A stretch of 64,000 nucleotides of DNA from an uncultured Candidatus Saccharibacteria bacterium (GTDB lineage Bacteria > Patescibacteriota > Doudnabacteria > UBA920): positions 21,399 to 85,398 of the forward strand of contig CAZHER010000003.1 in the NCBI GenBank assembly GCA_964532005.1, in the 5' to 3' direction. Below the pieces are notes generated by a model. That model ran no database searches. It was not told the origin of the DNA and saw nothing but the letters and a program-made list of their open reading frames with translations. This document shows positions 1 through 64,000 of this stretch, piece by piece. The position numbers and the translations under genes were made by a program. Within the stretch, counting starts at the first letter, position 1. The number at the start of each line of letters is the position of its first letter.

Positions 1-312
1 TAAAAATAAAAGCTTATCGAAGTTATGTACGGCAAGCAAATAATGGTTTCCGAGCTCAGTATTCAGGTGCTTAATGGCGTCATAAATCTTTGGGCTTTTA
101 CGCAAAATTTCAAATTCAATACCCAGCATATCAGAGTGTTGAGTAATTGTACCGTCCAGTAAACTGACTCTAACGTAAGTATTAAAAAAGTTTTTTTCGA
201 GGAGATTATCTTTGTCTAAGACCACCGCAGACAGTTGTATAATATTGTCCTTATCCGGATCAGGTCCAGTAGTTTCAATATCTAAAAGTAAAATATCTTT
301 TATAAATTTCAT
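1..312 (-). CDS. DEDD-family 3'-5' exonuclease (DnaQ-like), partial (runs off the window start)
   Basis: Not in the ORF track because it has no stop in the window. Reverse-complement translation from the ATG at 312 gives MKFIKDILLLDIETTGPDPDKDNIIQLSAVVLD...; the LDIETTG motif is the DEDD Exo I signature. The ATG overlaps the def stop as ATGA. Confidence 0.5.
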   Translation of the reverse strand, partial: MKFIKDILLLDIETTGPDPDKDNIIQLSAVVLDKDNLLEKNFFNTYVRVSLLDGTITQHSDMLGIEFEILRKSPKIYDAIKHLNTELGNHYLLAVHNFDKLLFL

Positions 313-800
313 GGCTGGTATTTAGAAATTAGTTCTTGACCTTGGGTTATTTTATCAAACTTGTCTATTATAAGAGTATTATTTAGGTGGTCGATTTCGT
401 GCTGAATTACTCTAGCTAAAAATGTATCATCAGTGACTGTAAATTGTTTTCCTTCGATATCGTATGCTGTCATGGTGATTTTTTTGGGCCTTGTGACATG
501 GCCAAACACTCCCGGCATCGACAAACAGCCTTCTTCCATTGCTTCAGTTTCTTCCGATGTTTCCGTTATGATCGGATTTATTATGGGCATTCCACCAAGG
601 CCCGCCTCGGGAAGGTAGATTAAAGCCAGATCCAGACTTTCGCTCACCTGCGGCGCGGCCAAACCCACTCCGTTGGCAGCTTTGACTGTTTTTACCATAT
701 TATGTAAAAGACGAATATCTGACTTTTTTAGTGGAAACTGGATTTTTGTTACCGGGCGTCTCAGTACTTGGGCCGGTAGTTTGGCTATTTGTAAGATCAT
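309..800 (-). CDS. def: peptide deformylase
   Basis: All three PDF motifs are present: GLAAPQV, EGCLSMPG and QHEIDHL. Confidence 0.9.
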   Translation of the reverse strand: MILQIAKLPAQVLRRPVTKIQFPLKKSDIRLLHNMVKTVKAANGVGLAAPQVSESLDLALIYLPEAGLGGMPIINPIITETSEETEAMEEGCLSMPGVFGHVTRPKKITMTAYDIEGKQFTVTDDTFLARVIQHEIDHLNNTLIIDKFDKITQGQELISKYQP

Positions 801-1084
801 TATCCCGATTTGTCCTGTTTAAGTTCTTCGTTTCGTTTTTTGATTAAATATGCAAAAAGCTTGCCCGGAGTTTTAACGGATTTATTTTCCAATACTTCAC
901 CAGCCAGACGTCTTAAAACATTATGGTCATGCAACCCAGCTTGTTTTAAATAAAATCCGAAATGCTTCGGATCGTTAAATTTTCGGCTCAGCTCATCTGC
1001 CAAAAGGTGGTCGGGGGAGTGCAGATACTGATTTTTGACAGGCTTAGTCAGTTTGTTTGTAAATTTATTTTCAACTTTTTCCAT
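800..1084 (-). CDS. hypothetical small protein, translationally coupled to def (1-nt TAATG overlap)
   Basis: 94-aa ORF with no recognisable motifs and no clear SD. Confidence 0.35.
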   Translation of the reverse strand: MEKVENKFTNKLTKPVKNQYLHSPDHLLADELSRKFNDPKHFGFYLKQAGLHDHNVLRRLAGEVLENKSVKTPGKLFAYLIKKRNEELKQDKSG

Positions 1085-1148
1085 ATGCTTATTATAACTT
1101 ATTTATATAGTGGGCAAAAGCCCAAATTTTCAGTATAATTAATGCTGT

Positions 1149-1979
1149 ATGTTCAATTATAGCGTTTCAAAAATTACTGCTATAGCAATTGTATTATCTC
1201 TCACAGGCATAGCCTGGGTGCAGCGGGACGCCCTAGCTGAACTGTTGATCCGCATGGGCGGTTTTTCAGGGTTTCAGCGCGTACTAAACTTCGTTCATAA
1301 AGACACAATCCTACCTGAACCATTAAGCTATATTAGCTCGGGACAGATGGGGGATTTGACCGTACAAGGAGTGATACAAGAAACCAATTCTCAGCGTGAC
1401 AAGAAAGGTTTGCCGCCGCTACGCGAAAATTTGCAATTAGACAAATCCGCTCGTTTAAAAATGCAAGACATGTTTAACAAGCAATATTTTGAGCATGAAT
1501 CGCCAGATGGCAAAGGTCCTTCCGACTTGGCTGATGAAGTTGGCTACGAGTACTTAATGGTGGGTGAAAATTTAGCAGAAGGCAGTTTTCAGAGTGATCT
1601 TGATTTGGTTCAAGCATGGATGGACAGCCCCGGACATAGAGCAAATATTTTACATAATAAGTTTCAGGAAATAGGCGTTGCCGTGGGTAAGGGAAAATTT
1701 GAAGGACGAACTGTCTGGATAGCTGTTCAGAGTTTTGGAGTACCAGCTTCGGTATGCATACACCCTTCCAACTCAAGTCAGCAAAAAATATCTCAAAATA
1801 ATAAAAGGATCAGTGAATTGAAGAATCAGGCAGATGTTGCCAAGCAAATCGGTGATGTTGAGGAATATAATAATTATGCTACTCAAATAAATCAACTGGT
1901 CTCAGAAACAAAAATATTGGTTAACCAGTACAATGACAGTGTTGATGTTTATAATTCTTGTTTGGAGGCAAATTCCTAA
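1149..1979 (+). CDS. CAP/SCP/PR-1 domain secreted protein (YkwD-like) with N-terminal signal anchor
   Basis: N-terminal hydrophobic segment; CAP-domain signature GENLAEGSF...AWMDSPGHRANIL...GVAVG. Confidence 0.7.
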   Translation: MFNYSVSKITAIAIVLSLTGIAWVQRDALAELLIRMGGFSGFQRVLNFVHKDTILPEPLSYISSGQMGDLTVQGVIQETNSQRDKKGLPPLRENLQLDKSARLKMQDMFNKQYFEHESPDGKGPSDLADEVGYEYLMVGENLAEGSFQSDLDLVQAWMDSPGHRANILHNKFQEIGVAVGKGKFEGRTVWIAVQSFGVPASVCIHPSNSSQQKISQNNKRISELKNQADVAKQIGDVEEYNNYATQINQLVSETKILVNQYNDSVDVYNSCLEANS

Positions 1980-2803
1980 TGGCTCGCGTTTCTATTGCTG
2001 GTTTAATGGTCGATACTGACCCGGCAGAAGCAATTTTTCATAAGATACGTTTGCGTCTGCGAGAAAACAAAAAAACTTTTATGGTGACGCCCTATTCAGA
2101 ATTTCTATACGCTGCTATGCAGGACAAGGCAATTATGGGTTTGCTTAATACAGCTGATATTTCTGTTCCAGACGGAATAGCGATTGTGTTAGCCAGAGCA
2201 TTTTTGCAGAAACCTTTGAGTTTTAAGAATCGATTATTGAAACAAATGCAAGGGTGGTGGCAGATGTATTGGCTAGGCATGGGGCTTTTGTTTTCCAGAA
2301 AAAAAGTTTATGGTCCGTTTAGTTCAAAAGTTGTCGGAGCAGATTTCGTATGGAAAATCGCTGAAGCAGCAGCACTCGAGAAGAAATCTATTTATGTTTT
2401 GGGAGGATTCGGTGATACACCTAAGATAACCGCGGAAAAATTACAGGAAAAATTTCCCGATCTTAATATAGCAGGATTTTCTAACAAACCTAAGACCGAT
2501 CAATCTCTTGTTGCTGACATACAGTCTGCACGACCAGATATTCTGTTGGTCGGTTTTGGTCCCATAGTACAGGAGCGGTGGATCAAATCCCACTGGGATA
2601 ATTTGCCAATATCGCTAGCAGTTGGTTTGGGGGGGACTTTCGACTATATAGCAGGAGCAAAGTCTGCTCCTCCTCGCATTATGAGAAGCTTAGGTCTGGA
2701 ATGGCTATATAGGCTATTTACCCAGCCTTCACGCGCAGGAAGGATTAAAAATGCCACTTTTGGCTTAGTTAAGGCTTTGATTAACTTCAAGGCTTCTGTA
2801 TAA
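1979..2803 (+). CDS. WecB/TagA/CpsF-family glycosyltransferase
   Basis: Family motifs DISVPDGIAIV, SIYVLGG and ILLVGFGPIVQERWI. The ORF track starts it at 1958, but the ATG at 1979 overlaps the upstream stop as TAATG and is the more likely start. Confidence 0.7.
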   Translation: MARVSIAGLMVDTDPAEAIFHKIRLRLRENKKTFMVTPYSEFLYAAMQDKAIMGLLNTADISVPDGIAIVLARAFLQKPLSFKNRLLKQMQGWWQMYWLGMGLLFSRKKVYGPFSSKVVGADFVWKIAEAAALEKKSIYVLGGFGDTPKITAEKLQEKFPDLNIAGFSNKPKTDQSLVADIQSARPDILLVGFGPIVQERWIKSHWDNLPISLAVGLGGTFDYIAGAKSAPPRIMRSLGLEWLYRLFTQPSRAGRIKNATFGLVKALINFKASV

Positions 2804-2825
2804 TAAACTGTAACTCACAAAATTT

Positions 2826-4343
2826 ATGATAGAGACAGGATCTAAAATTAGAACCCGATTTGCTCCAAGCCCCACAGGTCATATTCATGTTGGAAATTTC
2901 CGTACCGCATTGTTTGCATTCTTGTTTGCCCGCCACAATTCCGGAGTGAACGTCCTTCGTATTGAAGATACAGATCAAAACCGCCTCGTAGAGGGAGCGG
3001 TTGAAAGTTTACTTTCGGTTATGCGGAATATGGGAGTGGAGTTTGATGAAGGGTATCACTTAAAAGAAGACGGCAGTCTGGAAACCAGAGGTGAGTATGG
3101 GCCCTACGTTCAGTCGCAAAGGTTGGATATTTACCATAAGTACGTTCAAGATTTAATTGATGGAGGGTATGCTTACTACTGTTTTTGCAGTAGCGAGCGT
3201 TTAGATGAAATTCGCAAAGAACAGATTGCTTTAAAGAAGCCACCGATGTATGACAGGCATTGCCGGAATCTTGCTAAAGAAGAGGTTGGGTCAAAAATTG
3301 CTGAACTAAAATCCGAAGGCAAAAACCCTGTGGTGAGACAGGCAATACCAACAGAAGGACAGACCGTAGTGCACGACATTATTTACGGCGATATTACTTT
3401 TGACAATTCAATATTAGATGACCAAGTAATTTTGAAATCCGATGGTTACCCCACTTATCATTTAGCTGTTGTTGTGGACGATCATTTTATGGAAATTTCT
3501 CACGTTATCCGCGGTGAGGATTGGATTAATTCTACCCCAAAACACGTATTGCTGTATCAGGCTTTCGGTTGGCAACCGACAATATTTGCACATGTACCAA
3601 ATATTTTGAATCAGGACAAAACAAAGCTTTCAAAAAGACAGGGGGATGTAACTGTTGAGGACTTTCTTGCTAAAGGGTATCTAAAAGAAGCTTTGGTAAA
3701 TTTTGTCGCCTTTTTAGGTTGGAATCCAAAGACAGAACAAGAACTGTTTTCTATGGAAGACTTGATTCGAGAATTTGACCTCGCTAAAGTTAACCGCGCT
3801 GGTGCAGTATTCGACCAAAATAAACTTGATTGGATGAACGGCTTGTATATTAGAAGCAAGACCAACACAGAATTGGTGGACATGGTTCAGTCATTTTGGA
3901 AAAATAGCGGCGTAGATGTGGAAAAATATAGCAAGGAATATTTAGAGGGTATAGTATCGTTAGAAAAAGAGCGGATGAAAAAGCTATCCGATATCACAGA
4001 CAGTACCTCGTACTTTTTTAGTAGGCCAAAAGTAGCAAGTAATTTGCTTGTGTGGAGAAAAAGTAATTCTGAACAAACAGGCAAGGTATTGCAGGATCTT
4101 GTTCGGTTTTTCGATCAGACTGATGATACAGATTTTGTGAAAGAGACACTAGAGTTGAAATTAAAAGTTTTTATCGAAACTAACAACTATGACAATGGTA
4201 CAGTGCTGTGGCCTTTGAGATATGCTTTAACTGGTATGGAAAAAAGTCCTGGGCCTTTTGAAGTTGCCTCCGTGCTTCATTTAGGCTTAGGAAAACAAGA
4301 GATTATTGAACGTTTAAAACTAGCTGAGCAATCTTTGTCGTAA
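2826..4343 (+). CDS. gltX: glutamyl-tRNA synthetase
   Basis: Class I HIGH motif (PSPTGHIHVGNFRTALF) and KMSKS-like KLSKRQ; 505 aa. Confidence 0.9.
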   Translation: MIETGSKIRTRFAPSPTGHIHVGNFRTALFAFLFARHNSGVNVLRIEDTDQNRLVEGAVESLLSVMRNMGVEFDEGYHLKEDGSLETRGEYGPYVQSQRLDIYHKYVQDLIDGGYAYYCFCSSERLDEIRKEQIALKKPPMYDRHCRNLAKEEVGSKIAELKSEGKNPVVRQAIPTEGQTVVHDIIYGDITFDNSILDDQVILKSDGYPTYHLAVVVDDHFMEISHVIRGEDWINSTPKHVLLYQAFGWQPTIFAHVPNILNQDKTKLSKRQGDVTVEDFLAKGYLKEALVNFVAFLGWNPKTEQELFSMEDLIREFDLAKVNRAGAVFDQNKLDWMNGLYIRSKTNTELVDMVQSFWKNSGVDVEKYSKEYLEGIVSLEKERMKKLSDITDSTSYFFSRPKVASNLLVWRKSNSEQTGKVLQDLVRFFDQTDDTDFVKETLELKLKVFIETNNYDNGTVLWPLRYALTGMEKSPGPFEVASVLHLGLGKQEIIERLKLAEQSLS

Positions 4344-4345
4344 AT

Positions 4346-4375
4346 TTGGCTAAAACTTCAGTTTTGTGCTATAAT
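4346..4375 (+). promoter_or_regulatory. sigma70-like promoter TTGGCT-18 nt-TATAAT (with TGc extended -10) upstream of the M23 peptidase gene
   Basis: Hexamers at 4346-4351 and 4370-4375, about 12 nt before the ATG at 4387. Confidence 0.4.
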
Positions 4376-4386
4376 GTTGCCATAAT

Positions 4387-5673
4387 ATGAAGAAAAGCCA
4401 TAAAGAAATAAAAACAAAAATATTATATTCTGCCATCTCGGTCGGTCTTATATTTGGGGCCGGTTTTTTGGTTTTTAATTCAGTTTCAGCAGAAACAAGA
4501 CAACAATTACAAGACAAGCTCAGCAACCTTAACAGTAAAATAGGGGAGCTGACCCAAAATGTAAATCGGTTACGCCAACAGGGAGCCACTTTAAAAAACG
4601 AAATTGAGATATATGATTCTCAGATTGCTTCTACAGAATTGGAAATTCAAGCTAACAACACCAGGATTGCAGATATCACCTTGCAGATAGAAGATATCCA
4701 GGTACAGATAGAAAGGAGAGAAAAGGAAATTGCGGATAACAGGAAAATTTTAGCAGAGCTGGTGGTTCAACTGAATGAATTAGACAACAACACTTTTTTG
4801 ACCATGACTTTGGGAAGCGATAATTTTTCATCTTTCTTAGACCAAGTGCAATACACGAAAAGCGTAAATCAGCAGGTGTACGATCTGGTTCAGAAAATAA
4901 AAGATGTAAAACAAAAATTGGAAGATCAGCAAAAAGAACTGAAAGCCCAATTACAGCGCTTAAGCGAACTAAAAGAGGAATTAGAACAAAATCAAGCAGC
5001 TTTAGACGAGCAACGTTCCTCAAAGCAAACCTTGTTAAGTCAAACCCAGGGACAAGAGGGCAAGTATCAAAAAGCTTTAGCTGCCAGCCGCAATGAGCAA
5101 GCTGATGTTCTTCAGGAAATTCAAGGTTTGGATGCGAAAGCTCGAGGTAGCGGGAGCAAAAGTATTGCTGCAAGCAAAGGTGTGCTGGCTTGGCCGATGG
5201 AAGGGGTAATGACTCAAGGATACGGCAACACCGGCTTTACTTCTTTGGGCTATAATTTTCATAACGGTATAGATATTGCAGCTCCTGCTGGCAGGCCAAT
5301 TTACGTTCCGGCAGATGGTACGGTGGTTCGCTGTGCTGGCGGAGCTGCCGCATACGGCAACTGGTGTACTATCAAGCACACCATCGCTACTAAGTCTGGA
5401 AACAGACAAATAGTTACTTTGTTTGCCCATATGACAAAATATGTTTTATCCGGCGGACAAACTGTCAAACGAGGAGACCTGGTCGGTTATGAAGGGAATA
5501 CCGGGAACACCTCTCGTTTGTTGTACGGCCCTGACCGAGGGTATCATTTGCATTTTAGTGTTTTTGATGCAGACGGATTCACCATTACGCCAGGAAAATA
5601 TTCAGCAACTTATGGTCCTTATTTCGTGCCAAGCGGATATACGTATAATCCTTTAGACTTTTTAGGAAAATAA
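4387..5673 (+). CDS. secreted coiled-coil protein with C-terminal M23 (LytM) metalloendopeptidase domain (EnvC-like)
   Basis: Signal peptide, a long heptad-rich coiled coil, then M23 motifs HNGIDIAAP...GRPIYVPADGTV...YHLHFSV. Confidence 0.8.
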   Translation: MKKSHKEIKTKILYSAISVGLIFGAGFLVFNSVSAETRQQLQDKLSNLNSKIGELTQNVNRLRQQGATLKNEIEIYDSQIASTELEIQANNTRIADITLQIEDIQVQIERREKEIADNRKILAELVVQLNELDNNTFLTMTLGSDNFSSFLDQVQYTKSVNQQVYDLVQKIKDVKQKLEDQQKELKAQLQRLSELKEELEQNQAALDEQRSSKQTLLSQTQGQEGKYQKALAASRNEQADVLQEIQGLDAKARGSGSKSIAASKGVLAWPMEGVMTQGYGNTGFTSLGYNFHNGIDIAAPAGRPIYVPADGTVVRCAGGAAAYGNWCTIKHTIATKSGNRQIVTLFAHMTKYVLSGGQTVKRGDLVGYEGNTGNTSRLLYGPDRGYHLHFSVFDADGFTITPGKYSATYGPYFVPSGYTYNPLDFLGK

Positions 5674-5678
5674 CATAG

Positions 5679-6869
5679 ATGACACAAAAACAAAAAATTT
5701 ATAAGCTGGCTTTGGGAACAGCTTTGCTGTCTTTGCAGTTTTTGTTTTTTGTACCAGGTGCTGAGGCTCAAAACAACACCCCCACCAACAGCACTCCAGC
5801 AAATGAGCAAGGAAGATATGTAGGCAGGGGAGTGGAAGCTTCTATTCGCAGGCTTTTGTGTGCTCCTTCTGATTCATCAAGCGTACCAACCACCAATGGC
5901 GCAGTTGGTACCACAGTAGCCAAGGGAAGCAGCTCATCTCAAGACCTTTCCAACTGTATCAACAGGGGATATCGCTTTGCCCTAGCTTTCGGAGCAGTAG
6001 CTGCAGTATTCTTTTTTGTTCTTGCAGGGTATATGTACATGGTAGGTGGAGAAAATGGCAAACATGAAGCCAAGAACGTAATTATCTCTGTTATTGTTGG
6101 TTTTCTCATTATGTTATCTTCCTTTGTCCTGTTGCAACAAATCAATCCCACCTTAGTTTCCTTCCGCACCATTCAACCACCTCAGCTGGGGGGACAATAC
6201 TCACTCTTGCCTTCTTGTAGTGATTTAAAGCTTGGTATTGGTGAAGATTGTCAATTTGAGGATGGTTCGCCAGGAGTAAGCAACGGAAATGGCGGTGGCA
6301 TGACTCCACAAGGCGGGACAATGACTGGCAAAAGCGGCAAAGTGTGTAGTATGGGGAAAGACGAAGATTTGCAAACCCATGCTAAATGTAGCTTAGACTC
6401 GCGTTTGGAAAATGCATTTCAGGCTGCGGCTCGTGAGACAGGGATTGACGCTAATTTTATGAAAGCCATTGCTACAAAAGAGAGTCATTGGGATGAGTCC
6501 GCTATAAGTTGGACTAGATGCTGCAAGGGTCTTATGCAAATGTCAGACGCCACAGCAGCAAGATTTGGCTGTACTGGAAACGATTGGAAAACCAAAGGGG
6601 AAGTTATTATTCCTTGCGCAGCACGATATATGAAATATTTACGCGATAAATACGCTGGGAATGATTATGTTAAAATTGCTGCAGGTTATAACGCAGGTGA
6701 AGGCAGGTTGTCCCCAAGTCCGAATTGTCCTGGTATGGTAGTGGCTCTCTGCCCATTCAGAGACGCCGCCCAAACTGCTTGCATAGTGGGTGTAAATTCT
6801 TTAGAGCAGACGCGAAATTACGTTGTCACAGTGGCCAGATTTTATAATGAATATAAACAATGTCGATAA
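5679..6869 (+). CDS. T4SS-pilin-like (TrbC/VirB2-type two-TM hairpin) N-terminal module fused to SLT lytic transglycosylase domain
   Basis: Signal peptide; TM hairpin FALAFGAVAAVFFFVLAGYMYMVGGENGKHEAKNVIISVIVGFLIMLSSFVLL; C-terminal SLT signature KESHWDES...GLMQMSD...AGYNAG. Confidence 0.6.
   Translation: MTQKQKIYKLALGTALLSLQFLFFVPGAEAQNNTPTNSTPANEQGRYVGRGVEASIRRLLCAPSDSSSVPTTNGAVGTTVAKGSSSSQDLSNCINRGYRFALAFGAVAAVFFFVLAGYMYMVGGENGKHEAKNVIISVIVGFLIMLSSFVLLQQINPTLVSFRTIQPPQLGGQYSLLPSCSDLKLGIGEDCQFEDGSPGVSNGNGGGMTPQGGTMTGKSGKVCSMGKDEDLQTHAKCSLDSRLENAFQAAARETGIDANFMKAIATKESHWDESAISWTRCCKGLMQMSDATAARFGCTGNDWKTKGEVIIPCAARYMKYLRDKYAGNDYVKIAAGYNAGEGRLSPSPNCPGMVVALCPFRDAAQTACIVGVNSLEQTRNYVVTVARFYNEYKQCR
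5771..6193. repeat. copy 1 of an exact 423-bp direct duplication (second copy at 7544-7966, offset 1773 bp)
   Basis: Nucleotide strings compared block by block are identical. The identical 77-aa antisense ORFs at 5939-6172 and 7712-7945 confirm it. Boundaries are set by mismatches at 5770/7543 and 6194/7967. Confidence 0.85.
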
Positions 6870-7417
6870 TCCAACAATATAAGATATACTTTGTAGCAGG
6901 TTTTATCCTAATTTTGTTAGGGGTTGTGGCCGCAGTATATATATTTAAAGATGATTTAAAATTTGGAACCAGTTCAACAACGAATAAAATAAAAGTTGAA
7001 GGGAAACAGACAGAGGAGACAAAAAAATTATCCGAGCAGTTAAATTACCCTGGTAGCCCGCAAAAAGAGATTTCCGAAGACTGGATTTATTATAAAACTG
7101 ACCAGGGTTCAATCCGGATTAAGAATTTTTTCCCAAAAGACTATGACCCTTCAACCACCAAGCCATTTTTGATTACTGATAATGCTGATTATAAAATTGA
7201 ATATATAGCCGATGGAGACATGTATGAGGTGACTCTTAAGAGTACCAAAGGTAACCTGCAACAACTTCGTCAGAAAGCTGAGCTGGAGCTGGTAAATAAA
7301 TTTGGCACAAATAAATCAGATATTTGCCAATTACCAATTTTTGTTTATGAAGAAAATATAGATGCTTATAGGCCGAACAAATATAATCTAGGCCTGACAT
7401 TTTGTCCTTTAAATTAG
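6860..7417 (+). CDS. hypothetical membrane-anchored protein
   Basis: N-terminal TM (FVAGFILILLGVVAAVYIF); otherwise no motifs. Overlaps the upstream gene by 10 nt. Confidence 0.4.
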   Translation: MSIIQQYKIYFVAGFILILLGVVAAVYIFKDDLKFGTSSTTNKIKVEGKQTEETKKLSEQLNYPGSPQKEISEDWIYYKTDQGSIRIKNFFPKDYDPSTTKPFLITDNADYKIEYIADGDMYEVTLKSTKGNLQQLRQKAELELVNKFGTNKSDICQLPIFVYEENIDAYRPNKYNLGLTFCPLN

Positions 7418-7427
7418 TTAAATCAAA

Positions 7428-8672
7428 ATGATGACAAAGAATAAATTATTTAAAAGTTTGTTATTAGGAGTATTATTACTTGGGATATTATTCTCATATT
7501 CTTCAATAGCACAAGCAGACATAATTCCCAATCCCGTTCCTACAAACAACACCCCCACCAACAGCACTCCAGCAAATGAGCAAGGAAGATATGTAGGCAG
7601 GGGAGTGGAAGCTTCTATTCGCAGGCTTTTGTGTGCTCCTTCTGATTCATCAAGCGTACCAACCACCAATGGCGCAGTTGGTACCACAGTAGCCAAGGGA
7701 AGCAGCTCATCTCAAGACCTTTCCAACTGTATCAACAGGGGATATCGCTTTGCCCTAGCTTTCGGAGCAGTAGCTGCAGTATTCTTTTTTGTTCTTGCAG
7801 GGTATATGTACATGGTAGGTGGAGAAAATGGCAAACATGAAGCCAAGAACGTAATTATCTCTGTTATTGTTGGTTTTCTCATTATGTTATCTTCCTTTGT
7901 CCTGTTGCAACAAATCAATCCCACCTTAGTTTCCTTCCGCACCATTCAACCACCTCAGCTGGGGGGCAATTATACCATTGCTTCTTGCAAGGAGTTAGGT
8001 TTGGGAGATGACTGTGGTAGTCCCTCGGGAGATAATGGACCAGCTGATCCGAACGAAAACAGCCCTGTTGGGGATGGCCAAGAAAAAAATGGGGTAGTAT
8101 ATGGAGGGGGACGCTACAGGAATTTCCCTAGATTTGCCCAGACAGATCCACCATGGGCTCCAAAGAAGTATGGTAGGCAGTCCGGGTGCAGTACATATTA
8201 TGACGGAGGCTGTGGCCCTTCTGCATTTGCTGCCATTGCCCAGTATTATTACCAAAATGGAGGGGCTAAAATTTCACCCGACATCGCTTCTAAATATGGA
8301 AATCAAATTAATCCATTCACAGTCGGTGAATATGCAGTTGACAAGGGCCAAAGGGCTTGTCCCGGTGGTTCTTACGGGACGTTGGCTGCAACTGTAGCGC
8401 CAGCTTTTGGTTTAAAGGCGCAGCCAGCAGGATGGGGTACGATTGTTACAAATCTTGAAAAGGGCGTACCAGCTTGGGTTTCAATGGGAGGACTACCTTT
8501 TACTACGGGCGGACATTTTATTGTGTTAATTGCCAAAAAAGGAGATGAGATATACATTGTAGATAGTTATAAAAGAAATATTACTAGAGCAAAAGCTAGT
8601 ATAGTGCAAGCCCACTTCAAATATGGCTCTGTTGTCACATCGCCAACATTTACTCCACCAGTGCCAAATTAG
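7428..8672 (+). CDS. T4SS-pilin-like N-terminal module (identical to 5679-6869 over about 140 aa) fused to C39/papain-like cysteine peptidase domain
   Basis: Signal peptide, the shared TM hairpin, and a C-terminal Cys...His...Asp arrangement (GGCGPSAFAAIAQYY ... GGHFIVLIAKKGDEIYIVDSY). Confidence 0.6.
   Translation: MMTKNKLFKSLLLGVLLLGILFSYSSIAQADIIPNPVPTNNTPTNSTPANEQGRYVGRGVEASIRRLLCAPSDSSSVPTTNGAVGTTVAKGSSSSQDLSNCINRGYRFALAFGAVAAVFFFVLAGYMYMVGGENGKHEAKNVIISVIVGFLIMLSSFVLLQQINPTLVSFRTIQPPQLGGNYTIASCKELGLGDDCGSPSGDNGPADPNENSPVGDGQEKNGVVYGGGRYRNFPRFAQTDPPWAPKKYGRQSGCSTYYDGGCGPSAFAAIAQYYYQNGGAKISPDIASKYGNQINPFTVGEYAVDKGQRACPGGSYGTLAATVAPAFGLKAQPAGWGTIVTNLEKGVPAWVSMGGLPFTTGGHFIVLIAKKGDEIYIVDSYKRNITRAKASIVQAHFKYGSVVTSPTFTPPVPN
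7544..7966. repeat. copy 2 of the exact 423-bp direct duplication
   Basis: See copy 1 (5771-6193). Confidence 0.85.
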
Positions 8673-8685
8673 TCATGTTAAATAT

Positions 8686-10083
8686 ATGATGCATAAAATA
8701 ACAATATTATTATTCTCAGCGTTTATGTTTATAGGGCTCGGATTATCCCCGGTCACTGCGCTGGCCCAAGCCCCAGGTAGCCAGGGGCTGGTTCCTTGCG
8801 GTAGTTTTTCTGACAATCCCTGCCAGTTGGTAGATCTTTTCAATTTAGTCATAACTATTACCAACTTCTTAATCGGCATGGGTGGCATCGTAGCAGTGGT
8901 GGTGATAATTTATGCAGGTTGGTCTCTTGTACTTGCAGCGGGAAATGTTGAAGCTGTTACCGTGGCAAAAAAATTACTTGTTAATGCTTTTATCGGGTTC
9001 TTTTTTGTAATGATTGCTTTCGCCGGAGCTAATTTTCTCATTTTTGGAGCTCGCGGCTTTATAGTCGGCGAGCCAACCCAAGGCGGAACCCCAGTAGGTA
9101 TTTTTGTTTGCCCAATAGATTACTTGCTCGGTTATGCTGAGTGTGGCAATTCAGGTGGCGGGGGAGGTAATACAACTAACAACACCCCTGCAAATACACC
9201 TACCAATAATACAAATACCCCTACGAACACTCCCAATTTACCTTTTCAAATCCCTCCAGGCAGAGGAATAGGTGAAACAGCAATGTCATTAGAAGTCATT
9301 CCTAAAGAGAGAGATTCATGTCCAATAGGTCAAACTGCTTGGGTAGAAAATTTTTTTTTGATCAAAACAGCTTTCGCTCAAACACCACCATCTGACTGTG
9401 GGAGTGTTGCCGACGGATATTTAGCCGGTCCAAGGCATGATACTTTTCCTGATGATGTCATAATCCAACAAGATCTTAACATTCAGTTAGGGAGCCCTCG
9501 AAATAAAACTTGCAGTTCGGTATCGCGCGCTGGTTGTGGCATGATTTCAATGATCCACGCAATAAAGTTTATGCAGAAAAAGGGATATGTTTACGCAGGA
9601 TCTTGGACAAATGCATGGCACAATGAAGGCAACTTAAATCCTATATCTCGAATCACTGATCCAACTTGGTGGCCAAGGATATACCAAAATAACACAGGCT
9701 ATTTTACTTGTGCAAACAATGGAGCTGTTTATCATAGTGCTCCATCAGATATAATGAAAGATGGACAAATACTTAGAAATGTAACAGCATACCAGTCTAC
9801 TGCTTCTGGTGGTCCTGCTTTATTGGAACAAGTAAAGTTAGCTCTAGAAAGAAATGGGGTAGCAATAGCTCTTGTAAAAGGACCCCCGTTTAATACAGGA
9901 AATGCTGGGAATCATTTTATTCTTATATACAGACAATACTATGCTCAGTCAGATAATAATAAATTGTGGTTTGCTGTTGCCGATTCAAACAAGTATGCTC
10001 AAATTGGTCAGGTAAGATATGATGTTTTACAGAATCATCTTACTGGAGTAACAGTTATTTACCCTACAAGCTCGACTCCTTAG
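8686..10083 (+). CDS. T4SS-pilin-like protein (LVPCG...PC...NFL motif plus two-TM hairpin) with Asn/Thr/Pro linker and C-terminal C39/papain-like peptidase domain
   Basis: Signal peptide MMHKITILLFSAFMFIGLGLSPVTALAQA; QGLVPCGSFSDNPCQLVDLFNLVITITNFLIGMGG; linker GNTTNNTPANTPTNNTNTPTNTP; catalytic-like AGCGMISMIHAI ... GNHFILIY ... VADS. The ORF track starts it at 8623, but the ATG at 8686 precedes the signal peptide and is the more likely start. Confidence 0.6.
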   Translation: MMHKITILLFSAFMFIGLGLSPVTALAQAPGSQGLVPCGSFSDNPCQLVDLFNLVITITNFLIGMGGIVAVVVIIYAGWSLVLAAGNVEAVTVAKKLLVNAFIGFFFVMIAFAGANFLIFGARGFIVGEPTQGGTPVGIFVCPIDYLLGYAECGNSGGGGGNTTNNTPANTPTNNTNTPTNTPNLPFQIPPGRGIGETAMSLEVIPKERDSCPIGQTAWVENFFLIKTAFAQTPPSDCGSVADGYLAGPRHDTFPDDVIIQQDLNIQLGSPRNKTCSSVSRAGCGMISMIHAIKFMQKKGYVYAGSWTNAWHNEGNLNPISRITDPTWWPRIYQNNTGYFTCANNGAVYHSAPSDIMKDGQILRNVTAYQSTASGGPALLEQVKLALERNGVAIALVKGPPFNTGNAGNHFILIYRQYYAQSDNNKLWFAVADSNKYAQIGQVRYDVLQNHLTGVTVIYPTSSTP

Positions 10084-10629
10084 TTGAAAATAATAGAAAA
10101 GAGCCTCGAATTTCGTGTTCGAGGCTCTTTTGCTTGTATGGACGATCTTTGATTCTAGCTCGTCCAAAATTTCTTCCAGTCGGTTTTGCCAAAAGCGTTG
10201 GTTTTTTTCGCCTTCGACATGCTGCAGTCGAAATTCGCGAAAATATTTCCGTTCGCCAGCAGGGTCGAGACCGAAATCGACTGTGCCATCTGTCTGATCG
10301 TCGGCGATTACCTCGCCTTCTTTTGTCTCGATTGTCAGAGACGTATCCGAGACTAATGAAAAGGTAACTGTGCCGCCGCTTTTCAGGTGGCACTTTATGC
10401 TTTCCATTTTTTCCCCGTCTTTTTCAATGTCAACAAGGGAGCAGATCCCATCGCTAGGACCCATAAACATTGAAACAACCAGCAGCTTTTCCTGCCGTTG
10501 AACCTTTTGGAGGTTCGCCGGCAGGTCAGGCGTTTTGGTGTTATTTGACGGTCCTCGCTGACCGACTTCTAGACACGCGACCATAATGACGAATACAATC
10601 ATCCATAAGAATTGCCTTAAATTTTGCAT
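10027..10629 (-). CDS. hypothetical secreted or lipoprotein (GC-rich ORF); 3' end uncertain
   Basis: N-terminal signal (MIVFVIMVAC). The ORF reads through the terminator hairpin and overlaps the convergent gene by 57 nt, so the true C-terminus is doubtful. Confidence 0.35.
   Translation of the reverse strand: MQNLRQFLWMIVFVIMVACLEVGQRGPSNNTKTPDLPANLQKVQRQEKLLVVSMFMGPSDGICSLVDIEKDGEKMESIKCHLKSGGTVTFSLVSDTSLTIETKEGEVIADDQTDGTVDFGLDPAGERKYFREFRLQHVEGEKNQRFWQNRLEEILDELESKIVHTSKRASNTKFEALFYYFQLRSRACRVNNCYSSKMIL
10097..10131. terminator. rho-independent terminator hairpin (gagcctcgaa / ttcgaggctc) with T-run, downstream of the + gene ending at 10083
   Basis: Perfect 10-bp GC-rich stem, 7-nt loop, then TTTT. 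It lies inside the 3' end of the minus ORF 10027-10629. Confidence 0.6.
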
Positions 10630-10798
10630 AAGTCCCTCCTAAAGACTGTTTTGCGGTTTTTTCTTAGGCCTTAGCCTGAAGTTAAGTTTGAGACACTGAT
10701 CCCATCTTAACATATAATTATAGCATATTTTATATATTTTGTCAATAACAGATAAAACCTATAACTATTACCTAAAATAGGGAATAGGGTATATAGCA

Positions 10799-10827
10799 TT
10801 GACATAATAGATTTTTTAATATATAAA
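10799..10827 (+). promoter_or_regulatory. sigma70-like promoter TTGACA-17 nt-TATAAA upstream of the VanX-like gene
   Basis: Hexamers at 10799-10804 and 10822-10827, in an AT-rich divergent intergenic region. Confidence 0.35.
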
Positions 10828-10890
10828 TAAGCACAATCTAGTGCAGCAAAACACCTGCGGGTACAGATAAATTTAAACGAGGAAACAATT

Positions 10891-11595
10891 ATGAAAAAAA
10901 CTTTTCTTATTTTGCTTTTAATCTGTGCCGGAAGTTTTGCAAGTTGCAAAATTGGCACAGTAGAAAACCAACTACCGGCGAGCGGAAGCAATCTACCAAC
11001 AAATTCCCAGAGCGCAACCAATCGCAAGTCCTTGCCTCCCAAACAACCACTATCAACGAAAGCCGATCCAGCTAATCGTTCTCCAATAGATTCAATGGTT
11101 CAGGCAACAGACTTCATTCCGCTTTTACAAGAGGACATGCGTTATGCAACCACCAACAATTTTATGCACCGTAAGTTGTATGACAACCCAAAATGTTTTT
11201 TGCTGAAAGTGGTAGCACAACACCTGAAACAAGCCGATGATTATCTTCAAACCAAGAAGCCGGGCTCTCGGCTCAAAGTTTGGGACTGCTACAGACCAAT
11301 GTTCGTCCAAAAGATGATGTCTGAATCAATTCCGGATAGAAGATATGTTGCAGATCCCAAGCAAGCGAAGCATCCTAAAGGGTTAGCAGTGGACGTTACA
11401 ATCGTGGACAGCTTTGGCAGGGATCTGGAAATGCCAAGCGAGTTTGATGATTTTTCTGCAAGAGCCGCTGCGCGCGGTGCAATGACCAAGGCTGCGGCTG
11501 AAAACCTGAAGTTGCTCCAGCAGGTGATGATGACCGCGAACTTCGTGGGTATTAGTTCTGAGTGGTGGCACTTTGAGTATATTGGTCCGCTTTAA
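10891..11595 (+). CDS. D-Ala-D-Ala dipeptidase, VanX/M15D family, lipoprotein
   Basis: Lipobox (LLICAGSFASC); M15D motifs MRYATTNNFM, DCYRP..Q, HPKGLAVDV and SEWWHFEY. Confidence 0.8.
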   Translation: MKKTFLILLLICAGSFASCKIGTVENQLPASGSNLPTNSQSATNRKSLPPKQPLSTKADPANRSPIDSMVQATDFIPLLQEDMRYATTNNFMHRKLYDNPKCFLLKVVAQHLKQADDYLQTKKPGSRLKVWDCYRPMFVQKMMSESIPDRRYVADPKQAKHPKGLAVDVTIVDSFGRDLEMPSEFDDFSARAAARGAMTKAAAENLKLLQQVMMTANFVGISSEWWHFEYIGPL

Positions 11596-11643
11596 GTCGT
11601 ACCGTATCAAACAAGCAAATTAGCAAAGGTCCGATCGAAGATT

Positions 11644-11680
11644 CCGGTATTTCCAATTCTAGGGTACCGGTTTCTTTTTA
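11644..11680 (+). terminator. possible terminator (ccggta...taccgg stem, T-run)
   Basis: 6-bp palindromic stem with 14-nt loop followed by tttctttttattt; weak stem. Confidence 0.3.
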
Positions 11681-12001
11681 TTTATGACGATCGTCTAGAA
11701 TTAAAATATATAGATAGAATTAGCTATTGCCAAAAAGACAGTATAAATGATAATTTTAGTAATATATTTTTTATAACAATAGTAAAGGAGTCTAGAAATA
11801 GAGAACAGTTATTAGTATTAATTTGTATTGGTTAGCATTTAGAATTTTTTTTTCACAATTAATAGTTAGCTAGTTGTTTAATAAAGTCTCATTATATTAT
11901 GTCGTATAACATACATTATCAGACGTAAGAAACATTGAGTTTTGTGGGTTTTGGCCTATATTCCCCAGTTTAAATAGGTGGTTCCCTGCTATACTTTAAA
12001 T

Positions 12002-12628
12002 ATGAATTTGCAAAATAGAAATATACGAGTTCTTATTCGCAAATTGGCTCGCAAACCTACACTGGCCGGAGTATTGGTATTGGTTTTGTTGCTTGGCTTA
12101 GTGTGGTGGCAAGGCCAGGGGCCCGTTCCAGATGAAGACGCTCCCCTGCTTGAGGGCCAAGAAAAAAATATTGAAAAAGAATTTGTACAAGATGGTATTT
12201 ATTTTGTAGAAGAAGTCATTGACGGCGACACTATATATATTGAAACAGATGATGGAGATAGTGAAAGCGTGAGGCTTATTGGTATTAATACTCCAGAGAC
12301 AGTTGATCCTAGAACTGAGGTTGAATGTTTTGGTAAGGAGGCTAGTATAAAGACAACTGAGTTGTTGCAAGATCAAGAAGTACGTATTGAATTTGATCCG
12401 GCCAAAGGTGACCGTGACCAATTCGGTAGGTTGTTGCGCTATGTCTTTTTGCCTGGCCAGACAAACCAGTCCGAACAGAACATTAACAAGCTACTCATTG
12501 AACAAGGTTTTGCTTATGAAAATTCTTACGGCGTGCCATACAAATTTGAAAAGGAGTTCAAGCAAGCACAGATTCAAGCAAAAAATTCTCAGGCAGGCTT
12601 ATGGGCACCAGGCGTATGTGCCAAGTAG
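12002..12628 (+). CDS. secreted thermonuclease (staphylococcal-nuclease-like, SNase fold) with N-terminal TM anchor
   Basis: SNase motifs RLIGINTPET, DQFGRLLRYVF and AGLW. The ORF track starts it at an upstream GTG (11978); ATG 12002 is used here. Confidence 0.7.
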   Translation: MNLQNRNIRVLIRKLARKPTLAGVLVLVLLLGLVWWQGQGPVPDEDAPLLEGQEKNIEKEFVQDGIYFVEEVIDGDTIYIETDDGDSESVRLIGINTPETVDPRTEVECFGKEASIKTTELLQDQEVRIEFDPAKGDRDQFGRLLRYVFLPGQTNQSEQNINKLLIEQGFAYENSYGVPYKFEKEFKQAQIQAKNSQAGLWAPGVCAK

Positions 12629-12665
12629 TCTATAAATCAAAATGAGTATAAAAGATGTTAAAAGA

Positions 12666-12711
12666 AAGAACACTTCGTTGTGCACGATGCACGGTTCAAC
12701 GAAGTGTTCTT
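12666..12711. terminator. bidirectional terminator: 15-bp perfect inverted repeat (aagaacacttcgttg / caacgaagtgttctt) between convergent genes
   Basis: Long perfect stem with a 16-nt loop that is itself palindromic (tgcacgatgcacg). The T-tract is on the minus side and weaker on the plus side. Confidence 0.55.
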
Positions 12712-12744
12712 GGTTTACAAAAGAAATCTACGCCGCCTCGGTCG

Positions 12745-13344
12745 TTATGCATGGCGGAAATTCTTTCTGAGAACGTCGTAGTAGGCTTCCGTAAGGAGTT
12801 CAAACAGGTTGAACTCCTCATATATTTCGGTGTCCCAAAGCTGTTTGGCGTAGTACACCATGGAGTCCACTAACTCTCCTGAAAAGTAGTCATAAAGCAT
12901 GACATGCAAGACAGTGCAAGACAGGTCGTCTTCGGTCGCTACCCCCAGCACCATCTGCACTTCGTTACCAGAGTCGTAGCCAAAGGCATACTCCGAGTGG
13001 AGCGCTAGTCCGCTGGTGTCTGGTCCAGTAACCCCGGCTTTCAAGTTGCTCTCGGGAATGAGCGACTTGCGGGGTTGGAAGAGCAGCAGCGTTTTACCAT
13101 AACACTTCTTGAACCTGGCAATTTTGCCACCGCCGTTGGGATAGCAAAATGCCCGATCCTCCACCCTCAGCAGCTCGGCAAAAGTTTGATCCAACAGCTC
13201 AGGACTGCTGCCGTATCCCAAGTCCCTCAAAATTGCTGTTAGAGCTTTGGTCGCAAAGCTTATCGCAATTTGTCCGCGCTCCTCCGCTGAATTCCTGCTT
13301 TTAAGCAGTCTTTCCAGCTTATCCTTAATTTCTCTCATACTCAT
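12745..13344 (-). CDS. hypothetical protein (GC-rich ORF, compositionally atypical)
   Basis: 199-aa ORF with no recognised motifs; GC visibly above the local background. Confidence 0.4.
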   Translation of the reverse strand: MSMREIKDKLERLLKSRNSAEERGQIAISFATKALTAILRDLGYGSSPELLDQTFAELLRVEDRAFCYPNGGGKIARFKKCYGKTLLLFQPRKSLIPESNLKAGVTGPDTSGLALHSEYAFGYDSGNEVQMVLGVATEDDLSCTVLHVMLYDYFSGELVDSMVYYAKQLWDTEIYEEFNLFELLTEAYYDVLRKNFRHA

Positions 13345-13507
13345 TTAATTTTGCCCGTCCTTCTAGGTTTTTTGTTTTAAAAATCAAAACAATATTTAAA
13401 TATGACATGAATAAGCGAAAATTTCAAATTCCTATGAATTTAGTCAAAAACAAAACAACCCCAGTAAAACAGTTTGAGGTTGGATTGTGTGGAAGCTAAT
13501 TTGTTGA

Positions 13508-13972
13508 TTATTTCAATGACAGGATAGTCATTGAATTTTTCGGGCGGTCATCCGAGCTTAGGCGTTGCGGCTCCTGCGCTTGCAGGATACGGTTTTGATT
13601 TAGAGTGTAAGTTAAGGATACTAGTCCAGTTTGAACAGTCCAGTTAGCTGGTTTTTTGGCGGTCAATACTTTCACGAACCTTCCGGCTATCCAAAAACAC
13701 ATTGGTATCCCAGACAGTAACACTCGATCTCCGGTGGCGACAATGTCGTCTCCAAGTAAAATGTTCCATATGGAATAGAACACTGTTGTGGCGGCTCCTA
13801 GATCTCTTATTGGAAGACAAACCTTCCATTTGCATAGAGCTGATAGGAAACCTATCAAAGAAAAAAACGTCAAAATTAGCAGATGCGTTCCTCCTATCAA
13901 TACGGGTTTAGTGGCACCGTAGGCCAAGATAAAAAAACTAGCGTAAAATACGCTAGCGGAATTATGGCACAA
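13508..13972 (-). CDS. hypothetical polytopic membrane protein
   Basis: Several hydrophobic segments and no motifs; the start is uncertain. Confidence 0.3.
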   Translation of the reverse strand: MCHNSASVFYASFFILAYGATKPVLIGGTHLLILTFFSLIGFLSALCKWKVCLPIRDLGAATTVFYSIWNILLGDDIVATGDRVLLSGIPMCFWIAGRFVKVLTAKKPANWTVQTGLVSLTYTLNQNRILQAQEPQRLSSDDRPKNSMTILSLK

Positions 13973-14014
13973 ACTATGTGGTTTGTGAAGTGTATAAAAT
14001 TGTTATTACCGGCT

Positions 14015-15265
14015 TTAACTTTTGGCTTTATTAAGCTGCTTTATGACAGTAGACAAAGCTTTTACAGTATAGTCTATTTCTTTTTTGGTGTTGTATTTCG
14101 ATAAGGTAATTCTAATGCTGGATAATGCATCCTGCGCAGCTTTACCAAGAGCTAAAATTACATGGGAAGGGTCTGTTGAAGCTGAAGTGCAGGCGCTTCC
14201 CGTTGCAATTGCAACATTGTAACTGTCCATGTAAAACATCAGCATCTCACCTTCAATTCCTTTAATTGAAATATTAATGTTATTGGGCAGTCGTCTTAGT
14301 CCTTGGTTAAACATATTGTTTAGTTTTGTCTTTCTGTCATCTGGTCCATTTATGCTGACTCCCCTAACGGTTTTCAAAATTTGGTTTAGTAGGTAGTCAT
14401 GCAAAGTTTTTATGTTTTTGTTTTGCTTGATGCGGTTTTCTTGGGCCAGCGCAAGAGCTTTAGCCAGTCCAATAAATCCTGCTACATTTTCTGTGCCGCT
14501 TCTAAGATTTCTCTCCTGTCCCCCGCCAAACAATATTGGACGCAAAATAATCCCGGACTTTACATACAAGAACCCGGTTTGCTTGGGAGCATGTATCTTG
14601 CTGCCATTTACCGAAAGCAAATCCACCCCAAGTTTATGAACATTTAAATCTAGACTATTACCAGCCTGGCAAGCATCGCTATGGAATACAATGCTAGGGA
14701 GTTTTGTTGCGATCCTGACTTTGTTTAGTCCAGCAAGCCACTTTCCTATTTCTAGTATTGGCTGAATAGAGCCAACCTCGTTGTTGGCATACATAATAGA
14801 AACAAGAACAGTATTTTTTTTCACAGCTCTTTTTAGTTCATCCAGCTTTATAAACCCATCTTTGTTGACATCTACTAAAGTAATTTGCCACCCTTCTTCT
14901 TTCAGAGCTTCCAAAGAATGCAGTACCGCATGATGTTCTATTGTAGAGGAAATAATATGACCTTTATGTTTGTGATCTAATTCGTATTGCCGTGCAACAC
15001 CAAAAATAGCCAGGTTAATGCTTTCGGTGCCGCCAGCAGTAAAAACTACTTCCTTTGAATTTGCATTTATCGATTCTGCTATGGTTTGGCGCGCCATGTT
15101 TAAGGCGTACGCAGCTTGTTGGCCAGATCTGTATAGGCTGGAAGGATTACCAAATTCTGTCATGTAGTAAGGCTGCATGGCTTTGGCTACTTTTGGGTCA
15201 ATAGCTGTTGTAGCGGCATTATCTAAGTAAATTAGATTTTTAGAAGGTTTTAATTTATTTAACAT
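14015..15265 (-). CDS. cysteine desulfurase (class V aminotransferase, IscS/NifS-like)
   Basis: LDNAATT, SSTIEHHAV, SGSKIHAPKQTG (PLP-lysine motif) and the HSDACQ catalytic Cys loop. The ORF track uses an upstream TTG at 15289; ATG 15265 is preferred. Confidence 0.85.
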   Translation of the reverse strand: MLNKLKPSKNLIYLDNAATTAIDPKVAKAMQPYYMTEFGNPSSLYRSGQQAAYALNMARQTIAESINANSKEVVFTAGGTESINLAIFGVARQYELDHKHKGHIISSTIEHHAVLHSLEALKEEGWQITLVDVNKDGFIKLDELKRAVKKNTVLVSIMYANNEVGSIQPILEIGKWLAGLNKVRIATKLPSIVFHSDACQAGNSLDLNVHKLGVDLLSVNGSKIHAPKQTGFLYVKSGIILRPILFGGGQERNLRSGTENVAGFIGLAKALALAQENRIKQNKNIKTLHDYLLNQILKTVRGVSINGPDDRKTKLNNMFNQGLRRLPNNINISIKGIEGEMLMFYMDSYNVAIATGSACTSASTDPSHVILALGKAAQDALSSIRITLSKYNTKKEIDYTVKALSTVIKQLNKAKS

Positions 15266-15310
15266 ATAAATAATGGTAGCAAAAACCAAGCTACTTGGCT
15301 AAATTTAGAC

Positions 15311-15340
15311 AAAAGAAAAGAGAGGAAAAGTCTTCTTTTC
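15311..15340 (-). terminator. rho-independent terminator for a minus-strand transcript (gaaaag-tctt-cttttc, then TCTCTTTTCTTTT on the minus strand)
   Basis: 6-bp stem plus T-rich tail, between the GC-rich island and the iscS-like start. Confidence 0.4.
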
Positions 15341-15344
15341 AAGA

Positions 15345-15700
15345 GTGCTCTGAAATCTTGCGGTGAGCAAACCTGAAAATAAACTTTTCCCCTCGCGTGG
15401 CGGGCAACCTTACCTCCTAAACTTCAGGAGAAGTGCCCGTGCCCGGCTTGTCCGCCGCTATCCGTTGCGGTTGCCGGAGTCGCTGTTCGCGCCCGCGTCG
15501 CCGATCTTCTTGGTCATAGTCATATTCAAAAGCGCCGGCGGCGATGCGAAAATTTTTCGTTTCATTGTTTTTTCCTCCTGCTTTTTGGGCAGATTTTGGG
15601 GCAGACCGACTCGGTTGGTAGCCCCTTGCCTTTGGAAATGGGACAAACTGCGTCCCGTTTTTTACTCCCACGTACTACAAGGAGTTTACGTATTATAAGT
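15345..15700. other. GC-rich, structure-rich island (unclassified): candidate ncRNA or leader carrying a 35-codon SD-ATG mini-ORF on the minus strand
   Basis: GC far above the flanks, multiple hairpins, terminators on both strands, and AGGAGG-8 nt-ATG (MKRKIFASPPALLNMTMTKKIGDAGANSDSGNRNG). No tmRNA, RNase P or SRP signatures found. Confidence 0.3.
15640..15663 (+). terminator. rho-independent terminator on the + strand (gggac-aaactgc-gtccc-gtttttt)
   Basis: Perfect 5-bp GC stem plus a T6 tail. Confidence 0.5.
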
Positions 15701-15765
15701 AGGGTTTTTGTCAAGACCATAGCCTTTTTTATATCAAAAATCCTTATAAATAAAGCAAAATAAAT

Positions 15766-16134
15766 TTATTTGTTGCTGGCTGCAAATTCAGCTGCCACAG
15801 CATCCTCTTCAGTAGCAAAACATTGTTCGGGTTTAACTTGGGCATAACCGCGGTCAGTTGGCAGATAATATTTCTTCTCATTTTTAGCATCAATATTGCC
15901 CTTAATTGGGCAGTTGGGATCCCCCTTTTTTTGTGAGGTTGGTTTGGGCGTGCTGGAAGTGGTATAATTTATAGGCGGAGTTCCACTTTTGGGACCATTT
16001 TTATAAAGAGGCAAATTACTAGACTTGCCGGTGCCGTAGCCAACTCCAAAAATTACGATGCCGCAGAATATTAATAGAAACCTGCGCTTGTTTTCTGAAA
16101 AAAATGTTTTTATTTTTTGATACAAAACTGTCAT
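15766..16134 (-). CDS. hypothetical membrane-anchored small protein with C-terminal Cys-x-IKGN...Y.P...Y...CF..EE.A..A module
   Basis: N-terminal TM (FLLIFCGIVIFGVGYG). The C-terminal motif resembles small extracellular modules attached to secreted nucleases and competence proteins. Confidence 0.45.
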   Translation of the reverse strand: MTVLYQKIKTFFSENKRRFLLIFCGIVIFGVGYGTGKSSNLPLYKNGPKSGTPPINYTTSSTPKPTSQKKGDPNCPIKGNIDAKNEKKYYLPTDRGYAQVKPEQCFATEEDAVAAEFAASNK

Positions 16135-17425
16135 GGTAAATCAATATGCTTTCGTACTGGGCCGAGTCCATACCCTTTCCTTGGCCGAGCTATTTATTTT
16201 ATTTAAAAAATCCAATCTTGAATGCAAAGTTTTAGATGCTTCCCAAGAAGTTTTAGTTATTGAAACAGAAAGTACGTTGGATCCAGAAAAATGGCAGAAA
16301 ATGCTCGGGGGTACTATTAAGATTTTGAAGATCGTAGATGTGTTGAAAAAGCGTCCCCAAGATTCTGTTAACTTTGCGCTTCAACACTATTTTCGGCCTT
16401 CTCGAATGAAGAAAGATTTTCTGAAGAGCTACACCGGCAAAATTCAGTTCGGAATAAGTGTCTACTTGCTCGACACCGAAACCAAAGCTTTTGGTGAACC
16501 AAAACGGGTCGGCATGTTTATTAAAAGAGCTATGCAGGACAGCGGTGCCAGCATTCGTTTGGTTCTTCCCGAGTTTAACTCCCTGGCTTTAGCCTCGGTT
16601 GTAGTGACCAAAAACGGATTGCTTAATAAAGGTGCTGAAATTTGCATTCTTGCAGGAATTGAAAAAGTATATACAGCCAAAACTTTAATAGTTCAAGATT
16701 TTGAAGATTACGGAAGGCGTGACTATCAGCGCCCTATTCGCGACGACAGGCGCGGAATGATTCCACCGAAAGTTGCCCAAATGATGCTCAATTTTTCAGA
16801 AACCAAAGCTGGAGATACAATTCTGGATCCATTTTGCGGGATTGGCACTTTGGTGCAGGAGGGGGCGTTGCTCGGATACAGAATGCTTGGTACTGACATT
16901 GACCCAGTTGCAATTTCTGGAAGCGATAAGAATTTAGAGTGGTTTAGGAATAGGTATAAAATTCCTAAAGGGAAATATCACTTAGAGGTTTCGGATGCTC
17001 AGACAGTTTCGGGGGTTGTAGAGAAACTACTCACGCTTAACATTTTTAAGCAGGTTTCCGCGATAGTTACTGAAGGCAATCTTGGCCCTATGTATTCCCA
17101 ATACCCAAAAGTTGAGGAAATTAAAGCTAACTTTAAGACCCTTGGACAATTGTATCAAAATAGCTTTAAAGAATTCTTAAAGTTTATGCCGAAAAAAGCC
17201 AATATTGTGATGTGCCTCCCTGCCTATAAAAAAGGGCAAAATGATTATGAATTATTTCCCAATCTTGACTTATTGACCAATTTAGGCTACAATGTTTCAA
17301 GTTTGATCCCTTCTAATTTGGCTAATTCATTTCCTTTTATAAGGCTTACTGAACGCGGTTCCGCTATTTATGACCGCAAAGACCAAATTGTTGCCAGGGA
17401 GATCATTCGTTTCGAAAAGCAGTAA
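16133..17425 (+). CDS. putative SAM-dependent RNA methyltransferase (THUMP/Trm11/UPF0020-like)
   Basis: Motif I DPFCGIGTLVQEGALLGY, then acidic motif LGTDIDP; 430 aa. Confidence 0.55.
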   Translation: MVNQYAFVLGRVHTLSLAELFILFKKSNLECKVLDASQEVLVIETESTLDPEKWQKMLGGTIKILKIVDVLKKRPQDSVNFALQHYFRPSRMKKDFLKSYTGKIQFGISVYLLDTETKAFGEPKRVGMFIKRAMQDSGASIRLVLPEFNSLALASVVVTKNGLLNKGAEICILAGIEKVYTAKTLIVQDFEDYGRRDYQRPIRDDRRGMIPPKVAQMMLNFSETKAGDTILDPFCGIGTLVQEGALLGYRMLGTDIDPVAISGSDKNLEWFRNRYKIPKGKYHLEVSDAQTVSGVVEKLLTLNIFKQVSAIVTEGNLGPMYSQYPKVEEIKANFKTLGQLYQNSFKEFLKFMPKKANIVMCLPAYKKGQNDYELFPNLDLLTNLGYNVSSLIPSNLANSFPFIRLTERGSAIYDRKDQIVAREIIRFEKQ

Positions 17426-17440
17426 TTTATTTAATTTACA

Positions 17441-17779
17441 ATGGCCCATAAAAAAGCCGGAGGTTCTACCTCACTTGGACGAGATTCAGTTTCAAAGCGA
17501 CTTGGCGTTAAAGTTTACGGCGATCAGCGCGTTAACAAAGGTGAAATAATTGTTCGTCAGCACGGCACCAAATTTTATCCTGGAAAAAATGTTCGTCTTG
17601 CCGATGACTCTACTCTATACGCCGTGGTAGATGGAATTGTTAAATTCAAGAAAAAGATGATGACCAAGTTTCATGGAGGTTTGCGCAGGACTCGAGTAGT
17701 CGGCGTCGAACCTGCAACAGCTGTTGTTAAGCCGGTTAGTCCAGAAAAGAAATCTGTTTCAAAGTCAGGCGAGAAATAA
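17441..17779 (+). CDS. rpmA: 50S ribosomal protein L27 with about 25-aa C-terminal extension
   Basis: [51 protein letters not shown] is the canonical L27 core; an extra basic tail follows. Confidence 0.85.
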
Positions 17780-17792
17780 TTTTTCAAATCAA

Positions 17793-17827
17793 AATGCCCC
17801 GCTTCCTCCGTAGCGGGGCATTTTTTG
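17793..17827. terminator. bidirectional rho-independent terminator (atgccccgc / gcggggcat) between convergent rpmA and the TPR gene
   Basis: 9-bp GC-rich stem and 10-nt loop, with T6 on the plus side and a T-rich minus side. Confidence 0.7.
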
Positions 17828-17830
17828 CTT

Positions 17831-18595
17831 TCAATGGCGGCTTTCGAAGAGGTATCCTTTAGCTGCTAGCTTGAAGTTGTAGGAAGTGTCCAGAATGTCT
17901 CCGCTTCGCTGGGCAGTCATTAGATCCAGCATGGCATCATCGTATCTCCCAAGCATTACTGCTGCCGAACCTCTGAGATAGAACGCTTCATCGCTGAACG
18001 GGTCTAACTGTAGTGCCGTATCCGCAGCTGCGTATGAGTCGTCGTATCTCCCGAGTTTATGGCAGCAACGCGAGTACATACCCCAGTGACAGCAGTTGGA
18101 GTCAATTGTTAGGAGAATTTCCATTGTGGCGGTGGCGCGGTTGAACTGGCTTTTGTTCCAATGATGTTCAAAAAGAGAGAAATAGAGCTCACTTTTTTCT
18201 TTCTTCTTGAAATTTGGACAAAACTTTTCCATCTCTTTTACAACCACTTCCATTTTTTGAAATTTGCCGAGCCTGCCGTAGGCAATTGCCAGGAAGCTCC
18301 ATAGGTCTTGGTTGAAATAGCCGAGACGGACTGCTTTCATACAATGTTTTATCCCCTGCCGGTTTCTGTCCTCGATGATGTGAGTCATACCGAGGAGCGC
18401 AAACGCTGGCGCAAACGAGGGGTCGTGATAAGACGAAATCTCAAAGAGCTTTCTTGCCTCTTTGACCCTGCTTTGGTTTAAAAGCCTGGTTCCAAAGCAA
18501 AAAAAGCCATTTGCCATTTTGCGACTTCTTTTGCTTTTTTTAACAGGACTTTTGACAAAGTCACGTGTAGGCTTCTTGGTTGTAATTAACTTCAT
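17831..18595 (-). CDS. TPR-repeat protein
   Basis: Repeated A/G/Y/L TPR-like helical pairs (AYGRLGKFQKM, YLRGSAAVMLGRYDDAM). Confidence 0.55.
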   Translation of the reverse strand: MKLITTKKPTRDFVKSPVKKSKRSRKMANGFFCFGTRLLNQSRVKEARKLFEISSYHDPSFAPAFALLGMTHIIEDRNRQGIKHCMKAVRLGYFNQDLWSFLAIAYGRLGKFQKMEVVVKEMEKFCPNFKKKEKSELYFSLFEHHWNKSQFNRATATMEILLTIDSNCCHWGMYSRCCHKLGRYDDSYAAADTALQLDPFSDEAFYLRGSAAVMLGRYDDAMLDLMTAQRSGDILDTSYNFKLAAKGYLFESRH

Positions 18596-18652
18596 AGCCT
18601 AGTCCTCCTTTTATTTCATTTCATAATGTAGAACATTCGTATTATACAATAA

Positions 18653-18685
18653 AAAGCCGGTTTAGTCAACCGGCTTTTTATTTTT
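18653..18685. terminator. terminator hairpin (aaagccggtt / aaccggcttt) downstream of pyrG
   Basis: Perfect 10-bp stem with T-runs on both sides. Confidence 0.6.
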
Positions 18686-18694
18686 AATTTTTTG

Positions 18695-20392
18695 TTATTT
18701 CTTTGTTTTCTGCGCTGCCTGGATGAACCCGTTGAACAAGGGGTGCGGGGCAAATGGTCTTGATTTAAATTCAGGATGGAATTGACTTGCTACAAAAAAT
18801 GGATGGTCTTTTAATTCAATTATCTCCACCAATTTTCCATCAACAGATGTTCCAGAAATAACCAGTCCTGCTTTTTCCAGTTTGGATTTGTAGGTATTAT
18901 TGAACTCATAGCGATGGCGGTGACGCTCAGAAATTTTCGCAGACCCTGTTTTGTTCAACCACTTGCCAGCAATATATGCTTTGTCAGTTGTTGTTCCCCG
19001 CTTTACTATACAATCCCAAGCACCAAGACGCATGCTGGCACCGTAGTCTTTGTTAAGCATTTTCTTTTCCTGGTCAGGCATAATGTGAATTACTGGGTGC
19101 GGGGTTTTTTCATCCACTTCAGTTGTATTGGCTCGGCGAAGTTTGGCTACATTTCTGGCAAATTCTATGGTTGCCATTTGCATACCATAGCATAGCCCCA
19201 AATACGGGATCTTGTTTATTCTGGCGTACTTTATTGTTTCAATCATGCCTTCTGTGCCGCGACTACCAAAACCCCCTGGCACTACAATGCCATGGAAGGC
19301 TCCTAAAACGGCTTTGGCGCCCTCTTTTTCTACTTTCAGGCTAGATACCCATTCTAGCTCAAATTGGACATTTTGGGCCCAACTGGCGTGTTTTATAGCC
19401 TCAACTACAGAAATATACACATCTGCCAGCTTAAATGCCCCAGTTTCAAAGTATTTGCCCACAACCCCAATTTTAATCACTTTTTTCGAGCGACGGAGAG
19501 TAGTAATTCTGTTGGTGAGCTTCGTCCAGTTGGTCATGTTTTTCTTGCGAGTCGGCATTTTGAATTTCTCTAAAATCTTTTCTGTCAGTTTCTGCTGGTC
19601 GAAATTCATCGGCACCCGATAGATGGTATCTACGTTAGGAGCAGAAATTATATTTTCTTTAGGGATATTTGTAGTCCAAGCTAAAGTTTCCTTGCGTCTG
19701 TCGTCCAATGCCAGTTCTGCCCGGGCTACCAAAAAGTCAGGTTGAATTCCGGAAGCTATGAGTTGTTTTACGGAATTTTGAACTGGTTTAGATTTCATTT
19801 CTCCTACGCTTGGCGGTGTGGGAAGATATCCCACATGAATATGAATTACATCGCGGTTATCCCGGTATTTCATTATACGATTAGCTTCTATGAACAAAAT
19901 ATTTTGGTATTCACCTACAGTTCCTCCTACTTCAACAATCACAAAGTCAGCTTTGCGCTTTTTTGCCGCCAGCTCAAACCGACGGATCATTTCCTCCGGA
20001 ACATGCATAGCAACTTCCACATCCTCCCCACCGTATTCAAAGTTGCGCTCCTTTTCAATTATGGTTTTGTATATTTGTCCGTTGGTGAGATAGTTGGCAG
20101 AAGACAAATCGGTATTCATAAAACGTTCGTAATTGCCAATGTCTTGGTCGGTTTCCATGCCGTCATCGGTTACGAATACTTCACCATGTTCCTGTGGGCG
20201 GATTGTTCCTGCATCTACGTTTAGGTAAGCATCGCACTTTACAGGAGCAACTGTGTATCCGCGAGATTCTAAAAGAGCAGCGATAGAAGAAGTGGTAACG
20301 CCTTTTCCAACCGAGGAGATTACGCCCCCAGATATAAAAATGAATTTGGTGTGGAGTTTTCCCGCTTTACGCGGCTTTACATGGTATGACAT
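18695..20392 (-). CDS. pyrG: CTP synthase
   Basis: N-terminal synthetase P-loop FISGGVISSVGKG and GATase region GLCYGMQ; 565 aa. Confidence 0.9.
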   Translation of the reverse strand: MSYHVKPRKAGKLHTKFIFISGGVISSVGKGVTTSSIAALLESRGYTVAPVKCDAYLNVDAGTIRPQEHGEVFVTDDGMETDQDIGNYERFMNTDLSSANYLTNGQIYKTIIEKERNFEYGGEDVEVAMHVPEEMIRRFELAAKKRKADFVIVEVGGTVGEYQNILFIEANRIMKYRDNRDVIHIHVGYLPTPPSVGEMKSKPVQNSVKQLIASGIQPDFLVARAELALDDRRKETLAWTTNIPKENIISAPNVDTIYRVPMNFDQQKLTEKILEKFKMPTRKKNMTNWTKLTNRITTLRRSKKVIKIGVVGKYFETGAFKLADVYISVVEAIKHASWAQNVQFELEWVSSLKVEKEGAKAVLGAFHGIVVPGGFGSRGTEGMIETIKYARINKIPYLGLCYGMQMATIEFARNVAKLRRANTTEVDEKTPHPVIHIMPDQEKKMLNKDYGASMRLGAWDCIVKRGTTTDKAYIAGKWLNKTGSAKISERHRHRYEFNNTYKSKLEKAGLVISGTSVDGKLVEIIELKDHPFFVASQFHPEFKSRPFAPHPLFNGFIQAAQKTKK

Positions 20393-20404
20393 TTGCTTAA
20401 ATTC

Positions 20405-20848
20405 CTATTGTTTATTTATGATAATTGTTATTTCCGCAGAAATTCCGCTTCCCAGCTTGGCTTTTATTTTGTGTTCCCCAAGCGTTTTTAGTGGCGCCGT
20501 GGTTACTTGGTGCTTTTCAAGTTTGCTCCCAGTTCTCGAGTTTATTAGCTCTATAATATCTTTGTCATGAATACTGTTAAAGATTTGTCCTTGCTCACCT
20601 ACCTTGACCTGAATTTCAAATTTTTGTGATTCAAGTTTTTCTTTGAGCTGTTTTAGTTGTAACATCTCTTTTTCTTGCTTGCTTTTTGCTTCTTTATCTT
20701 CCTTGACTTTTCTTTCAACAGTTTCTTTATTGGCTATTTTTGCCATTCCTTTTTTGATAAGGAAATTGTTACCATAGCCTTCGCTGACTTCTTTAATATC
20801 ACCAATCTTGCCCAGCCCAGGTACTTGCTTAGTTAAAATTACTTTCAT
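20405..20848 (-). CDS. rplI: 50S ribosomal protein L9
   Basis: MKVILTKQVPGLGKIGDIKEVSEGYGNNFLI is the L9 N-domain; 147 aa. Confidence 0.85.
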   Translation of the reverse strand: MKVILTKQVPGLGKIGDIKEVSEGYGNNFLIKKGMAKIANKETVERKVKEDKEAKSKQEKEMLQLKQLKEKLESQKFEIQVKVGEQGQIFNSIHDKDIIELINSRTGSKLEKHQVTTAPLKTLGEHKIKAKLGSGISAEITIIINKQ

Positions 20849-20943
20849 TCTTCTTGTATAAATTTAACAACAAAAAAACTCCCTATTTGAGAGTCTGGTC
20901 GCTTTTGGGGCATTTCTGCCCTTAGAAAATGCGGCTCTTTTTT

Positions 20944-20971
20944 AGTATATAGTATTGTCTGGATAATGCAA
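20944..20971 (-). promoter_or_regulatory. candidate promoter TTGCAT-16 nt-TATACT for rplI
   Basis: Hexamers on the minus strand between the ftsX stop and the rplI start. Confidence 0.3.
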
Positions 20972-20974
20972 GAG

Positions 20975-21892
20975 CTATATTTTTAAATATCTACGAATAG
21001 CCAGCATTGATGAGATTATGCTTAGTAATAGCGCAATTATAAGCTGTAACGCGACTAACACCGGAAAGCTGATAAAGTTTGAGCTGAAAATATCATTACC
21101 GGGGTTAAGGTACATATTTATTGTCGGAACAATTTTTGTATAAAAAGGGATTAAAAGCCCGCTGGTGACAAAAGTGGCAACGATACTGTACATCAAAGCT
21201 TCAATAATGAAAGGTCCGCGGATGTACCAGTTTGTCGCCCCCACCAGGCGCATTATTTCTACTTCCTCTCTTCTGTTATATATTGTCAGAGTAATGGTAT
21301 TGAAAATTACCAGAATGGCAATTAAAGAAAAAACGCTGACAAGTCCGATTCCGCCAACAACAACAAATTGTAAAAGCACGCGCAGTCGTTCTATGGTTTT
21401 ACGGTTGTCCTCGTAATTTACTTCGTCAATGCTATTTTTATATTTATCACCTTTTAGCTTTTCGGCAATGGCCGGATAGTCCTCAAGAGTTTGCCCTTTA
21501 ACTTGGAGGGTTGCAGGGAAAGGGTTTTCGCTAAGCTCTTTTACAGACTCCACTAACAGCGGGCTGTCTTGATGGCGGTCTTTAAAGTTTTGCAGTACTT
21601 GGTCTGATGATACGTAATTTACCTCTTTAACTTTTGGATCGCTTTCTAAATCACGTTTTACAGCCAAAACCTGGCTTTCACTAAGACCGGTTTTAAAATA
21701 TGCACTAATATCGACCCGCTCTCGTATGCTGTTAACAGAATAGTTAGTGATAACAAAAAGGATAAACATAACCGACAGAATTATCAAAGTTACAATCATA
21801 ATTAAAGTTGCCGCTGCTGAAAGCCAGCGGTTGCGCCAAAAATTCGTGATCCCGTTTCTTAGTATTCTGCCTAAAGAGATTAAATTATGCAT
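20975..21892 (-). CDS. ftsX: cell-division permease FtsX-like
   Basis: Four TM segments with a large periplasmic loop; coupled to ftsE by ATGA. Confidence 0.8.
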   Translation of the reverse strand: MHNLISLGRILRNGITNFWRNRWLSAAATLIMIVTLIILSVMFILFVITNYSVNSIRERVDISAYFKTGLSESQVLAVKRDLESDPKVKEVNYVSSDQVLQNFKDRHQDSPLLVESVKELSENPFPATLQVKGQTLEDYPAIAEKLKGDKYKNSIDEVNYEDNRKTIERLRVLLQFVVVGGIGLVSVFSLIAILVIFNTITLTIYNRREEVEIMRLVGATNWYIRGPFIIEALMYSIVATFVTSGLLIPFYTKIVPTINMYLNPGNDIFSSNFISFPVLVALQLIIALLLSIISSMLAIRRYLKI

Positions 21893-22569
21893 TATAGCTT
21901 GTAGGTTCCTTTGGCCTGCTCAATGGTTATTTGACCACCTTCAATTGTCAGCACGCGCTTCCCTATTTTGTTAACTAGATCTGCGGCGTGAGTTGCCAGA
22001 ATTACTGTTGTCCCCAGCTTATTGATTTTCATTAAAAGATCTAAAACTTCGTTGGCGTTAACTTCGTCTAAATTCCCTGTAGGTTCGTCTGCCAGAAGCA
22101 AAACCGGTCGGTGAGCTAAAGATCTAGCAATGGCAACGCGCTGCATTTCTCCGCCTGACATTTCATGAGGAAAATTTTGTTGTTTATGAAGCAACCCAAC
22201 TAGTTCTAGAATTTTGGGTACATCTTTTTGTATTTTATCTTTTCTATGCCCAGAAACCTCCATCGCGAAAGCAACATTTTCATATGCTGTTAGTCTAGGA
22301 AGAAGTTTCATATCTTGGAACACAATTCCAATTTTTCGTCTGAGGTATGGAAGGTCGCTTTTCCGGACCGTTGACATATCTATATCGTCAATAAGGATTT
22401 GCCCATCATCCAAACTTTCTTCGCCTATTATGAGTTTCATCAAAGTCGACTTGCCTGCTCCAGACATTCCGACCAAAGAAATAAACTCGCCCTGATCGAT
22501 ATTAAGAGAAACATTGTTCAGAGCTTTGCTGTCACCGTAATATTTGGTTACGTTTTTAAAACGAATCAT
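21892..22569 (-). CDS. ftsE: cell-division ATP-binding protein FtsE
   Basis: Walker A GMSGAGKST, ABC signature LSGGEMQRVAIARSL and Walker B LLLADEPT. Confidence 0.9.
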   Translation of the reverse strand: MIRFKNVTKYYGDSKALNNVSLNIDQGEFISLVGMSGAGKSTLMKLIIGEESLDDGQILIDDIDMSTVRKSDLPYLRRKIGIVFQDMKLLPRLTAYENVAFAMEVSGHRKDKIQKDVPKILELVGLLHKQQNFPHEMSGGEMQRVAIARSLAHRPVLLLADEPTGNLDEVNANEVLDLLMKINKLGTTVILATHAADLVNKIGKRVLTIEGGQITIEQAKGTYKL

Positions 22570-22725
22570 ATAGTCAATTTGTACATTTATTATACCATAA
22601 TTTCTTATAATATTCCAAAAAAGATATTTGCATTTTGTTTTGATACGTGCGACAATGTAGCCGTTTATACAGAAATTTCCCGAAACGGCCGGGATGGAAT
22701 GTCGTGATAATAAAAAGGAGAATTT

Positions 22726-23136
22726 ATGAATAGACTAGGAAGAGTGGCTGTATTAATGCCAAGCCCTAACCCGATGTTTGACCATGATGATTTCATGACC
22801 CTTCGAGAACTCCTGAACGGCGTTCTTGGTCAGGAAAAAGTCATTTACAGCGAAGCAGAATATGGGACGGTTGGTTCTGTATTCGAGAGTAGGGCTGAGG
22901 ATATAGATTCGGCGATCTTTCTCCTACCTGGAGATATAGGCTACGAGTATCTTTCCAGCGTTACAGCGGCACAGGTATTCGGCAACAAAACCAAGATTTT
23001 GTTTTCTCTTACGCCGGTTTTGGGTGATACACGAGGCAAAGCATTTACGGTGTTTCGCTACCATAAATACCGGAAACATTTTTTGCGGCTGAAAAAAAAG
23101 ATCGAAAGGTTTTTGTTTCGAGCCGAGTTCGATTAG
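22726..23136 (+). CDS. hypothetical protein
   Basis: Good SD (AAAGGAG 7 nt upstream) and a 136-aa ORF with no motifs. Confidence 0.4.
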   Translation: MNRLGRVAVLMPSPNPMFDHDDFMTLRELLNGVLGQEKVIYSEAEYGTVGSVFESRAEDIDSAIFLLPGDIGYEYLSSVTAAQVFGNKTKILFSLTPVLGDTRGKAFTVFRYHKYRKHFLRLKKKIERFLFRAEFD

Positions 23137-23157
23137 CTTACCCAGGTCATGTAAAAA

Positions 23158-23196
23158 AATCGCGATTGGTCCCACAATGCCAGTCGCGATTTTTTA
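23158..23196. terminator. bidirectional terminator (aatcgcgattgg / ccagtcgcgatt, imperfect) plus T6
   Basis: About 11-bp stem with one bulge, between the convergent hypothetical gene and prfB. Confidence 0.55.
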
Positions 23197-23199
23197 ATT

Positions 23200-24291
23200 T
23201 TATTTTGCTGACATTTCTAAATATTTTTCAACAAAATCATCTATTTCACCATTGAGTATTTTTTCAGGGTCACTGTCTTCGAAATTGGTTCTGTGGTCTT
23301 TTACCATTTTATATGGATGTAGGACATAGCTTCTTATTTGATTTCCCCATTCTGCCGACTTAAACTCCCCTCTAAGCTCGTTTTTTTCTTCTGCAACTTT
23401 TTGGTCTTCTAGAGCTTGAAGTTTAGCTGATAATATTTTTAATGCCAGTTCTTTATTTTGATGTTGGCTTCTTTCATTCTGTATGCTCACTTTTAGTCCA
23501 GTTGGGATGTGTGTGATACGGATTGCTGAGTAAGTTGTATTAACACTCTGACCTCCGTGTCCGGAAGAAGTATTTGCCTCAATTTTTAAATCCTTCGGAT
23601 CTAGCTTAATTTGTTCTTGTTCTTCAAGTTCCGGTAGAAGCTCCAATAATGCAAAAGAAGTTTCCCTTGTATGAGCAGGATTAAATGGGCTTTGTCTGAC
23701 TAGTCTATGCACGCCCATTTCGCTTTTGAATAATCCATAAGCGTAAGGGCCCTTAACTGATACCATAACCGATTTAACCCCAGCATCCGTACCTTTGCTC
23801 ATCTCAACAATCTCAGTTTTAAAACCTCGGCGTTCTGAAAATCTTAAATACATCCGGAGGAGTATTTCAGTCCAATCTTGGGCGTCCACCCCACCTGCGC
23901 CGGCATGCAGGGCAAAAATTGCATTGTGGTCGTCATACTTTTTTGAGAGCAGTGCAATGAACCTATTTTTTCTATACCTTTCTTCTATTTCTTCGGTTTG
24001 CTTGGTTAAATATGCAACAGTTTCTTCTGATTCGTCAGTATTAGTTCGAACCATTTCTAGTAGTTCAGCAGCAGAATTTTCCAAGTCTGCCCAAAAATCA
24101 ACGAAACTTTTGGTTTGGGTATATTCTTGACTTATTTTTTGAGCTGTTTCATTGTCATCCCAAAATTTTGGAACTTGCATTTTTTCAGATAATTCTAAAA
24201 TCCTTTGTTCTTTTTGGTGAAGATTCAAATGTACTTTTAAAGACGTTATTTTTTCAGATATGTTTTCTAGTCTGCTGATTAAGGGGTTCAT
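23200..24291 (-). CDS. prfB: peptide chain release factor 2, uninterrupted (no +1 frameshift site)
   Basis: GGQ motif (SGHGGQSVNTT) and the RF2-specific SPF tripeptide (RQSPFNP); 363 aa in one frame. Confidence 0.85.
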   Translation of the reverse strand: MNPLISRLENISEKITSLKVHLNLHQKEQRILELSEKMQVPKFWDDNETAQKISQEYTQTKSFVDFWADLENSAAELLEMVRTNTDESEETVAYLTKQTEEIEERYRKNRFIALLSKKYDDHNAIFALHAGAGGVDAQDWTEILLRMYLRFSERRGFKTEIVEMSKGTDAGVKSVMVSVKGPYAYGLFKSEMGVHRLVRQSPFNPAHTRETSFALLELLPELEEQEQIKLDPKDLKIEANTSSGHGGQSVNTTYSAIRITHIPTGLKVSIQNERSQHQNKELALKILSAKLQALEDQKVAEEKNELRGEFKSAEWGNQIRSYVLHPYKMVKDHRTNFEDSDPEKILNGEIDDFVEKYLEMSAK

Positions 24292-24315
24292 TGGAATTGT
24301 TATTTTATGAATTTG

Positions 24316-24942
24316 CTATCCTCCGCCAAACAAGTCTTTTAGTCTTCTCCCCCATCCTTTCTTGGCGCTCGTTTTGGGCCTGTCGTCTATTTGTTTTTGA
24401 GTGAGGTGGTCGCGTCTGTCCGAATGTTGATCAGGTTTTATCTGTCCCGATTGAATCATGTCTCTGTACTTCTGGAGCATTCGTTCTGTTTCTGGGTTCT
24501 TTGGTTGCGAGTTTTCCATTTTCCAGTCTTGGATGGGAAATTTGAATCCGGTTTTTTCAAAAATCAGTTTTTCTACTTCGGACAGCACAGGCAGCACTCG
24601 ATTTTGGTCTATGTGGTAACGTTTGTCAAACTCATTGTTTATTTCCTCAACAACTAATTCGTATGATTTATTTTCAAAATAGACCTTTTTTAAAATTTCA
24701 AAGTTCCGCCTACTGAGTTCGTTGTTCTCAACAACCTCTTTTTCAATTTTTTCCATCGCTCTCTCAAAATCTATATGGTTGTTGTATTCTTGCTCGGGAG
24801 AGTGAGATATATCTATGTCGCCAATTAGTTTTTTGCGATCCTTTTCGTTTTCAGGTAACGGTACAAAAATATCTGGATCCAACTTGTCATCTGGCTCAGG
24901 TACTAGTTCCCATGGTTCTTTAGGTTTGTCGATTTCGTTCAT
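24316..24942 (-). CDS. hypothetical acidic or charged protein
   Basis: 208-aa ORF, low complexity and charged, with no motifs. Confidence 0.4.
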   Translation of the reverse strand: MNEIDKPKEPWELVPEPDDKLDPDIFVPLPENEKDRKKLIGDIDISHSPEQEYNNHIDFERAMEKIEKEVVENNELSRRNFEILKKVYFENKSYELVVEEINNEFDKRYHIDQNRVLPVLSEVEKLIFEKTGFKFPIQDWKMENSQPKNPETERMLQKYRDMIQSGQIKPDQHSDRRDHLTQKQIDDRPKTSAKKGWGRRLKDLFGGG

Positions 24943-24947
24943 GGTTG

Positions 24948-25433
24948 TTATTTATTACGAATATAGGTTGCGTAGGTATATTCTTCGTGGGGTTCTTCTT
25001 CAATTTTGGTCCAGTCATTTTCAAAATCAACTTCTGGGAAAAATGCGTCACCAGGGTATTCGCCGTGTACATGCGTCATATACATTTTGTCGGCTTTATT
25101 TAAAAATTGGGCGTACATCTGTGCACCACCGATTATATAAATATCTTCACTTTTCATTGCTTCAATTGCTTCTTCCGGACTTTTGAAAACCAAAACTCCC
25201 GTTGGGTAATCTTCAGGTTTATAATTTCTGGTAACCACAATATTTTTTCTGTTCGGTAGAGGTTTCCCTAAGCGCTTAAAAATGGAGTCGTAGGTTTTGC
25301 GGCCCATTAGTACAGTTTTTCCCGTTGTAATTTTTTTAAAATGTTTTAAGTCATCAGGAAAATTCCAAGGCAGGTCATTGTCACCACCAATCACTCTGTT
25401 TTTTGCTACGGCAACTGGCCCTAGAATTATCAT
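24948..25433 (-). CDS. folA: dihydrofolate reductase
   Basis: DHFR motifs [16 protein letters not shown] and IIGGAQMY. Confidence 0.85.
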
Positions 25434-26269
25434 ATTGCAATAGGAGCTTTAATTCCGGGATGAGGATCATATCCTTCTAGAGTAAAATCTTCGAAATTGA
25501 ATTCAAAGATATCTTTAACTTCTGGGTTAATTTTCATTTTCGGCATTGGTCTTGAATCACGGCTAAGTTGTAAGTTAACTTGCTCAATATGGTTATTGTA
25601 AATATGAGCGTCGCCAAAGGTATGGACAAAGTCTCCAAGCTCACAACCAGTTACTTGAGCCATCATCATGGTTAATAAGGCGTAAGATGCAATATTAAAA
25701 GGAACTCCCAAAAACACATCCGCGCTTCGTTGGTATAGCTGGCAAGATAGTTTGTTGTTAGCAACATAAAATTGAAACATGGTATGGCAAGGTGGCGGAG
25801 CGGTTTTTTTGCCTTTGATCAAAGTTTGCAAGTCCCCCACATTCCAGCCAGAAACAATTATGCGTCTTGTGTCGGGATTGTTTTTAATTAGATCAACCGC
25901 ATTAGCAATTTGGTTTATTTTAATTCCGTCTTTACCTTCCCAGGCAGTCCACTGTTTGCCGTAAATTGGGCCAAGGTCGCCATTCTCATCAGCCCACTCG
26001 TCCCAGATTGTAACGCCGTGTTCGTTTAGCCACTTGATATTAGTATCGCCTTTCAAAAACCAAAGCAATTCATAGATAATGGATTTTAGGTGGACCTTCT
26101 TGGTGGTAATTAAAGGGAAGCCTCCAGCCAAGTTGAACCTCATTTGATATCCAAAAATGCTTCTTGTGCCTGTGCCGGTACGGTCTTCTTTGCCTGTACC
26201 ATTCTCCATAATATATCTAAGCAGTTTTTGATACTGGATGTCGGTTGAGTTTTGGATTTGTTCTGTCAT
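25430..26269 (-). CDS. thyA: thymidylate synthase
   Basis: ThyA motifs DRTGTGT, LPPCH and the catalytic Cys region; coupled to folA by a 4-nt overlap. Confidence 0.9.
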
Positions 26270-26312
26270 GACTTTAGTTTTAATAATATATTTTGTAGCT
26301 GCCCTACCATTT

Positions 26313-27005
26313 TTATGCAGGAAAGTCTTTTAATGCAATTCGTCTGACGTATTCCCAAATTTGGTTATGGACTTCTTTCGGAGTTAACATCTCCCCTCCA
26401 TTAGCGCATTCTACCAAGCGCGTGTTTGGAAATAAAGAAGCTATTTCTAGATATACTTTTTCTGCATTACGAAGATGTTTAATATCTGTTTCATGAATGT
26501 CGGTTTTCTTACCTCTATTTTTTACCCTGGACTGCCCTACTTTAGCTGGTACATGAAGAATAATATTAAGATCAGGCTTCGGAATCCCGAATATGTTGTA
26601 CTCTAAGTTATTAAGCCACTTAAAAAATTTTAGCCTCTCTGTTCTATCAGCAATTTTACCTCCCTGATGTCCGGCGTTGGCAGTGACGTATCTGTTGGAA
26701 ATTACAACTTTTCCCTCAGCCAGCCAGTCGTGTAGTTGTTTGCTTGCGTCTAAGCGGTCAACTGCATAAAAAATTGAAGACGCGCTCGGATTCAACTGTC
26801 CGTATTTACCAGAAAGATACTCTTCTAAAGGACCAGCGGACTTTGAGCCGTATTTAGGAAAATCAGCAACCTCAACATTATAGCCCTGTTCCCTTAAGGT
26901 CTCCGTTAAGAGTTGGGTTTGGGTAGTTTTGCCAGCACCATCAGTTCCGTCTAAAACGATAAGTTTGCCCCGCTGTTTAGTTCTTTTTTTTACTGCTTTA
27001 GCCAT
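26313..27005 (-). CDS. tmk: thymidylate kinase
   Basis: P-loop [15 protein letters not shown] and the DRY-like region. Confidence 0.85.
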
Positions 27006-27552
27006 AATTTTCTGCTGTTAATATATCTTCAACCTTTTGGTATAAATTCTCTAGGTCACCAATGTTGTTTATTTTATAATTGGCTTGCTGGCCAAGTCCG
27101 GCTATGCCTGTTTCGGTTGGTTCTGCTTGTTCTATTTTCAAGAAATCTTCGAAACTATTTTCCTGGTCATCAACTTTTTCTTTGCGCTGCTTAGATCGTT
27201 CATAACGGATTTCGGGCGTAGCAGTAATATAAATAATTTTGCCGCCGAAGCGTTTTACTATGTCTAGCTCTTCCTGGAATCTTATTCCTTGTACAACCTG
27301 CAGGGGCTCTGTAGCTTGCGCAAGCCTTTTCGCTACGGCGTTTCCTACAGTGTGGGTTCCAAAAACTTTTCTTAGCGCCATTCCTAGGTCTATTTCATTA
27401 CGGCGCGAAATTTCTAAACCCAAAACATTCAGTATTTCATCTAGTATATGGCTTTGTCGAATATGAAATGCGCCGTGCTTGGCTTGAAGATAATCTGCTA
27501 TTGTATCCTTTCCGGAAAATTGTTCCCCGACAATACCAAGTAAGAGTTTCAT
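26998..27552 (-). CDS. phage-T4-like deoxynucleoside monophosphate (dNMP) kinase family protein
   Basis: The N-terminus MKLLLGIVGEQFSGKDTIADYL closely parallels T4 gp1 (MKLIFLSGVKRSGKDTTADFI, recalled from memory); 184 aa. Confidence 0.55.
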   Translation of the reverse strand: MKLLLGIVGEQFSGKDTIADYLQAKHGAFHIRQSHILDEILNVLGLEISRRNEIDLGMALRKVFGTHTVGNAVAKRLAQATEPLQVVQGIRFQEELDIVKRFGGKIIYITATPEIRYERSKQRKEKVDDQENSFEDFLKIEQAEPTETGIAGLGQQANYKINNIGDLENLYQKVEDILTAENYG

Positions 27553-27557
27553 AAATC

Positions 27558-28148
27558 TTATTCAAAGTTAATCCACTCGTTGTTGTTCAGAAAGTTTTTG
27601 TAGTATTGGCTGGGTTGAGGTTTGTCCGCTCCATAGTATTTGCTGTTTAATCCATCTTTTCCGTAAGGCTTGTCTACCTCACTTGAAAGTTTTACAAAAG
27701 CAACTTGAGCAATCGGCATTTTGTAATAAAGTTTAAGAGGAAGATTTGCCAGGTTGTGAAACTCCAAAGTGATTTTTAAAGTATTTCCTGGGTCTATATA
27801 TCCTGCTGTTGCATGGACTACCAAGCCCATACGGGCTAAAGACGACTTTCCGTTTAATTGAGCCACCATGTTATGAGGTACAGAAACAGTTTCATACGTT
27901 ATGCCCAATGCAAATTCTCCCGGGTGCAGAACGAACTGTCTATCTTTGTTGATGGTAACTTTTTCCATCATTTCATCTATGTTTTCTTTTGGATCAATAC
28001 AGACATTTTGAGTAGATTTGAAGATCAAAAAGTCAGCCCCTAAATGCAAATCTATGCTGGCGGGCTGGATTGAATTTGGAAACAATGGCTCTACTTTTAT
28101 CTCCCCTGTTTCTAGGGATTTTTTCATGTCTCGGTCGGAAAGGATCAT
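27558..28148 (-). CDS. dcd: dCTP deaminase/dUTPase-family protein
   Basis: 196 aa; conserved core SIDLHLG and an NGKSSLARMG-like segment. Confidence 0.8.
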   Translation of the reverse strand: MILSDRDMKKSLETGEIKVEPLFPNSIQPASIDLHLGADFLIFKSTQNVCIDPKENIDEMMEKVTINKDRQFVLHPGEFALGITYETVSVPHNMVAQLNGKSSLARMGLVVHATAGYIDPGNTLKITLEFHNLANLPLKLYYKMPIAQVAFVKLSSEVDKPYGKDGLNSKYYGADKPQPSQYYKNFLNNNEWINFE

Positions 28149-28282
28149 GCTTGATTTTTGTATATTATTTATTAAGATTTTACATTTCTGCTAGATTTAA
28201 TTCTACTATCATTTTGCTGCTTTTACAAAATCGTCATAGTTTAGGCCGTATTGACTATTATTATTAAATATTGCGTAATATA

Positions 28283-28348
28283 TTTTTAAAAAAACAGCTC
28301 GACGTGGTCTTTCTTGGCATTGTGGTGCCGCAAAATTTTACGTCGAGC
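28283..28348 (-). terminator. terminator: 9-bp stem gctcgacgt / acgtcgagc enclosing a nested hairpin, then TGTTTTTTT on the minus strand
   Basis: Downstream (minus sense) of the stop of 28377-28967. Confidence 0.45.
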
Positions 28349-28376
28349 GTCAGAGTGTTTAGGAGGGATTGAATTT

Positions 28377-28967
28377 TCATTTCACATCCCCCCTTTTTCG
28401 AAGTTGTTTGGAAATTTGGTGATCGAAGTCCTGTATGTACTTCTTCCGAAGTTCATATACGCGGCGGACTTCAGCTTTTTTGTGAAGCTGCTGAAGCCTT
28501 CTGCGAAGCTGTTCGGCTTCTTGTACATCGGGGTCAAGGCATAGCCTGAACATCTCCTGAATTTCACGCTGTTCCTGAGTGTAGCTTTGCAACGCATCCG
28601 ATATAGCCAGGCTCGTAGCGCTTGTTTCTGCTTGCATCCCAGACTCACCTCTTTTAGTGAGCGCTGACTTGCCTTCTGATGCATAAGCCAGAATCAGGAT
28701 CAGCGTATTTTCATCCGGCTCAATACCTTCCTCTTTGGAAACACGGAAGTGCTCCATCAGGTCAGTGCGAGCAATTTCCGTACCACGGGCATCGAGTGAG
28801 TCAAATCTCCGCCGCAATTCTGTTCCAGTCTCCTCATTGCCAACTCTTTCGAGTCGACGAGAGATGTTGTTATCCAGCTGGACTAGGTCCAGCTCTTTTA
28901 AATTGTTTCCTAGATTTTCCAAAACCTTTTTAGTCCCCCTACCTATTTGTTCCTGCCAAAGCCCCAT
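28377..28967 (-). CDS. hypothetical protein (GC-richer ORF) in the position usually held by rplJ/rplL
   Basis: 196 aa, charged, no motifs. Confidence 0.4.
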   Translation of the reverse strand: MGLWQEQIGRGTKKVLENLGNNLKELDLVQLDNNISRRLERVGNEETGTELRRRFDSLDARGTEIARTDLMEHFRVSKEEGIEPDENTLILILAYASEGKSALTKRGESGMQAETSATSLAISDALQSYTQEQREIQEMFRLCLDPDVQEAEQLRRRLQQLHKKAEVRRVYELRKKYIQDFDHQISKQLRKRGDVK

Positions 28968-29108
28968 GCTTTTAGCTAAGTATTATGCCTTATTAAAAAG
29001 AAAAATTCAATAGCGCGACTTGTATGCTGCTAATAATGCGTTAAAATAAAACCCCCTCTTGGTGAGGGGGCGAGAAACTTTGACAGTTTTAATAGAATTT
29101 ATTGCGGT

Positions 29109-29792
29109 TTACATTTTAACTTTTATGCCAGGTCCCATCGTAGCATTGATAGTAATACCAGCAATAAACTGCTTCTTTACAGCAGCAGGCTTGTTTTGCA
29201 TAAGGGCATCGTAAAAAGCTTTTAAATTTTCAACGAGTTTTGCTGAATCAAAATCGGTTTTTCCTATGGTTAGATGAACATTTCCAGAATCATCATTTTT
29301 AAAGTTAACTTTACCACCAGCTATTTCCTTAATTGCCACTGCAATATTGTCGGATACAGTACCGGTTTTAGGATTAGGCATCAGACCTCTGGTTCCTAAG
29401 ACTTTTGCAATTTGAGCAAGTTTGGCCATCATTGCAGGTTCGGCTACAGCAACATCAAAATCGGTTTTTCCAGTCTCTTTAATTTCTTTAATCAGCTCTT
29501 CCCCGCCAACAATGCTGGCACCAGCAGATTTTGCATCGGCTTCTTTGCCTTCGGTAACGAAAGCCGCAATTTTTTTAGTTTTTCCAGTACCGTGGGGCAA
29601 GGTTACTGTACCCCGAATGGCTTGGTCAGTTTTCTTAGCTTCAATGTTAGTGCGAACATGTACCTCAACCGAGCCAGTGAATTTGGTTGTGGCAGTTTTT
29701 TTTGCCAGCTCTACAGCTTCGGTTATGGGGTAAATAGTTTCCTTATTTACCAACTCAAGGCCGGCTTTCAGGCGTTTAGATTGTTTTGACAT
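29109..29792 (-). CDS. rplA: 50S ribosomal protein L1
   Basis: L1 fold motifs; start set at MSKQSKRL with AAGGA 8 nt upstream. The ORF track begins 18 codons earlier, at 29846. Confidence 0.85.
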   Translation of the reverse strand: MSKQSKRLKAGLELVNKETIYPITEAVELAKKTATTKFTGSVEVHVRTNIEAKKTDQAIRGTVTLPHGTGKTKKIAAFVTEGKEADAKSAGASIVGGEELIKEIKETGKTDFDVAVAEPAMMAKLAQIAKVLGTRGLMPNPKTGTVSDNIAVAIKEIAGGKVNFKNDDSGNVHLTIGKTDFDSAKLVENLKAFYDALMQNKPAAVKKQFIAGITINATMGPGIKVKM

Positions 29793-29854
29793 AGTTGTCC
29801 TTTCGTGGTGCAAACCGTGCGGGTTAATTGGCCCGGCGCGTCCCACAAATTAAT

Positions 29855-30619
29855 TTACTTTTTCAAACCTTCGCTTTCAACGAAGTTCTTGATATCTTTA
29901 ATTGTGCTCATGAATTGAGCTGGGAAAATAATGGTAGAGTTTTTTTCTATGCTGATTTCGGCCATGGTCTGTAAATTACGAAGCTGTAATGCAATGGGGT
30001 GTGCCGCCATAACATCCGCAGTCTCGGCCAATTTTTGAGAAGATAAAAACTCTCCTTCAGCAGCAATAATTTTGGCTCGCTTCTCGCGTTCTGCCTCGGC
30101 TTGTTTTGCCATAGCGCGTTGCATGCCTTCTGGTAGCTCAATATCTTTAATTTCAACTACTGGAACAATGATTCCCCATTCTTCTGTATGCATATCTAGC
30201 ACTTTGGTAATTTCCCCGTTGATTTTTTCACGTTCGGACAGAATTTCATCCAGCTGGAATTTGCCAACAATGTTGCGAACAGAAGTTTGAGCAATCTGGT
30301 TAATAGCGCTAATTACACTTTCAATTGCTACAATGCTTTTAACTGGGTCGACGATTTTAAAGTATGCGACAGCAGATACATCCACAGAAACATTGTCTTT
30401 AGTAATGATTTTTTGAGGAGGAACAGGTAATGTCACTGTGCGTAGATCCACTTTTTTAACCCATTCGATGTAAGGAATGACCCAGTTAAGACCTGGTTTT
30501 TGCAAGCGCACAATTCGTCCAAGGCGGAATACAACACCTTGTTGATATTGCTGTACAATTCTTAGCCCAGGAAGTACCACAAACAGGCCTAGTATGATGA
30601 GAAACAGTACAAATCCCAT
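29855..30619 (-). CDS. SPFH/band-7 (stomatin/prohibitin-like) membrane protein
   Basis: N-terminal TM, then SPFH core (VDLRTVTLPVPPQKIITKDNVSVDVSAVAYFKIVDP) and a C-terminal coiled coil (AEAEREKRAKIIAAEGE). Confidence 0.8.
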   Translation of the reverse strand: MGFVLFLIILGLFVVLPGLRIVQQYQQGVVFRLGRIVRLQKPGLNWVIPYIEWVKKVDLRTVTLPVPPQKIITKDNVSVDVSAVAYFKIVDPVKSIVAIESVISAINQIAQTSVRNIVGKFQLDEILSEREKINGEITKVLDMHTEEWGIIVPVVEIKDIELPEGMQRAMAKQAEAEREKRAKIIAAEGEFLSSQKLAETADVMAAHPIALQLRNLQTMAEISIEKNSTIIFPAQFMSTIKDIKNFVESEGLKK

Positions 30620-30636
30620 AGTTGTTATATTAAGTA

Positions 30637-31062
30637 TTAGTCAACCACCTCGACACCCATAGATCGGGCGGTGCCTCGAATGATTTTTTCAGCACCTTCC
30701 AATGAGGTAGCATTAAGATCGGGCATTTTTTGTTCCGCAATCTTACGGATTTCTTCTGCAGAAATTTTACCGACTTTGGTGGTTAAAGGGTTTGCAGAGC
30801 CTTTTGCTAAATTGATTGCTTTCATAATCAAGTTAGCAGCGGGAGGGGTCTTGAGCACAAAGGTAAAAGTACGATCTTCAAAAATCGTCATTTCTACCGG
30901 TATGATCATGTCGCCCATCTGGGCAGTTTGGCTGTTAAATGCAGTTGTAAATTCTGCAATGTTTAAGCCGTGGGGTCCAAGTGCGGTCCCAACTGGAGGC
31001 GCCGGGGTTGCTTTTCCAGCAGGGAGCTGGAGTTTTACGATTGCTTTGACTTTTTTAGCCAT
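30637..31062 (-). CDS. rplK: 50S ribosomal protein L11
   Basis: [32 protein letters not shown] is canonical L11. Confidence 0.9.
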
Positions 31063-31137
31063 AGTTTTGTGTGGTAGGCCTTATTAGGGCCGGGGGCAGG
31101 AGTTACCTGTCAACCACTTCCTTTCTTAATTATTTAA

Positions 31138-31683
31138 TTAAACCTTTTTTACTTGTAAAAAATCCAATTCTACAGGTGTCTCGCGGCCAAAGATGGTAAC
31201 CATAACTTTAACCTTGCCTTTTGCTTCGTCTATTTCCCCTACCTTACCTTCATAATCTTTAAATGGACCATCGGTAATTCGCACTAGGTCGTTGATAAGG
31301 AAGTCAACTTTGAATTTTGGTTCTTCAACACCCATTCGCTTCTGCAAATACTTAATTTCCTCATCAGAAATTGGTGTTGGTATTGTTCCGGACCCTACGA
31401 AACCTGTGACATTGGGGGTGTTACGCACCACATACCAAGAATCATCGGTCACTATCATTTCTACCAGCACATAACCGGGGAAGATTTTTTCTTCAACAGT
31501 AGTGCGTTTGCCATTATGAATTTTGATTTTCTTTTCTTTGGGTACAATGGCATCAAAAATTTTATCTTGCATGCCCATATTTTCAATACGTTGTTTTAGG
31601 TTCCAGGCCACACTGTCTTCATATCCGCTGTAGGTGTGCAGTACGTACCAATTTCGTTCACCAGTTACTTGTTGTTTGCTCAT
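31138..31683 (-). CDS. nusG: transcription termination/antitermination factor NusG
   Basis: NGN domain (WYVLHTYSGYE) and C-terminal KOW (GEIDEAKGKVKVMVTIFGRETPVEL). Confidence 0.9.
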   Translation of the reverse strand: MSKQQVTGERNWYVLHTYSGYEDSVAWNLKQRIENMGMQDKIFDAIVPKEKKIKIHNGKRTTVEEKIFPGYVLVEMIVTDDSWYVVRNTPNVTGFVGSGTIPTPISDEEIKYLQKRMGVEEPKFKVDFLINDLVRITDGPFKDYEGKVGEIDEAKGKVKVMVTIFGRETPVELDFLQVKKV

Positions 31684-31704
31684 AGTATTCGAAAAGAAAT
31701 TAAA

Positions 31705-31890
31705 TTATTTGTTCAAAATCGCTTCAAATCCCCGAAGAAGCCCGAAGTCAGCAGCGCCCAGTATTAAAGATACAACAAGGCTAAAAATTACCACACTTAC
31801 TGTATATCTAATAGTATCTTTACGGCTAGGCCATACTACTTTGAACATTTCTGCTTTAACTTCGCGGAAGAAATTAAATATTTTAGACAT
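31705..31890 (-). CDS. secE: preprotein translocase subunit SecE
   Basis: 61 aa with a single TM and FFREVKAEMFKVVWP; conserved position before nusG. Confidence 0.8.
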   Translation of the reverse strand: MSKIFNFFREVKAEMFKVVWPSRKDTIRYTVSVVIFSLVVSLILGAADFGLLRGFEAILNK

Positions 31891-32021
31891 GATTTTCCTT
31901 TTAAATAAGCCAATTTTATTATATTTTTAAGGCTTTTTTAAAAAGCCTTTCCGGGCTTTTGTCATATTATATCACAATATAATTCAAAATGGCAAATATG
32001 CTAATCGGGGCTGTTTTGAAA

Positions 32022-32050
32022 TTGACTTTTGTTTTATTTGGGAGAATAAT
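32022..32050 (+). promoter_or_regulatory. sigma70-like promoter TTGACT-17 nt-AATAAT
   Basis: Hexamers at 32022-32027 and 32045-32050, upstream of the lipoprotein gene. Confidence 0.4.
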
Positions 32051-32127
32051 AAGTGCAAATCATTTCCGCCAATAAAAGCATGGGGCTTTTTGGTAAGGCA
32101 ATGAAGTCGAATCAAAACGAGGAAAAT

Positions 32128-33057
32128 ATGAAAAGAAAAATTTTTGCGATTTTTGTCGTGTTTGTGATTGCCATTTTGACTTCATGCAGTAAAACTGAAG
32201 AAGTGGCGAAAGCAAACACAAATACCAACGACTCGCCGGCAGTAAGGAAAAGCGAAGTTTCTGCCGAAGTCAATACCAATTCATCGCCAACAAACGAAAT
32301 GGTTCCGATTGCTCCGAACAACAACGCCGATACTCAGCAGCAGACGAACCAGCAGGGTCGTCCACCAAAGACCAGCGTTCCTAAGCAACCTAAGACAATT
32401 TTTGAAATTATCCCTGTTCCTGAGCAACCCGCAATGAGGAAGATGGATATTGCAAGAATGTCGGATGTTGACGGACATAACGTAATTGTAGCCTTCGTTG
32501 TCAACGAAAGATACGACCGGCTCGGAGAAGTTGTGGAGTTTCACGACTACAACAATGATTCCATACCGGACGGCGTATTCTACACCAATGTCATTGATAT
32601 TCAGAGCAACAAAATCTGGATCGCTGGTTGGTGGAAAGGAACCGAAGCTCTAAATTGGTTTAAGACCAAGGGCGTAGGGATTAAGCCGCCGGAAAATCTC
32701 AACGAAACCCAGGTCGGTTATTACGACGTTGACACTTTTTTCAACTCAACTTCCGATTTGGAAATGGTTCGCTCCGATTTGGGAGATATGTTCCTATTTG
32801 GTTTATTCAATGCCGGATCGGACATAGTCGGTGGCGTATTGGCTATGGAGAAGGGTAAGCCTGAAGCTGACGCCGAGCAGCGAATTCAGAAAGGAGTGGA
32901 TGCCTTAATGCGTTTTTTGGGCAAACGTGGCAAGTTCGCCGGTTATGGGGCAAAGGTGAAAACAGAACAAGAGCTTAGTTTGCCTAACAAAAAGTTGTTT
33001 CCTCGGGTTAATCCCAAAAACCCCAAAGACACAACAGCAAACAGACTCGAGAGCTAG
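32128..33057 (+). CDS. hypothetical lipoprotein
   Basis: GAGGA SD; lipobox AILTSC; low-complexity N-region then a C-terminal globular part with no motifs. The ORF track starts it at an upstream GTG (32053). Confidence 0.5.
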   Translation: MKRKIFAIFVVFVIAILTSCSKTEEVAKANTNTNDSPAVRKSEVSAEVNTNSSPTNEMVPIAPNNNADTQQQTNQQGRPPKTSVPKQPKTIFEIIPVPEQPAMRKMDIARMSDVDGHNVIVAFVVNERYDRLGEVVEFHDYNNDSIPDGVFYTNVIDIQSNKIWIAGWWKGTEALNWFKTKGVGIKPPENLNETQVGYYDVDTFFNSTSDLEMVRSDLGDMFLFGLFNAGSDIVGGVLAMEKGKPEADAEQRIQKGVDALMRFLGKRGKFAGYGAKVKTEQELSLPNKKLFPRVNPKNPKDTTANRLES

Positions 33058-33079
33058 TCCGAGAATTTTTCAAGACCAA

Positions 33080-33120
33080 AAACGCACCCCTAGAAGCTTT
33101 ACCAAGGGCGCGTTTTTGTT
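33080..33120. terminator. bidirectional terminator (aaacgcaccc / gggcgcgttt, one mismatch) plus T-run
   Basis: Between the convergent lipoprotein gene and gyrB. Confidence 0.5.
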
Positions 33121-33138
33121 TATCAAAAATTATAATTA

Positions 33139-35244
<2,106 letters not shown>

Positions 35245-35321
35245 TTATTATTGAATTTAGGAGTTTAATATACTTTAATTTTAGCAAATTTTACTTAATT
35301 TTTCCACTGTTGATAACAAGA

Positions 35322-35347
35322 AAATCCCTCTTAAATAAAAGGGATTT
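35322..35347 (-). terminator. possible pheS terminator hairpin (aaatccc / gggattt)
   Basis: 7-bp stem and 12-nt loop; weak T-tail on the minus strand. Confidence 0.35.
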
Positions 35348-35444
35348 CAGAACTAATAATTGTTCAATTCAGTTATTTTTTCTACCAGATTATTCATGGT
35401 GTTTATATAACCGTCAGCTTCGGTAAATTCGTGTCCAGCGAATA

Positions 35445-36581
35445 TTACCTCAATTCAGCATTAAATTGTTCTGCGGTTTGTTTGTAGACTTCGTCCTGAA
35501 GCGGGTCAATTTCCTCTGCTTGAAGAGTTCTATGATTACTGCGGTAGAATATTCGGTAAGTGTAACTCATCTTATCTGAGCCAAATTTTTCATCGTTTTC
35601 ATATTTATCTAAAAGCTGTACTTCTTCAACTAAATCACCACCAATATGACGAATAAGATCAAAGTAATTATTAGGTATAAAGCTTTTGCTTACGATGAAA
35701 GATATGTCGCGAATTATTGGTGGATATTTGCTCACTTCGGTAAATTTGTGTCCCAGGACCAACTGTTTTTTTACCCGCTCATCTTCTGACCACAAAAGTC
35801 TAATATCTGGTAATTCCATGCTGACAATAGCAAGTCTTTCCAAACCAAATCCAAATGCCCAGCCATTATAGCTTCCCTGCTCAACCCCAAGCGTATTCAA
35901 TACGACCTGTCTCACCATTCCTCCACCTAGAACTTCAATCCATTGACCATCTTTTTCTATTTCCATTTCCAATGATGGGTCCGTGTATGGGAACGTGTCA
36001 TGATTGAATCGGAATTTGGTTTCTGGTCCAAATACTGCCTTTGCAATATCGCCTAAAACTTTTTTTAGGTCTTCTTCTGTTAGCACTCTTTCTTTTGTAG
36101 GAGCCAATAACCAACCATCTACTTGATGGAATATGTTCATGTGGTGACGGTCTATTTCATCTTTGCGATATACTTTTCCATAGCATAGCGATCCTATAGG
36201 TTCTCCGGCGGCCAACTTTTTCCTAATTTCGGGGTGATTTAGGTAGTAATACCACATAATTGTGGTATGGGTCCGCAAGATATTTTCATCATCGACATAA
36301 TATGTGTCAGATTTGCTTCGGGCAGGATGGTCTGGCGGAAAATTGAACAAATCAAAGCTTGGGCCGACTGGAACTATTTCAGGTACTTTGATTATGTCAA
36401 AATTAGCAAACTCTGGAAGCGAAGCCAGTCTGGAAATTAACTCTTTTAAGGGACTACCGTCTTTGCGCGACAGATCGTCCATTTCAAGATAGCGCTTGAT
36501 TCGCAAGCTTTCAAAATCCGTTCTTGTTTCAAGTTGTTTTTTAAGTTCACGCTCTTTCTCAGAGTCAATATTGATTTCCAT
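35445..36581 (-). CDS. pheS: phenylalanine--tRNA ligase alpha subunit
   Basis: Class II motifs FPPDHPAR, LRTHTT and GFGLERLAIV. Confidence 0.85.
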   Translation of the reverse strand: MEINIDSEKERELKKQLETRTDFESLRIKRYLEMDDLSRKDGSPLKELISRLASLPEFANFDIIKVPEIVPVGPSFDLFNFPPDHPARSKSDTYYVDDENILRTHTTIMWYYYLNHPEIRKKLAAGEPIGSLCYGKVYRKDEIDRHHMNIFHQVDGWLLAPTKERVLTEEDLKKVLGDIAKAVFGPETKFRFNHDTFPYTDPSLEMEIEKDGQWIEVLGGGMVRQVVLNTLGVEQGSYNGWAFGFGLERLAIVSMELPDIRLLWSEDERVKKQLVLGHKFTEVSKYPPIIRDISFIVSKSFIPNNYFDLIRHIGGDLVEEVQLLDKYENDEKFGSDKMSYTYRIFYRSNHRTLQAEEIDPLQDEVYKQTAEQFNAELR

Positions 36582-36595
36582 GATTCCATCAATCT

Positions 36596-37024
36596 TTAAT
36601 AATTCAGAATTGTACCAGGCACCGTCTCAGCTGGCAATACCATAATTTCCGGTTTATTCCCTATTTCATTACTTGCTCCAATCTCAAATTCCGCACAAAT
36701 CATTCCTTGGCTTACGATTCCTCTGATTTTTGCTGTTTCTAAAACAAAAGACTCGTGCTGCTCGGAATGAATATTTTTTGCTATTTTCGCTCCGGGGAGA
36801 GCTAAAACCACCATGTCCCCCGTTTCAAAGTTAAAAGCCCCGCACACCACAGGTTCTACGGGATCCTCACTACCGATGTCTAATGATATTATTCTTAGCC
36901 TGTCTGCGTTTGGGTGTTTTTCGATTTTAATTACCTTGGCTGCAACAATTTTTCCTTTAGGTTTGGTAGGTGTTTTTTTTTCAGTGTTACTTTTGCCAAA
37001 TATTGATTTTAAAAAATTTAACAT
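36596..37024 (-). CDS. standalone tRNA-binding domain protein (EMAP/Myf fold, CsaA/Trbp111-like, equivalent to the PheT N-domain)
   Basis: KHPNADRLRIISLDIGSEDPVEPVVCGAFNF..GDMVVLALPGA; 142 aa. Confidence 0.7.
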   Translation of the reverse strand: MLNFLKSIFGKSNTEKKTPTKPKGKIVAAKVIKIEKHPNADRLRIISLDIGSEDPVEPVVCGAFNFETGDMVVLALPGAKIAKNIHSEQHESFVLETAKIRGIVSQGMICAEFEIGASNEIGNKPEIMVLPAETVPGTILNY

Positions 37025-37027
37025 AAC

Positions 37028-38476
37028 CTAATAATTTTTGCACTCGATCTGATTACACATGTAGCCTGTGTATCCTTTGGGCGGATTGTCAAAAACTGCT
37101 TTTAATGTGAAAGCATCGAATGTTTCGCTGACTTCATATACATAATCTTTGCCAGTGCGCGGGTCTTTAGGAATATCTGTCATAAATCGCGGAACCAAAG
37201 ATAGTTTATAGCTTTCTTCGGTTGGAAATACTTTTCGTTCCGGAGCAGTGATGTCTATATTACTATCCGAGTATAGACCCAAGGCTAAGGCAATATTTTC
37301 AACGTCGCGTTTTCTCTTTTCGTCGTTGGCGCTGGCATTGTTTTTAATTTGATCCAGTTCAGCTTGCTGACTTCCGTATTTAATAACTAAATTTTGCGTT
37401 TCGCTGAAGTATAGAAGAGTAAATTCTTGGTTATTGTTGGAGGCTACATAGCCGTAAACATATTTGTCTTTGTTTATAGGATCGTCGTAGTTGGTTGCGA
37501 CCGCCACATAAGATTTTACTTGGCTGGCCATATCTGCAAAGCTGTCAGTAGCTGGATAACTGCCTCTTGCAGACTTGTATTTCAAGAGACCAGCAGCAAT
37601 CTTTTGAATCGTATTGGATCTTTGGGTATCCCTAGCCAGCTTGGCTGTTGGTGACTGGTCTATAGATGAATCTATATCAGAGCTATCAGTAGGCATGTCA
37701 ATTGAAAGATCGGTAAACTCATATTGCTTTAACGCATCAGCTCCTAATGTTTTTATTGTTGGCTGGTGCAGACCCTTGCTTTTTATTTTGTCTTTGATTT
37801 CCTGAAGTTGCGTTTCGCTAAATTTTACATTAGTTGTAATATCATATCCTCCCCGAGCGAAGTCGGAATCCTTATAATCTTCCCCGGAATTGGTGCGGTC
37901 GGTCAAAGGACTTCCTCCAAAAACATGGACTTCATCTCCGTCAGCCAAGCCATCAGAATCACTGTCAGAATTATTAGGATCGGTTTTGCTGTTGTATTCT
38001 TCTAAATTGTTTAAACCGTCACGATCGGGATCGGCGTTGTCTGCGCACACTGTTTTATCTTGGCAGTCTTCTGAGCTAAAGTATCTTTTTTGCCATTCAA
38101 CAGGAGTTGTAACATCGCCTTTAATCTCTTCATCATTATCTCTATCAGAATCCGAATTGTCTTCGTTTACTGCTACATTAGTATCGTTGCTTTGATTCTG
38201 TTGTTTGGCATATTTATAACCAAAATAACCAAATACACTCAGTACAACAATAGCTAAAACAACCACAACAATCATCACAATTTTGCGGTTTGAGTGAGGG
38301 ATGGAAAAACCGCTTATTTCCTCGTTTTCCATTACAGGTGTTGCCGAAGATTTTGTTGAACTAACAGCGGGCTGTTTGGAAATTACGGATGGCCCAGAAA
38401 TATTGCGAGGCATTACATTGTAAAATGCTTCTCCTGCTTCCTCTTCTTCTGGATTTACGTTTGGTTTAGGATCCAT
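37028..38476 (-). CDS. membrane-anchored protein with thrombospondin-type-3-like Asp-rich Ca-binding repeats and a C-terminal type IV pilin/pseudopilin-like globular domain
   Basis: TM near the N-terminus; DPDRDGLNNLEEYNSKTDPNNSDSDSDGLADGDE repeats; C-terminal ALALGLY...IPKDPRTGKDYVYEV...FTLKAV resembles GspG/pilin cores. Confidence 0.45.
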   Translation of the reverse strand: MDPKPNVNPEEEEAGEAFYNVMPRNISGPSVISKQPAVSSTKSSATPVMENEEISGFSIPHSNRKIVMIVVVVLAIVVLSVFGYFGYKYAKQQNQSNDTNVAVNEDNSDSDRDNDEEIKGDVTTPVEWQKRYFSSEDCQDKTVCADNADPDRDGLNNLEEYNSKTDPNNSDSDSDGLADGDEVHVFGGSPLTDRTNSGEDYKDSDFARGGYDITTNVKFSETQLQEIKDKIKSKGLHQPTIKTLGADALKQYEFTDLSIDMPTDSSDIDSSIDQSPTAKLARDTQRSNTIQKIAAGLLKYKSARGSYPATDSFADMASQVKSYVAVATNYDDPINKDKYVYGYVASNNNQEFTLLYFSETQNLVIKYGSQQAELDQIKNNASANDEKRKRDVENIALALGLYSDSNIDITAPERKVFPTEESYKLSLVPRFMTDIPKDPRTGKDYVYEVSETFDAFTLKAVFDNPPKGYTGYMCNQIECKNY

Positions 38477-38480
38477 TGGT

Positions 38481-38849
38481 TTATAGGTTCAAAAATAGCT
38501 CTAAAAATGTAAGGAATAACACTAGACATAATTCGACCCACCAGAACAGCAACCCTTGGGAAAGTAGAATAAGCGAAGCAATTAAGAATATTCCCACCAA
38601 AAAAGCTTGGCGAAAACTGACCGCAAGGTTATTTATATACAAACCTTTGCCAAGTTTTAATCTTAAAACCAGCCCTAATACTGTGAACAGTCCAGTTATT
38701 GTTAAAAATAGGCTCGTATAGAAAAACGCATGAGCCATAGCCCCATCGGTAAAAGGGTCAGATAGGTATACAACCGAGATTAGAGACCCTAAACATAGGG
38801 CTGTTCCTACTGCAATTAGTGGTATGTGGCTGAGATGTTTTTCTGTCAT
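38481..38849 (-). CDS. hypothetical polytopic membrane protein
   Basis: Four hydrophobic helices and no motifs. Confidence 0.4.
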   Translation of the reverse strand: MTEKHLSHIPLIAVGTALCLGSLISVVYLSDPFTDGAMAHAFFYTSLFLTITGLFTVLGLVLRLKLGKGLYINNLAVSFRQAFLVGIFLIASLILLSQGLLFWWVELCLVLFLTFLELFLNL

Positions 38850-38882
38850 GAACTGTATTTTGCCTTTTGATTATAACACAAA

Positions 38883-41846
38883 TTAATGCAGATCACCAAA
38901 ACTACATCTATGTTGCTTGGCGAGTTTATGCTCTTTGGCAAATAGGTCGTATTTCACAGTATGTTGTATTTTTAAAGCTGTTTCTAACAACCCCGATTTA
39001 AGTTCCTCTAGTTCTTTATTGCTGGCTAACGGCACCGATAGAGTTTCATTACCATCCAAGAACCAATAGCAAAGGGATTCTACAGGCATCTTGAAATATT
39101 CTTGCGCCGCCCACTGGTATACTCTTAACTGATCCAAATCGCTCCCCTTTTTAGTACTAGGCGCCTTTCCCGTTTTGTAGTCAATAATAATTAGTCCCTT
39201 TTGTCCTTTGTCCGCACGGTCAATTTTTCCACTAAAAGTTATGAGATTACCTTTCTCCCCTAGGTCCATTTGGAAAGATTTTTCTATGAGTTCGAGTTCA
39301 GGCTGTTCTGTAATAGTTCTTTCATAGAAAATTTTGAGAAAGTTTTTTCCTTTGTTACGGAAAGCTTCCTTTTGAGGTTTGTCATCATACCATTCATCAA
39401 TCCAATATTTACCATAAAGCTCCTCTAGGGTTTTTAAAGTCGGTAGGATTATTTTATTTTCCTTAGAAAACAGATCTTGTTGGCGGGAAATTTTGGCTTC
39501 ATGGTACAGCTCCATAAAATGCTGAAAAGTTGAATGAACGGTTATACCAAAACTTAACTGTGGTGCCCCTTTCATAGGAATTTTGAGATACGATCGATAT
39601 TTGTATTCAAGTGGACAGGTAATGAACTGATTTATTGCACTGTATGAGAACCTGGTCGGGATTTGCTTGTAAACGACTTTTTTTGGCTTAGTACTAGAAG
39701 AGTTAAATACAACTTTACCAGTTGCTGTAGTAATTTTGTCGCTTGGTACAAGGTTGGTTTCTTCAAGAAATAGTGAAGGTTTTTTTAATTTTACACCGCC
39801 GTAATCTCTACCCCAAGAAAAATAAAGATTGGTTTTTGCACGAGTCATGGCAACATAGAACAGTCTCCTTTCTTCCTGTAAATGGAAATCGCCCTCAGGC
39901 AGTATGTCTTTGATTAAACTTTCAGGAATTTCTATAGTATCTTTTTTACCTCTAGTGGGAAATCGTTGGTCCACCATATTTATAATGAACACATTTTCGA
40001 ACTCCAGTCCTTTAGCTGCGTGTACGGTCATAATCTTTAATGATTCAGGTCCGGTGTTCGGATCATATTTAATTGGGCCTTCTTCACCGGCTTTGATTTC
40101 CAGATCTAAGTGATTAACAAAACCTCTTAATGTGTGGTCGTCGTTCTCTTGGCTGTACAATTCTATTCTTTTATAAAATTGATCCAAAAATTCACGTTGT
40201 TCAGCATTTTCCAATGTTTCTTCCTCAAGCATTTCTGCTACACCCAGGTCCCCAACAATGTTCACAAACAGTTCAATTGCCGAAATAGAGCCAGTTTGCC
40301 CACTGTGTTTTTGTATCAAGGCAAGAAGCGATTGAATTTTAGTTTCACTTTCTTTTGTGAGTACTGAAACGGCTTCCCTATGCTTTAACGATTCATAAAG
40401 TGAAAGCGTGTGTTTGGCTGAATATTGTGTCAATTGAGCTAAATCATTTTTATCTACAGCGAATTTTGGAAATTGTAGGACGCGGAACAGGCTTTGTGAT
40501 TCATGGTAATTGTCTAGTAATTTCATATAATGTATCAAATCGGATACAATCCGTTTTTTGTACAGACCCTTGTTAGCCATGAAATTATAAGGAATACCTG
40601 CAGAATCCAAGCGTGGCAACACTTCTTCTGCTGCTGAGTTAGCACGGATTAGTATTGCAAAATCGTTCCAGGTTAATTTATCTTGATTTGATTTCAGTTC
40701 CAGAATTTTTTTTATTACCAGATCCAGTTCTTCACTAAGATCTTTGCCTTCTAAAACCTCAATTTTTCCTGTTTTTTTACTAGATTTGTTTTTCAGCCGT
40801 TTGTCTATACCCAGCTCTGTCTCAAGTCTATTTGGGTTGTTTTTCTGGATAAAGTTATACGACAGATCCAAAATAGATTGGCTACTGCGGTAATTTTCTG
40901 TTAGGGTAATCTCCTCAGTTTGTGGAAAATCTTTTTTTAGTTTGAGTATGTTTGAAACTGAAGCCCCACGAAATTTGTATATTGACTGGTCGTCATCGCC
41001 AACAACCACCAATTGCGGGACATGTTCACCACCTCCGGACTCAGTCAGTAATTTAATTAGTTCATATTGAGCATAGTTTGTATCCTGGAATTCATCAATT
41101 AGTACATATTTGAATTTTCTGCGGTATCCTGCCAGTATATTTGGTCTACGCACAAAGAGTTTTATTGCATAGTTTATCAGATCTCCAAAATCTAAATATT
41201 CATTATCTAGGAGCATTTTTTGATAAAGGTGAAAGCTTTCCGCTACTTCTTTTGCTCTGCTAGCTTCAGTGGATTGCTTAATATTTTCTGGGTTTGGTAG
41301 TAGTTCGGCGCTTCCTGTATTTAGTCTAAGTCCTTCGGCGTATTTCAAATAATCTTCCGGATCAATTAGTTCATCTTTGCACTTGCTGAAATGGTCCAAT
41401 AAAGCATCTATAAATTTGTTTGGAGAACCTATGGGTTTGTAGTAGTCGAGCTTAAATTTGTCGAAATTTTTATGGATCAAAATCCATTGCTGTACATTGT
41501 CCAAAAGCTTAAATTCATTGGAAATACCAATATCTAGGCCATGTTGCTTTAGTAGTCGTTCGCAAAAGCTATGGAAGGTAGAGATCCATAAATCATAGTT
41601 TCCCAGTGGCAAGAGTTGGTCAACTCTTTCTTCCATTTCCCCCGCTGCTTTTTCTGTAAATGTAAGAGCTAGAATTTCGTCAGGCTTGGCCAGGCCTTGC
41701 TCTATGAGGTAAGCAATTCTGCGAGTAATCACGGTAGTTTTTCCTGTTCCCGCGCCCGCTACAATTAATAAAGGTCCGCCAGTATGAGTGACGGCCTTTA
41801 GCTGCTGTTCATTAAGGTTTTCTAGCAAATGACCCATATCTGCCAA
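38883..41846 (-). CDS. UvrD/PcrA-family SF1 helicase fused to C-terminal PD-(D/E)xK (RecB/Cas4-like) nuclease domain
   Basis: Walker A AGAGTGKTT, helicase motifs through about 650 aa, and a C-terminal IDRADKGQKGLIIIDYKTGK nuclease motif; 987 aa. Confidence 0.8.
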   Translation of the reverse strand: MADMGHLLENLNEQQLKAVTHTGGPLLIVAGAGTGKTTVITRRIAYLIEQGLAKPDEILALTFTEKAAGEMEERVDQLLPLGNYDLWISTFHSFCERLLKQHGLDIGISNEFKLLDNVQQWILIHKNFDKFKLDYYKPIGSPNKFIDALLDHFSKCKDELIDPEDYLKYAEGLRLNTGSAELLPNPENIKQSTEASRAKEVAESFHLYQKMLLDNEYLDFGDLINYAIKLFVRRPNILAGYRRKFKYVLIDEFQDTNYAQYELIKLLTESGGGEHVPQLVVVGDDDQSIYKFRGASVSNILKLKKDFPQTEEITLTENYRSSQSILDLSYNFIQKNNPNRLETELGIDKRLKNKSSKKTGKIEVLEGKDLSEELDLVIKKILELKSNQDKLTWNDFAILIRANSAAEEVLPRLDSAGIPYNFMANKGLYKKRIVSDLIHYMKLLDNYHESQSLFRVLQFPKFAVDKNDLAQLTQYSAKHTLSLYESLKHREAVSVLTKESETKIQSLLALIQKHSGQTGSISAIELFVNIVGDLGVAEMLEEETLENAEQREFLDQFYKRIELYSQENDDHTLRGFVNHLDLEIKAGEEGPIKYDPNTGPESLKIMTVHAAKGLEFENVFIINMVDQRFPTRGKKDTIEIPESLIKDILPEGDFHLQEERRLFYVAMTRAKTNLYFSWGRDYGGVKLKKPSLFLEETNLVPSDKITTATGKVVFNSSSTKPKKVVYKQIPTRFSYSAINQFITCPLEYKYRSYLKIPMKGAPQLSFGITVHSTFQHFMELYHEAKISRQQDLFSKENKIILPTLKTLEELYGKYWIDEWYDDKPQKEAFRNKGKNFLKIFYERTITEQPELELIEKSFQMDLGEKGNLITFSGKIDRADKGQKGLIIIDYKTGKAPSTKKGSDLDQLRVYQWAAQEYFKMPVESLCYWFLDGNETLSVPLASNKELEELKSGLLETALKIQHTVKYDLFAKEHKLAKQHRCSFGDLH

Positions 41847-41855
41847 TAATTAATA

Positions 41856-42299
41856 TTATTTGCCCGCAATAAATCCTACCCATTGTTGCCATAAATCATT
41901 GCCCTCATCTTTATATCTGACCCAGAATCCTTGGGGGCTGATTATTTCTATGTTTTCGTATTTTTTTAACTCTAACAAATCGTTATCTCGGGTAATTAAA
42001 AAATCTGCTTTTGCTTCCACTGCGCTCTCTAAGATTTTGTTATCTTCTGGGTCCCGAACAATATTTATATTTCTTTTGTTAGCTACTATGGTAATTTGAC
42101 TGAAGAAATCGTTAAGTTCGCGTTCATATTGTGGGTTGTCTATTAACTGTGAGAGAAGTAGTTTGTTTTCTTGCAAAGTCTGTCGATTGGCAAAACTTTC
42201 AATTTTTCCAGTTCGAATTTCGTCGATAATCTGCTTTTCGTATGAATAATCATCTTTAAACCCGTCAATTATTACGTTTGTATCCAGTACTACTTTCAT
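41856..42299 (-). CDS. PIN-domain protein (VapC-like ribonuclease fold)
   Basis: MKVVLDTNVIIDGF... plus a conserved acidic residue pattern; 147 aa; 4-nt overlap with the upstream gene. Confidence 0.6.
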   Translation of the reverse strand: MKVVLDTNVIIDGFKDDYSYEKQIIDEIRTGKIESFANRQTLQENKLLLSQLIDNPQYERELNDFFSQITIVANKRNINIVRDPEDNKILESAVEAKADFLITRDNDLLELKKYENIEIISPQGFWVRYKDEGNDLWQQWVGFIAGK

Positions 42300-43096
42300 T
42301 TATCATCCTCTTTTGGGGTGGATTGGTAATTTGGACTGCGCATCCCTTCTGTTTTTGTAATGTGTGACCTGGTCAGTCCCGGATAGTCCGCGCTAAAAAA
42401 ATTAGATAAATGTACTTTCATCCCTCTTTCTGAAAGTTTTCTAATAGCCATGCCCACACAGCCTTCGAGATCATAGTCGAAATTGCGGGCTCCCTGTTCA
42501 GCTCTTTGCTTCATAAAATTGGCTTCATCCATGTTTGTTTTGTCGCGCTCGTACGTCTTGAACATTTTTAGTATAATGCCACCGACCAGAGCCTCTTTAA
42601 CGCCAGCTTGTATAAAAAGTTCGTAAATTCTATTCCATTCACCTGGCAGTTCATCAGTTTTTGGATTTGGTTCACTAAAATGAGGTCTAGGGTCATTGCT
42701 CAACGTGGGAACATAATAAAGGGTATTATCTGCTTGTTTGACTTCTTTTTGTAGGTATTCTTGAGTCTGCTGCATATTTTTATTCTCTTCAAAAATGAAT
42801 ATTGCCGGAGAATTATTTTTTCCTTTTGATATCAAAGTCCTCAATCCGCGTTCTGTTTCTTCCGCCCTGGGGAACACCTCAGCCCTGTTTGTTTCGTTGA
42901 GTTCAAATAAAGGATGAACCATTATTCGGATCATCCCACCGTATTTTGCTATTCTCTCTTTGAGTTCTAAAACATCTTGAGCATTACTTTCTAGGTCCAT
43001 TTCCAAAAAGTTTTTTTGATATTTTCTTATCTCTTGCAAGTCATTGTGTTCAGGTAAGATCTGCCCCGGTTCAATATTTCTACCTTCTACGGACAT
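42296..43096 (-). CDS. hypothetical protein (unknown function), translationally coupled between the NYN and PIN genes
   Basis: 266-aa ORF that overlaps the NYN gene by 17 nt and the PIN gene by 4 nt. Confidence 0.4.
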   Translation of the reverse strand: MSVEGRNIEPGQILPEHNDLQEIRKYQKNFLEMDLESNAQDVLELKERIAKYGGMIRIMVHPLFELNETNRAEVFPRAEETERGLRTLISKGKNNSPAIFIFEENKNMQQTQEYLQKEVKQADNTLYYVPTLSNDPRPHFSEPNPKTDELPGEWNRIYELFIQAGVKEALVGGIILKMFKTYERDKTNMDEANFMKQRAEQGARNFDYDLEGCVGMAIRKLSERGMKVHLSNFFSADYPGLTRSHITKTEGMRSPNYQSTPKEDDK

Positions 43097-43604
43097 TGTT
43101 TTTTATTGGAATTAAGAATTTTTTTGGTGCCTCATCTAGGTCTATGAAATGATCAGTTAACTCTTTAATTTTTCCACTGCATGATTTTCCAAAAGCAACA
43201 GTTTCGGTGAGCTGACCAGTCATTTGCAAATATTCCAAAAGTGGCACGAAGTCACCATCGCCAGAAGCAAGCACCACAACGTCCAACTTGCTCATTTGCT
43301 TAATAATGTCCATAGCAATACCAACGTCCCAATCCCCTTTCTGATGCCCGCCGGCAAAGGTTTGAAGCTCTTTACGCTTGACCTCAAACCCAGCTTTTTC
43401 CAAAGCTTCGAAAAAGGTATGCTCTTCCGGCATATCAGCTTGCACAACATAAGCAATAGCACGAATTAGTTTGCGGCCAGCAACAGCGGTTTTTAAAATT
43501 TCGGCAAAGTTTACTCGAGATCCGTATATATTACGGGCCGAATAATAAAGATTTTGTACATCTACGAATACGCCGACGCGCTGGTCTGGGTTTTGTATGG
43601 ACAT
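43080..43604 (-). CDS. NYN-domain (LabA/YacP-like) putative ribonuclease
   Basis: VGVFVDVQNLYYSAR ... DVGIAMDI ... VVLASGDGDFVPLLE is the typical NYN catalytic Asp arrangement. Confidence 0.75.
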   Translation of the reverse strand: MSIQNPDQRVGVFVDVQNLYYSARNIYGSRVNFAEILKTAVAGRKLIRAIAYVVQADMPEEHTFFEALEKAGFEVKRKELQTFAGGHQKGDWDVGIAMDIIKQMSKLDVVVLASGDGDFVPLLEYLQMTGQLTETVAFGKSCSGKIKELTDHFIDLDEAPKKFLIPIKNNVRRR

Positions 43605-43607
43605 AAA

Positions 43608-44285
43608 TTATTTTTTAGTTTGTTCTGCTAATTCAATTAACTCTTGGCTAGCTTTTCGAGTTTTATGAAAATCATTTTTTATTCCCTCCAATGAATTCAG
43701 TTTGTATTCGTTACCATTTATAACAATGTCGGGATCATTGGCAATATACTCTAGGGTTTGTGCCGCGATTCTAGGAGGTTCTGTGAATGTTGGATAGATA
43801 TCAACCATATATAATCTCGGTTCATGATCCTTGCTAGTTGTGCCGTATATAAAATTTTTAGGTTTTTCCAGTACATCTAGCATAATCCCCCTGTCTCCAT
43901 TAAAAGAATCTTTATACAAGTCAGCCAATGCCGACAGAAACTCATCATATTGGTCGATGTATCTTTGTATATCTTCTTTGTTCAAATCAGCTTTCGGGTC
44001 AACTTTAAGACAGAATATATAAGGAGTTTCATTGCCATTTTTACCATGCCCGTATACAAGGCTAAATTCTGGCACAAACTGTCCTAAACGGGCTTTAATT
44101 AATTTTATAGCACTTTCTAGAGATTCTTTTCTTTTTTCCCACAGCATGTAACCAGCTTCAAAAGTTAGTTTAACCTCTTTTGCTATGTAGTCAGACTTAT
44201 TTTCAATTTCATATATTTCAGTAAATTGTCCATCATTAAATTTGAATTTATCCCCTTTAATGAATGGCTCGTAACCGCGTCTCAT
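43608..44285 (-). CDS. hypothetical protein (unknown function)
   Basis: 225 aa, 3-6 nt spacers to both neighbours, no secure motif. Confidence 0.4.
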   Translation of the reverse strand: MRRGYEPFIKGDKFKFNDGQFTEIYEIENKSDYIAKEVKLTFEAGYMLWEKRKESLESAIKLIKARLGQFVPEFSLVYGHGKNGNETPYIFCLKVDPKADLNKEDIQRYIDQYDEFLSALADLYKDSFNGDRGIMLDVLEKPKNFIYGTTSKDHEPRLYMVDIYPTFTEPPRIAAQTLEYIANDPDIVINGNEYKLNSLEGIKNDFHKTRKASQELIELAEQTKK

Positions 44286-44291
44286 ATGGAT

Positions 44292-45323
44292 TTATTCAAG
44301 TAATTTTTTACTCTCTTCGGAACTTAGTTCTGAAAGTTTTGTTTCTTCAAGCTGTAAGGTAGATGCATTTTGGATACTAGTTTGAAGCTTTGCAAAATCG
44401 TTTGTTACCGTCCCCATAGTATTGCCGGCGTTTTTTATATGATTGGCAAGGACGCCCAAATTTCGTCCAAATTTGTCACTTTCTTGGCGAATCCCACCCA
44501 CCATATGCAGAAGCTGTTCTGCTACCTCATTAACCTGCTGTCCTCGCAAAGCTAGCAAAATTATTTGCAAATGATGGTATAAGGTGTTTGGACTGACTAA
44601 GTATACTTTTTTATTCCTGGCATATTCCATGGTCGCCAGGTCTTCCAGCGCTTCATGGAAAACCCCCTCACTTGGAATGTACATAAGAGCAAAGTCAAAA
44701 GTGTTTTCCTGGGGAAGAATATACTTTTTGTGAATTTCGTCGATACGCTTTCTTACGTCCCGTAAAAATGCTTTTTTTAGGTTTTCTGCAGCAGAGTCTT
44801 CTTTGGCTTCTTTAAACAATCTGAAATTTTCCATGGAAAATTTGCTATCAATGGGAAGAATTTTATCTCCCACCATTACTATCATGTCCACAATTTCACC
44901 ATTTTTGAACTTGTATTGTGATTTGTACGAAGTTTTATTCAAAACTTGGGACAGCATATTTTCTAGCATTTCCTCCCCAAAGTTTCCCCGTGCTTTCGGC
45001 GAAGCCAAAACCTCCGACAGGCGACGTATATCTGGTCCTATCTGCGACATCTCACCAAGCCTACCCTGAAGATCACCAATCACTTTCGCTGCATTGTCTA
45101 GTCTTTGGTTGATTTCTTTGTTTGTGTCATTGATAGTTTTTTGCACAGTGTCTCTGGTCGCGTCAGTCCCGGATTTAATGTCCTTCATCCATTCCATCAT
45201 CATCTTTAGAGTATCACTGTCTTTTGGTTGGTCCAGTTTGCGCTTCAAACTAAAAACTACGGTAATCAAAACCGCAAAACCTGCCACTAAAAGCCCGATA
45301 ATTGCATAAAGCACACCCGTCAT
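44292..45323 (-). CDS. rmuC: DNA recombination protein RmuC-family
   Basis: N-terminal TM, coiled coil, then the RmuC C-terminal nuclease-like core (GNFGEEMLENML...DSKFSMENF...MYIPSEGVF). Confidence 0.75.
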   Translation of the reverse strand: MTGVLYAIIGLLVAGFAVLITVVFSLKRKLDQPKDSDTLKMMMEWMKDIKSGTDATRDTVQKTINDTNKEINQRLDNAAKVIGDLQGRLGEMSQIGPDIRRLSEVLASPKARGNFGEEMLENMLSQVLNKTSYKSQYKFKNGEIVDMIVMVGDKILPIDSKFSMENFRLFKEAKEDSAAENLKKAFLRDVRKRIDEIHKKYILPQENTFDFALMYIPSEGVFHEALEDLATMEYARNKKVYLVSPNTLYHHLQIILLALRGQQVNEVAEQLLHMVGGIRQESDKFGRNLGVLANHIKNAGNTMGTVTNDFAKLQTSIQNASTLQLEETKLSELSSEESKKLLE

Positions 45324-45398
45324 ATCTTTAATTATATCAGGTTTGACTTGTAAAAACTATATATAATTTTAAATACCAGCTTTTGATCCCTTGACAAA

Positions 45399-45425
45399 TT
45401 AGCACTCTCAGTGATAGAGTGCTAA
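45399..45425 (+). promoter_or_regulatory. CIRCE operator (HrcA-binding inverted repeat TTAGCACTC-N9-GAGTGCTAA), perfect consensus, upstream of hsp20
   Basis: Exact 9-bp arms with a 9-nt spacer at 45399-45425. It is flanked by TTGACA (45391-45396) and TATAAT (45430-45435); AAAGGA SD 7 nt before the ATG at 45462. Confidence 0.8.
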
Positions 45426-45461
45426 TAGATATAATATTATTAAAAAAGAAAGGAAAAAAAT

Positions 45462-45875
45462 ATGGCTTTTGACTTAATGCCGCGTTCCTTCTGGAACATC
45501 CCTTCCCGACTTCCTATCTTTGATGAAGACGAGGATTGGAAATCTTTCTTGCCGTCTTCAGGCTTAACAGTTTCTGAAGACGACAAAAGTGTGTATGTAG
45601 AAGCAGCTGTGCCAGGGCTGGATCCTGAAAAGATCGATGTCACATACGACAAAGGTGTGCTTTGGATCCGTGGTAATAACGAAGAAAGAGAAGAAGATAA
45701 GGACAAAAAATTCTACAGAAAAGCGTCCAGTTCTTTCTCTTACAGAGTGGCTATCCCAGGAAATGTAGATGAACATGCAGAGCCCGAAGCTGTATGTAAG
45801 AATGGGGTAATGAAAGTAAGTTTTGCTAAAGTTCCAGAAACCGAGCCTAAAAGGTTAAGCGTTAAAACTGAATAA
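45462..45875 (+). CDS. Hsp20/alpha-crystallin family small heat-shock protein
   Basis: MAFDLMPRSFWN... N-terminus and the ACD core (YVEAAVPGLDPEKIDVTYDKGVLWIRG ... FSYRVAIPGNVDE..AVCKNGVMKVSFAK). Confidence 0.85.
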   Translation: MAFDLMPRSFWNIPSRLPIFDEDEDWKSFLPSSGLTVSEDDKSVYVEAAVPGLDPEKIDVTYDKGVLWIRGNNEEREEDKDKKFYRKASSSFSYRVAIPGNVDEHAEPEAVCKNGVMKVSFAKVPETEPKRLSVKTE

Positions 45876-45886
45876 AGCATATCAAT

Positions 45887-45927
45887 GATAAACGGGAGCA
45901 ACTTTGAAAAGAGCTGTTCCCGTTTAT
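45887..45927. terminator. possible terminator hairpin (aaacgggagca / tgttcccgttt, one mismatch)
   Basis: Long imperfect stem between the convergent hsp20 and small-ORF genes; weak T-tail. Confidence 0.35.
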
Positions 45928-45953
45928 GTTATTGAAAGTTGGGCTAGACCCGG

Positions 45954-46154
45954 CTAGACCCGGTATTTGCGGTTACCCGCAGAGCCGAGGTTTTTTATTT
46001 CCTCAGCCATTTTTTTTCGGTCCTCAAGGACCTTATCTCCCGAGATGCAAAATTCGTTTGCCCTCGGGTCGTCATTCACTCGGACTCGCCCTTCATCACC
46101 CGCCTCTACTCGTTTTTGAGGCTTATGTTCGAAAACCGAACTCTCAAATTCCAT
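45954..46154 (-). CDS. hypothetical small protein (66 aa) in a GC-rich segment
   Basis: GAGGGA SD 8 nt before ATG 46154: MEFESSVFEHKPQKRVEAGDEGRVRVNDDPRANEFCISGDKVLEDRKK... The longer ORF-track start (46241) lacks an SD. Confidence 0.35.
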   Translation of the reverse strand: MEFESSVFEHKPQKRVEAGDEGRVRVNDDPRANEFCISGDKVLEDRKKMAEEIKNLGSAGNRKYRV

Positions 46155-46408
46155 ATAATCCCTCACTTCAAAAAAAATTTGCCACAAGGCTTTTCTAACT
46201 ACTATATTATAGCACGAAATGGACATTTTGTCAATAGCCATAATAAATGGATAAAGAATATCAATAATATTTAATAAAATATATACAAAAACAGACCCCT
46301 CTAGATGGTCTGTTTTTGAACTATCAAAACTATTTGATTAAGTGGAAACCACTTATATCGTATTATAACACATCTTTTCAGTAAATCCTGTGGATTACTA
46401 AAGTAAAA

Positions 46409-46485
46409 TGGCGGACTGAACGGGACTCGAACCCGCGACCTTCCGCGTGACAGGCGGACGCTCTAACCAACTGAGCTACCAGTCC
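46409..46485 (-). tRNA. tRNA-Asp (GTC), CCA encoded
   Basis: Cloverleaf GGACUGG...anticodon loop cuGUCac...TΨC GGUUCGAGUCC...CCAGUCCGCCA. Confidence 0.85.
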
Positions 46486-46516
46486 ATATTTTAGAAACTT
46501 CTCAACAATGTGTTAT

Positions 46517-46593
46517 TGGTACCGGCGGCAGGAATTGAACCTGCGACCTAAGGCTTATGAGTCCTTCGCTCTAACCAACTGAGCTACGCCGGC
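46517..46593 (-). tRNA. tRNA-Met (CAT), elongator type (G1-C72; tRNA-Ile2/lysidine not excluded), CCA encoded
   Basis: GCCGGCGUAGCUCAGUUGGUUAGAGC...CUCAUAA...GGUUCAAUUCC...CGCCGGUACCA. Confidence 0.8.
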
Positions 46594-46664
46594 TCGTATA
46601 AATTCCTAACCGAGTCAGATTTCATTTACTATAGCACGAAGCCTTTCCTAAATAAAAGCTGGCT

Positions 46665-46740
46665 TGGTTGCGGGACCCGGATTCGAACCGGGAACCTCAA
46701 GGTTATGAGCCTTGCGAGCTGCCAATTGCTCTATCCCGCG
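46665..46740 (-). tRNA. initiator tRNA-fMet (CAT), CCA encoded
   Basis: C1•A72 mismatch; the whole sequence closely parallels E. coli tRNAfMet (CGCGGG..AGCUCG..CUCAUAACC..CCCGCAACCA). Confidence 0.85.
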
Positions 46741-46856
46741 CCAAAAGGTACTAAATTTCAATAACCAACGAATTGTACCATTATTTACTGGGTTTTGCAA
46801 CCCTTTTTTATCAAAACTGCTTAATTATAAGGCTTTTAGATTTAGGACTAAAACCT

Positions 46857-46897
46857 GGCAAAAACAAATAGCCACCCTGTTTTGGGGTGGCTATTTG
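46857..46897 (-). terminator. rho-independent terminator (aaatagccaccc / ggggtggctattt) for the Lys/Ala-repeat gene
   Basis: 12-bp stem and 6-nt loop, then TGTTTTTG on the minus strand. Confidence 0.65.
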
Positions 46898-46917
46898 GCT
46901 CCTTGCGGAGTTTTAGT

Positions 46918-47130
46918 TTAGCGCTTTTTCTTAGCAGCGGTCTTGCGACGTGCTGGGCGCTTCTTAGCAGCTGGCTTTTTTGCAGCAGTGCGCTTCTTAG
47001 CAGCTGGCTTGCGAGCAGCGGTCTTTCGCTTTGCAGGCTTGCGAGCAGGCTTCTTAGCAGCAGTGCGCTTCTTAGCAGCTGGCTTTTTTGCAGCAGGCTT
47101 TCGCTTTGCTACTTTTCTTTTTGTTGCCAT
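46918..47130 (-). CDS. histone H1-like / Hc1-AlgP-like basic nucleoid-associated protein composed of KPAAKK-type repeats
   Basis: 70-aa protein MATKRKVAKRKPAAKKPAAKKRTAAKKPARKPAKRKTAARKPAAKK...; GGGAGA SD; terminator downstream; the underlying DNA is tandemly repetitive. Confidence 0.6.
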   Translation of the reverse strand: MATKRKVAKRKPAAKKPAAKKRTAAKKPARKPAKRKTAARKPAAKKRTAAKKPAAKKRPARRKTAAKKKR

Positions 47131-47285
47131 TGTGGCTAGTCTCCCTGTCCGCTCAATTTTTAAATTTTTGCGAGCGGACTTAATTTTCTACTACTTGAAA
47201 CTATTTTTGTTTCAAGGCCAGTAGCGATGAAAAATGTTTTCTGTTTTTCTGAATTTGTTTTCGTTTCTATCGAAAGGTGCAATAC

Positions 47286-47996
47286 TTATACATCGTCATT
47301 ATAAGAATTACACAAACTTTCGTCAAGTACTTCGCTGTTGATAATTATTTTAAACTTTTTTTGTTGATCGAAAGAAAGTTTTTGCATTTCTGTCTGCAAA
47401 AGTTTGTCTGATAAATTTTGTAGCAATGAAAAGTTTTGATTAATAGCTGCGGCGCTCGCATATTCAATTTTAAATTCCAACTGTATGGCAAAACGTATCG
47501 CCCTTGCAATACGGAGAGGGTCCTCGTGTATCTTTTTTTCTGGGTTTCCTATAAACCTCAGTAACCCTTTTCCTAGATCCGCCATTCCATCGTGGAAATC
47601 TAATATTTCCCCTTCCCTGCTCATATATAAGCTGTTTATGGTAAAATCTCTACGCAAACTGTCAGCCTCCACAGAGTTAATAAATGCGACTTTTGGGTAT
47701 CTTGAATCAGTGTAGGATTCTACTCTGAATGTGGCAATTTCGATATGTGGATTCACTGTTATTATGCCAAAATTTTTGTTTTTGTCGCTAAATTCGAAAC
47801 TGTTTTTTATTAATTCACAGATTTGTTCGGGCAAAGCCTCAGTGGCAAGATCGACATCTGTTATTTTTCTTTCCAATAAAATGTCACGTACAAAACCGCC
47901 GACAAAATATGTTTGCGGAAATTTTTCAGCAATAATATTTTGGATTTCAATTGCAACATTTTCCGTGTCGGTTGTGGGTTGGTAATTTATTTTCAT
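47286..47996 (-). CDS. minimal tRNA nucleotidyltransferase/poly(A) polymerase-family protein (head-neck only)
   Basis: Class II NTase motifs GGFVRDILL..DVDLAT and RRDFTINSLY; only 236 aa. Confidence 0.7.
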   Translation of the reverse strand: MKINYQPTTDTENVAIEIQNIIAEKFPQTYFVGGFVRDILLERKITDVDLATEALPEQICELIKNSFEFSDKNKNFGIITVNPHIEIATFRVESYTDSRYPKVAFINSVEADSLRRDFTINSLYMSREGEILDFHDGMADLGKGLLRFIGNPEKKIHEDPLRIARAIRFAIQLEFKIEYASAAAINQNFSLLQNLSDKLLQTEMQKLSFDQQKKFKIIINSEVLDESLCNSYNDDV

Positions 47997-48036
47997 TTAC
48001 AAATTAAAAGCCCGCAGAGCGTGCAGGCTTAAAAGT

Positions 48037-48501
48037 CTATTCGTTGTTTAAATTTTCGTTCATGTGTTGTGCTTGTGCACTTCGGCGATGGCGATATTTT
48101 CTCACCAGACTGAGCTTACTTAAACTTTTTTCCAGCGAAGCAGCTGCCAAAGCATATTCTTCCTGAGAAATGTTGGATTGTTTTAGCGCTTCTTCCGCTC
48201 GTTGTCGTGCTTCTTCTGCTTCGGCTTCGTCAATTTCATGATGGTGTTCAGCTGCGTCAGCCAATACAACCACTTTGCTTCCTTCCTTAACCTCTACAAA
48301 TCCCCCCGCAACATGAATATTGTGTTCTTGGCCATTTTTGGGCCGGGCAATAAGTTCTCCAGTAGCCAAAGTGGCTACTAGAGGCAAATGATTCGGAAGA
48401 ATGGTAATTTCACCCATTTTTGTGGGACAAGTGATGCTTTCCAGTTCCTCATCAAGCATTTTGCGTTGAGGAGTGACTAATTGTAGATGGATTGAGGTCA
48501 T
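48037..48501 (-). CDS. atpC: ATP synthase F1 epsilon subunit (with about 50-aa C-terminal acidic extension)
   Basis: Beta-sandwich N-domain LQLVTPQRKMLDEELESITCPTKMGEITILPNHLPLVATL. Confidence 0.8.
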   Translation of the reverse strand: MTSIHLQLVTPQRKMLDEELESITCPTKMGEITILPNHLPLVATLATGELIARPKNGQEHNIHVAGGFVEVKEGSKVVVLADAAEHHHEIDEAEAEEARQRAEEALKQSNISQEEYALAAASLEKSLSKLSLVRKYRHRRSAQAQHMNENLNNE

Positions 48502-48517
48502 GTACAGCTTGTTTGAG

Positions 48518-49918
<1,401 letters not shown>

Positions 49919-49964
49919 TTAATTAATTGGTTTAATTGTTATTAATATTGTTTGTACTGTCATA

Positions 49965-50840
49965 TTATTTTTCCAAGGCAATTTTACCCGCAGTAATTTC
50001 TGATAATTCGGTTGTGATCTTGGTTTGCCTCAATTGGTTAAAGGTAAGCGTTAGGTCATCTATGAGTTCTCCCGCACTTTCAGTAGCATTTTTCATCATC
50101 ACCATGCGCGCAGAGTGCTCGGATGCATCGCTTTCCAATATTGCTTGATACACCTGACTTTCTAGTATTCTCGGGAGCAAATGCTCGGCGACTTCTTTCG
50201 GTGATGGTTCAAACAACGCCTCGGTCATTGCTGTGTTTTTTGTTTCCGGAGTTTCTTTTGGCTGCTCAGTTGAGAACGGAAGCAATGTTTTTATTGTCGG
50301 TACCTGTGAGAGTGTTGAAGCAAAATGGTTGTAGACTATAAGAATTTTTCTATATTTTCCGGATTTGTATGACTGTGTCAGCAGCTTAATTAAAGGGTAG
50401 ATCCGTTCAACTGGGATTGTTGTATCTAGTTTTTCAAATTCAGCAAGTATACTTTTTTTAAGTCTCAAGGAGTTGTCTCTCCCCTTTTTTCCTAGCACAA
50501 CAAATTCGGTGAGCAATTCTGGTTCAGCCTCCTCGTATTCTTTAATTTTTTTAAACAGGTTGTTGTTAAATCCACCAACTTGTCCGCGATTTGATGAAAT
50601 TATTACTATTCCCACTTTTTTTGCTTCGGGGAAAGTTTGAATTAGAGGAGAAGACGCAGCTGCATCTGTTCCAAGCGAACTGATTAGTTCCCAGGCTAGT
50701 TTCGCATAAGTCCTGCTAGCCAATGTGGCCATTTGGCTTTTACGCATTTTGGCAGCAGAAATCAACTGCATCGCGCGGGTGATTTTGCGCGTGCTTTTGA
50801 TCGATTTTATACGTCTTGTTAATTCTCTGGTTCCAGGCAT
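49965..50840 (-). CDS. atpG: ATP synthase F1 gamma subunit
   Basis: N- and C-terminal coiled-coil helices (RRIKSIKSTRKITRAMQLISAAKMRK ... ELSEITAGKIALE). Confidence 0.85.
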   Translation of the reverse strand: MPGTRELTRRIKSIKSTRKITRAMQLISAAKMRKSQMATLASRTYAKLAWELISSLGTDAAASSPLIQTFPEAKKVGIVIISSNRGQVGGFNNNLFKKIKEYEEAEPELLTEFVVLGKKGRDNSLRLKKSILAEFEKLDTTIPVERIYPLIKLLTQSYKSGKYRKILIVYNHFASTLSQVPTIKTLLPFSTEQPKETPETKNTAMTEALFEPSPKEVAEHLLPRILESQVYQAILESDASEHSARMVMMKNATESAGELIDDLTLTFNQLRQTKITTELSEITAGKIALEK

Positions 50841-50856
50841 GTGTTATATCTACTCC

Positions 50857-52362
50857 TTAGGCTTGAAAACCTTTTTTGAAGTCTTCTAAAAGTTTTTTTA
50901 ATGTTGTTTCAGAGTCTTCGCTAAGCTCTTTTTGTCCCGCAATAGCTGACATTAATTCTTTGCCACTAGTTTCCAAATATGCATACAGTTTTTCTTGAAA
51001 ATCTTTGACCTTTTCAACGGCAACATCATCTAAGTAGCCGTTATTAACGGCATAAAGTATTACAACCTGTTTCTCCAGAGATAGCGGGCTGTACTGAGGC
51101 TGTTTTAAAACTTCTACCAAGCGATTTCCTAAGTCCAGCTGCTTTTTAGTGGCTTCGTCTAAGTCAGAACCGAATTGGGAGAAAGCTTCTAATTCACGGA
51201 ATTGCGCTAAAGAAATTTTTAACTTTCCTGCCACTTTTTTCATAGCCTTGGTTTGTGCAGCAGAACCCACGCGAGACACAGAGGTTCCCACGTTTACCGC
51301 TGGTCTAATACCTTTATAAAACAGGTCACTTTCTAAGAAAATTTGTCCGTCAGTAATAGAAATTACATTTGTTGGTATATAAGCTGAAATATCGCCTGCC
51401 TGAGTTTCAATTATAGGCAAAGCGGTAATACTGCCGCCGCCAAAATCTTTATTTAGTTTAGCTGCCCGTTCCAATAAACGGGAGTGGAGATAGAAGACAT
51501 CTCCAGGATAGGCTTCGCGTCCAGGAGGGCGGCGGAGGAGCAAAGAAATTTCCCGGTAAGCAACAGCTTGCTTTGATAAGTCATCATAAATAATCAATAC
51601 ATCCTTTCCTTGGTCCATGAAGTATTCAGCCATTGCACATCCAGCATATGGAGCGATATAAGAAAGTGCGGCTGGTTCAGAGGCGCCTGCAGAAACAACA
51701 ACTGTATATTCCATGGCCCCTCGTTCTTCCAAAATAGCAACAGTTTTCGCAACCTTGCTTTCTTTTTGTCCAACAGCAACATATACACAAATAATATCTT
51801 GTCCTGCTTGGTTCAAAATTGTATCGATAGCAACAGCTGTTTTTCCCGTTTGACGATCTCCAATAATAAGTTCGCGCTGTCCTCGTCCTATTGGGATAAG
51901 AGCGTCAATTGCCATAATGCCAGTTTGCATGGGTTGCTTAACTGACTCACGAGTGATAACGCCTGGGGCAACTTTTTCAACAGGATAGTAGTCCGATTGA
52001 GCAATGGCTTCTTTTCCGTCCTTCGGGCTACCAAGAGGCCCAACCACGCGACCAATGAGCGCATTGCCTACTGGAACTGACAAGGTTCTGCCAGTTGCTC
52101 TTACCGTGTCTCCTTGTTTTACTTTTGAGTAATCTCCTAAAATAACAGCGCCAACAGTTGCCTCTTCTAAGTTTAAGGCCACACCAAAAATATCATTACC
52201 AAAGTCAATCATTTCCATGCTGGCGATTTGAGAGAGCCCCGCTACTCTAGCTATACCGTCTCCTACCTCGGTCACGGTGCCGACTTTTTCTACAGCGGCA
52301 TCAGGCTGAAATCCGGCAATCTGCTCTTTGAGCTGTGCGATTATGGCATCTGTTTTTATCAT
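50857..52362 (-). CDS. atpA: ATP synthase F1 alpha subunit
   Basis: P-loop GDRQTGKTA; 501 aa. Confidence 0.95.
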
Positions 52363-52389
52363 ATATGTATTGCTAATGTTAAATTAAAA

Positions 52390-52782
52390 TTATTTAGTAA
52401 GTCTATTTTTCAGCTTATTGAGCTGCCCTTTTATACTTGCGTCAATGAGAGTGTCCTCAATTTTTACTACGACGCCCCCTATCAGAGATTCGTCAACTTT
52501 TTGCTTTAATTCAATATTGCTTTCTAGTATGTCGTTTAATTCCTTGACTAAAGTGCTATTTAGCTTGACCGTAGAAGCGGTGGTTATCTCGACCTCTTTT
52601 ATCCCTTTTTGGTCGCGGTCATAATTTTCGTATTCTTGAATAATCGTTTCGTAATAATGCAAGTCGCCATTTTGATTCAAGATCCTAATAAAATTATTAA
52701 TGACTTTGTCCGCATCGCTGGGCTTTGTTTCAGCCAGGGTTTGGTACAGCGCCTCACTATATTGTTTAACTGAAAATTTCAT
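52390..52782 (-). CDS. atpH: ATP synthase F1 delta subunit (OSCP), short form
   Basis: Position between atpF and atpA; the C-terminal LIGGVVVKIEDTLIDASIKGQLNKL is typical of delta; 130 aa. Confidence 0.7.
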   Translation of the reverse strand: MKFSVKQYSEALYQTLAETKPSDADKVINNFIRILNQNGDLHYYETIIQEYENYDRDQKGIKEVEITTASTVKLNSTLVKELNDILESNIELKQKVDESLIGGVVVKIEDTLIDASIKGQLNKLKNRLTK

Positions 52783-52784
52783 AA

Positions 52785-53384
52785 CTATTTTTTTAGGGAT
52801 TCTATGGCTTCTTTGATAGTGGCTTGGTCTGATGACGTGTCTATTTTTTTCTTTATCAATGTTTCTGTTGCCTTTACAACCATATCAGCAATTTCTGTTT
52901 TTATTTGTTGTATTGCTTTATTTTTCTCCTCCTCCAGTTGGATTTTCCCCTTTTCCAGAATTTTCACAGCCTCAGCCTTAGCCGTATCTGTTATTTGGGT
53001 TCTAACTTGTTCTGCGTCGCCTTTGGCTTGGGTAATAATCCCAGCTGCTTCTTGTCTGACTTCAGACATTTCTTTATTTTTCCAACTATCAAAAGTTTCC
53101 CTTTCGGCAGCTATTTTTTGGGCTTCCGCTAGGGAGTTTTCTATTTTCGATGTACGGTCAGACAGTGCTTTAGCTACAGGGCGGAAAACAAAGCGCCATA
53201 ATACAAATAAAATAATGGAAAAGTTGATTAATTGAGCAATGAACAGCTTTAGGTTTAAGCCAAAAAGTCCAACTATTCCTGTTTCTTGGGTGGCTGCATG
53301 GGCTTCTGTTGCAACTTCTGCTACTTCGGCAGCGTGCGTTGCAGCTTCAGTTGCAGCACTTGCGATATGTATAAATAAATCCAT
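52785..53384 (-). CDS. atpF: ATP synthase Fo subunit b
   Basis: Single N-terminal TM followed by a long charged helix. Confidence 0.8.
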   Translation of the reverse strand: MDLFIHIASAATEAATHAAEVAEVATEAHAATQETGIVGLFGLNLKLFIAQLINFSIILFVLWRFVFRPVAKALSDRTSKIENSLAEAQKIAAERETFDSWKNKEMSEVRQEAAGIITQAKGDAEQVRTQITDTAKAEAVKILEKGKIQLEEEKNKAIQQIKTEIADMVVKATETLIKKKIDTSSDQATIKEAIESLKK

Positions 53385-53497
53385 ATAAGTCTATATTATT
53401 ATCAAATTACAATATTCAATTTTCAATTAGCGGTTTGGCAAGAGTTTACACTCTCGTCTGATTTGCGAATTGAAAATTGTGTATTGAACTTGATAAA

Positions 53498-53734
<237 letters not shown>

Positions 53735-53833
53735 TTATTGGGTGAACTTTACTTATTGTTGCAGGTTTTCAGCTTAGAATAGTGCTGAAAGACCGAGACC
53801 TTTTATGTCAGGCCCCAGTCTTTCTTCGCTATT

Positions 53834-54697
53834 TTAGGCATGCTTTTCCTCACGCGCTTCGCTATTTTCATGGCCATGCACTTCAGACGTGGCTATTGTT
53901 AAGTATACCAAGGCAAGCATTGAAAATACCACAGCCTGGATTAATCCTACAATAATTTCAAGTCCCAAAAATGGCAAAGGCAACAGGAAAGCTAGAATAG
54001 AAGCAATAACTGTTAACAGAACCTCCCCGGCAAAAATATTTCCGAACAAACGCAAAGATAGTGAAACCATTTTAGCAACTTCGGAAATTATTTCTAAAAG
54101 TCCAACCATAAATTCAATAATAGCAACAAGGATTTTCATTGGGTTAAAACTTGCCAATGCATGCCAGAGATCCCCCAGCTTTATAAACTTGTTGGCGTAT
54201 TTAAAGAAACCTATTGCCACTATTCCGGCGACATGAGATGTTGCTACCACTAAAATGGCCATTGCCAGCGTCATGTTTAGGTCGGTGTTAGCGGGTCTAA
54301 AAAATGGAACCAAAACTGTTTCCCCATGGTGAACCTGATACGTTCCAATAGAACCAATACCAGGAAATAGCCCCGCCCAATTTGAGACTAGTATAAAGAA
54401 AAATAATGTACCTATTAGTGGAAGAAATTTTTCTGATTTTTTTCGGTCACCAGTTACTTGGTCTAGGTATTTGTACAAAAATTCCAACAATGCCTCGAAA
54501 AAATTCAAAAGTCCTTTGGGAGCCGATTTAGTAGAAAAATCTGCTCCATAATATTTTCTTATTCCTAAATTCAAAGCTATTGCAAAAATCACAAAACCCA
54601 CCACAGTTAGGGTGGAGTTAATATAAGTATTTGTAACCGGAAAGTTCGCTATTGTAAAAATCGGCTCTGCAGCCAAGGTTGGCAATGCTACTAACAT
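53834..54697 (-). CDS. atpB: ATP synthase Fo subunit a
   Basis: LSLRLFGNIFAGE contains the conserved Arg. Confidence 0.9.
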   Translation of the reverse strand: MLVALPTLAAEPIFTIANFPVTNTYINSTLTVVGFVIFAIALNLGIRKYYGADFSTKSAPKGLLNFFEALLEFLYKYLDQVTGDRKKSEKFLPLIGTLFFFILVSNWAGLFPGIGSIGTYQVHHGETVLVPFFRPANTDLNMTLAMAILVVATSHVAGIVAIGFFKYANKFIKLGDLWHALASFNPMKILVAIIEFMVGLLEIISEVAKMVSLSLRLFGNIFAGEVLLTVIASILAFLLPLPFLGLEIIVGLIQAVVFSMLALVYLTIATSEVHGHENSEAREEKHA

Positions 54698-54966
54698 TAT
54701 TTTTGCATTTCCTTGATTATTTCTTTTATTTTTTTAATAAATAGCAGCGTTGTTGTAACCAGGGCCAGCACAATACCTACATACAAAAACATTTTGTTAT
54801 TGGTTTGGTATCTGTGGTCAAGGTACTTTCCTAAGTAGCTAAACCCAATTAGTGGGAGAGCTGTGATAAATCCGAATTCTAGCGCAAAACCAAATGTCTT
54901 CATATATAAAGAGTTCCGGGTTTGCTTAGTTTCTGTTTGATTTTTTCCTTCAGGAATATTGGCCAT
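54697..54966 (-). CDS. AtpZ/AtpI-like small membrane protein heading the atp operon
   Basis: Two-TM 89-aa protein with G..LD motif (LPLIGFSYLGKYLDHRY); 1-nt overlap with atpB. Confidence 0.5.
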   Translation of the reverse strand: MANIPEGKNQTETKQTRNSLYMKTFGFALEFGFITALPLIGFSYLGKYLDHRYQTNNKMFLYVGIVLALVTTTLLFIKKIKEIIKEMQK

Positions 54967-55071
54967 TTATTTAAAATAACGGTAAGAGCTTAACAAAAAT
55001 TGGCCATTTTGGCAAGACTGGCCAAAATTAAGGCTATTGACTTTATATAACAATTGAGTTTACAGCGCACA

Positions 55072-55653
55072 TTATTTAACTGTATTTTTCTTAAAAAGCG
55101 CTTGTTTAAGCGATTTTGCGTATTTTTTGTCAGCTCTTACTTTTAATAATTCATGATATATATCACCTTCATGGAACTGCGGGCTTTCAGAAAGCTTTAG
55201 TAAACCGTCAAAGCTTTTTAGCATAACCTTTATTATTTCACCGTTATCAGTTGCTTGTTTTGTTACTTTTTTGCAGTTGGAAGCTATAAATATATATCTT
55301 GTGTGCCACAATCGGCCAGGCTTCTTGAGTACTCTCCATAATTTTATACTTTTTGGTTTATAGCCGGTTTCCTCTAAAAGTTCTCGCAAAGCAGTTGTTT
55401 TTGGTAATTCTTCTGGTATGTCCATGGCACCGCCTGGTACCCCGTAATACCACGGTGTACCTGGTTGTTTTTGTTTTAATACAATTATTTTTTCGCCAAC
55501 GCTGGCAAAAACAGAAACTCCGCCAATTTGCAAGGCACGCTCAAAAATTTTAATAGAACCGTCAAACATTTTTTGAGGCCACTGATAAACCGAGAAGTTT
55601 TGCCCTTTAAACACTCTTTTGGCATTTTTAGGAAACGGGTGATCTTCTTTCAT
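55072..55653 (-). CDS. NUDIX hydrolase
   Basis: Nudix box GGAMDIPEELPKTTALRELLEETG. Confidence 0.8.
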   Translation of the reverse strand: MKEDHPFPKNAKRVFKGQNFSVYQWPQKMFDGSIKIFERALQIGGVSVFASVGEKIIVLKQKQPGTPWYYGVPGGAMDIPEELPKTTALRELLEETGYKPKSIKLWRVLKKPGRLWHTRYIFIASNCKKVTKQATDNGEIIKVMLKSFDGLLKLSESPQFHEGDIYHELLKVRADKKYAKSLKQALFKKNTVK

Positions 55654-55669
55654 ATCTTATTAGTAGTAA

Positions 55670-55745
55670 TGGAGCCGGCTGCCGGACTTGAACCGGCCAC
55701 CTACGGTTTACGATACCGCTGCTCTACCAGATGAGCTAAGCCGGC
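55670..55745 (-). tRNA. tRNA-Thr (CGT), CCA encoded
   Basis: GCCGGCUUAGCUCAUCUGGUAGAGCA, anticodon loop aUCGUaa, GGUUCAAGUCC, AGCCGGCUCCA. Confidence 0.85.
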
Positions 55746-55752
55746 AAGTTGG

Positions 55753-56070
55753 TTATTCTGTTACTGAAATTTCGATTTTCTTAATATCTCCAATGGGATA
55801 AGCAAGTTCAGCTGTAATTTGGTCATCGATCTGCTTAGTACTCTTAAATGATGCATTGCGCGATATAGATCTAAATGCCCCCAGTAATTCTGAATTTTTG
55901 TTTCGCCCTGCGGCTAAACGCGCCGTTATGGTCAGAGTTTGGTTCTCTGTTTGTTGCTTAAGCTCCTCATAGCGGATTAAACTGGATAAATAGTCAATTA
56001 TAGGGTTGAGTTTTTTTTCAATTTCTTTTTCCACCGGATTTTCAAAATCTAAAGGGATTTGCTCCGACAT
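55753..56070 (-). CDS. hypothetical protein
   Basis: 105-aa ORF with no motifs. Confidence 0.35.
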   Translation of the reverse strand: MSEQIPLDFENPVEKEIEKKLNPIIDYLSSLIRYEELKQQTENQTLTITARLAAGRNKNSELLGAFRSISRNASFKSTKQIDDQITAELAYPIGDIKKIEISVTE

Positions 56071-56072
56071 AT

Positions 56073-56678
56073 CTATAGGTTATTATTAGTTTTAAACTGC
56101 TTCCAGTCCCCTGCGTTGAAGCGGTTCCTACTATTGAGATGCCATGCATGAGGATCGGATTTTTGAATTTGATCCCATAGTTCTCTTGCGGATTTTGTGA
56201 ATAGCATTTTTGAAACCAATTCCCGATGTTCTTTAAAAATTTCTCCCAGCGGATTTCCTGCGGCCATGGCCTCCGCAAGCTCTAAGTCTATGTCCAGTGT
56301 GTCGGCATCTTTTACAATTTTGGCTTCCTTGGTTTCCCTTTTTTCGTATTCATGCCATATTTCAAAAAATTCAGCTTCAAGCACGGTTCCTCCAAACACA
56401 TCTGTAAAGGCTTGCTCATTGTTCTCATTAACGTACTGTCTGCTTAGATAGTTCGTGTCACCTGTCCGGCTCTCGGGAACGTCATGTACAAGAGCCATTT
56501 TAATAACCTTTTCAGTAGCATTCACCCCCTCCTTTTTTGCTAAAACAAGTGCAGTCCATATTACTCTGAATGTATGGTCGGTGTTTGATGCGGCATCAGG
56601 ATATAAAAACTGCGACCAGCTTCTTTGCTGGCGTCTGAGACAGCCTATTTCATATAAAAATTCTAAATCACGAGACAT
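56073..56678 (-). CDS. HD-domain phosphohydrolase (YfbR-like 5'-deoxynucleotidase family), paralog 1
   Basis: H...HD...D pattern (ALVHDVPESRTGD). Start set at MSRDLEFLYEIG rather than the ORF-track start 56765, which would overlap the paralog by 67 nt. Confidence 0.65.
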   Translation of the reverse strand: MSRDLEFLYEIGCLRRQQRSWSQFLYPDAASNTDHTFRVIWTALVLAKKEGVNATEKVIKMALVHDVPESRTGDTNYLSRQYVNENNEQAFTDVFGGTVLEAEFFEIWHEYEKRETKEAKIVKDADTLDIDLELAEAMAAGNPLGEIFKEHRELVSKMLFTKSARELWDQIQKSDPHAWHLNSRNRFNAGDWKQFKTNNNL

Positions 56679-56698
56679 TTTGAGATGATAGAAATAAA

Positions 56699-57331
56699 TT
56701 ATGCTTGGCCACGTTCTTCGTATAATATTTGAGGGATATCTTTTGTTCCTATTTCTTTTGCCCAAATAGTGACAAATTCACTTAGGACTTGTTTGGCAAT
56801 CATGTCTTTAATTCTTGAAATCATGTCTTGCAGCTTGGTTTCTACCAATTCAAGGTCAAATTGGGAAAAAGCTTTAACAAAAAATTTGTAATGCGTTACT
56901 TCAATATAATCTGCTATTTTTGCAATTATGCATTCATCGGACTGAGCATTCATAATCTCATTACTTAAATTTTGGAAATAAGATTTTTCGTTATCAAAAA
57001 ATTCAGATAAGTATTTCTGGTTTTCCGTTTCAAAAGCTTTAGCGTGTTCTCTTGCTTTTGGATTTACTCGTGCATAAGGCATGGCAATGTCGCCGCCAAA
57101 CAATTCACCCAGATCGTGAATTAAGCAAAATTCCAAAACTTTTTCAACATTTACAGCAGCGCCCCGGGCTTTTAAATTTCGTGCCAGCTGCCAGCCTATG
57201 AAAGTCACTAAATAATGGTGTTCCGCCAGGTTGCTTAAATCGTCCTGTTGAATACCTGCTAGGGCGTATCCATATTGCGGTTGTGAGCGGGTTAATTCAA
57301 TAATTTTGAATAAGTTTGTTAGATGTTGCAT
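56699..57331 (-). CDS. HD-domain phosphohydrolase (YfbR-like), paralog 2
   Basis: LIHDLGELFGGDIAMP HD motif; 210 aa. Confidence 0.7.
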   Translation of the reverse strand: MQHLTNLFKIIELTRSQPQYGYALAGIQQDDLSNLAEHHYLVTFIGWQLARNLKARGAAVNVEKVLEFCLIHDLGELFGGDIAMPYARVNPKAREHAKAFETENQKYLSEFFDNEKSYFQNLSNEIMNAQSDECIIAKIADYIEVTHYKFFVKAFSQFDLELVETKLQDMISRIKDMIAKQVLSEFVTIWAKEIGTKDIPQILYEERGQA

Positions 57332-57356
57332 AAATAAAATTTTTACTAACCATACT

Positions 57357-57430
57357 TTGGAGCGGGTAACGGGAATCGGACCCGTGCTTAAACCTTGGGA
57401 AGGTCTCGTACTACCACTATACTATACCCG
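57357..57430 (-). tRNA. tRNA-Gly (CCC), CCA encoded
   Basis: GCGGGUAUAGUAUAGUGGUAGUAC, anticodon loop uuCCCaa, perfect acceptor stem GCGGGUA/UACCCGC, UCCA end. The T-loop is UCCGAUU, slightly atypical at position 55. Confidence 0.75.
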
Positions 57431-57472
57431 CAGAAGACGCCTTGCTTTTAAACAAAGGCATCTTAAATTGTA

Positions 57473-58969
57473 TTATTGGATTCCCGCTTGAGTCAATTCA
57501 TGAGGTCCTGCTGTAATTCCACCTACTGTGCCCCCAAGACAGAATGTGAGCCGGTATTCTCCAGGTCCATAATAAGCGTATCTGTACTGGTTTTGCTCAG
57601 ATGTGCAGGTTCCTCCCGGTGGTTCCGGTGCTGTTGGTACTGTTCCTAAATAAAGATCAGCAAGATCATTTAGTGATCCTGGATAAGATGATTTATCATT
57701 GTAGTAAAGCTCCAGTGCTGATGCGATTTGTCTTACGTCAGCTAATCGTTTTGCGTCTGCTGCCTTACCTAGCGCATCTCCAAGAAGATCGAAAGCGCCT
57801 TGGGGTTCTGAAATCACTTTCTTTTGTCCGTAATCACTGTAGGTGGCATCAAGCCTAAAAGTACCAGTAAATTTTATTTTATCCATAAATGTTTCCATCT
57901 CTTTTTTTTGTTTTGCTATTGAGTTCACATCAGCCGTGCTGAAGTCTCCAAATTCTTCAGAGAACAGTTTTATTATTGAAACAAAGGAAGGTGCATTGCT
58001 AACCAAATGCATTTTATAGAGATTATAGTCTTCAGAACCCACCCACACATCTAGTTCTTTAACTTCAATTTTACTCAATAGTTTAGCAAAAAAAGCGTCT
58101 ACTAGTTCTTTGTCGTCATCAGACCACGATACATTCTCATCAAGAGAGGCAAGACCCATTAAGCTTTCCATTAATGCTTTTTTTGTCGCTTCTTTGTCTA
58201 GTTCTGCTTTGAAGTGGAGTGTTCTGGCATCATTGACTTTATCCCTACCAACATACTTTTTGATTTTGATTGCCCTGTTATCTAACCATATCTGCCGCAT
58301 TTTTTCCTCGAAAGCAGGATCAATAATTTTTTTGAACAGTTCAGCATCGGCGCTGGACTGGTCCGCAGCAGCTTTATCAATATCAACCATCACCCATTCA
58401 ACATCTTTATTCTCTGGACCTGCTATTCCGCTCAAGAACGGTATGTCACCCACTTTGTAGAAAATCTTTTTGTTTAAAGATCGAAATTCAACACCGCTTG
58501 AAAAGCTTGTATTGCCACTAGAAACGCTAAAATTTAAGTTGCCGTCAAATTCAGGGCTTGTCGTATCGGTAAAATCGGCGTATGTGTCTCCATCAATGTT
58601 CAATTTAATGTTTTTCAGTACTATACCCAGATCGTTATTTGGGTCTTCGTATGATTCAGGATCTGTGTATTCCATTGAAAATTTCGCATTGTACATTTTT
58701 TCATCAGACTCTCCAGTGTAAAACCTGTCCCAGATTTTGCTGGGTGACAACACACTCAGACCTTTAACTGAGTATCCTTGAGAGTAGCTACCGTACCCAA
58801 CAGCACCCAAAATTACAAGCAAGCCTACCAAGCCACCGATTATTTTATATTTTGTTCTATTTTTGCTTGGTTCAGGGTTCGGATTGAGTTCAGGACTAAT
58901 TTCTATCCCTGGTTTTACCTCATTAACCTCAATACTAGGTGTGGGAGGGTATAATTCATTTTCGTTCAT
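57473..58969 (-). CDS. membrane-anchored protein with C-terminal type IV pilin/pseudopilin-like domain
   Basis: N-terminal TM; C-terminal IASALELYYNDKSSYPGSLNDL...YRYAYYGPGEYRLTFCLGG resembles GspG-type pilin cores. Confidence 0.45.
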   Translation of the reverse strand: MNENELYPPTPSIEVNEVKPGIEISPELNPNPEPSKNRTKYKIIGGLVGLLVILGAVGYGSYSQGYSVKGLSVLSPSKIWDRFYTGESDEKMYNAKFSMEYTDPESYEDPNNDLGIVLKNIKLNIDGDTYADFTDTTSPEFDGNLNFSVSSGNTSFSSGVEFRSLNKKIFYKVGDIPFLSGIAGPENKDVEWVMVDIDKAAADQSSADAELFKKIIDPAFEEKMRQIWLDNRAIKIKKYVGRDKVNDARTLHFKAELDKEATKKALMESLMGLASLDENVSWSDDDKELVDAFFAKLLSKIEVKELDVWVGSEDYNLYKMHLVSNAPSFVSIIKLFSEEFGDFSTADVNSIAKQKKEMETFMDKIKFTGTFRLDATYSDYGQKKVISEPQGAFDLLGDALGKAADAKRLADVRQIASALELYYNDKSSYPGSLNDLADLYLGTVPTAPEPPGGTCTSEQNQYRYAYYGPGEYRLTFCLGGTVGGITAGPHELTQAGIQ

Positions 58970-58982
58970 AAATTTGGCTTAA

Positions 58983-59936
58983 TTATAGGTTAATAAATTT
59001 TTTATACTTTATTTTACTGACTTCTGAATTATACCATTTTATAAAAGCAGATTCATTAGCTTTAGAGTCAATTTTTCCTAAATTAAACAAAATACTTTGA
59101 AAATGGACGCTACCAGATTCTAAGTCGTCTTGCTTTATGGAAAGTATTCTTATGATATAAACCCCAAATCTGGTAGGAACAGTAATTGTCTTTCCAGGTT
59201 CTGTATTTAATATTATCTCCTTAAGTTCCGGGGCAAGGTTGTTGATAGGTATCTGGCCACTATCGCCGCCAAATTGTCGTGTAGCAGGGTCTTCTGAATA
59301 TGTTCTTGCTAGCTCTTCAAAGGGTACACCCTTTTTTAACTTTGATTCTACTACTTCTAGTGTCTCGTATAGCTTCGGATTAAGCCCTTTGTCTTTATAA
59401 AATGCTATTGCTAGTTTTACTTTTAACAGATCTGGCTCCAAAGCCTTTTGCTTAAAATATTCAGGAGAGAATTGATATTTTTCTTGTAATAAATTTTGAA
59501 AGTTTTCTTGTCCGCCTTCTTGTTCAGCGATTCTAGCGTATTCTTTATCCACTTCATCAGTTGACATAGATAGGTTTTTGGCTTCGGCTAGTATTATTAG
59601 TTTTTCTACTTCCGCTAACCTGTCCAAAATATCTATTTTTGCCTGTGCAGTATCGAAACTCTTATCTTCCCCATAAATTTGCACCGCCATGTCATATCTT
59701 GAAAAAAGTTCGCGACCACCGATATAATGACTGCCTACTTTGGCAACCGGCAGATTTGTTTTATTGAATATTGCAATTTTTGACTTTGAAGCCGGAGAGC
59801 TATACAACCAAAATCCGAAAGAAATACCCACCGCTATCACTAGAAGAAAAACTCCTCCGATAATCGGCAGTCGGTTTATAATCAGCCAGTGTTTGGCAAC
59901 TGGCTTTTCAGTTTTTGATTTAACACTTTTGACCAT
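58983..59936 (-). CDS. membrane-anchored PpiC/parvulin-type peptidyl-prolyl isomerase (PrsA/SurA-like)
   Basis: Parvulin core FEELARTYSEDPATRQFGGDSGQIP...GKTITVPTRFGVYIIRI. Confidence 0.7.
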   Translation of the reverse strand: MVKSVKSKTEKPVAKHWLIINRLPIIGGVFLLVIAVGISFGFWLYSSPASKSKIAIFNKTNLPVAKVGSHYIGGRELFSRYDMAVQIYGEDKSFDTAQAKIDILDRLAEVEKLIILAEAKNLSMSTDEVDKEYARIAEQEGGQENFQNLLQEKYQFSPEYFKQKALEPDLLKVKLAIAFYKDKGLNPKLYETLEVVESKLKKGVPFEELARTYSEDPATRQFGGDSGQIPINNLAPELKEIILNTEPGKTITVPTRFGVYIIRILSIKQDDLESGSVHFQSILFNLGKIDSKANESAFIKWYNSEVSKIKYKKFINL

Positions 59937-59951
59937 TATATATAGCTGTAA

Positions 59952-60341
59952 TTAATTTTGCTTAGAAAAAAAATATTTCCACCATTTTTGAGGGTTAGTT
60001 TCAGGATCAGGTCTGGTATCCTCAGGAGACGGAGCTGTTATTGCCGGCGGGAAATTTACAACAATCTCTCCTTCTTTTTTTAGGTTTAGTTGCTGTCTTG
60101 CAATTTTTTCCCTGTATTCATCATTGTTTAAATATTCCAGCGAATCTTTTAAAGCTTGATTTTTTTCGATAAGCTCCTGCTCCTGTTTTTGAAGCTCAGC
60201 AATTTCCTTATTATATTTAGCACGCTTGTTTAATTGCTTAAATTCTAAATACCCTATAGAAACAACCAAAACCAACAAAATGGCAATAACCATTTTCGAA
60301 AACAGAAGTTTTTTAAATTTTGATTGTGTTTTGGAGGCCAT
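59952..60341 (-). CDS. septum-formation initiator FtsB/DivIC-like
   Basis: TM plus coiled coil and the REKIARQQLNLKKEGE motif. Confidence 0.65.
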   Translation of the reverse strand: MASKTQSKFKKLLFSKMVIAILLVLVVSIGYLEFKQLNKRAKYNKEIAELQKQEQELIEKNQALKDSLEYLNNDEYREKIARQQLNLKKEGEIVVNFPPAITAPSPEDTRPDPETNPQKWWKYFFSKQN

Positions 60342-60355
60342 ATATTAATTATTAA

Positions 60356-62152
60356 CTACTTTCGCAATACTGCCAAGAACGCTTCTTGTGGAATATCTAC
60401 TTTACCTATTTTCTTCATCTTCTTTTTACCAGCTTTTTGTTTGTTCAACAGCTTCATTTTTCTGGTAACATCTCCTCCATAAAGGTATCCAGTTACGTCC
60501 TTGCGCAATGCAGATATGGTCTCACGGGCAATAATTTTGCTACCTATTGCAGCTTGAATCGCAATTTCAAATTGTTGTTTCGGTATCAGAGTTTTGAGTT
60601 TAGCTACTAGATCCCTTGCATTTGTATCAGCAGTAATTCTATGTTGTATTGCTGCCAGGGCTTCTACTTTTTCTCCACCTATGAGCACATCAATTTTTAC
60701 CAGATCTCCTTTTCTTAGCTCAATGAACTCGTAATTCAGTGAGGCGTACCCTGAAGAGACGCTTTTCAACTTATCATAAAAATCAACAATAATATTTGCT
60801 AGAGGCATTTCAAACATCATTTCCACACGGTCACTGCCCAGATAATTAATCCCAAGACTTATTCCTCTACGATTAGTAACTATCTCCATGATCGAACCTA
60901 TATAGTCAGTTGGGGTTAGAATTGCAACTTTCATCCACGGCTCTTGAATTTCCTCCACCAGTGTTGGATCAGGTAGTTGTGAAGGGTTGGTGATTGAAAA
61001 CGATTCACCATTTGTTTTGATTATTCTATATGCAACACTGGGGGATGTCAGGATTAAGTCTAAATTATATTCTCGAGACAATCTCTCTTGAACAATATCC
61101 ATATGCAGTAGACCTAAAAAGCCGCAGCGAAAACCAAAACCTATACTAGGAATATTTTCCGGCTCATAAATAAGGGCCGCGTCATTTAGTTTTAGTTTTT
61201 CCATAGCATCTCTTAACAGAGGGTAGTCATCGCCGGAAATCGGAAATATACCCGCATAAACCATAGGTTTTACTTCCATGTAACCAGGCAAAGGAGTGAC
61301 TTTGGATTTTTCATTTATAAGTGTTACTGTGTCCCCAACTCTAGCTTTGCTAACATCCCTTAATCCAGTCACTATATAACCAGTCGATCCACAGGGAAGT
61401 TCATTACTTTTTTCCATTTTAGGTTTAAAATATCCAATTTCCAGGGTTTCTGCTTGGGTATTGCTTCCAGGCATGTATATTTTGTCTCCGGATTTGATCG
61501 TGCCGTCTACAATACGCACAAACGTGATAACCCCTCTGTGAATATCATAGATCGAGTCAAAAATAAGAGCTCTGGTGGGCTTATTACTTGCACCCTTCGG
61601 TGCCGGAACCTTTTCTATAACAGCTTTTATGAGCCCTTCAACGCCCTCCCCCGTTTTGCCCGATGTGTAAATAATTTCATCTTCAGAAAAACCAAAAACT
61701 TTAATCAGTTCATCGGCTGTCTTTTTGCGGTCCGAATTAGGTAGGTCTATTTTATTTACAACCGGTATTAGTTTTAGGTTATGCTCAACTGCTAAATATG
61801 CATTAGCCAAAGTTTGTGCTTCTATCCCCTGGGTGCTATCAACTACCAATACAGCCCCTTCACAAGCAGCAAGACTGCGCGATACCTCATAACTAAAGTC
61901 TACGTGACCTGGCGTGTCTATAAGATTTAATGTATAGTCTTTACCCCCCATTTTGTAATTCATTCTAACCGGTTGGAGTTTAATTGTTATACCTCTTTCG
62001 CGTTCCAAATCCATTTGGTCAAGTAGTTGGTCTTTCATTTCCCGTTTGGTTACGGTGTTTGTGATTTCCAAAAGTCGGTCAGCAAGAGTGCTTTTACCGT
62101 GGTCTATGTGAGCAATAATACAAAAATTCCTGATTTGTTCTTGTTGTGTCAT
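60356..62152 (-). CDS. lepA: elongation factor 4
   Basis: G-domain AHIDHGKST and the LepA C-terminal domain; 598 aa. Confidence 0.95.
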   Translation of the reverse strand: MTQQEQIRNFCIIAHIDHGKSTLADRLLEITNTVTKREMKDQLLDQMDLERERGITIKLQPVRMNYKMGGKDYTLNLIDTPGHVDFSYEVSRSLAACEGAVLVVDSTQGIEAQTLANAYLAVEHNLKLIPVVNKIDLPNSDRKKTADELIKVFGFSEDEIIYTSGKTGEGVEGLIKAVIEKVPAPKGASNKPTRALIFDSIYDIHRGVITFVRIVDGTIKSGDKIYMPGSNTQAETLEIGYFKPKMEKSNELPCGSTGYIVTGLRDVSKARVGDTVTLINEKSKVTPLPGYMEVKPMVYAGIFPISGDDYPLLRDAMEKLKLNDAALIYEPENIPSIGFGFRCGFLGLLHMDIVQERLSREYNLDLILTSPSVAYRIIKTNGESFSITNPSQLPDPTLVEEIQEPWMKVAILTPTDYIGSIMEIVTNRRGISLGINYLGSDRVEMMFEMPLANIIVDFYDKLKSVSSGYASLNYEFIELRKGDLVKIDVLIGGEKVEALAAIQHRITADTNARDLVAKLKTLIPKQQFEIAIQAAIGSKIIARETISALRKDVTGYLYGGDVTRKMKLLNKQKAGKKKMKKIGKVDIPQEAFLAVLRK

Positions 62153-62156
62153 AAAG

Positions 62157-63779
62157 TTATTGTACCGACTGACTCTTAAATTTTTTAACCAAGTTCCTCA
62201 TTAACAACTCAAATGTTTTAATTTGTCTTAGACCCAAAATTCGTCCTGTAATTGCAAAAAACAATAATCCTAAAGTAGCAGCGAGCCCGGCCTGAATGAA
62301 AATTCCCAAAATAGTGTGTGTATCTACGAAAGGAGCCACTATTTGTAGAACGCCATAACTCACTATACCAAGCGGTATGCTACTTACACTGGCTTTGAAA
62401 ACCGTATTAATGATACCTGTGTCAAAATCTTTGACAGCGGCTTTAGGTATATTAGGGTCTTTGGAGAAATGGTGATGTATCCAAATTAGCAAAACCATGC
62501 AGTTGAAAATACTGGCAGCAGCAAAACCGATTGCCAATCCAGCAACTCCTATCCGCGAAGCTAGGACATAGGATAGGCACGCATTTAGCACTAGACTAGC
62601 GAGACTTGCAACTACCGGTATCCAGGTATTATAGCGGGCATAGAAGGACCGCGCCAGCAGTGGAATAAGTGATTGACTGAATAGAGCAAAGCTAAATATA
62701 CCTAGCGCTGTGAAGGTCAGCCTTGTATCATCCCAGCTAAATTGCCCGTATCCGTAGGCTAAACGAACTATATATGCCCGGAAAAGTAGCATCATTACAG
62801 TAAATGGAATTGCAAAAAACAATACCTGTTCCATACTTTGTTGCAAAGTTTTTACAAATTCACTATCTTTTCCTGTATTGTGCAGTTCCGTGAGTAAGGG
62901 AAATGCAGCAATGGCAGCTGATACAGCAAAAATTCCTACAGGAAAAGCCAAAAGATCATTAGCCAGGTTAAACACACTAATAGATCCAGCGGCCAAATAG
63001 GAACCAATTACTGATACAACTATAAGGCTGACAAATGATGTATCTAGTCCAAAAACTCTCGGTAAAATAAGTTTGAATATTTTTTGTACTCCATAATGCT
63101 TCCATGGCAAAATAGGCTGCCAAGAGTACCCCTGCCGCCTCAGTTCCGGAATCTGGACCATACTATGCATTAGTGCCCCCAACAATACACCAATACCAAG
63201 ACCGGTTAAACCATACCTTGGATACAGTACTAATAATCCAAACAGTATTCCTGCATTGTAGAATATGGGTGCAATGTTTACTATAAAAAATCTTTTATAA
63301 GTTGAAAGAATACCAGTGAAAATGTTGGATATAGTGAACAGTAGAGGAGAAATGAGCAAGATTCTGGTTAGAGAGGCTGTGGCTTCAAGCTTTTCCGGAC
63401 TGAATCCTGGCACCAGAAGTTCAGTCAGTGGCCTGACAAATATGAATAATAAAATTACCAACAGCCCCATAACCACCAAGCAAATATTCAAAATTCCATT
63501 TGCAACCCTGTATGCCTCAGTTTTATCTTTTCTAAGGAAATCTCCGAATACTGGAATAAAAGCAGCGCTTAAAGTCCCCAATATTAGAAAGTTATACAAA
63601 ATGTCCGGTATGCGAAAAGCTGTCAGGTATATATCCAAGGTGTCGCCTGCGCCGAAAGTTTTTGTCAAAAACAGTTTTAAGACAAACCCTGATAGTCGGG
63701 AAATAATCGTGAGGCCTGCAATTATTGCAGTGGCTTTGCCAATAGAAAAATTGTCGTCTAAAATCCTAAGCTTAAACAT
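62157..63779 (-). CDS. murJ: lipid II flippase MurJ
   Basis: 14-TM MOP-superfamily protein whose N-terminal region matches the MurJ family. Confidence 0.85.
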   Translation of the reverse strand: MFKLRILDDNFSIGKATAIIAGLTIISRLSGFVLKLFLTKTFGAGDTLDIYLTAFRIPDILYNFLILGTLSAAFIPVFGDFLRKDKTEAYRVANGILNICLVVMGLLVILLFIFVRPLTELLVPGFSPEKLEATASLTRILLISPLLFTISNIFTGILSTYKRFFIVNIAPIFYNAGILFGLLVLYPRYGLTGLGIGVLLGALMHSMVQIPELRRQGYSWQPILPWKHYGVQKIFKLILPRVFGLDTSFVSLIVVSVIGSYLAAGSISVFNLANDLLAFPVGIFAVSAAIAAFPLLTELHNTGKDSEFVKTLQQSMEQVLFFAIPFTVMMLLFRAYIVRLAYGYGQFSWDDTRLTFTALGIFSFALFSQSLIPLLARSFYARYNTWIPVVASLASLVLNACLSYVLASRIGVAGLAIGFAAASIFNCMVLLIWIHHHFSKDPNIPKAAVKDFDTGIINTVFKASVSSIPLGIVSYGVLQIVAPFVDTHTILGIFIQAGLAATLGLLFFAITGRILGLRQIKTFELLMRNLVKKFKSQSVQ

Positions 63780-63782
63780 GAA

Positions 63783-64000
63783 TTATTTTTGTTCTAATAT
63801 TATTCCCACAAACTGGTCGAATTCCGTATCAAATTTGTAGACCACAGAATCATTTACACTTTGTAAATTTTTGTTATTCCAATAAAGTCGTCTGTCCGCG
63901 TGCTTCAGTTGGTATGTAATTTGATAAGGAGGCACTCCGGGCTGTCGCTGGAATAAGAGGCTATGCTTGTCTATTGAGTTCAACAGAAATGGAAGTTTGT
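63783..64000 (-). CDS. hypothetical protein, probably the C-terminal part of a gene extending beyond the window end
   Basis: The frame is open upstream of the TTG at 63983 to the window edge. Confidence 0.25.
   Translation of the reverse strand, partial: KLPFLLNSIDKHSLLFQRQPGVPPYQITYQLKHADRRLYWNNKNLQSVNDSVVYKFDTEFDQFVGIILEQK

What the first reader, a model, noticed from the sequence alone, without database searches (positions are those of the whole stretch)
1149..12628. About 11-kb neighbourhood enriched in secreted cell-wall- and nucleic-acid-degrading enzymes
Nine genes carry signal peptides or lipoboxes and sit together, interrupted only by gltX and a glycosyltransferase. They are: a CAP-domain protein, an M23 endopeptidase with a long coiled coil, an SLT fusion, two C39-like fusions, a small anchored protein, a GC-rich secreted hypothetical, a VanX-like D-Ala-D-Ala dipeptidase lipoprotein, and an SNase-like nuclease. 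Together they cover glycan strand, peptide cross-link, D-Ala-D-Ala and DNA or RNA cleavage. This may be a coherent extracellular toolkit for remodelling or scavenging from another cell's envelope, rather than housekeeping autolysins.
Basis: inference. Interest (0 to 1): 0.6.

Follow-up and report, generated by a model that had tools for sequence, protein, structure and literature searches.

The report
Pilin-fused cell-wall hydrolase array
In a tiny, probably host-dependent bacterium (Saccharibacteria), a conserved operon encodes cell-wall-cutting enzymes, three of them built on a shared pilin-like membrane module with swappable enzyme heads; the dipeptidase and nuclease genes next to it occur only in this lineage.

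Summary
Nine of the 11 genes in 1149-12628 have an N-terminal signal or anchor, against about 10 of 61 elsewhere in the window (Fisher p = 4e-5). Every domain call was reproduced.

The "SLT fusion" and both "C39-like fusions" share an N-terminal VirB2/TrbC-like T4SS_pilin module. Two of them share it as an exact 423-nt repeat.

The core, 4387-10083, looks like one operon: an EnvC-like coiled-coil M23 peptidase followed by the pilin-hydrolase array. This order is conserved in 26 of 27 related Saccharibacteria/Patescibacteria loci, always beside def-WecG-gltX and never beside virB4.

In 9 of 10 genomes with two or more such genes, the paralogues keep identical modules but carry unrelated enzyme heads. 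The wider family (2,944 clusters) carries SLT, C39, M15/VanX, M23, amidase, CHAP and GDSL heads.

The VanX-like lipoprotein, the SNase and the lipoprotein-like ORF lie in a lineage-specific variable slot. They are not part of the conserved unit.

The most likely mechanism is membrane-tethered, locally acting peptidoglycan cutters. Whether they cut the cell's own wall or a host's wall is unresolved.

This is a new variant of the known patescibacterial pilin arrays.

The parts
1149..1979 (+). Anchored CAP/YkwD-like protein. It is the first gene of the co-directional string. It is present at this position in only some relatives.
   Evidence: Pfam CAP, E = 1.5e-16. NCBIfam YkwD and DalA matches fall below their cut-offs. 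Hydrophobic segment at residues 6-24. Homologues at this position in L001-L005, L010, L024 and L030.
1958..4343 (+). WecG/TagA-family glycosyltransferase (1958-2803) and glutamyl-tRNA synthetase (2826-4343). These are cytoplasmic housekeeping genes in the same string.
   Evidence: Pfam E = 4e-42 and 2e-100. Syntenic in all related loci that have enough flanking sequence.
4346..4375 (+). Sigma-70-like promoter match just upstream of the M23 gene. It may be the operon start.
   Evidence: TTGGCT-18-TATAAT with an extended TG, 10 of 12 positions. This is a consensus match only.
4387..5673 (+). M23cc: N-terminal anchor, about 220 aa of coiled coil, then a catalytically intact M23 (LytM) endopeptidase. 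The architecture is EnvC/PcsB-like.
   Evidence: Pfam M23, E = 5.7e-20, with a weak CC_PcsB match. It aligns over its full length (25-377) to chain 8tzk_E, which is V. cholerae EnvC in the FtsEX-EnvC complex. The HxxxD (FHNGID) and HxH (HLH) motifs are visible in the sequence. It lies directly upstream of the pilin fusions in 26 of 27 loci.
5679..6869 (+). Pilin-A module fused to an SLT lytic transglycosylase.
   Evidence: SLT, E = 9.6e-14. T4SS_pilin 21.6 bits, below the gathering score of 26.6. Signal peptide plus two transmembrane segments at 97-125 and 130-157. Orthologues at 70% identity in L002 and 68% in L001.
5771..6193 (+). Copy 1 of the exact 423-nt direct repeat. It encodes the mature pilin-A module up to the IQPPQLG junction.
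6860..7417 (+). 185-aa anchored protein of unknown fold. It is a conserved partner that follows the SLT or lysozyme-type fusion.
7428..8672 (+). Pilin-A module fused to a papain-like Peptidase_C39_2 domain.
   Evidence: C39_2 28.7 bits, above the gathering score of 24. T4SS_pilin 20.5 bits. In the AlphaFold2 model the hairpin H95-130/H132-163 has pLDDT above 90.
7544..7966 (+). Copy 2 of the exact 423-nt direct repeat.
8686..10083 (+). Pilin-B module, then an N/T/P/G-rich linker, then a C39_2-related cysteine peptidase domain.
   Evidence: T4SS_pilin 24.1 bits. The orthologue of the N-terminal half is a bare 194-aa pilin in L001/L003. The C-terminal domain is linked to C39_2 by jackhmmer. Cys/His/Asp are invariant. 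It is 57% identical to the C-terminus of P0177.
10097..10131 (.). Strong palindromic hairpin flanked by A and T runs. It is a likely bidirectional terminator that ends the operon.
   Evidence: 14-bp stem with 6 GC pairs; the best terminator-like site in 800-14000. It lies 14 nt after the stop codon of 8686-10083.
10027..10629 (-). 200-aa lipoprotein-like ORF with no known family. It is the first gene of the variable slot, and its status as a gene is uncertain.
   Evidence: MVAC lipobox-like motif. No family hit. A perfect 12/12 promoter consensus lies at 10745-10717 on the minus strand. No homologue in any related locus. The terminator hairpin lies inside its 3' end.
10891..11595 (+). VanX/DdpX-type D-Ala-D-Ala dipeptidase (M15) predicted to be a lipoprotein. 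It lies in the variable slot.
   Evidence: Pfam M15, E = 8.9e-29. NCBIfam DdpX-like, 122 bits against a cut-off of 176. The HPKGLAVD and EWWH motifs are present. It is 35% identical (E = 6e-35) to the M15 head of the pilin fusion P0177. Absent from this locus in relatives.
11978..12628 (+). Membrane-anchored staphylococcal-nuclease-like nuclease. It lies in the variable slot.
   Evidence: Pfam SNase, E = 2.5e-21. NucI-like, E = 5.6e-34, below the cut-off. PADLOC 'SNc+LTD' candidate model, E = 5.6e-35, over the nuclease domain only. Transmembrane segment at 23-50. Absent from this locus in relatives.

Best explanation
The core of the finding (4387-10083) is one conserved Saccharibacteria operon.

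What it encodes:
- An EnvC-like, catalytically intact coiled-coil M23 endopeptidase comes first.
- A tandem array of 'armed pilins' follows. Each has a VirB2/TrbC-like module: signal peptide, Cys-bridged N-terminal loop, two-helix membrane hairpin with a short basic loop, and an INP...IQPP junction.
- Each module carries an exchangeable C-terminal peptidoglycan-cutting head on a 50-100-residue linker.
- In this window the heads are one SLT lytic transglycosylase and two papain-like C39_2 peptidases. A small anchored partner protein follows the SLT gene.

How it most likely works (inferred):
- Sec export and hairpin insertion put both termini outside the membrane. The heads therefore sit tethered on the outer face of the membrane.
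- Together with the M23 enzyme they cut glycan strands and peptide stems locally.
- Recombination at the junction motif swaps heads. Gene conversion keeps the modules of one genome identical.

Target:
- I put the tethered-cutter architecture at about 0.85.
- For the target I favour the cell's own wall (division or budding, and opening gaps for envelope machines) at about 0.45.
- A host wall at the contact zone is about 0.35.

The rest of the region: CAP is a loosely associated upstream gene. The VanX-like lipoprotein, the SNase and the 200-aa ORF are lineage-specific occupants of a variable slot between the array and the nifS-like gene. They are not part of the operon.
For: Domains and topology.

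The module is a VirB2/TrbC relative:
- 85 of 127 family members match PF18895 (best E = 1e-27) and 6 match PF04956.
- 23 of 24 fusions at the related loci match PF18895.
- A bona fide pilin from a T4SS locus (L020; PF04956 59.5 bits; next to VirB6, PrgI, VirB4 and VirD4) hits the modules at E = 1e-5 to 6e-11.

Operon structure:
- Gaps of -10 to 13 nt from M23cc to the last fusion.
- A promoter-like site at 4346-4375 and the best terminator at 10097-10131.

Conservation:
- M23cc lies directly upstream of 1-4 pilin-A fusions in 17 of 17 genome loci and 9 of 10 metagenome loci.
- The frame is always def-h94-(CAP)-WecG-gltX on one side and nifS-h122 on the other.

Swappable heads:
- Within a genome, median module identity is 100% and cargo identity about 31%. 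Between genomes, median module identity is 48%.
- Exact shared runs of 259-479 nt end at the junction in 9 of 10 genomes.
- A bare pilin-B orthologue exists in L001.
- Among the top 149 relatives, 135 are at least 300 aa long, and 113 of the 127 that carry the junction motif have at least 150 aa after it.

Cargo range: SLT 14, C39_2 7, M15 5, M23 5, M15_4 4, Amidase_2 3, SLT_3 3, GDSL 2, VanY 2, CHAP 1. At the syntenic loci the cargo is SLT, lysozyme-like, glucosaminidase, CHAP, GDSL and a Hedgehog/DD-peptidase-type domain.

Link to division:
- M23cc aligns over its full length with EnvC of the FtsEX-EnvC structure 8TZK.
- FtsE and FtsX are in the window at 20975-22569.

Against: - The window's three modules score below Pfam's gathering threshold (20.5-24.1 against 26.6 bits).
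- No solved pilin was found by a sequence-profile search or by Foldseek.
- No virB4 or other T4SS gene lies in the window or next to any pilin-A fusion. Any link to a secretion machine is therefore indirect.
- Signal peptides and topology come from a hydropathy heuristic only.
- Catalytic activity, substrate and target wall are all untested.
- The cultured model Southlakia ML1 has no syntenic locus, so no essentiality data apply.
- Exact repeats in genomes assembled from metagenomes could be partly homogenised by assembly.
Confidence: 0.6

Rival explanations
1. Host-directed 'armed pilus'. The modules are extracted from the membrane by the genome's T4SS (encoded elsewhere) and co-polymerise into a VirB2-type filament. 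The enzyme heads end up on the filament's outer surface and drill through the host's peptidoglycan. Head swapping adapts the epibiont to different host wall chemotypes, in the manner of polymorphic toxins.
For: - The module is homologous to pilins of T4SS loci.
- Pilin termini face outward in the F pilus.
- Patescibacterial T4SS pilin arrays are essential for epibiotic growth (PMC10633639).
- The architecture resembles polymorphic toxins: a conserved N-terminus, a sharp junction and a variable C-terminus.
- The essential ML1 T4SS locus encodes the same set of enzyme types: lysozyme-like, cysteine proteinase, M15B, M23 and Hedgehog/DD-peptidase.
- Identical modules within a genome fit co-assembly into one polymer.
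Against: - No pilin-A fusion in about 27 loci lies near virB4. All but one lie directly after an EnvC-like division-type hydrolase among housekeeping genes.
- A 200-280-aa head on every subunit would probably hinder helical packing.
- Cargo at the syntenic loci falls into the same two functional classes, a glycosidase and a peptidase. That looks like a conserved core function rather than an arms race.
- There is no evidence of a pilus or of an immunity gene. The 185-aa partner follows only the SLT or lysozyme-type heads.
Confidence: 0.3
2. The whole 11-kb stretch, including CAP, the VanX-like lipoprotein and the SNase nuclease, is one co-evolved extracellular toolkit for dismantling and scavenging another cell's wall and nucleic acids.
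For: - Signal or anchor sequences are significantly enriched.
- VanX-like M15 heads occur on the pilin module in 7 relatives, and together with M23 and C39-like heads in P0177.
- Lytic transglycosylases have been proposed to compromise host envelopes in Patescibacteria (PMC11665869).
Against: - The VanX-like protein, the SNase and the 200-aa ORF have no homologue at this locus in any related locus.
- They have larger intergenic gaps (261 and 382 nt), their own strands, higher GC (0.42-0.46 against 0.40) and a terminator separating them from the operon.
- In L001 the same slot holds unrelated genes, including a CBASS-like pair.
- CAP and SNase are never pilin cargo.
- CAP is absent from this position in many relatives.
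Confidence: 0.12
3. Nothing special. These are ordinary, unrelated housekeeping autolysins that happen to be neighbours, and the 'pilin' match is just a generic two-helix membrane anchor.
For: - Sub-threshold Pfam scores for the window proteins.
- A helical hairpin is too simple for fold searches to discriminate.
- Housekeeping neighbours and an EnvC-like first gene.
Against: - The order is conserved in 26 of 27 loci.
- The module family has 2,944 clusters with strongly conserved non-transmembrane motifs (LCxP...C, INP, IQPP) and clear PF18895/PF04956 membership in relatives.
- Concerted evolution of the modules recurs in 9 of 10 genomes.
- These patterns are not expected of unrelated anchors.
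Confidence: 0.08

Closest known systems
VirB2-like (PF18895) pilin arrays of Patescibacteria (Quinonero-Coronel et al. 2025, PMC12102498; essential array SEML1_0014-0019 in Southlakia epibionticum, Wang et al. 2023, PMC10633639)
   Same: The same Pfam module. Tandem genes, sometimes separated by one non-pilin gene. The same phylum, and abundant in Saccharimonadia.
   Different: - The published arrays are small bare pilins, often near virB4, and highly divergent within an array (mean 25%, maximum 54% identity).
- Here each module carries a 200-280-aa hydrolase head.
- The paralogous modules are 100% identical.
- The array follows an EnvC-like M23 gene next to gltX and is never next to virB4.
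Peptidoglycan hydrolases of Gram-positive T4SS (PrgK of pCF10: LytM+SLT+CHAP; TraG of pIP501: SLT+CHAP), as summarised in PMC12102498
   Same: The same enzyme types (M23/LytM, SLT, papain-like cysteine peptidase). Membrane-anchored, with the catalytic domains outside a single-membrane cell.
   Different: Those are single multidomain proteins with a plain transmembrane anchor, encoded inside the T4SS operon. Here the activities are split over adjacent genes, anchored by a pilin-like hairpin, and lie outside any T4SS locus.
FtsEX-EnvC / FtsEX-PcsB division hydrolase systems (structure 8TZK; PMC11627006)
   Same: M23cc has an anchor, a long coiled coil and a LytM/M23 domain, and aligns over its full length with V. 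cholerae EnvC. FtsE and FtsX are in the window.
   Different: The catalytic motifs of M23cc are intact, whereas the LytM domain of EnvC is degenerate (from established knowledge; not tested here). It is not adjacent to ftsEX. No known FtsEX partner is followed by pilin-fused hydrolases.
Polymorphic toxin systems (CdiA-CT, Rhs, LXG and similar)
   Same: A conserved N-terminal delivery part, a sharp junction at a conserved motif (here INP...IQPP), unrelated C-terminal enzymatic heads, several variants in tandem, and a small ORF after one head.
   Different: - Export is by Sec plus a membrane hairpin, not a dedicated toxin-export system.
- The heads are wall hydrolases that stay in two functional classes.
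- No immunity function has been shown.
- The locus is a conserved chromosomal core, not an accessory island.
Peptidoglycan-hydrolase effectors of the bacteria-killing Xanthomonas T4SS
   Same: Wall-degrading enzymes that are functionally tied to a T4SS-type apparatus and aimed at another bacterium.
   Different: X-Tfe proteins are cytoplasmic substrates recognised by VirD4 through a C-terminal XVIPCD signal. The proteins here have N-terminal signal peptides and a pilin module.

Membership tests
T4SS pilin (VirB2/TrbC; Pfam PF18895 / PF04956) | Sequence match to the family model at or above its gathering score | tested here: inconclusive
   The window proteins score 21.6, 20.5 and 24.1 bits against a gathering score of 26.6. 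Their homologues do match: 85 of 127 hit PF18895 (best E = 1e-27) and 6 hit PF04956. The T4SS-locus pilin of L020 (PF04956, 59.5 bits) hits the modules at E = 1e-5 to 6e-11.
T4SS pilin (VirB2/TrbC; Pfam PF18895 / PF04956) | Signal peptide followed by two hydrophobic helices joined by a short basic loop | tested here: met
   Hydropathy segments. AlphaFold2 hairpin H95-130/H132-163 with pLDDT above 90. An invariant Lys in the loop.
T4SS pilin (VirB2/TrbC; Pfam PF18895 / PF04956) | Encoded with virB4/virB6 and other T4SS genes | tested here: not met
   No T4SS ATPase or channel gene in the 64-kb window, nor next to any pilin-A fusion in about 27 loci.
T4SS pilin (VirB2/TrbC; Pfam PF18895 / PF04956) | Small stand-alone subunit (about 100-190 aa) that polymerises into a pilus | tested here: not met
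   The proteins are 396-465 aa and carry enzyme heads. Polymerisation cannot be tested here. A bare 194-aa orthologue of the pilin-B module exists in L001.
Patescibacterial VirB2 arrays (PMC12102498) | 2-11 pilin genes in tandem or separated by one non-pilin gene | tested here: met
   Three module genes at 5679-10083 with one intervening gene.
Patescibacterial VirB2 arrays (PMC12102498) | Members of one array highly divergent (mean 25%, maximum 54% identity) | tested here: not met
   The two pilin-A modules are 100% identical over 423 nt. The same pattern is seen in 9 of 10 genomes.
FtsEX-coupled coiled-coil hydrolase (EnvC/PcsB type) | N-terminal anchor or signal, a long coiled coil and a C-terminal hydrolase domain; FtsEX present | tested here: met
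   (M23 plus coiled-coil matches). (full-length alignment with EnvC chain 8tzk_E). (FtsX_ECD/FtsX and FtsE at 20975-22569).
FtsEX-coupled coiled-coil hydrolase (EnvC/PcsB type) | Physical and functional coupling to FtsX | not testable with these tools
   The gene is about 15 kb from ftsEX. No interaction data exist.
Polymorphic toxin systems | Conserved N-terminal region, sharp junction and unrelated C-terminal domains among paralogues | tested here: met
Polymorphic toxin systems | A cognate immunity gene directly downstream of each toxin head | tested here: inconclusive
   Only the SLT or lysozyme-type heads are followed by the 185-aa anchored protein. Its fold matches nothing known. The C39 heads have no such partner.
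Peptidase_C39_2 (papain-like) | Match above the gathering score and a Cys/His catalytic pair | tested here: met
   7428-8672 scores 28.7 bits against 24. 8686-10083 is linked only transitively by jackhmmer, with invariant Cys/His/Asp.
VanX/DdpX D-Ala-D-Ala dipeptidase (M15D) | Zinc and catalytic motifs (H-x6-D and E-x2-H) and a family-model match | tested here: met
   PF01427, 101 bits against 27. HPKGLAVD and EWWH are present in the sequence. The protein falls below the NCBIfam equivalog cut-offs (122 against 176 bits), so it is a family member but not a proven VanX or DdpX orthologue. A predicted lipoprotein location is atypical.
Staphylococcal nuclease (SNase) | Pfam PF00565 match above the gathering score | tested here: met
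   76.6 bits against 21. It carries an N-terminal transmembrane anchor.

The most novel reading that the evidence does not exclude
Saccharibacteria build a VirB2-type filament, or a T4SS-associated membrane platform, whose subunits carry peptidoglycan hydrolases on their outward-facing C-termini. This would be an enzymatic 'drill' that perforates the host cell wall at the contact site. The hydrolase heads would be exchanged by recombination at the conserved INP...IQPP junction, as in polymorphic toxins. Gene conversion would keep all the modules of a cell identical so that they co-assemble. It would also supply the VirB1 function that appears to be missing from patescibacterial T4SS.
Probability: 0.22. 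Interest if true: 0.85.

Novelty: new variant of a known kind. Interest (0 to 1): 0.6.

Why it matters
How Patescibacteria breach envelopes, their own or their hosts', is an open question. They make up a large share of bacterial diversity and most are thought to live on other cells. VirB2-like pilin arrays are known to be essential for one cultured species, but their role is unknown.

This locus shows a large, previously undiscussed subfamily in which the pilin module is a carrier for interchangeable wall-cutting enzymes. The subfamily has 2,944 clusters at 50% identity, and 135 of the 149 closest relatives are fusions at least 300 aa long.

The finding yields concrete, clonable candidates and a clear junction motif. 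It also sets up a simple test of own wall against host wall, which could connect the pilin arrays to a biochemical activity.

It also corrects the annotation. These genes would otherwise be counted either as plain 'VirB2' genes or as plain 'lytic transglycosylase' or 'hypothetical' genes.

Tried and rejected
- Exact-protein contig look-up for 5679-6869 found nothing on record, even though an identical protein (P0001) exists in the protein collection.
- A Foldseek search of the PDB with the AlphaFold2 model of 7428-8672 gave no significant hit. A helical hairpin matches anything, and the model's mean pLDDT is only 64.7.
- A profile search of PDB sequences with the module alignment returned only chance hits, and no solved pilin.
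I treat it as a lead only.
- The 19-sequence module alignment was too diverse for the locus scan. A 5-sequence alignment was used instead, which biases the retrieved loci toward close pilin-A relatives.
- I tried to map the locus onto the Southlakia ML1 Tn-seq table to read off essentiality. The ML1 gltX locus is not syntenic and ML1 has only short pilins.
- A PADLOC scan of the variable-slot genes found only the SNase domain matching a candidate 'SNc+LTD' model. That is not enough to call it a defence system.
- I considered an assembly artefact for the 423-nt repeat and rejected it. The same pattern recurs in 9 independent MAGs from different studies.

Full report
**Observation**

The region 1149-12628 contains eleven ORFs at the stated coordinates.
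- CAP, 1149-1979.
- WecG glycosyltransferase, 1958-2803.
- GltX, 2826-4343.
- An M23 peptidase behind about 220 residues of coiled coil, 4387-5673.
- SLT, 5679-6869.
- Peptidase_C39_2, 7428-8672.
- An M15 VanX-type dipeptidase, 10891-11595.
- SNase, 11978-12628.

Two ORFs have no family: 6860-7417, and 10027-10629 on the minus strand.

A hydropathy and lipobox heuristic finds an N-terminal hydrophobic segment in nine of the eleven genes, against about ten of the 61 other genes of the window. Fisher's exact test gives p = 4e-5. Those other anchored proteins are ordinary ones such as SPFH, RmuC, a PpiC-type foldase and DivIC. The enrichment is therefore real.

Three details need correction:
- 'GC-rich' for 10027-10629 means 45% against 40%.
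- The second C39-like call rests on an iterated search and on conserved Cys/His/Asp, not on Pfam.
- The three 'fusions' are not free secreted proteins.

The SLT protein and both C39-like proteins share an N-terminal T4SS_pilin (PF18895, VirB2/TrbC-like) module. It consists of a signal peptide, a Cys-bridged loop, a two-helix membrane hairpin and a conserved INP...IQPP junction. A linker and the enzyme head follow.

The window proteins themselves score just under Pfam's threshold, but the family assignment is sound:
- 85 of 127 homologues match PF18895 (best E = 1e-27) and six match PF04956.
- A bona fide TrbC/VirB2 pilin lies next to VirB6, PrgI, VirB4, a CHAP hydrolase and VirD4 in a Saccharibacteria genome (L020). 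It hits these modules at E = 1e-5 to 6e-11.
- AlphaFold2 predicts the hairpin with pLDDT above 90.

The two pilin-A genes share the module as an exact 423-nt direct repeat, 5771-6193 = 7544-7966. Identity starts after the signal peptide and stops at ...IQPPQLG.

**Organism and conservation**

The closest loci all come from uncultured Candidatus Saccharibacteria/Patescibacteria MAGs.

I searched the window's proteins against the ORFs of 17 distinct genome loci and 17 metagenome loci. They show a strikingly fixed order:

def <- 94-aa gene <- | -> (CAP) -> WecG -> gltX -> coiled-coil M23 -> one to four pilin-A fusions -> [variable] <- nifS-like <- 122-aa gene

The M23 gene lies directly upstream of the fusions in 17 of 17 genome loci and in 9 of 10 metagenome loci that have enough flanking sequence. 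The exception is L022. No virB4 lies next to any of them.

In the window the string from M23cc to the last fusion has gaps of -10 to 13 nt. It has a promoter-like site at 4346-4375, and the best terminator hairpin of the region lies at 10097-10131. I therefore read 4387-10083 as one operon.

**The variable slot**

The 200-aa lipoprotein-like ORF, the VanX-like lipoprotein, the SNase and two further hypothetical genes (12745-13972) have no homologue at this locus in any relative. They have larger gaps and mixed strands, and most have somewhat higher GC than the window (0.42-0.50 against 0.40; the SNase gene, at 0.416, is barely above it).

In most relatives the space between the array and the nifS-like gene is only 0.3-0.7 kb. 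In L001 it holds about 9 kb of unrelated genes, including a SMODS/AGS_C pair.

These genes are therefore lineage-specific occupants of a variable slot. They are not part of the conserved unit.

**Swappable heads**

- In nine of ten genomes with two or more pilin-A fusions, the paralogues share exact nucleotide runs of 259-479 nt that end at or near the junction.
- Within a genome, median module identity is 100% while the heads are unrelated. Between genomes, median module identity is 48%.
- The pilin-B module of 8686-10083 has a bare 194-aa orthologue in L001 that stops just after the junction. Heads are therefore gained and lost at that point.
- An exhaustive search with the module finds 2,944 clusters at 50% identity.
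- Of the best 149, 135 are at least 300 aa long. Of the 127 that carry the junction motif, 113 have at least 150 residues after it.
- The heads of these relatives are almost all wall enzymes: SLT, C39_2, M15/VanX-like, M23, M15_4, Amidase_2, SLT_3, GDSL, VanY and CHAP.
- At the syntenic loci the heads fall into two classes. One is a glycan cutter (SLT, lysozyme-like or glucosaminidase). The other is a peptidase, most often a domain with the Hedgehog/DD-peptidase zinc motif.
- One metagenomic protein, P0177 (796 aa), carries M23, VanX-like and C39-like heads on a single pilin-A module. Its C39-like head is 57% identical to that of 8686-10083. Its M15 head is 35% identical to the window's VanX-like lipoprotein.

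This is domain-fusion evidence that these activities work together. CAP and SNase never appear as heads.

**Mechanism**

Shown:
- the domain content;
- the predicted topology;
- the operon-like arrangement;
- its conservation;
- the concerted evolution of the modules.

Inferred:
- After Sec export the hairpin inserts with both ends outside. The conserved Cys pair and the basic loop fit this orientation.
- The heads then sit on 50-100-residue, partly N/T/P/G-rich linkers on the outer face of the membrane.
- There, together with the M23 enzyme, they cut glycan strands and peptide stems locally.

The first gene aligns over its full length with V. cholerae EnvC of the FtsEX-EnvC complex. It keeps its catalytic motifs, and FtsE and FtsX are in the window. 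This, with the housekeeping neighbourhood, favours a role on the cell's own wall: division or budding, or opening gaps for envelope machines. I put this at about 0.45.

The alternative is action on a host wall, with or without incorporation of the modules into a T4SS-type pilus. I put it at about 0.35. It is supported by:
- the pilin ancestry of the module;
- the outward-facing termini of pilins in the F pilus (PMC5018250);
- the essentiality of pilin arrays in Southlakia (PMC10633639);
- the scarcity of VirB1 homologues in Patescibacteria (PMC12102498);
- the same set of enzyme types in the essential Southlakia T4SS locus;
- the polymorphic-toxin-like architecture.

Against it stand the complete absence of T4SS genes next to pilin-A fusions and the functional constancy of the heads.

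**Comparison with what is known**

Patescibacterial VirB2-like pilin arrays are published (PMC12102498, PMC10633639, PMC12857230). They are described as small, highly divergent pilins (at most 54% identity within an array), often near virB4.

None of the papers I could search describes pilin modules that carry hydrolase heads, identical modules within an array, or the fixed position after an EnvC-like gene. The literature search was limited to open-access text. The domain combinations are presumably visible in domain databases.

The enzyme set parallels the Gram-positive T4SS hydrolases PrgK and TraG, and the architecture parallels polymorphic toxins. Defining features of both families are not met (see the membership table). 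I therefore file this as a new variant of a known kind.

**Verdict**

The interesting object is the conserved M23 plus 'armed pilin' operon, not the 11-kb neighbourhood as a whole.

Noticed in passing
window 12600-18000: Cumulative GC skew peaks at about 16-18 kb. Genes switch from the + strand (up to 12628) to the - strand (from 12745). This convergence point may be the replication terminus. The variable slot sits at it, and the same convergent layout (array -> <- nifS-like gene) is conserved in relatives.
   Followed up: partly
L001 15388-20928 (= L003): In a related 681-kb Saccharibacteria contig, the slot that holds the VanX-like and SNase genes in the window instead holds about 9 kb of unrelated small genes. 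These include a protein with SMODS and AGS_C matches (CBASS-like), which suggests the slot collects accessory or defence genes.
   Followed up: no
L020 1150-9002 and L038 9839-17691: This is a canonical Saccharibacteria T4SS locus: TrbC/VirB2 pilin, then a 483-aa protein, then PrgI, VirB4, a CHAP hydrolase and a VirD4-like protein. In the 483-aa protein a T4SS_pilin module is fused to a TrbL/VirB6 domain. The pilin module is therefore also used as an N-terminal module on a channel component.
   Followed up: partly
window 10027-10745: A perfect 12/12 sigma-70 consensus promoter with an extended TG lies at 10745-10717 (minus strand), upstream of the 200-aa lipoprotein-like ORF. The strong hairpin at 10097-10131 lies inside the last 35 codons of that ORF, and the ORF overlaps the 3' end of the convergent gene by 57 nt. 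The true 3' end, or the coding status, of this ORF is therefore doubtful.
   Followed up: no
L021 171-2561 (protein P0177): A 796-aa metagenomic protein carries three wall-hydrolase heads on one pilin-A module: M23, VanX-like M15 and C39-like.
   Followed up: yes
L009, L012, L014, L015, L019 (pilin-A fusions): The commonest head in relatives is a Pfam-unassigned domain of about 165 aa with invariant GHH...HYxGxAxD...YHIH. It matches the zinc site of Hedgehog N-terminal domains (E = 0.005), which indicates the LAS/DD-peptidase fold.
   Followed up: partly
window 6860-7417; L001 12457-12999; L014 9434-9892; L033 1863-2309: A small anchored protein with no detectable fold relative follows the SLT or lysozyme-type pilin fusions specifically, and overlaps the SLT gene by 10 nt in the window. 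It could be a cognate inhibitor or partner of that head.
   Followed up: partly
window 20975-22569 (- strand): ftsX (FtsX_ECD plus FtsX) and ftsE lie about 15 kb from the EnvC-like M23 gene, with no hydrolase gene adjacent to them.
   Followed up: partly
window 12745-13344 (- strand): A 199-aa ORF with the highest GC of the region (0.50 against 0.40). It has no family match and no homologue in related loci.
   Followed up: no
L022 607-2338: This is the one locus where a pilin-A fusion is not preceded by the M23 gene. A 220-aa anchored protein with C39_2-like Cys/His motifs precedes it instead, followed downstream by a cold-shock gene.
   Followed up: no
family alignments A1/A2 (top 149 relatives of the module): Directly after the IQPP junction, 91 of the 127 proteins that carry the junction motif (149 were examined) have a conserved P-x-C...G...C element, probably a small disulfide loop, before the low-complexity linker. 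It could be a hinge or a processing site.
   Followed up: no

Follow-up and report, generated by a model that had tools for sequence, protein, structure and literature searches.

The locus described here raises the question of why membrane hairpins of the VirB2/TrbC pilin type should be joined to peptidoglycan hydrolase domains, and on whose cell wall the resulting proteins would act. It lies in a 64-kb stretch of DNA (the window) of an ultrasmall bacterium of the Patescibacteria (CPR). The reading that we favour, and to which we assign a probability of about one half, is that of a membrane-tethered battery of wall-remodelling enzymes in which a pilin hairpin has been co-opted as the anchor.

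Organisation of the locus

The ORF listing of the window places four genes in the interval 5679–10083, all on the plus strand (Table 1). A sequence-only reading had recognised three of these, g1, g2 and g3, each of which is indeed present, and had described them as consecutive, which they are not as orf185 separates g1 from g2. The three proteins are built alike: behind a signal peptide comes a two-helix hairpin of the VirB2/TrbC type (PF18895-like), which a low-complexity linker connects to a hydrolase domain. An alternative start for g3 is found at 8623, the start at 8686 being preferred because it is at the corresponding signal peptide that the homologues P0002 and P0004 start.

The M23 coiled-coil peptidase gene, g1, orf185, g2 and g3 follow one another at spacings of 5, −10, 10 and 13 nt, and these gaps, together with a promoter-like and a terminator-like site, mark the five genes out as a putative operon. 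The product of its first gene matches Pfam M23 (5.7e-20) and NCBIfam models of the MepM/DipM/EnvC type, with a weak match to CC_PcsB (2.6e-3). Next to the array are genes for a secreted nuclease and for a D-Ala-D-Ala dipeptidase, those for FtsE/FtsX lie 11 kb off on the opposite strand, and MurJ is also encoded within the window.

Table 1. Features of the array locus, in window coordinates.
Feature	Position	Strand	Remarks
Promoter-like site, TTGGCT-18-TATAAT with TG	4346..4375	+	Weak, pattern scan only; upstream of the M23 gene, putative operon start
Signal-anchored coiled-coil and Peptidase_M23 gene	4387..5673	+	First in operon; PcsB/EnvC-like build; HxxxD and HxH readable
g1, 396 aa	5679..6869	+	Signal peptide 5679–5768, pilin-like module, linker, SLT domain 6414–6710
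Repeat copy 1	5771..6193	+	Mature pilin-like module, aa 32–172 of g1; two-helix hairpin 5958–6149
g1 SLT motifs	ES 6480–6485, GLMQ 6528–6539	+	Readable in sequence
orf185, 185 aa	6860..7417	+	One N-terminal TM helix and ~150-aa extracytoplasmic domain, 2 Cys; overlaps last 10 nt of g1
g2, 414 aa	7428..8672	+	Signal peptide 7428–7517, pilin-like module, linker, Peptidase_C39_2 papain-fold domain 8079–8639
Repeat copy 2	7544..7966	+	Inside g2; hairpin 7731–7922
g2 predicted catalytic residues	Cys262 8211–8213, His363 8514–8516, Asp379 8562–8564	+	
g3, 465 aa	8686..10083	+	Signal peptide 8686–8766, canonical PF18895-type hairpin with LVPCG/PC/NFL 8788–9066
g3 C-terminal part	~9433–10065	+	Divergent C39-like domain after Thr/Asn/Pro-rich linker; Cys284, His410, Asp433
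Terminator-like hairpin	10097..10131	.	Pattern scan; bidirectional, 14-bp stem, T-runs on both strands, 14 nt past g3 stop
Peptidase_M15 gene	10891..11595	+	Associated gene; secreted/lipoprotein-like, VanX-type D-Ala-D-Ala dipeptidase

Predicted enzymatic domains

The SLT domain of g1 (PF01464) was detected at 9.6e-14 and 51.4 bits against a gathering score of 21.3, and carries the TKES (residues 266–269, ES 268–269), GLMQ (284–287) and GYNAG (336–340) motifs of an SLT/GH23 family-1 lytic transglycosylase, which agrees with the earlier assignment from ES..GLMQ. The domain also matches PHROG lytic tail and endolysin families, and the entire protein is identical to P0013 of a public collection. 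In g2, Peptidase_C39_2 was matched at 2.3e-6 (28.7 bits, cut-off 24), and the domain has the conserved Gln, Cys, His and Asp residues and a papain-like fold. This fold also resembles the papain-like toxin 9l5u and the CDI toxin 8ssm.

The C-terminal 295 aa of g3 returned no Pfam match and no PDB sequence match. Profile comparison with hhalign shows them to be homologues of the C39 family of g2 type (probability 97%, E 8.7e-11), the GCG-Cys, His and Asp being aligned, and C114, H240 and D263 (domain numbering) are invariant in four members of the g3-type family. The AF2 model of g3 is poor (pLDDT 38.5); its order of helix followed by strands nevertheless fits a C39-like fold. The papain- or C39-like nature previously proposed for g2 and g3 is thereby upheld, and all three proteins are predicted to be catalytically active.

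Searches of Pfam, NCBIfam, PHROG and PDB yielded no match for orf185. Homologues of it immediately follow the SLT-type gene in L001, L002, L003 and L009 and, with weaker similarity, in L004, L008 and L029. The pair formed by the module-SLT gene and orf185 is orthologous and stable across genomes; the SLT gene alone has a conserved partner directly downstream, none being found after g2 or g3.

The pilin-like hairpin module

Hydropathy analysis revealed in each of g1–g3 an N-terminal signal-like segment, with readable AxA-type sites, and two hydrophobic helices, that is, the pilin-type layout in which a predicted cleavable signal peptide precedes two long hydrophobic helices with a short polar loop between them. 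In the AF2 hairpin the helices span residues 94–130 and 132–163 with a one-residue break, and g3 contains the LVPCG...PC...NFL motif that had been read from its sequence. Matches to T4SS_pilin (PF18895) were obtained for g1 (2.3e-4, 21.6 bits), g2 (5e-4, 20.5 bits) and g3 (3.9e-5, 24.1 bits), with HMM positions 9–64 or 11–64 of 71 aligned. The shared build reported earlier therefore stands as regards the signal-like segment, the two helices and the hydrolase C-terminus, while its pilin component scores below the gathering threshold of 26.6 bits in the window proteins (20.5–24.1) but is matched strongly by their relatives, 79 of the 122 closest cluster representatives hitting PF18895 at E<=1e-3 (best 9.5e-19).

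The module profile retrieves a 113-aa TrbC/VirB2 pilin from a genuine T4SS cluster, the alignment being clear at the level of motifs (VLAGYMYM...AK), and the hairpin also has short homologues without a fused domain inside such clusters. Type-A modules possess an N-terminal Cys pair, an INPxLxxFxxIQPP motif and a Cys loop, features which the short T4SS-cluster pilins lack. At 396, 414 and 465 aa, with 200–300 aa beyond helix 2, g1–g3 are not small stand-alone pilin subunits (mature ~70–150 aa).

An exact repeat confined to the module

An exact direct repeat of 423 nt is shared by g1 and g2. It spans just the pilin-like module, identity dropping to random level beyond both borders, and the reading frames run unbroken across them. 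Exact within-locus repeats also occur in relatives, of 467 and 386 nt in L001 and of 239 nt in L007. Hairpins within one locus are 62–99% identical as against 17–28% for the cargo of type-A paralogues, and orthologous modules of different genomes share only 40–71% identity. Module identity combined with differing cargo in the same genome recurs in independent assemblies (L001, L003, L007, P0006/7 and P0010/11). Gene conversion between tandem paralogues would keep the hairpin identical or nearly so in each genome, with the cargo being swapped and varying among relatives. Both the repeat and the M23 gene heading the operon had been overlooked by the sequence-only reading, the core observation of which holds with these corrections.

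Family breadth and genomic setting

The module profile matched 18,936 protein cluster representatives at E<=1e-3 and 148 at <=1e-30. Nearly all of the best 150 of the 18,936 clusters are fusions, the recognisable cargo being peptidoglycan hydrolases, and 134 of the 153 module proteins extend at least 120 aa past the module. Among the 122 closest representatives the cargo comprises SLT (15), M15, C39_2 and M23 (six each), Amidase_2, M15_4, VanY, GDSL and SLT_3 (three each) and CHAP (one), a range that bears out the suggestion of a general scaffold for hydrolases. Individual loci combine these differently: SLT/C39/C39 in the window, GDSL/SLT/LAS-like in L001, SLT/CHAP in L006 and SLT/M15_4 in L007 and L009. 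The hairpin-hydrolase fusion is widespread yet undescribed, and some reported "pilin arrays" may therefore really be wall-hydrolase batteries. New here are the homogenisation of the repeat, the M23-led operon at a T4SS-free syntenic site and the family-wide hydrolase cargo.

Wherever a related locus extends far enough to tell, the coiled-coil M23 gene lies immediately upstream of the array. The order CAP-WecG-GluRS-M23cc-[array] is found in L001, L002, L004–L007 and L009–L011 and in the metagenome loci L020, L022, L028, L031, L032 and L034, such that approximately 15 independent Patescibacteria loci share this housekeeping position. Using phmmer with Patescibacteria queries, no VirB4, VirB6 or T4CP was detected within 10 kb of these ~15 loci; the same queries do detect L012, L013, L036 and L037. 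The window itself contains no VirB4- or VirD4-like ORF among its 64 kb, as had been remarked before, and a link to T4SSs beyond homology of the hairpin is not supported. No plasmid matches to the locus were found. The array locus is core, syntenic, chromosomal, non-phage and vertically inherited, and is not an island.

Discussion

The observed architecture, folds, homology, repeat, synteny and family breadth are the basis on which we propose a tethered wall-remodelling battery. Each enzyme would leave the cytoplasm through Sec and lose its signal peptide, whereupon the VirB2/TrbC-type hairpin would re-insert into the membrane with both ends outside, Cys pairs flanking it on both sides, and the flexible Gly/Ser/Thr/Asn/Pro-rich linker would let the C-terminal domain reach the wall. 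A set of hydrolases would thus be anchored at the outer surface of the cytoplasmic membrane, consisting of a cutter of glycan strands (SLT) and cutters of stem peptides (the two C39-like cysteine peptidases, M23 and the neighbouring M15). The hairpin, a homologue of pilins, would have been co-opted for anchoring or assembly and would not point to a local secretion system. We infer that the most likely target is the cell's own wall, which the battery would remodel, together with the PcsB/EnvC-like M23 protein, during growth, division or the passage of envelope machines. The sequence-only reading had suggested the wall of a host or partner cell, which may instead be the target.

Known systems of this kind include the FtsEX-controlled coiled-coil hydrolases PcsB, EnvC, CwlO and RipC, and also the membrane-bound lytic transglycosylases. 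The array resembles FtsEX-PcsB/EnvC systems in the coiled-coil and M23 protein at the head of the operon, the proximity of FtsE/FtsX, the predicted placement of enzymes at the membrane-wall interface and the core nature of the locus; to our knowledge, no FtsEX-type system has enzymes anchored by pilin hairpins or a row of tandem genes whose anchors are homogenised. In SAR endolysins one weakly hydrophobic, releasable helix tethers the muralytic domain. The array proteins share with SAR- or TM-tethered phage muralytic enzymes the tethering N-terminal membrane segment, and C39_2 and SLT-type domains are common to phage lysins, Peptidase_C39_2 being a catalytic domain in lysins of Gram-positive phages (PMC8223927); they differ in that the array is chromosomal and non-phage and that the anchor is a stable hairpin following a signal peptide predicted to be cleaved.

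Several observations count against the own-wall battery. Turnover of cargo between close relatives is less expected of core housekeeping enzymes, and the adjoining secreted nuclease and D-Ala-D-Ala dipeptidase fit scavenging from a host. Simple tethering leaves unexplained both the choice of a pilin hairpin over a plain TM anchor and its homogenisation. The sub-threshold PF18895 scores of the window proteins and the poor g3 model also weigh against it. In the cultivated relative Southlakia epibionticum, the T4SS cluster holds two lysozymes, a Cys protease and an M15B-like protein as separate genes beside six PF18895 pilins; as the same enzyme classes thus stand next to pilins there, their fusion elsewhere hints, by Rosetta-stone logic, at a functional pilin-hydrolase link.

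In a rival reading, the hairpins would be true pilin subunits which a T4SS encoded elsewhere extracts from the membrane and polymerises, or places as minor or tip subunits; a filament bearing a glycosidase and peptidases would then break through or digest the wall of the bacterium that serves the episymbiont as host. We consider such an enzymatic pilus unlikely, although it fares best among the alternatives. The hairpin is homologous to pilins of genuine T4SS clusters, identical hairpins in paralogues would permit co-polymerisation, the cargo is variable and the linkers are long and flexible, and the cargo-free type-B pilin-like gene (179–194 aa) with which the L001 and L014 arrays end could encode a major subunit. 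However, judging by the F and T pilus structures, a 25–30 kDa domain on each subunit would be hard to accommodate in a VirB2-type helical filament, the array shares its operon with the gene of a PcsB/EnvC-like M23 protein rather than with secretion genes, and no pilus of the hairpin-hydrolase family is known to have been observed. T4SSs and VirB2-like arrays are widespread in Patescibacteria and essential in S. epibionticum (PMC12102498; PMC10633639), where matching enzyme classes sit in the T4SS cluster; nonetheless, the 10 kb around each of the ~15 array loci are free of VirB4, VirB6 and T4CP, in contrast to the 1,135 of 1,948 assemblies with a pilin near virB4 (PMC12102498).

The comparison families here are PF18895 and PF04956, and with them the Patescibacteria "VirB2 arrays" described by Quinonero-Coronel et al. 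2025 (PMC12102498) and Wang et al. 2023 (PMC10633639). Such an array is defined as 2–11 PF18895/PF04956 genes with i-E<0.001 and >50% HMM coverage, in tandem or with one non-pilin gene between (PMC12102498). By their E-values, aligned HMM positions and the single non-pilin gene between g1 and g2, g1–g3 fall within this formal definition and would likely be counted as one array, the full-length identity of g1 and g2 (46–51%) lying below the reported maximum of 54%; this does not make them pilins. They resemble VirB2/TrbC pilins in the signal peptide, the hydrophobic hairpin, whose two helices are joined by a short loop containing Lys, and a sequence homology that is weak in g1–g3 themselves and strong in their relatives, and VirB2 arrays in the tandem arrangement with one interspersed non-pilin gene. 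They differ in their length and enzymatic C-termini (stand-alone pilins have roughly 110–185 aa), in lying beside an M23 peptidase gene of the same operon and not beside virB4, and in modules that are 100% identical within the genome (the g1/g2 repeat) where VirB2 arrays are ~25% identical.

A more speculative and distinctly doubtful proposal is that the homogenised hairpins co-assemble different wall-degrading enzymes, either as a T4SS-extruded enzymatic pilus with glycosidase, peptidase and esterase heads or as a membrane-embedded multi-hydrolase ring, for drilling through or feeding on a host wall. If this were true, many of the Patescibacteria "VirB2 pilins" that have been counted would be enzyme carriers and not structural pilins.

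VirB1, PrgK and TraG(pIP501) open local gaps in the wall for machine assembly, and the tethered hydrolases might likewise gap the producer's own wall for the assembly of a T4SS and/or type IV pili, the hairpin serving as targeting device. With VirB1, PrgK, TraG(pIP501) and CD419 of monoderm conjugation they share the pairing of lytic transglycosylase or lysozyme with cysteine peptidase, the N-terminal membrane anchor and the extracytoplasmic site of action; SLT plus cysteine peptidase are the Gram-positive VirB1-type activities (PMC12102498), and homology of the hairpin could confer affinity for a T4SS. The analogy drawn by the sequence-only reading holds for these enzyme classes and for nothing further. 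Each array protein has one catalytic domain (Pfam), the activities being split over genes rather than united in one VirB1/PrgK-type polypeptide, the anchor is a pilin-type hairpin as opposed to a single TM helix, and no T4SS cluster surrounds the array. Furthermore, three to five varied enzymes, including a carboxypeptidase/dipeptidase and a GDSL esterase, exceed the needs of gap-making, and the hairpin family has the further cargo M15, M23, Amidase_2 and GDSL. We regard a VirB1-like helper role as improbable.

Still harder to sustain is an antagonistic system akin to polymorphic toxins (CDI, Rhs, LXG), in which a conserved N-terminal trafficking or anchor module would deliver swappable wall-degrading toxins against competitors or hosts, with orf185 as immunity protein or inhibitor. 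Identical N-terminal modules in tandem with unrelated C-terminal enzymes, recombination at the module border, turnover of cargo among relatives, a single small gene translationally coupled to the SLT gene and the resemblance of the g2 domain to toxins (9l5u and 8ssm) are all reminiscent of such systems; yet the toxin-like fold matches score no higher than those to C39 and PeiR, no immunity gene comes after g2 or g3, the next features being g3 and the terminator-like hairpin respectively, the module-SLT/orf185 pair is not polymorphic, and the array has no dedicated secretion partner and occupies a stable core position that is not an island and has no plasmid matches. Hardly any credence attaches to an artefact, in which the pilin likeness would be a chance match of hydrophobic helices and the repeat an assembly duplication or chimera: TM helices do yield spurious HMM matches (against PDB the module profile hits Kelch-repeat designs only), the window proteins score below threshold, and short reads are prone to misassembly at repeats (L002 and two JGI contigs stop inside the module), but the PF18895 matches of relatives, the motif-level alignment with T4SS-cluster pilins, the intact frames across both repeat borders and the recurrence of the pattern in independent assemblies all argue otherwise.

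A further observation concerns the M15 gene beyond the array. The order g3-type gene, minus-strand ORF and M15 gene is repeated in L015, and in other relatives an M15 domain is itself fused to the pilin-like module (P0003, a 534-aa protein of L008, and P0087).

Results

Organisation of the putative operon

The interval 5679-10083, which the sequence-only reading had described as three consecutive genes, was found to hold four plus-strand genes, namely g1, g2 and g3, each encoding a signal peptide, a pilin-like hairpin, a linker and a hydrolase domain, and a single-TM ORF (orf185) situated between g1 and g2. Upstream of g1 lies a gene absent from that reading, the signal-anchored coiled-coil and M23 product of which is of PcsB/EnvC-like build and heads the operon. 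The start of g3 was assigned because its homologues P0002 and P0004 begin at the corresponding signal peptide. The spacing of M23, g1, orf185, g2 and g3 is 5, -10, 10 and 13 nt, and this tight packing together with the hairpin after g3 is the reason why the five genes look like a single operon, the putative boundaries of which derive from pattern scans only. The other genes of the window are of a housekeeping nature (GluRS, CTP synthase, FtsE/FtsX, RF, ThyA, GyrB, PheS, an AddA-like helicase, ATP synthase, LepA and MurJ), and none of the ORFs in the 64 kb resembles VirB4, VirB6 or a coupling protein, which bears out the earlier statement that VirB4 and VirD4 are absent from the window.

Features of the array and its surroundings (positions within the window)
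Feature	Position	Strand	Remarks
CAP/SCP-domain protein	1149-1979	+	exported
M23 gene	4387-5673	+	upstream of g1
g1	5679-6869	+	396 aa
Direct repeat, g1 copy	5771-6193		423 nt
Asn/Thr/Pro-rich stretch	5772-5810		low complexity
INPxLxxF(R/K)xIQPP motif	6141-6182		g1 aa 155-168
orf185	6860-7417	+	185 aa; 10-nt overlap with g1 end
g2	7428-8672	+	414 aa
Direct repeat, g2 copy	7544-7966		423 nt
Asn/Thr/Pro-rich stretch	7545-7583		low complexity
g3	ORF open from 8623; start placed at 8686	+	465 aa
Asn/Thr/Pro-rich stretch	~9170-9240		low complexity
200-aa ORF	10629-10027	-	possible lipoprotein-type signal
Terminator-like hairpin	10097-10131		14-bp stem with T-runs, just past g3 stop; pattern scan
Sigma-70 consensus promoter	10745-10717	-	perfect 12/12, extended -10 TG; ahead of 200-aa ORF
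M15 D-Ala-D-Ala dipeptidase	10891-11595	+	possible lipoprotein-type signal
Staphylococcal-type nuclease	11978-12628	+	TM-anchored
FtsX (FtsX_ECD + FtsX) and FtsE (ABC_tran 4e-37)	20975-22569	-	11 kb from M23 gene
ORF	37028-38476	-	482 aa; no Pfam match at E<=1e-3
ORF	57473-58969	-	498 aa; no Pfam match at E<=1e-3

Hydrolase domains of g1, g2 and g3

The SLT domain previously assigned to the end of g1 was recovered in Pfam at 9.6e-14, above the curated cut-off, and the ES, GLMQ and GYNAG motifs of family-1 lytic transglycosylases are all present. The papain/C39-like peptidase proposed for g2 was similarly upheld by a Peptidase_C39_2 match above the curated cut-off (2.3e-6), a domain listed for its catalytic role in lysins of phages that infect Gram-positive hosts (PMC8223927), and eight members of the g2-type family all conserve Gln, Cys (GCGP), His (GGHF) and Asp. 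In the full-length AF2 model of g2 (18 sequences, mean pLDDT 76.6), helices 94-130 and 132-163 pair as a hairpin at a pLDDT of about 71-89, while the C-terminal domain exceeds 90 and is predicted to adopt a C39/papain fold, Foldseek aligning it with the PCAT1 peptidase domain at an E-value of 2.7e-5.

The C-terminal 295 aa of g3 gave no match in Pfam or among PDB sequences and belong to a rare family of which four proteins were found, a profile search for further homologues having returned none. The four-sequence AF2 model of this domain was unusable (pLDDT 38.5). Since the g2-type and g3-type families match in profile-profile comparison (probability 97%, E 8.7e-11) with coinciding Cys, His and Asp columns, g3 likewise terminates in a C39-like peptidase, in agreement with the sequence-only reading, profile homology rather than a confident model being the basis of this assignment. 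PDB sequence searches with single g2-domain and g3-domain sequences gave nothing useful, and NCBIfam and PHROGs added no information on either protein. A mobile-element origin was discarded on the basis of no more than five weak C39-domain matches in phage collections, all in unannotated gut phage contigs, and the lack of any match in plasmid collections.

The pilin-like module

The shared build noted earlier, a signal peptide followed by a two-TM hairpin, is apparent in each protein, by direct reading of the sequence, as a signal-like N-terminus with an AxA-type site and two strongly hydrophobic helices. T4SS_pilin (PF18895) matched all three at 2e-4 to 4e-5, slightly under the Pfam cut-off. 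A profile of the type-A module, the kind present in g1 and g2, was searched against 1.84 billion cluster representatives and matched 18,936 at E<=1e-3, 1,173 at <=1e-10 and 148 at <=1e-30; PF18895 was matched by 79 of the 122 closest representatives, at best with 9.5e-19. The g3 module (type B, with LVPCG, PC and NFL) is homologous to type A and closer to the canonical PF18895 form. Weakly found by the type-A profile were L012/L013 and L036/L037, true T4SS clusters encoding a coupling protein together with VirB4 and VirB6/TrbL, in which a 113-aa protein matches TrbC/VirB2 at 4e-16 and PF18895 at 9e-14; side by side, g1 reads ...AVFFFVLAGYMYMVGGENGK--HEAKNVIISVIVGFLIML... and this pilin ...AVIFLVLAGYMYMTSAGNPERLDKAKSTLKWTIIGIAIVL.... 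Judged from these sequence comparisons, the hairpin appears to be a true homologue of VirB2/TrbC-type pilins. Such pilins are small, have a short C-terminal tail and are linked to a T4SS, whereas none of these three traits is found in g1, g2 or g3. A hairpin profile searched against the PDB retrieved no solved pilin, the only hits being spurious (Kelch-repeat designs and FPP synthase). In both types, Cys pairs lie ahead of helix 1 and behind helix 2, an arrangement that would be compatible with both hairpin ends being outside and the hydrolase extracytoplasmic.

Just past helix 2 the type-A module carries the motif INPxLxxF(R/K)xIQPP, which is nearly invariant in the 122 relatives (N, P, Q, P and P at >=90%) and lacking from the short T4SS-cluster pilins; it may serve as a hinge or as a site of docking or processing. 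The Asn/Thr/Pro-rich stretches, with NNTPTNSTPANEQ at the N-terminal end of mature g1 and g2 and GNTTNNTPANTPTNNTNTPTNTPN within the g3 linker, may be glycosylated or extended spacers. A 483-aa protein of a genuine T4SS cluster (L012 1501-2952, also L036 10190-11641) combines a PF18895 hairpin (1e-9) with a TrbL/VirB6 domain (3e-6) and is a further case of the hairpin serving as an N-terminal module, while P0107, P0123, P0144 and P0150 contain three to four tandem pilin-like hairpins per polypeptide of 480-890 aa. In a related genome (L017 644-1306, +), a Peptidase_C39_2 protein with a plain single-TM signal anchor and no pilin hairpin adjoins a module-bearing gene.

Related loci

Scanning of one genome per species yielded 13 loci and of metagenome contigs a further 19, the named loci all deriving from MAGs of Patescibacteria that carry the label Saccharibacteria, Doudnabacteria, Andersenbacteria or UBA926. 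Wherever a strong type-A match came with sufficient flank (L001, L002, L004-L007, L009-L011, and metagenome loci L020, L022, L028, L031, L032 and L034), the order is CAP-domain protein, WecG, GluRS, M23 coiled-coil protein and then one to four module-bearing genes of 280-690 aa, past which, as in the window, gene orientation changes to minus. No homologue of VirB4, VirB6 or T4CP occurs within 10 kb in any of these loci.

The module-SLT gene with its small ORF usually comes first or second in the array, and the later genes are variable, carrying a GDSL/SGNH esterase and LAS-like domain in L001, CHAP in L006, M15_4 in L007 and L009, and M23 plus M15 in L008, with several lacking a Pfam match; P0003 (796 aa) unites the module, M23, M15 and a g3-type domain in a single chain. 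Among the 122 closest representatives all recognisable cargo, i.e. the domain C-terminal to the module, is wall-active: SLT (15), M15, C39_2 and M23 (6 each), Amidase_2, M15_4, VanY, GDSL and SLT_3 (3 each) and CHAP (1). Because of this cargo, and because at least 120 aa follow the module in 134 of 153 module proteins, the fusion is a widespread family rule and not a peculiarity of one genome.

In L001, L002, L003 and L009 a single-TM ORF of 150-188 aa homologous to orf185 lies directly 3' of the module-SLT gene, which it overlaps by 13-23 nt as called, and more diverged versions occur at other loci. We conclude that orf185 belongs to the system, its sequence giving no match in Pfam, NCBIfam, PHROGs or the PDB.

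Homogenisation of the module

An exact 423-nt direct repeat is shared by g1 and g2, with random-level identity beyond both borders. It starts with the first residue of g1 that remains once the signal peptide is cleaved off and extends to 15 residues past helix 2, thus spanning precisely the mature module, the signal peptides and cargo domains of the two proteins being unrelated. Exact within-genome repeats of the module were also found in assemblies independent of this one, namely L001 (467 and 386 nt, three copies), L007 (239 nt) and L003 (80 nt).

Type-A hairpin cores of the same locus share 62-99% identity, as against 17-28% for the cargo, while between genomes the g1 module is conserved no better than its SLT domain (70.9 versus 76.6% for L002; 62.4 versus 66.7% for L001). 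On account of this pairing, the pattern is best read as the signature of gene conversion limited to the homologous module. Selection, perhaps for hairpins that co-assemble or bind a common partner, may also help to preserve the identity. Programmed switching by means of the repeat was rejected in favour of gene conversion, since direct repeats would do no more than delete the genes between them.

L002 terminates within the repeat (9385-9439). Two JGI contigs of 730,078 bp (P0006/P0007) and 785,239 bp (P0010/P0011) each encode two module proteins that are N-terminally truncated inside the module; the module remnants of the two are identical or nearly so and their cargo differs, P0006 and P0010 being located at the extreme start of their contigs. 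These contigs are probably circular genomes interrupted only at the module repeat, which seems to be the one point at which the assembly of these genomes, about 0.75 Mb in size and closed elsewhere, breaks. L014 1-972 was recorded together with these contigs and the L002 terminus.

Discussion

We propose that the proteins would be exported by Sec with removal of the signal peptide, and that the hairpin would stay embedded in the membrane, its two ends on the outside, as hydropathy, the Cys pairs and pilin precedent suggest. A Gly/Ser/Thr/Asn/Pro-rich linker of 25-60 residues would then give the enzyme reach to the peptidoglycan, where, by family membership and intact catalytic residues, SLT would cut glycan strands and stem peptides would be cut or trimmed by the C39-like, M23 and M15 domains. 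The target may well be the producer's own wall, to which we assign a probability of roughly 0.5, given that the operon is core and syntenic, has a PcsB/EnvC-like leader with FtsEX nearby and is unlinked to secretion genes, and given that the cell's own wall is the first to be reached from a membrane tether through a short linker.

Alternatively, the array might display its hydrolases towards a host in a T4SS-dependent manner. The changing cargo among close relatives and the adjacent secreted nuclease and D-Ala-D-Ala dipeptidase are in keeping with such a role, as is the essential T4SS cluster of Southlakia epibionticum, in which the same enzyme classes (a lysozyme x2 + cysteine-protease protein and an M15B-like protein) occur as separate proteins beside six PF18895 pilins. 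Fusion of two such components in another lineage is classic evidence of joint function, and on this ground we retain the possibility, which we regard as unlikely. A VirB1-like helper role appears more doubtful still, and a toxin/immunity function the least probable of the three.

Patescibacteria VirB2-like pilin arrays have been described as 2-11 genes in tandem or with one non-pilin gene between them, with a mean identity of 25% and a maximum of 54% (PMC12102498). Under this definition g1-g3 would qualify, the full-length identity of g1 and g2 being 46-51%. Such an array is essential in S. epibionticum (PMC10633639; reviewed in PMC12857230), and VirB2-like arrays are among the few Patescibacteria-specific envelope features for which this has been shown in a cultivated member. 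PF18895 dominates freshwater-specific structure clusters (10.1101/2025.04.23.650224). The locus indicates that a large conserved subset of PF18895-type "pilins" represents N-terminal anchors of peptidoglycan hydrolases, in an M23-led operon unlinked to a secretion system, and the counting and reading of these arrays change accordingly. The pilin hairpin, membrane-tethered autolysins and the SLT, C39_2 and M23 domains are already known; their combination, the conservation of the operon and the restriction of homogenisation to one domain have apparently not been described so far, the literature on PF18895, T4SS_pilin and VirB2 having yielded no pilin-hydrolase fusion, M23 linkage or identical modules, which at incomplete coverage is absence of evidence only. 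The system offers a natural fusion connecting pilin hairpins with wall hydrolases, a candidate wall-remodelling or wall-breaching toolkit for ultrasmall episymbionts and a clean case of domain-limited gene conversion in which the anchor is identical and the enzymatic cargo swappable, and the module repeat would account for the recurrent interruption of CPR assemblies that are closed elsewhere.

Neighbourhood of the array

FtsE/FtsX are a possible FtsEX-PcsB/EnvC-type partner of the first gene of the operon, and the exported proteins that flank the array look like a secretome or scavenging neighbourhood. The 200-aa ORF on the minus strand matches no significant family (best Pfam RnlA_toxin_N, E 1e-3, below cut-off); its 3' end crosses the terminator hairpin and overlaps the end of g3, and an ORF of the same position and orientation is present beside the g3 homologue in L015. 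Plus-strand genes extend to about 12.6 kb, and from about 17.8 kb nearly all genes are on the other strand, a switch that also follows the array in related loci. With the cumulative GC skew reaching its maximum at 16-18 kb, the window resembles the region of a replication terminus.

Follow-up and report, generated by a model that had tools for sequence, protein, structure and literature searches.

Probable concerted evolution of a pilin-like anchor module in neighbouring hydrolase-type genes of an uncultured Saccharibacterium

Two neighbouring genes, A and B, of the 64-kb window (the whole stretch of DNA analysed here) share an exact 423-nt repeat encoding a pilin-like module, with different signal peptides before it and different enzymatic heads behind it. 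The best explanation, and in our judgement a probable one, is that the module alone has undergone concerted evolution through gene conversion between old neighbouring paralogs. Genes A and B would be long-established members of a Saccharibacteria operon for extracytoplasmic peptidoglycan hydrolases, with homologous recombination between the tandem copies, presumably of RecA type, keeping the modules identical. The converted tract would be limited on its 5' side where the signal peptides have diverged, and on its 3' side by a gene-specific linker ahead of non-homologous catalytic heads. In the longer term, the enzyme head carried on the conserved anchor is replaced, leaving different heads in the same slot in relatives. 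The process of gene conversion is well known and the gene family little studied, and the novelty of the finding is moderate.

The repeat and the genes that carry it

An ungapped comparison of the two copies (Table 1) at an offset of 1773 nt matches 423/423 bases, with both edges bounded by a mismatch and the flanks at chance level (9–21 matches per 60 nt). A preliminary description of this DNA had reported such an exact repeat with edge mismatches, and the full alignment agrees, containing no mismatch. A scan of the whole 64-kb window found nothing else repeated over more than 66 nt, and chance is therefore excluded as the source of the match. The direct repeats, spaced 1.35 kb apart, begin at the third position of codon 31 in gene A and of codon 39 in gene B, with both read in frame into the same 140 aa (NNTPTN...IQPPQLGG). 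These comprise, in order, a mature N-terminal region rich in Thr/Ser/Asn with two conserved Cys, TM helix 1, a short basic loop (GGENGKHEAKN), TM helix 2, and the INPTLVSFRTIQPPQLGG motif.

Table 1. Features of the locus, with positions counted from the first base of the window.
Feature	Position	Strand	Description
M23 gene, PcsB-like	4387..5673	+	Coiled coil and Peptidase_M23; Pfam M23 E=5.7e-20; weak CC_PcsB match
Gene A (396 aa)	5679..6869	+	Signal peptide, predicted two-helix anchor module, linker, SLT lytic transglycosylase head
Gene A signal peptide	5679..5770	+	MTQKQKIYKLALGTALLSLQFLFFVPGAEA/Q; outside the repeat; read from the sequence
Repeat copy 1	5771..6193	+	Putative conversion tract in gene A; exact match to 7544-7966
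Gene A linker	6194..6259	+	QYSLLPSCSDLKLGIGEDC...; Gly-rich, Cys-containing, gene-specific
185-aa protein gene	6860..7417	+	Membrane-anchored product; in the loop between the repeat copies
Gene B (414 aa)	7428..8672	+	Own signal peptide, identical module, diverged linker, C39-like cysteine peptidase head
Repeat copy 2	7544..7966	+	Putative conversion tract in gene B
Gene C (465 aa)	8686..10083	+	Divergent second-type T4SS_pilin-like hairpin and Cys/His-containing head
Terminator-like hairpin, 14 pairs	10097..10131		Just 3' of gene C

The co-directional order gltX, M23 peptidase, gene A, 185-aa gene, gene B, gene C is tightly packed, with the first 10 nt of the 185-aa gene lying within the end of gene A, and reads as one tight, conserved operon that probably ends at the hairpin 3' of gene C. 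The synteny of gltX, M23, and pilin fusions is kept in the related loci L002, L003, L006, L033, L036, and L037, in every one of which the M23 gene lies directly 5' of the pilin-fusion array. Six of the seven window ORFs of at least 500 aa are GltX, PyrG, GyrB, an AddA-like protein, LepA, and MurJ. No T4SS gene (VirB4, VirB6 etc.) was found among the tested window ORFs, the immediate neighbours being gltX and the M23 gene.

The head of gene A matches Pfam SLT (E=9.6e-14, aa 246-344) and that of gene B matches Peptidase_C39_2 (E=2.3e-6, aa 232-381), with the signal peptides of the two genes only 28% identical (aa), so that the differences in signal peptide and C-terminal enzymatic domain originally remarked upon are borne out. 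The signal peptide of gene A is 42% identical to that of its ortholog in L003 (L3_A). Orthologs of gene A lie at 9974-11203 of L002 (62% aa) and 7493-8722 of L003 (70% aa), and the ortholog of gene B in L034 has a head 98% identical in aa at ~82% nt identity. The linkers of A and B are homologous but diverged, with that of gene A marking where the putative conversion tract ends on its 3' side. Gene C, whose start was placed from the sequence and the L033 gene call, matches T4SS_pilin (E=3.9e-5) and the module HMM no better than E=2e-4, and lies outside the homogenised set. Its head has no Pfam match even at E<=0.1, and its ortholog in L002 (12839-13423) consists of the pilin part alone, scoring 33.2 bits, above the gathering score.

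The anchor module and its heads

The module appears, from sequence and structure prediction, to be a VirB2/T4SS_pilin-like two-helix membrane anchor behind a Sec signal peptide. An AF2 model based on a 30-sequence alignment places the two helices at residues 55-91 and 93-124 of the module (pLDDT 76-89), with the module stopping just after this hydrophobic hairpin, consistent with the ~140-aa module ending in a TM hairpin that was first described. In the signal peptides identified by inspection, the n-region is basic, the h-region hydrophobic, and the site of AxA type, VPGAEA/Q in gene A and SIAQA/D in gene B. Genes A and B match Pfam T4SS_pilin at E=2.3e-4 (21.6 bits) and E=5e-4 (20.5 bits) respectively, neither reaching the gathering score of 26.6. 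An exhaustive HMMER search places the module in a family of 3319 cluster representatives at E<=1e-3, compared with the single relative returned by a word-indexed protein search and with no exact match for the gene A and gene B products in the contig index. PF18895 is matched by 83/126 family representatives at E<=1e-3 (best 9.8e-28) and TrbC by 6. A Foldseek search of the PDB gave no match at E<=0.001 and a profile search of PDB sequences no pilin match, short helical hairpins being poorly discriminated by both. The C-terminal extension has a median length of 195 aa among 151 module relatives, and the products of A and B, which reach 396 and 414 aa and include enzymatic heads of 200 aa, are not small stand-alone pilin subunits. 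The signal peptide is presumably cleaved, with both termini outside, the basic loop inside, and the head held outside on a flexible Gly-rich linker, and the products may act as membrane-tethered wall hydrolases on the cell's own wall or that of its host.

The heads found among the 126 representatives are SLT (14), C39_2 (5), M23 (5), M15 (4), M15_4 (4), Amidase_2 (3), SLT_3 (3), GDSL (2), VanY (2), and CHAP (1). The heads of L004, L005, L006 (both genes), L012, and L2_3 have no Pfam match at E<=0.1, and the label 'LAS/VanY-like' given to Pfam-less heads is a reading by eye of the motifs CHxxGxxxD…HxH (family consensus) and SDHGKGIALDF (L004). L004 and L002 are collinear at 88.7% nt identity through gltX, M23, signal peptide, module, and gene-specific linker, and then diverge completely, the L002 head being GDSL-type and that of L004 carrying the VanY-like motif. 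In this one mapped case, the breakpoint falls just past the gene-specific linker, outside the repeated module. The B slot likewise holds a Peptidase_C39_2 head in the window and a head without Pfam match in L2_3.

We read this exchange of heads as shuffling over evolutionary time and not as the work of a programmed cassette system. The resemblance to cassette-type variation noted in the preliminary description holds in the evolutionary sense alone (L002/L004 and gene B/L2_3), the copies being complete genes with no silent partial copies among them. A programmed, polymorphic-toxin-like reading, in which the anchor delivers heads that serve as toxin cassettes against hosts or competitors, the 185-aa protein is an immunity factor, and the identical DNA is a recombination handle for head switching, is in our view improbable. 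Heads in the same slot do differ between close relatives, and peptidoglycan hydrolases, to which these heads belong, are common among antibacterial effectors. Repeats 1.35 kb apart also predict deletion or duplication of the loop, with a hybrid of that form present in a public assembly, and the pilin arrays of the T4SS cluster are reported to be required by a cultured Saccharibacterium for its epibiotic growth (PMC10633639). A six-frame HMM scan of the window for orphan or silent cassettes found three full genes only, with every module-bearing ORF having its own ATG and signal peptide. A downstream immunity gene for each head was likewise not found, a small gene following the SLT gene only and gene B being followed directly by gene C, and structure comparison of the 185-aa protein gave no match to a known immunity protein or inhibitor.

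Related genomes and assemblies

Comparison of the six or seven genomes examined that have at least two modules, most of them fragmentary metagenome contigs, shows that the module groups by genome, whereas signal peptides, linkers, and heads group by position and orthology. Within genomes, the modules of A and B are 100% identical (nt) and the three L002 copies 98.6-99.3%, with L002 copies 1 and 2 exact over ~467 nt; between genomes, module identity is 61-69% in aa, 65-68% in nt, and 43-50% at third codon positions. The SLT heads of gene A, L3_A, and L2_2 are 67-76% identical (aa), and the linker of gene A is 64-73% identical (aa) to those of its orthologs L2_2 and L3_A but 45% to that of gene B. 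Gene B and its ortholog L34_B share 98% aa identity in the head and 91% in the linker, with a module dS of 0.92 compared with 0 between A and B, indicating that conversion took place later than the split between the window and L034. Identity at synonymous sites requires recombination, and selection alone for identity is therefore rejected.

Exact copies also occur in L003 (7593-7647 = 9385-9439) and L037 (10280-10334 = 11620-11674), with each contig, of SPAdes type, ending exactly 55 nt into the second copy, as is characteristic where a repeat in the genome exceeds k in length. Homogenisation that is older or incomplete is evident in L011 (86-90% nt), L036 (78-84%), and L006, where nt identity is ~80% and aa identity in the TM half 92%. 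The absence of recent conversion from L006 and L036, with synonymous sites near saturation (pS 0.72 in L006), indicates that homogenisation is episodic, not universal. The capacity for recombination is plausible in the window's organism, given the AddA-like UvrD/PD-(D/E)XK helicase-nuclease encoded in the window and the natural competence of Saccharibacteria, which integrate DNA via homologous recombination (PMC10633639).

The first description left the choice between very recent duplication and ongoing gene conversion unmade. A segmental duplication that is very recent and confined to this lineage, in which the module of one gene was copied once ahead of another head without ongoing exchange, would account for zero differences over 423 nt, and the duplicate in L011, which takes in the signal peptide at 86-95% identity, does look like plain duplication. 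We nevertheless consider this reading for the window quite improbable. The slot after the ~180-aa gene is filled by a pilin fusion in L002, L003, L006, and L034 as in the window, the orthology of gene B's linker and head with L34_B extends across a dS of at least 0.9, as found between the window and all four of these lineages, and the same within-genome identity has arisen independently in L002, L003, and L037. The shared A and B slots and gene-specific linkers at such distances indicate that the paralogs are old and the modules re-homogenised; furthermore, the overwriting of an existing old paralog is gene conversion by definition. It is thus conversion, ongoing or recent, that the evidence favours. 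The comparison of orthologous loci that had been proposed bears out variation of the heads, and shows the B-slot gene to be shared with the same four lineages, the one in L034 carrying an orthologous module.

The TM halves of the L006 paralogs are 92% identical (aa), with a dN of 0.06 despite a pS of 0.72. This gives a hint that the modules of different hydrolases may co-assemble via their VirB2-like hairpins into one membrane oligomer or pilus-like filament, with matched anchors being selected, an idea we regard as unlikely. Orthologs at a similar pS have a dN of 0.12, with more distant orthologs 56-62% identical, and the contrast amounts to ~10 against ~20 nonsynonymous differences, a sample too small to prove selection for matched anchors. 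Were co-assembly true, such an assembly would display mixed wall-cutting heads (glycosidase, peptidases, esterase) for the host's or the cell's own wall, with concerted evolution keeping assembly compatibility and head shuffling retuning the enzyme set.

In another short-read assembly of this strain, contig L033 (ERZ15185866 NODE_58) matches the window at 100% identity on either side of a single repeat copy, and its hybrid gene P0153 consists of signal peptide A, module, and head B. The same sample yielded L035, a separate 1588-nt contig equal to window 6068-7655 exactly (coverage 1.10 against 1.32), which runs from the SLT head through the 185-aa gene to signal peptide B, with repeat sequence at both ends. 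Together these contigs represent a repeat collapsed to one graph node; all four repeat junctions exist, and the window layout is the sole single linear path using them all. The initial concern over assembly collapse is thus inverted, the window being the resolved version and its sister assembly the collapsed one. P0153 had been a candidate for a real deletion recombinant and was dropped as proof, the loop contig being present in the same sample. An artefact in which one node was threaded twice, or strains were joined, and the real genome is single-copy, has L033 and P0153 in its favour and is the least probable of the alternatives, given L035 and its junctions, the agreement of the window with the gene order of L002, L003, and L006, and the three module copies inside one 681-kb contig of L002. 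As the node was collapsed, an assembler could have erased a few real differences between the copies, and it is safe to regard them as at least about 99% identical, with the figure of 100.0% partly a product of construction (a de Bruijn node traversed twice).

Significance and comparison with known systems

Saccharibacteria, in common with other CPR bacteria, live on host bacteria to which they attach. Peptidoglycan hydrolases of at least ten kinds carry the pilin-like hairpin at the N terminus, where it is in wide use as an anchor, with anchors within a genome able to reach DNA identity and heads exchanged between close relatives, and the locus offers a testable handle on how reduced genomes organise and diversify cell-wall-active enzymes. 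In practical terms, short-read assemblies fragment or collapse at these exact intragenic repeats, and public protein sets now include the product of a chimeric hybrid gene; surveys of full-length proteins will therefore miss or misjudge the anchor-head architecture.

VirB2-like pilin arrays are common in Saccharibacteria, in tandem and sometimes broken by a non-pilin gene (PMC12102498; 10.1101/258137; PMC10633639), with such an array described in TM7x (bioRxiv 10.1101/258137) and the pilin series essential in S. epibionticum (PMC10633639). The locus described here resembles these CPR arrays (PF18895, PF04956) in its Sec signal peptides, two-helix hydrophobic hairpin, and tandem genes. The published CPR arrays, 441 in number, are described as small pilins near virB4 that vary greatly, with a mean of 25% and a maximum of 54% aa identity within an array (PMC12102498), whereas in the present locus the pilin-like part forms an N-terminal anchor on enzymes of 400 aa, encoded beside gltX and M23 in a window where no T4SS gene was found, with DNA identity within the array of up to 100%. 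Neither hydrolase fusions nor module-level homogenisation is mentioned in the published accounts of CPR VirB2 arrays examined.

Concerted evolution of bacterial paralogs, such as tufA/tufB and the rRNA operons, has been surveyed (PMC6053082), and the present case is similar in that paralogs within a genome are closer than orthologs, at synonymous sites too, with the pattern recurring in independent lineages. In contrast to the tufA/tufB type, conversion here is confined to one domain, the other parts being non-homologous, and the shared anchor is homogenised while the catalytic parts stay distinct. The VirB1-like hydrolases of Gram-positive conjugation, TraG of pIP501 and PrgK of pCF10 (cited in PMC12102498), likewise carry SLT domains, cysteine-peptidase domains, or both on the extracytoplasmic side of an N-terminal membrane anchor, in an envelope of monoderm type. 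The anchor here differs in being a VirB2-like hairpin preceded by a presumably cleavable signal peptide, with one gene per head and the locus apparently outside a T4SS cluster.

Polymorphic toxins (CDI CdiA-CT, Rhs, LXG/T7SS) likewise join a constant N-terminal module to interchangeable C-terminal enzymatic domains, with heads that differ between close relatives and breakpoints just past a conserved junction. Unlike these systems, the locus has no orphan cassettes and no regular immunity gene, all copies being full genes, and its heads belong to ordinary wall-remodelling families with no demonstrated coupling to a secretion system. In the pilE/pilS system of Neisseria, a single expressed gene receives variable segments from silent, partial copies, which generates diversity. 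Whilst both cases involve gene conversion between pilin-related sequences of one genome, the likeness to pilin antigenic variation noted in the preliminary description does not extend to the pilin part, which is here the constant segment and not the variable one: conversion removes diversity from it, between two complete genes of one co-directional cluster.

Layout of the duplicated module

The two copies of the 423-nt repeat are identical at 423/423 positions in an ungapped comparison (offset 1773 nt), with a mismatch directly at either side and flanks that match only at chance level (9–21 matches per 60 nt). This bears out the exact duplication reported in the preliminary description, full alignment revealing no mismatch within the 423 nt. 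Such identity cannot be due to chance, and a repeat scan of the whole 64-kb window found no other repeats >66 nt. Both copies start at a third codon position and therefore encode, in frame, the same 140 residues (NNTPTN…IQPPQLGG), a pilin-like anchor module shared by genes A and B.

Features of the window
Feature	Position	Strand	Remarks
gltX	2826-4343		co-directional cluster
Coiled-coil M23 peptidase	4387-5673		co-directional cluster
Gene A, 396 aa	5679-6869		Sec-type signal peptide, module, linker, SLT
Repeat copy in gene A	5771-6193		423 nt
185-aa membrane protein	6860-7417		overlaps 3' end of gene A
Gene B, 414 aa	7428-8672		own signal peptide, same module, linker, Peptidase_C39_2-like domain
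Repeat copy in gene B	7544-7966		423 nt
Gene C	8686-10083	+	divergent pilin-like hairpin, Cys/His head
Terminator-like hairpin	10097-10131		after gene C
AddA-like UvrD helicase	38883-41846	-	C-terminal PD-(D/E)XK nuclease domain
Imperfect short tandem repeat	46936-47109, 46409-46740	-	GC-rich 33/75-nt units, within minus-strand region

The genes gltX, M23, A, the 185-aa gene, B and C follow one another tightly and in one direction. As previously described, genes A and B differ in their signal peptides (28% aa identity) and in their C-terminal enzymatic heads, with Pfam assigning an SLT lytic transglycosylase domain to gene A (E=9.6e-14) and a Peptidase_C39_2-like domain to gene B (E=2.3e-6). 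Their linkers, that of gene A being Gly-rich and containing Cys, are homologous yet diverged (45%). The ~290-aa head of gene C is without a Pfam match, and its Cys…His motifs resemble a C39-like peptidase; its ortholog in the related locus L002 (12839-13423) is a 194-aa pilin without a head, 52% identical (aa) over the pilin part and scoring above the Pfam T4SS_pilin threshold.

The remaining window is housekeeping (GyrB, AddA-like helicase-nuclease, LepA, MurJ, PyrG, PheS, class-V aminotransferase, and five tRNAs), with no T4SS genes among the ORFs tested. The AddA-like protein is part of the homologous-recombination end-processing machinery, and so bears on the capacity for gene conversion. 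The tandem repeat adjoins clustered genes for tRNA-Asp and two tRNA-Met, and these tRNAs account for the two tRNA-like repeats from the repeat finder.

Assembly of the repeat

P0153, a protein found in the 90% cluster of gene B, joins signal peptide A to the module and head B, the exact product expected from recombination between the repeat copies. Its gene (10001-11221, corresponding to window 5679-8672) lies on L033 (ERZ15185866 NODE_58, 98,291 nt, coverage 1.32), a contig from a second assembly of the same strain, which has one repeat copy and is 100% identical to the window either side. L035, from the same sample (NODE_60027, 1588 nt, coverage 1.10), equals window 6068-7655, with 126 nt of repeat followed by the SLT head, the 185-aa gene, signal peptide B, and 112 nt of repeat. 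Together, L033 and L035 therefore establish that all four junctions exist, making the window layout, which agrees with conserved synteny, the only single linear path using all of them.

The hybrid P0153 is most likely a repeat collapse in the other assembly. It may instead represent a real deletion subpopulation, as its match to the recombination product and the L035/L033 coverage ratio of 0.83 would allow, however L035 supplies the missing junctions from the same sample and the window layout uses all four. The collapse artefact raised in the preliminary description is thus seen in the sister assembly, whereas in the window the junctions and synteny fit two copies. It follows from this reasoning that the exact 100% identity is partly by construction, while the near-identity of the two window copies is robust.

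Two independent SPAdes-style contigs, L003 and L037, each break off exactly 55 nt inside a second, exact part-copy of the module (L003 9385-9439, L037 11620-11674), as a k=55 assembly graph would be expected to do on meeting a genomic repeat, and most metagenome matches to the module lie on contigs of 1-4 kb. In this clade, short-read assemblies systematically break at such intragenic repeats of the module.

Homogenised modules and changing heads

Candidatus Saccharibacteria MAG loci L002 and L003, from a scan of species-representative genomes, share the gene order of the window; L004, L006, L011, and L033-L037 were added from metagenome contigs and exact-protein look-ups. In L002 the module occurs in three genes, with GDSL, SLT, and unassigned heads. 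The first two copies match exactly over ~467 nt; the only differences in copy 3 are two mismatches near its 5' end and one near its 3' end, close to the edges of the tract.

In codon alignments, module identity within a genome is 100% in the window and 98.6-99.3% in L002, compared with 63-68% aa, 65-68% nt, and 43-50% at third positions between genomes. Conversely, identity is 67-76% between the SLT heads of gene A and its counterparts in L003 and L002 and 64-73% between their linkers, and the C39 head and the linker of gene B are 98% and 91% identical to those of the L034 pilin fusion, whereas these non-module parts are 18-45% identical to their own genomic neighbours. For gene B versus L034, dS is 0.92 in the module and near saturation in the head; for gene A versus gene B dS=0. 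This pattern is what concerted evolution by gene conversion classically leaves behind; it is restricted to a single domain, the module, and came about independently in several lineages. Of the two origins proposed earlier, gene conversion is thereby favoured and a single recent duplication is ruled out, since the gene in the B slot (the position after the 180-aa gene) has a linker and head of its own and is older than the lineage splits.

The gene B head (window 7980-8672) and its L034 equivalent (1100-1808) show 98% protein identity, pS 0.73, and dN 0.015, such conservation despite near-saturated synonymous sites pointing to a head under very strong purifying selection.

Homogenisation is not universal among the loci, with module pairs less alike in L011 (86-90% nt), L036 (78-84%), and L006 (~80%). 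The TM half of the L006 paralogs (92% aa) has a pS of 0.72 and dN of 0.06, compared with pS 0.72 and dN 0.12 for the orthologs in gene A and L003, and 0.82 and 0.13 for gene A versus L5; more distant orthologs are 56-62% identical. The lower dN at similar pS hints, from small counts, that selection may also favour matched anchors within one cell.

Heads differ at the same slot of orthologous loci. L004 and L002 are collinear over 3.9 kb (88.7% nt) through gltX, M23, signal peptide, module, and the gene-specific linker GKYSLPSCADAGLGENCVD, beyond which they diverge completely, into a GDSL-type head in L002 and, in L004, one bearing the VanY-like motif SDHGKGIALDF, which the L037 head at that slot also has. 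Because the breakpoint lies past the module, inside gene-specific sequence, the swap cannot be put down to an assembler taking a shortcut through the repeat. At the B slot, the window and L034 have a C39-like head, and L002 and L006 another, unassigned one. The cassette-type variation suggested earlier, a constant anchor with variable heads, therefore holds as an evolutionary pattern but not beyond that sense, orphan cassettes being absent.

The anchor family and known systems

The two modules score 21.6 and 20.5 bits against T4SS_pilin (PF18895), below the Pfam gathering score of 26.6. An AlphaFold2 model from 30 family sequences predicts a helical hairpin (module residues 55-91 and 93-124, pLDDT 76-89), preceded by a Thr/Ser/Asn-rich segment that is modelled poorly and contains two conserved cysteines. 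The short basic hairpin loop, GGENGKHEAKN, fits a topology in which both termini and the catalytic head would lie outside the membrane. Disulfide bonds are suggested by conserved cysteine pairs, both in the linkers and in the module (C61/C93 in gene A). In L006, a more distant relative, an ORF (11673-12407) that appears DsbA/thioredoxin-like by eye (CPFC motif) interrupts the array, with a 169-aa gene on one side and a second pilin fusion on the other; this reading, if right, would fit these pairs.

Exhaustive HMMER searching returned 3319 cluster representatives of the module (E<=1e-3), in the best 151 of which it is N-terminal (median start residue 30) and followed by a C-terminal extension of median 195 aa. 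T4SS_pilin is matched by 83/126 representatives scanned (best E=9.8e-28); heads across the 126 include SLT (14), Peptidase_C39_2 (5), M23 (5), M15 (4), M15_4 (4), Amidase_2 (3), SLT_3 (3), GDSL (2), VanY (2), and CHAP (1), many others having no Pfam match. Given this range of wall-hydrolase heads, the anchor-plus-wall-hydrolase architecture is widespread. P0017 (612 aa, four modules), P0055, P0080, P0102, and P0128 carry three or four tandem pilin-like modules per polypeptide.

The window locus lacks the tested defining features of polymorphic toxin systems, which have orphan cassettes and a regular immunity gene, both absent here, and likewise the features that define pilE/pilS antigenic variation. 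That bacterial paralogs undergo gene conversion is textbook knowledge (e.g. PMC6053082). VirB2-like pilins are known from 441 CPR arrays, each of 2-11 genes and particularly in Saccharimonadia, with a mean within-array identity of 25% and a maximum of 54% (PMC12102498); in S. epibionticum, a pilin series within the T4SS cluster is essential (PMC10633639), and the proteins of the TM7x array have been described as small, VirB2-related and bearing signal peptides (10.1101/258137). A search of these three reports turned up no mention of hydrolase fusions or domain-level homogenisation. With large, fused proteins and no adjacent T4SS genes in the window, the locus can at best be counted as an atypical T4SS pilin family member.
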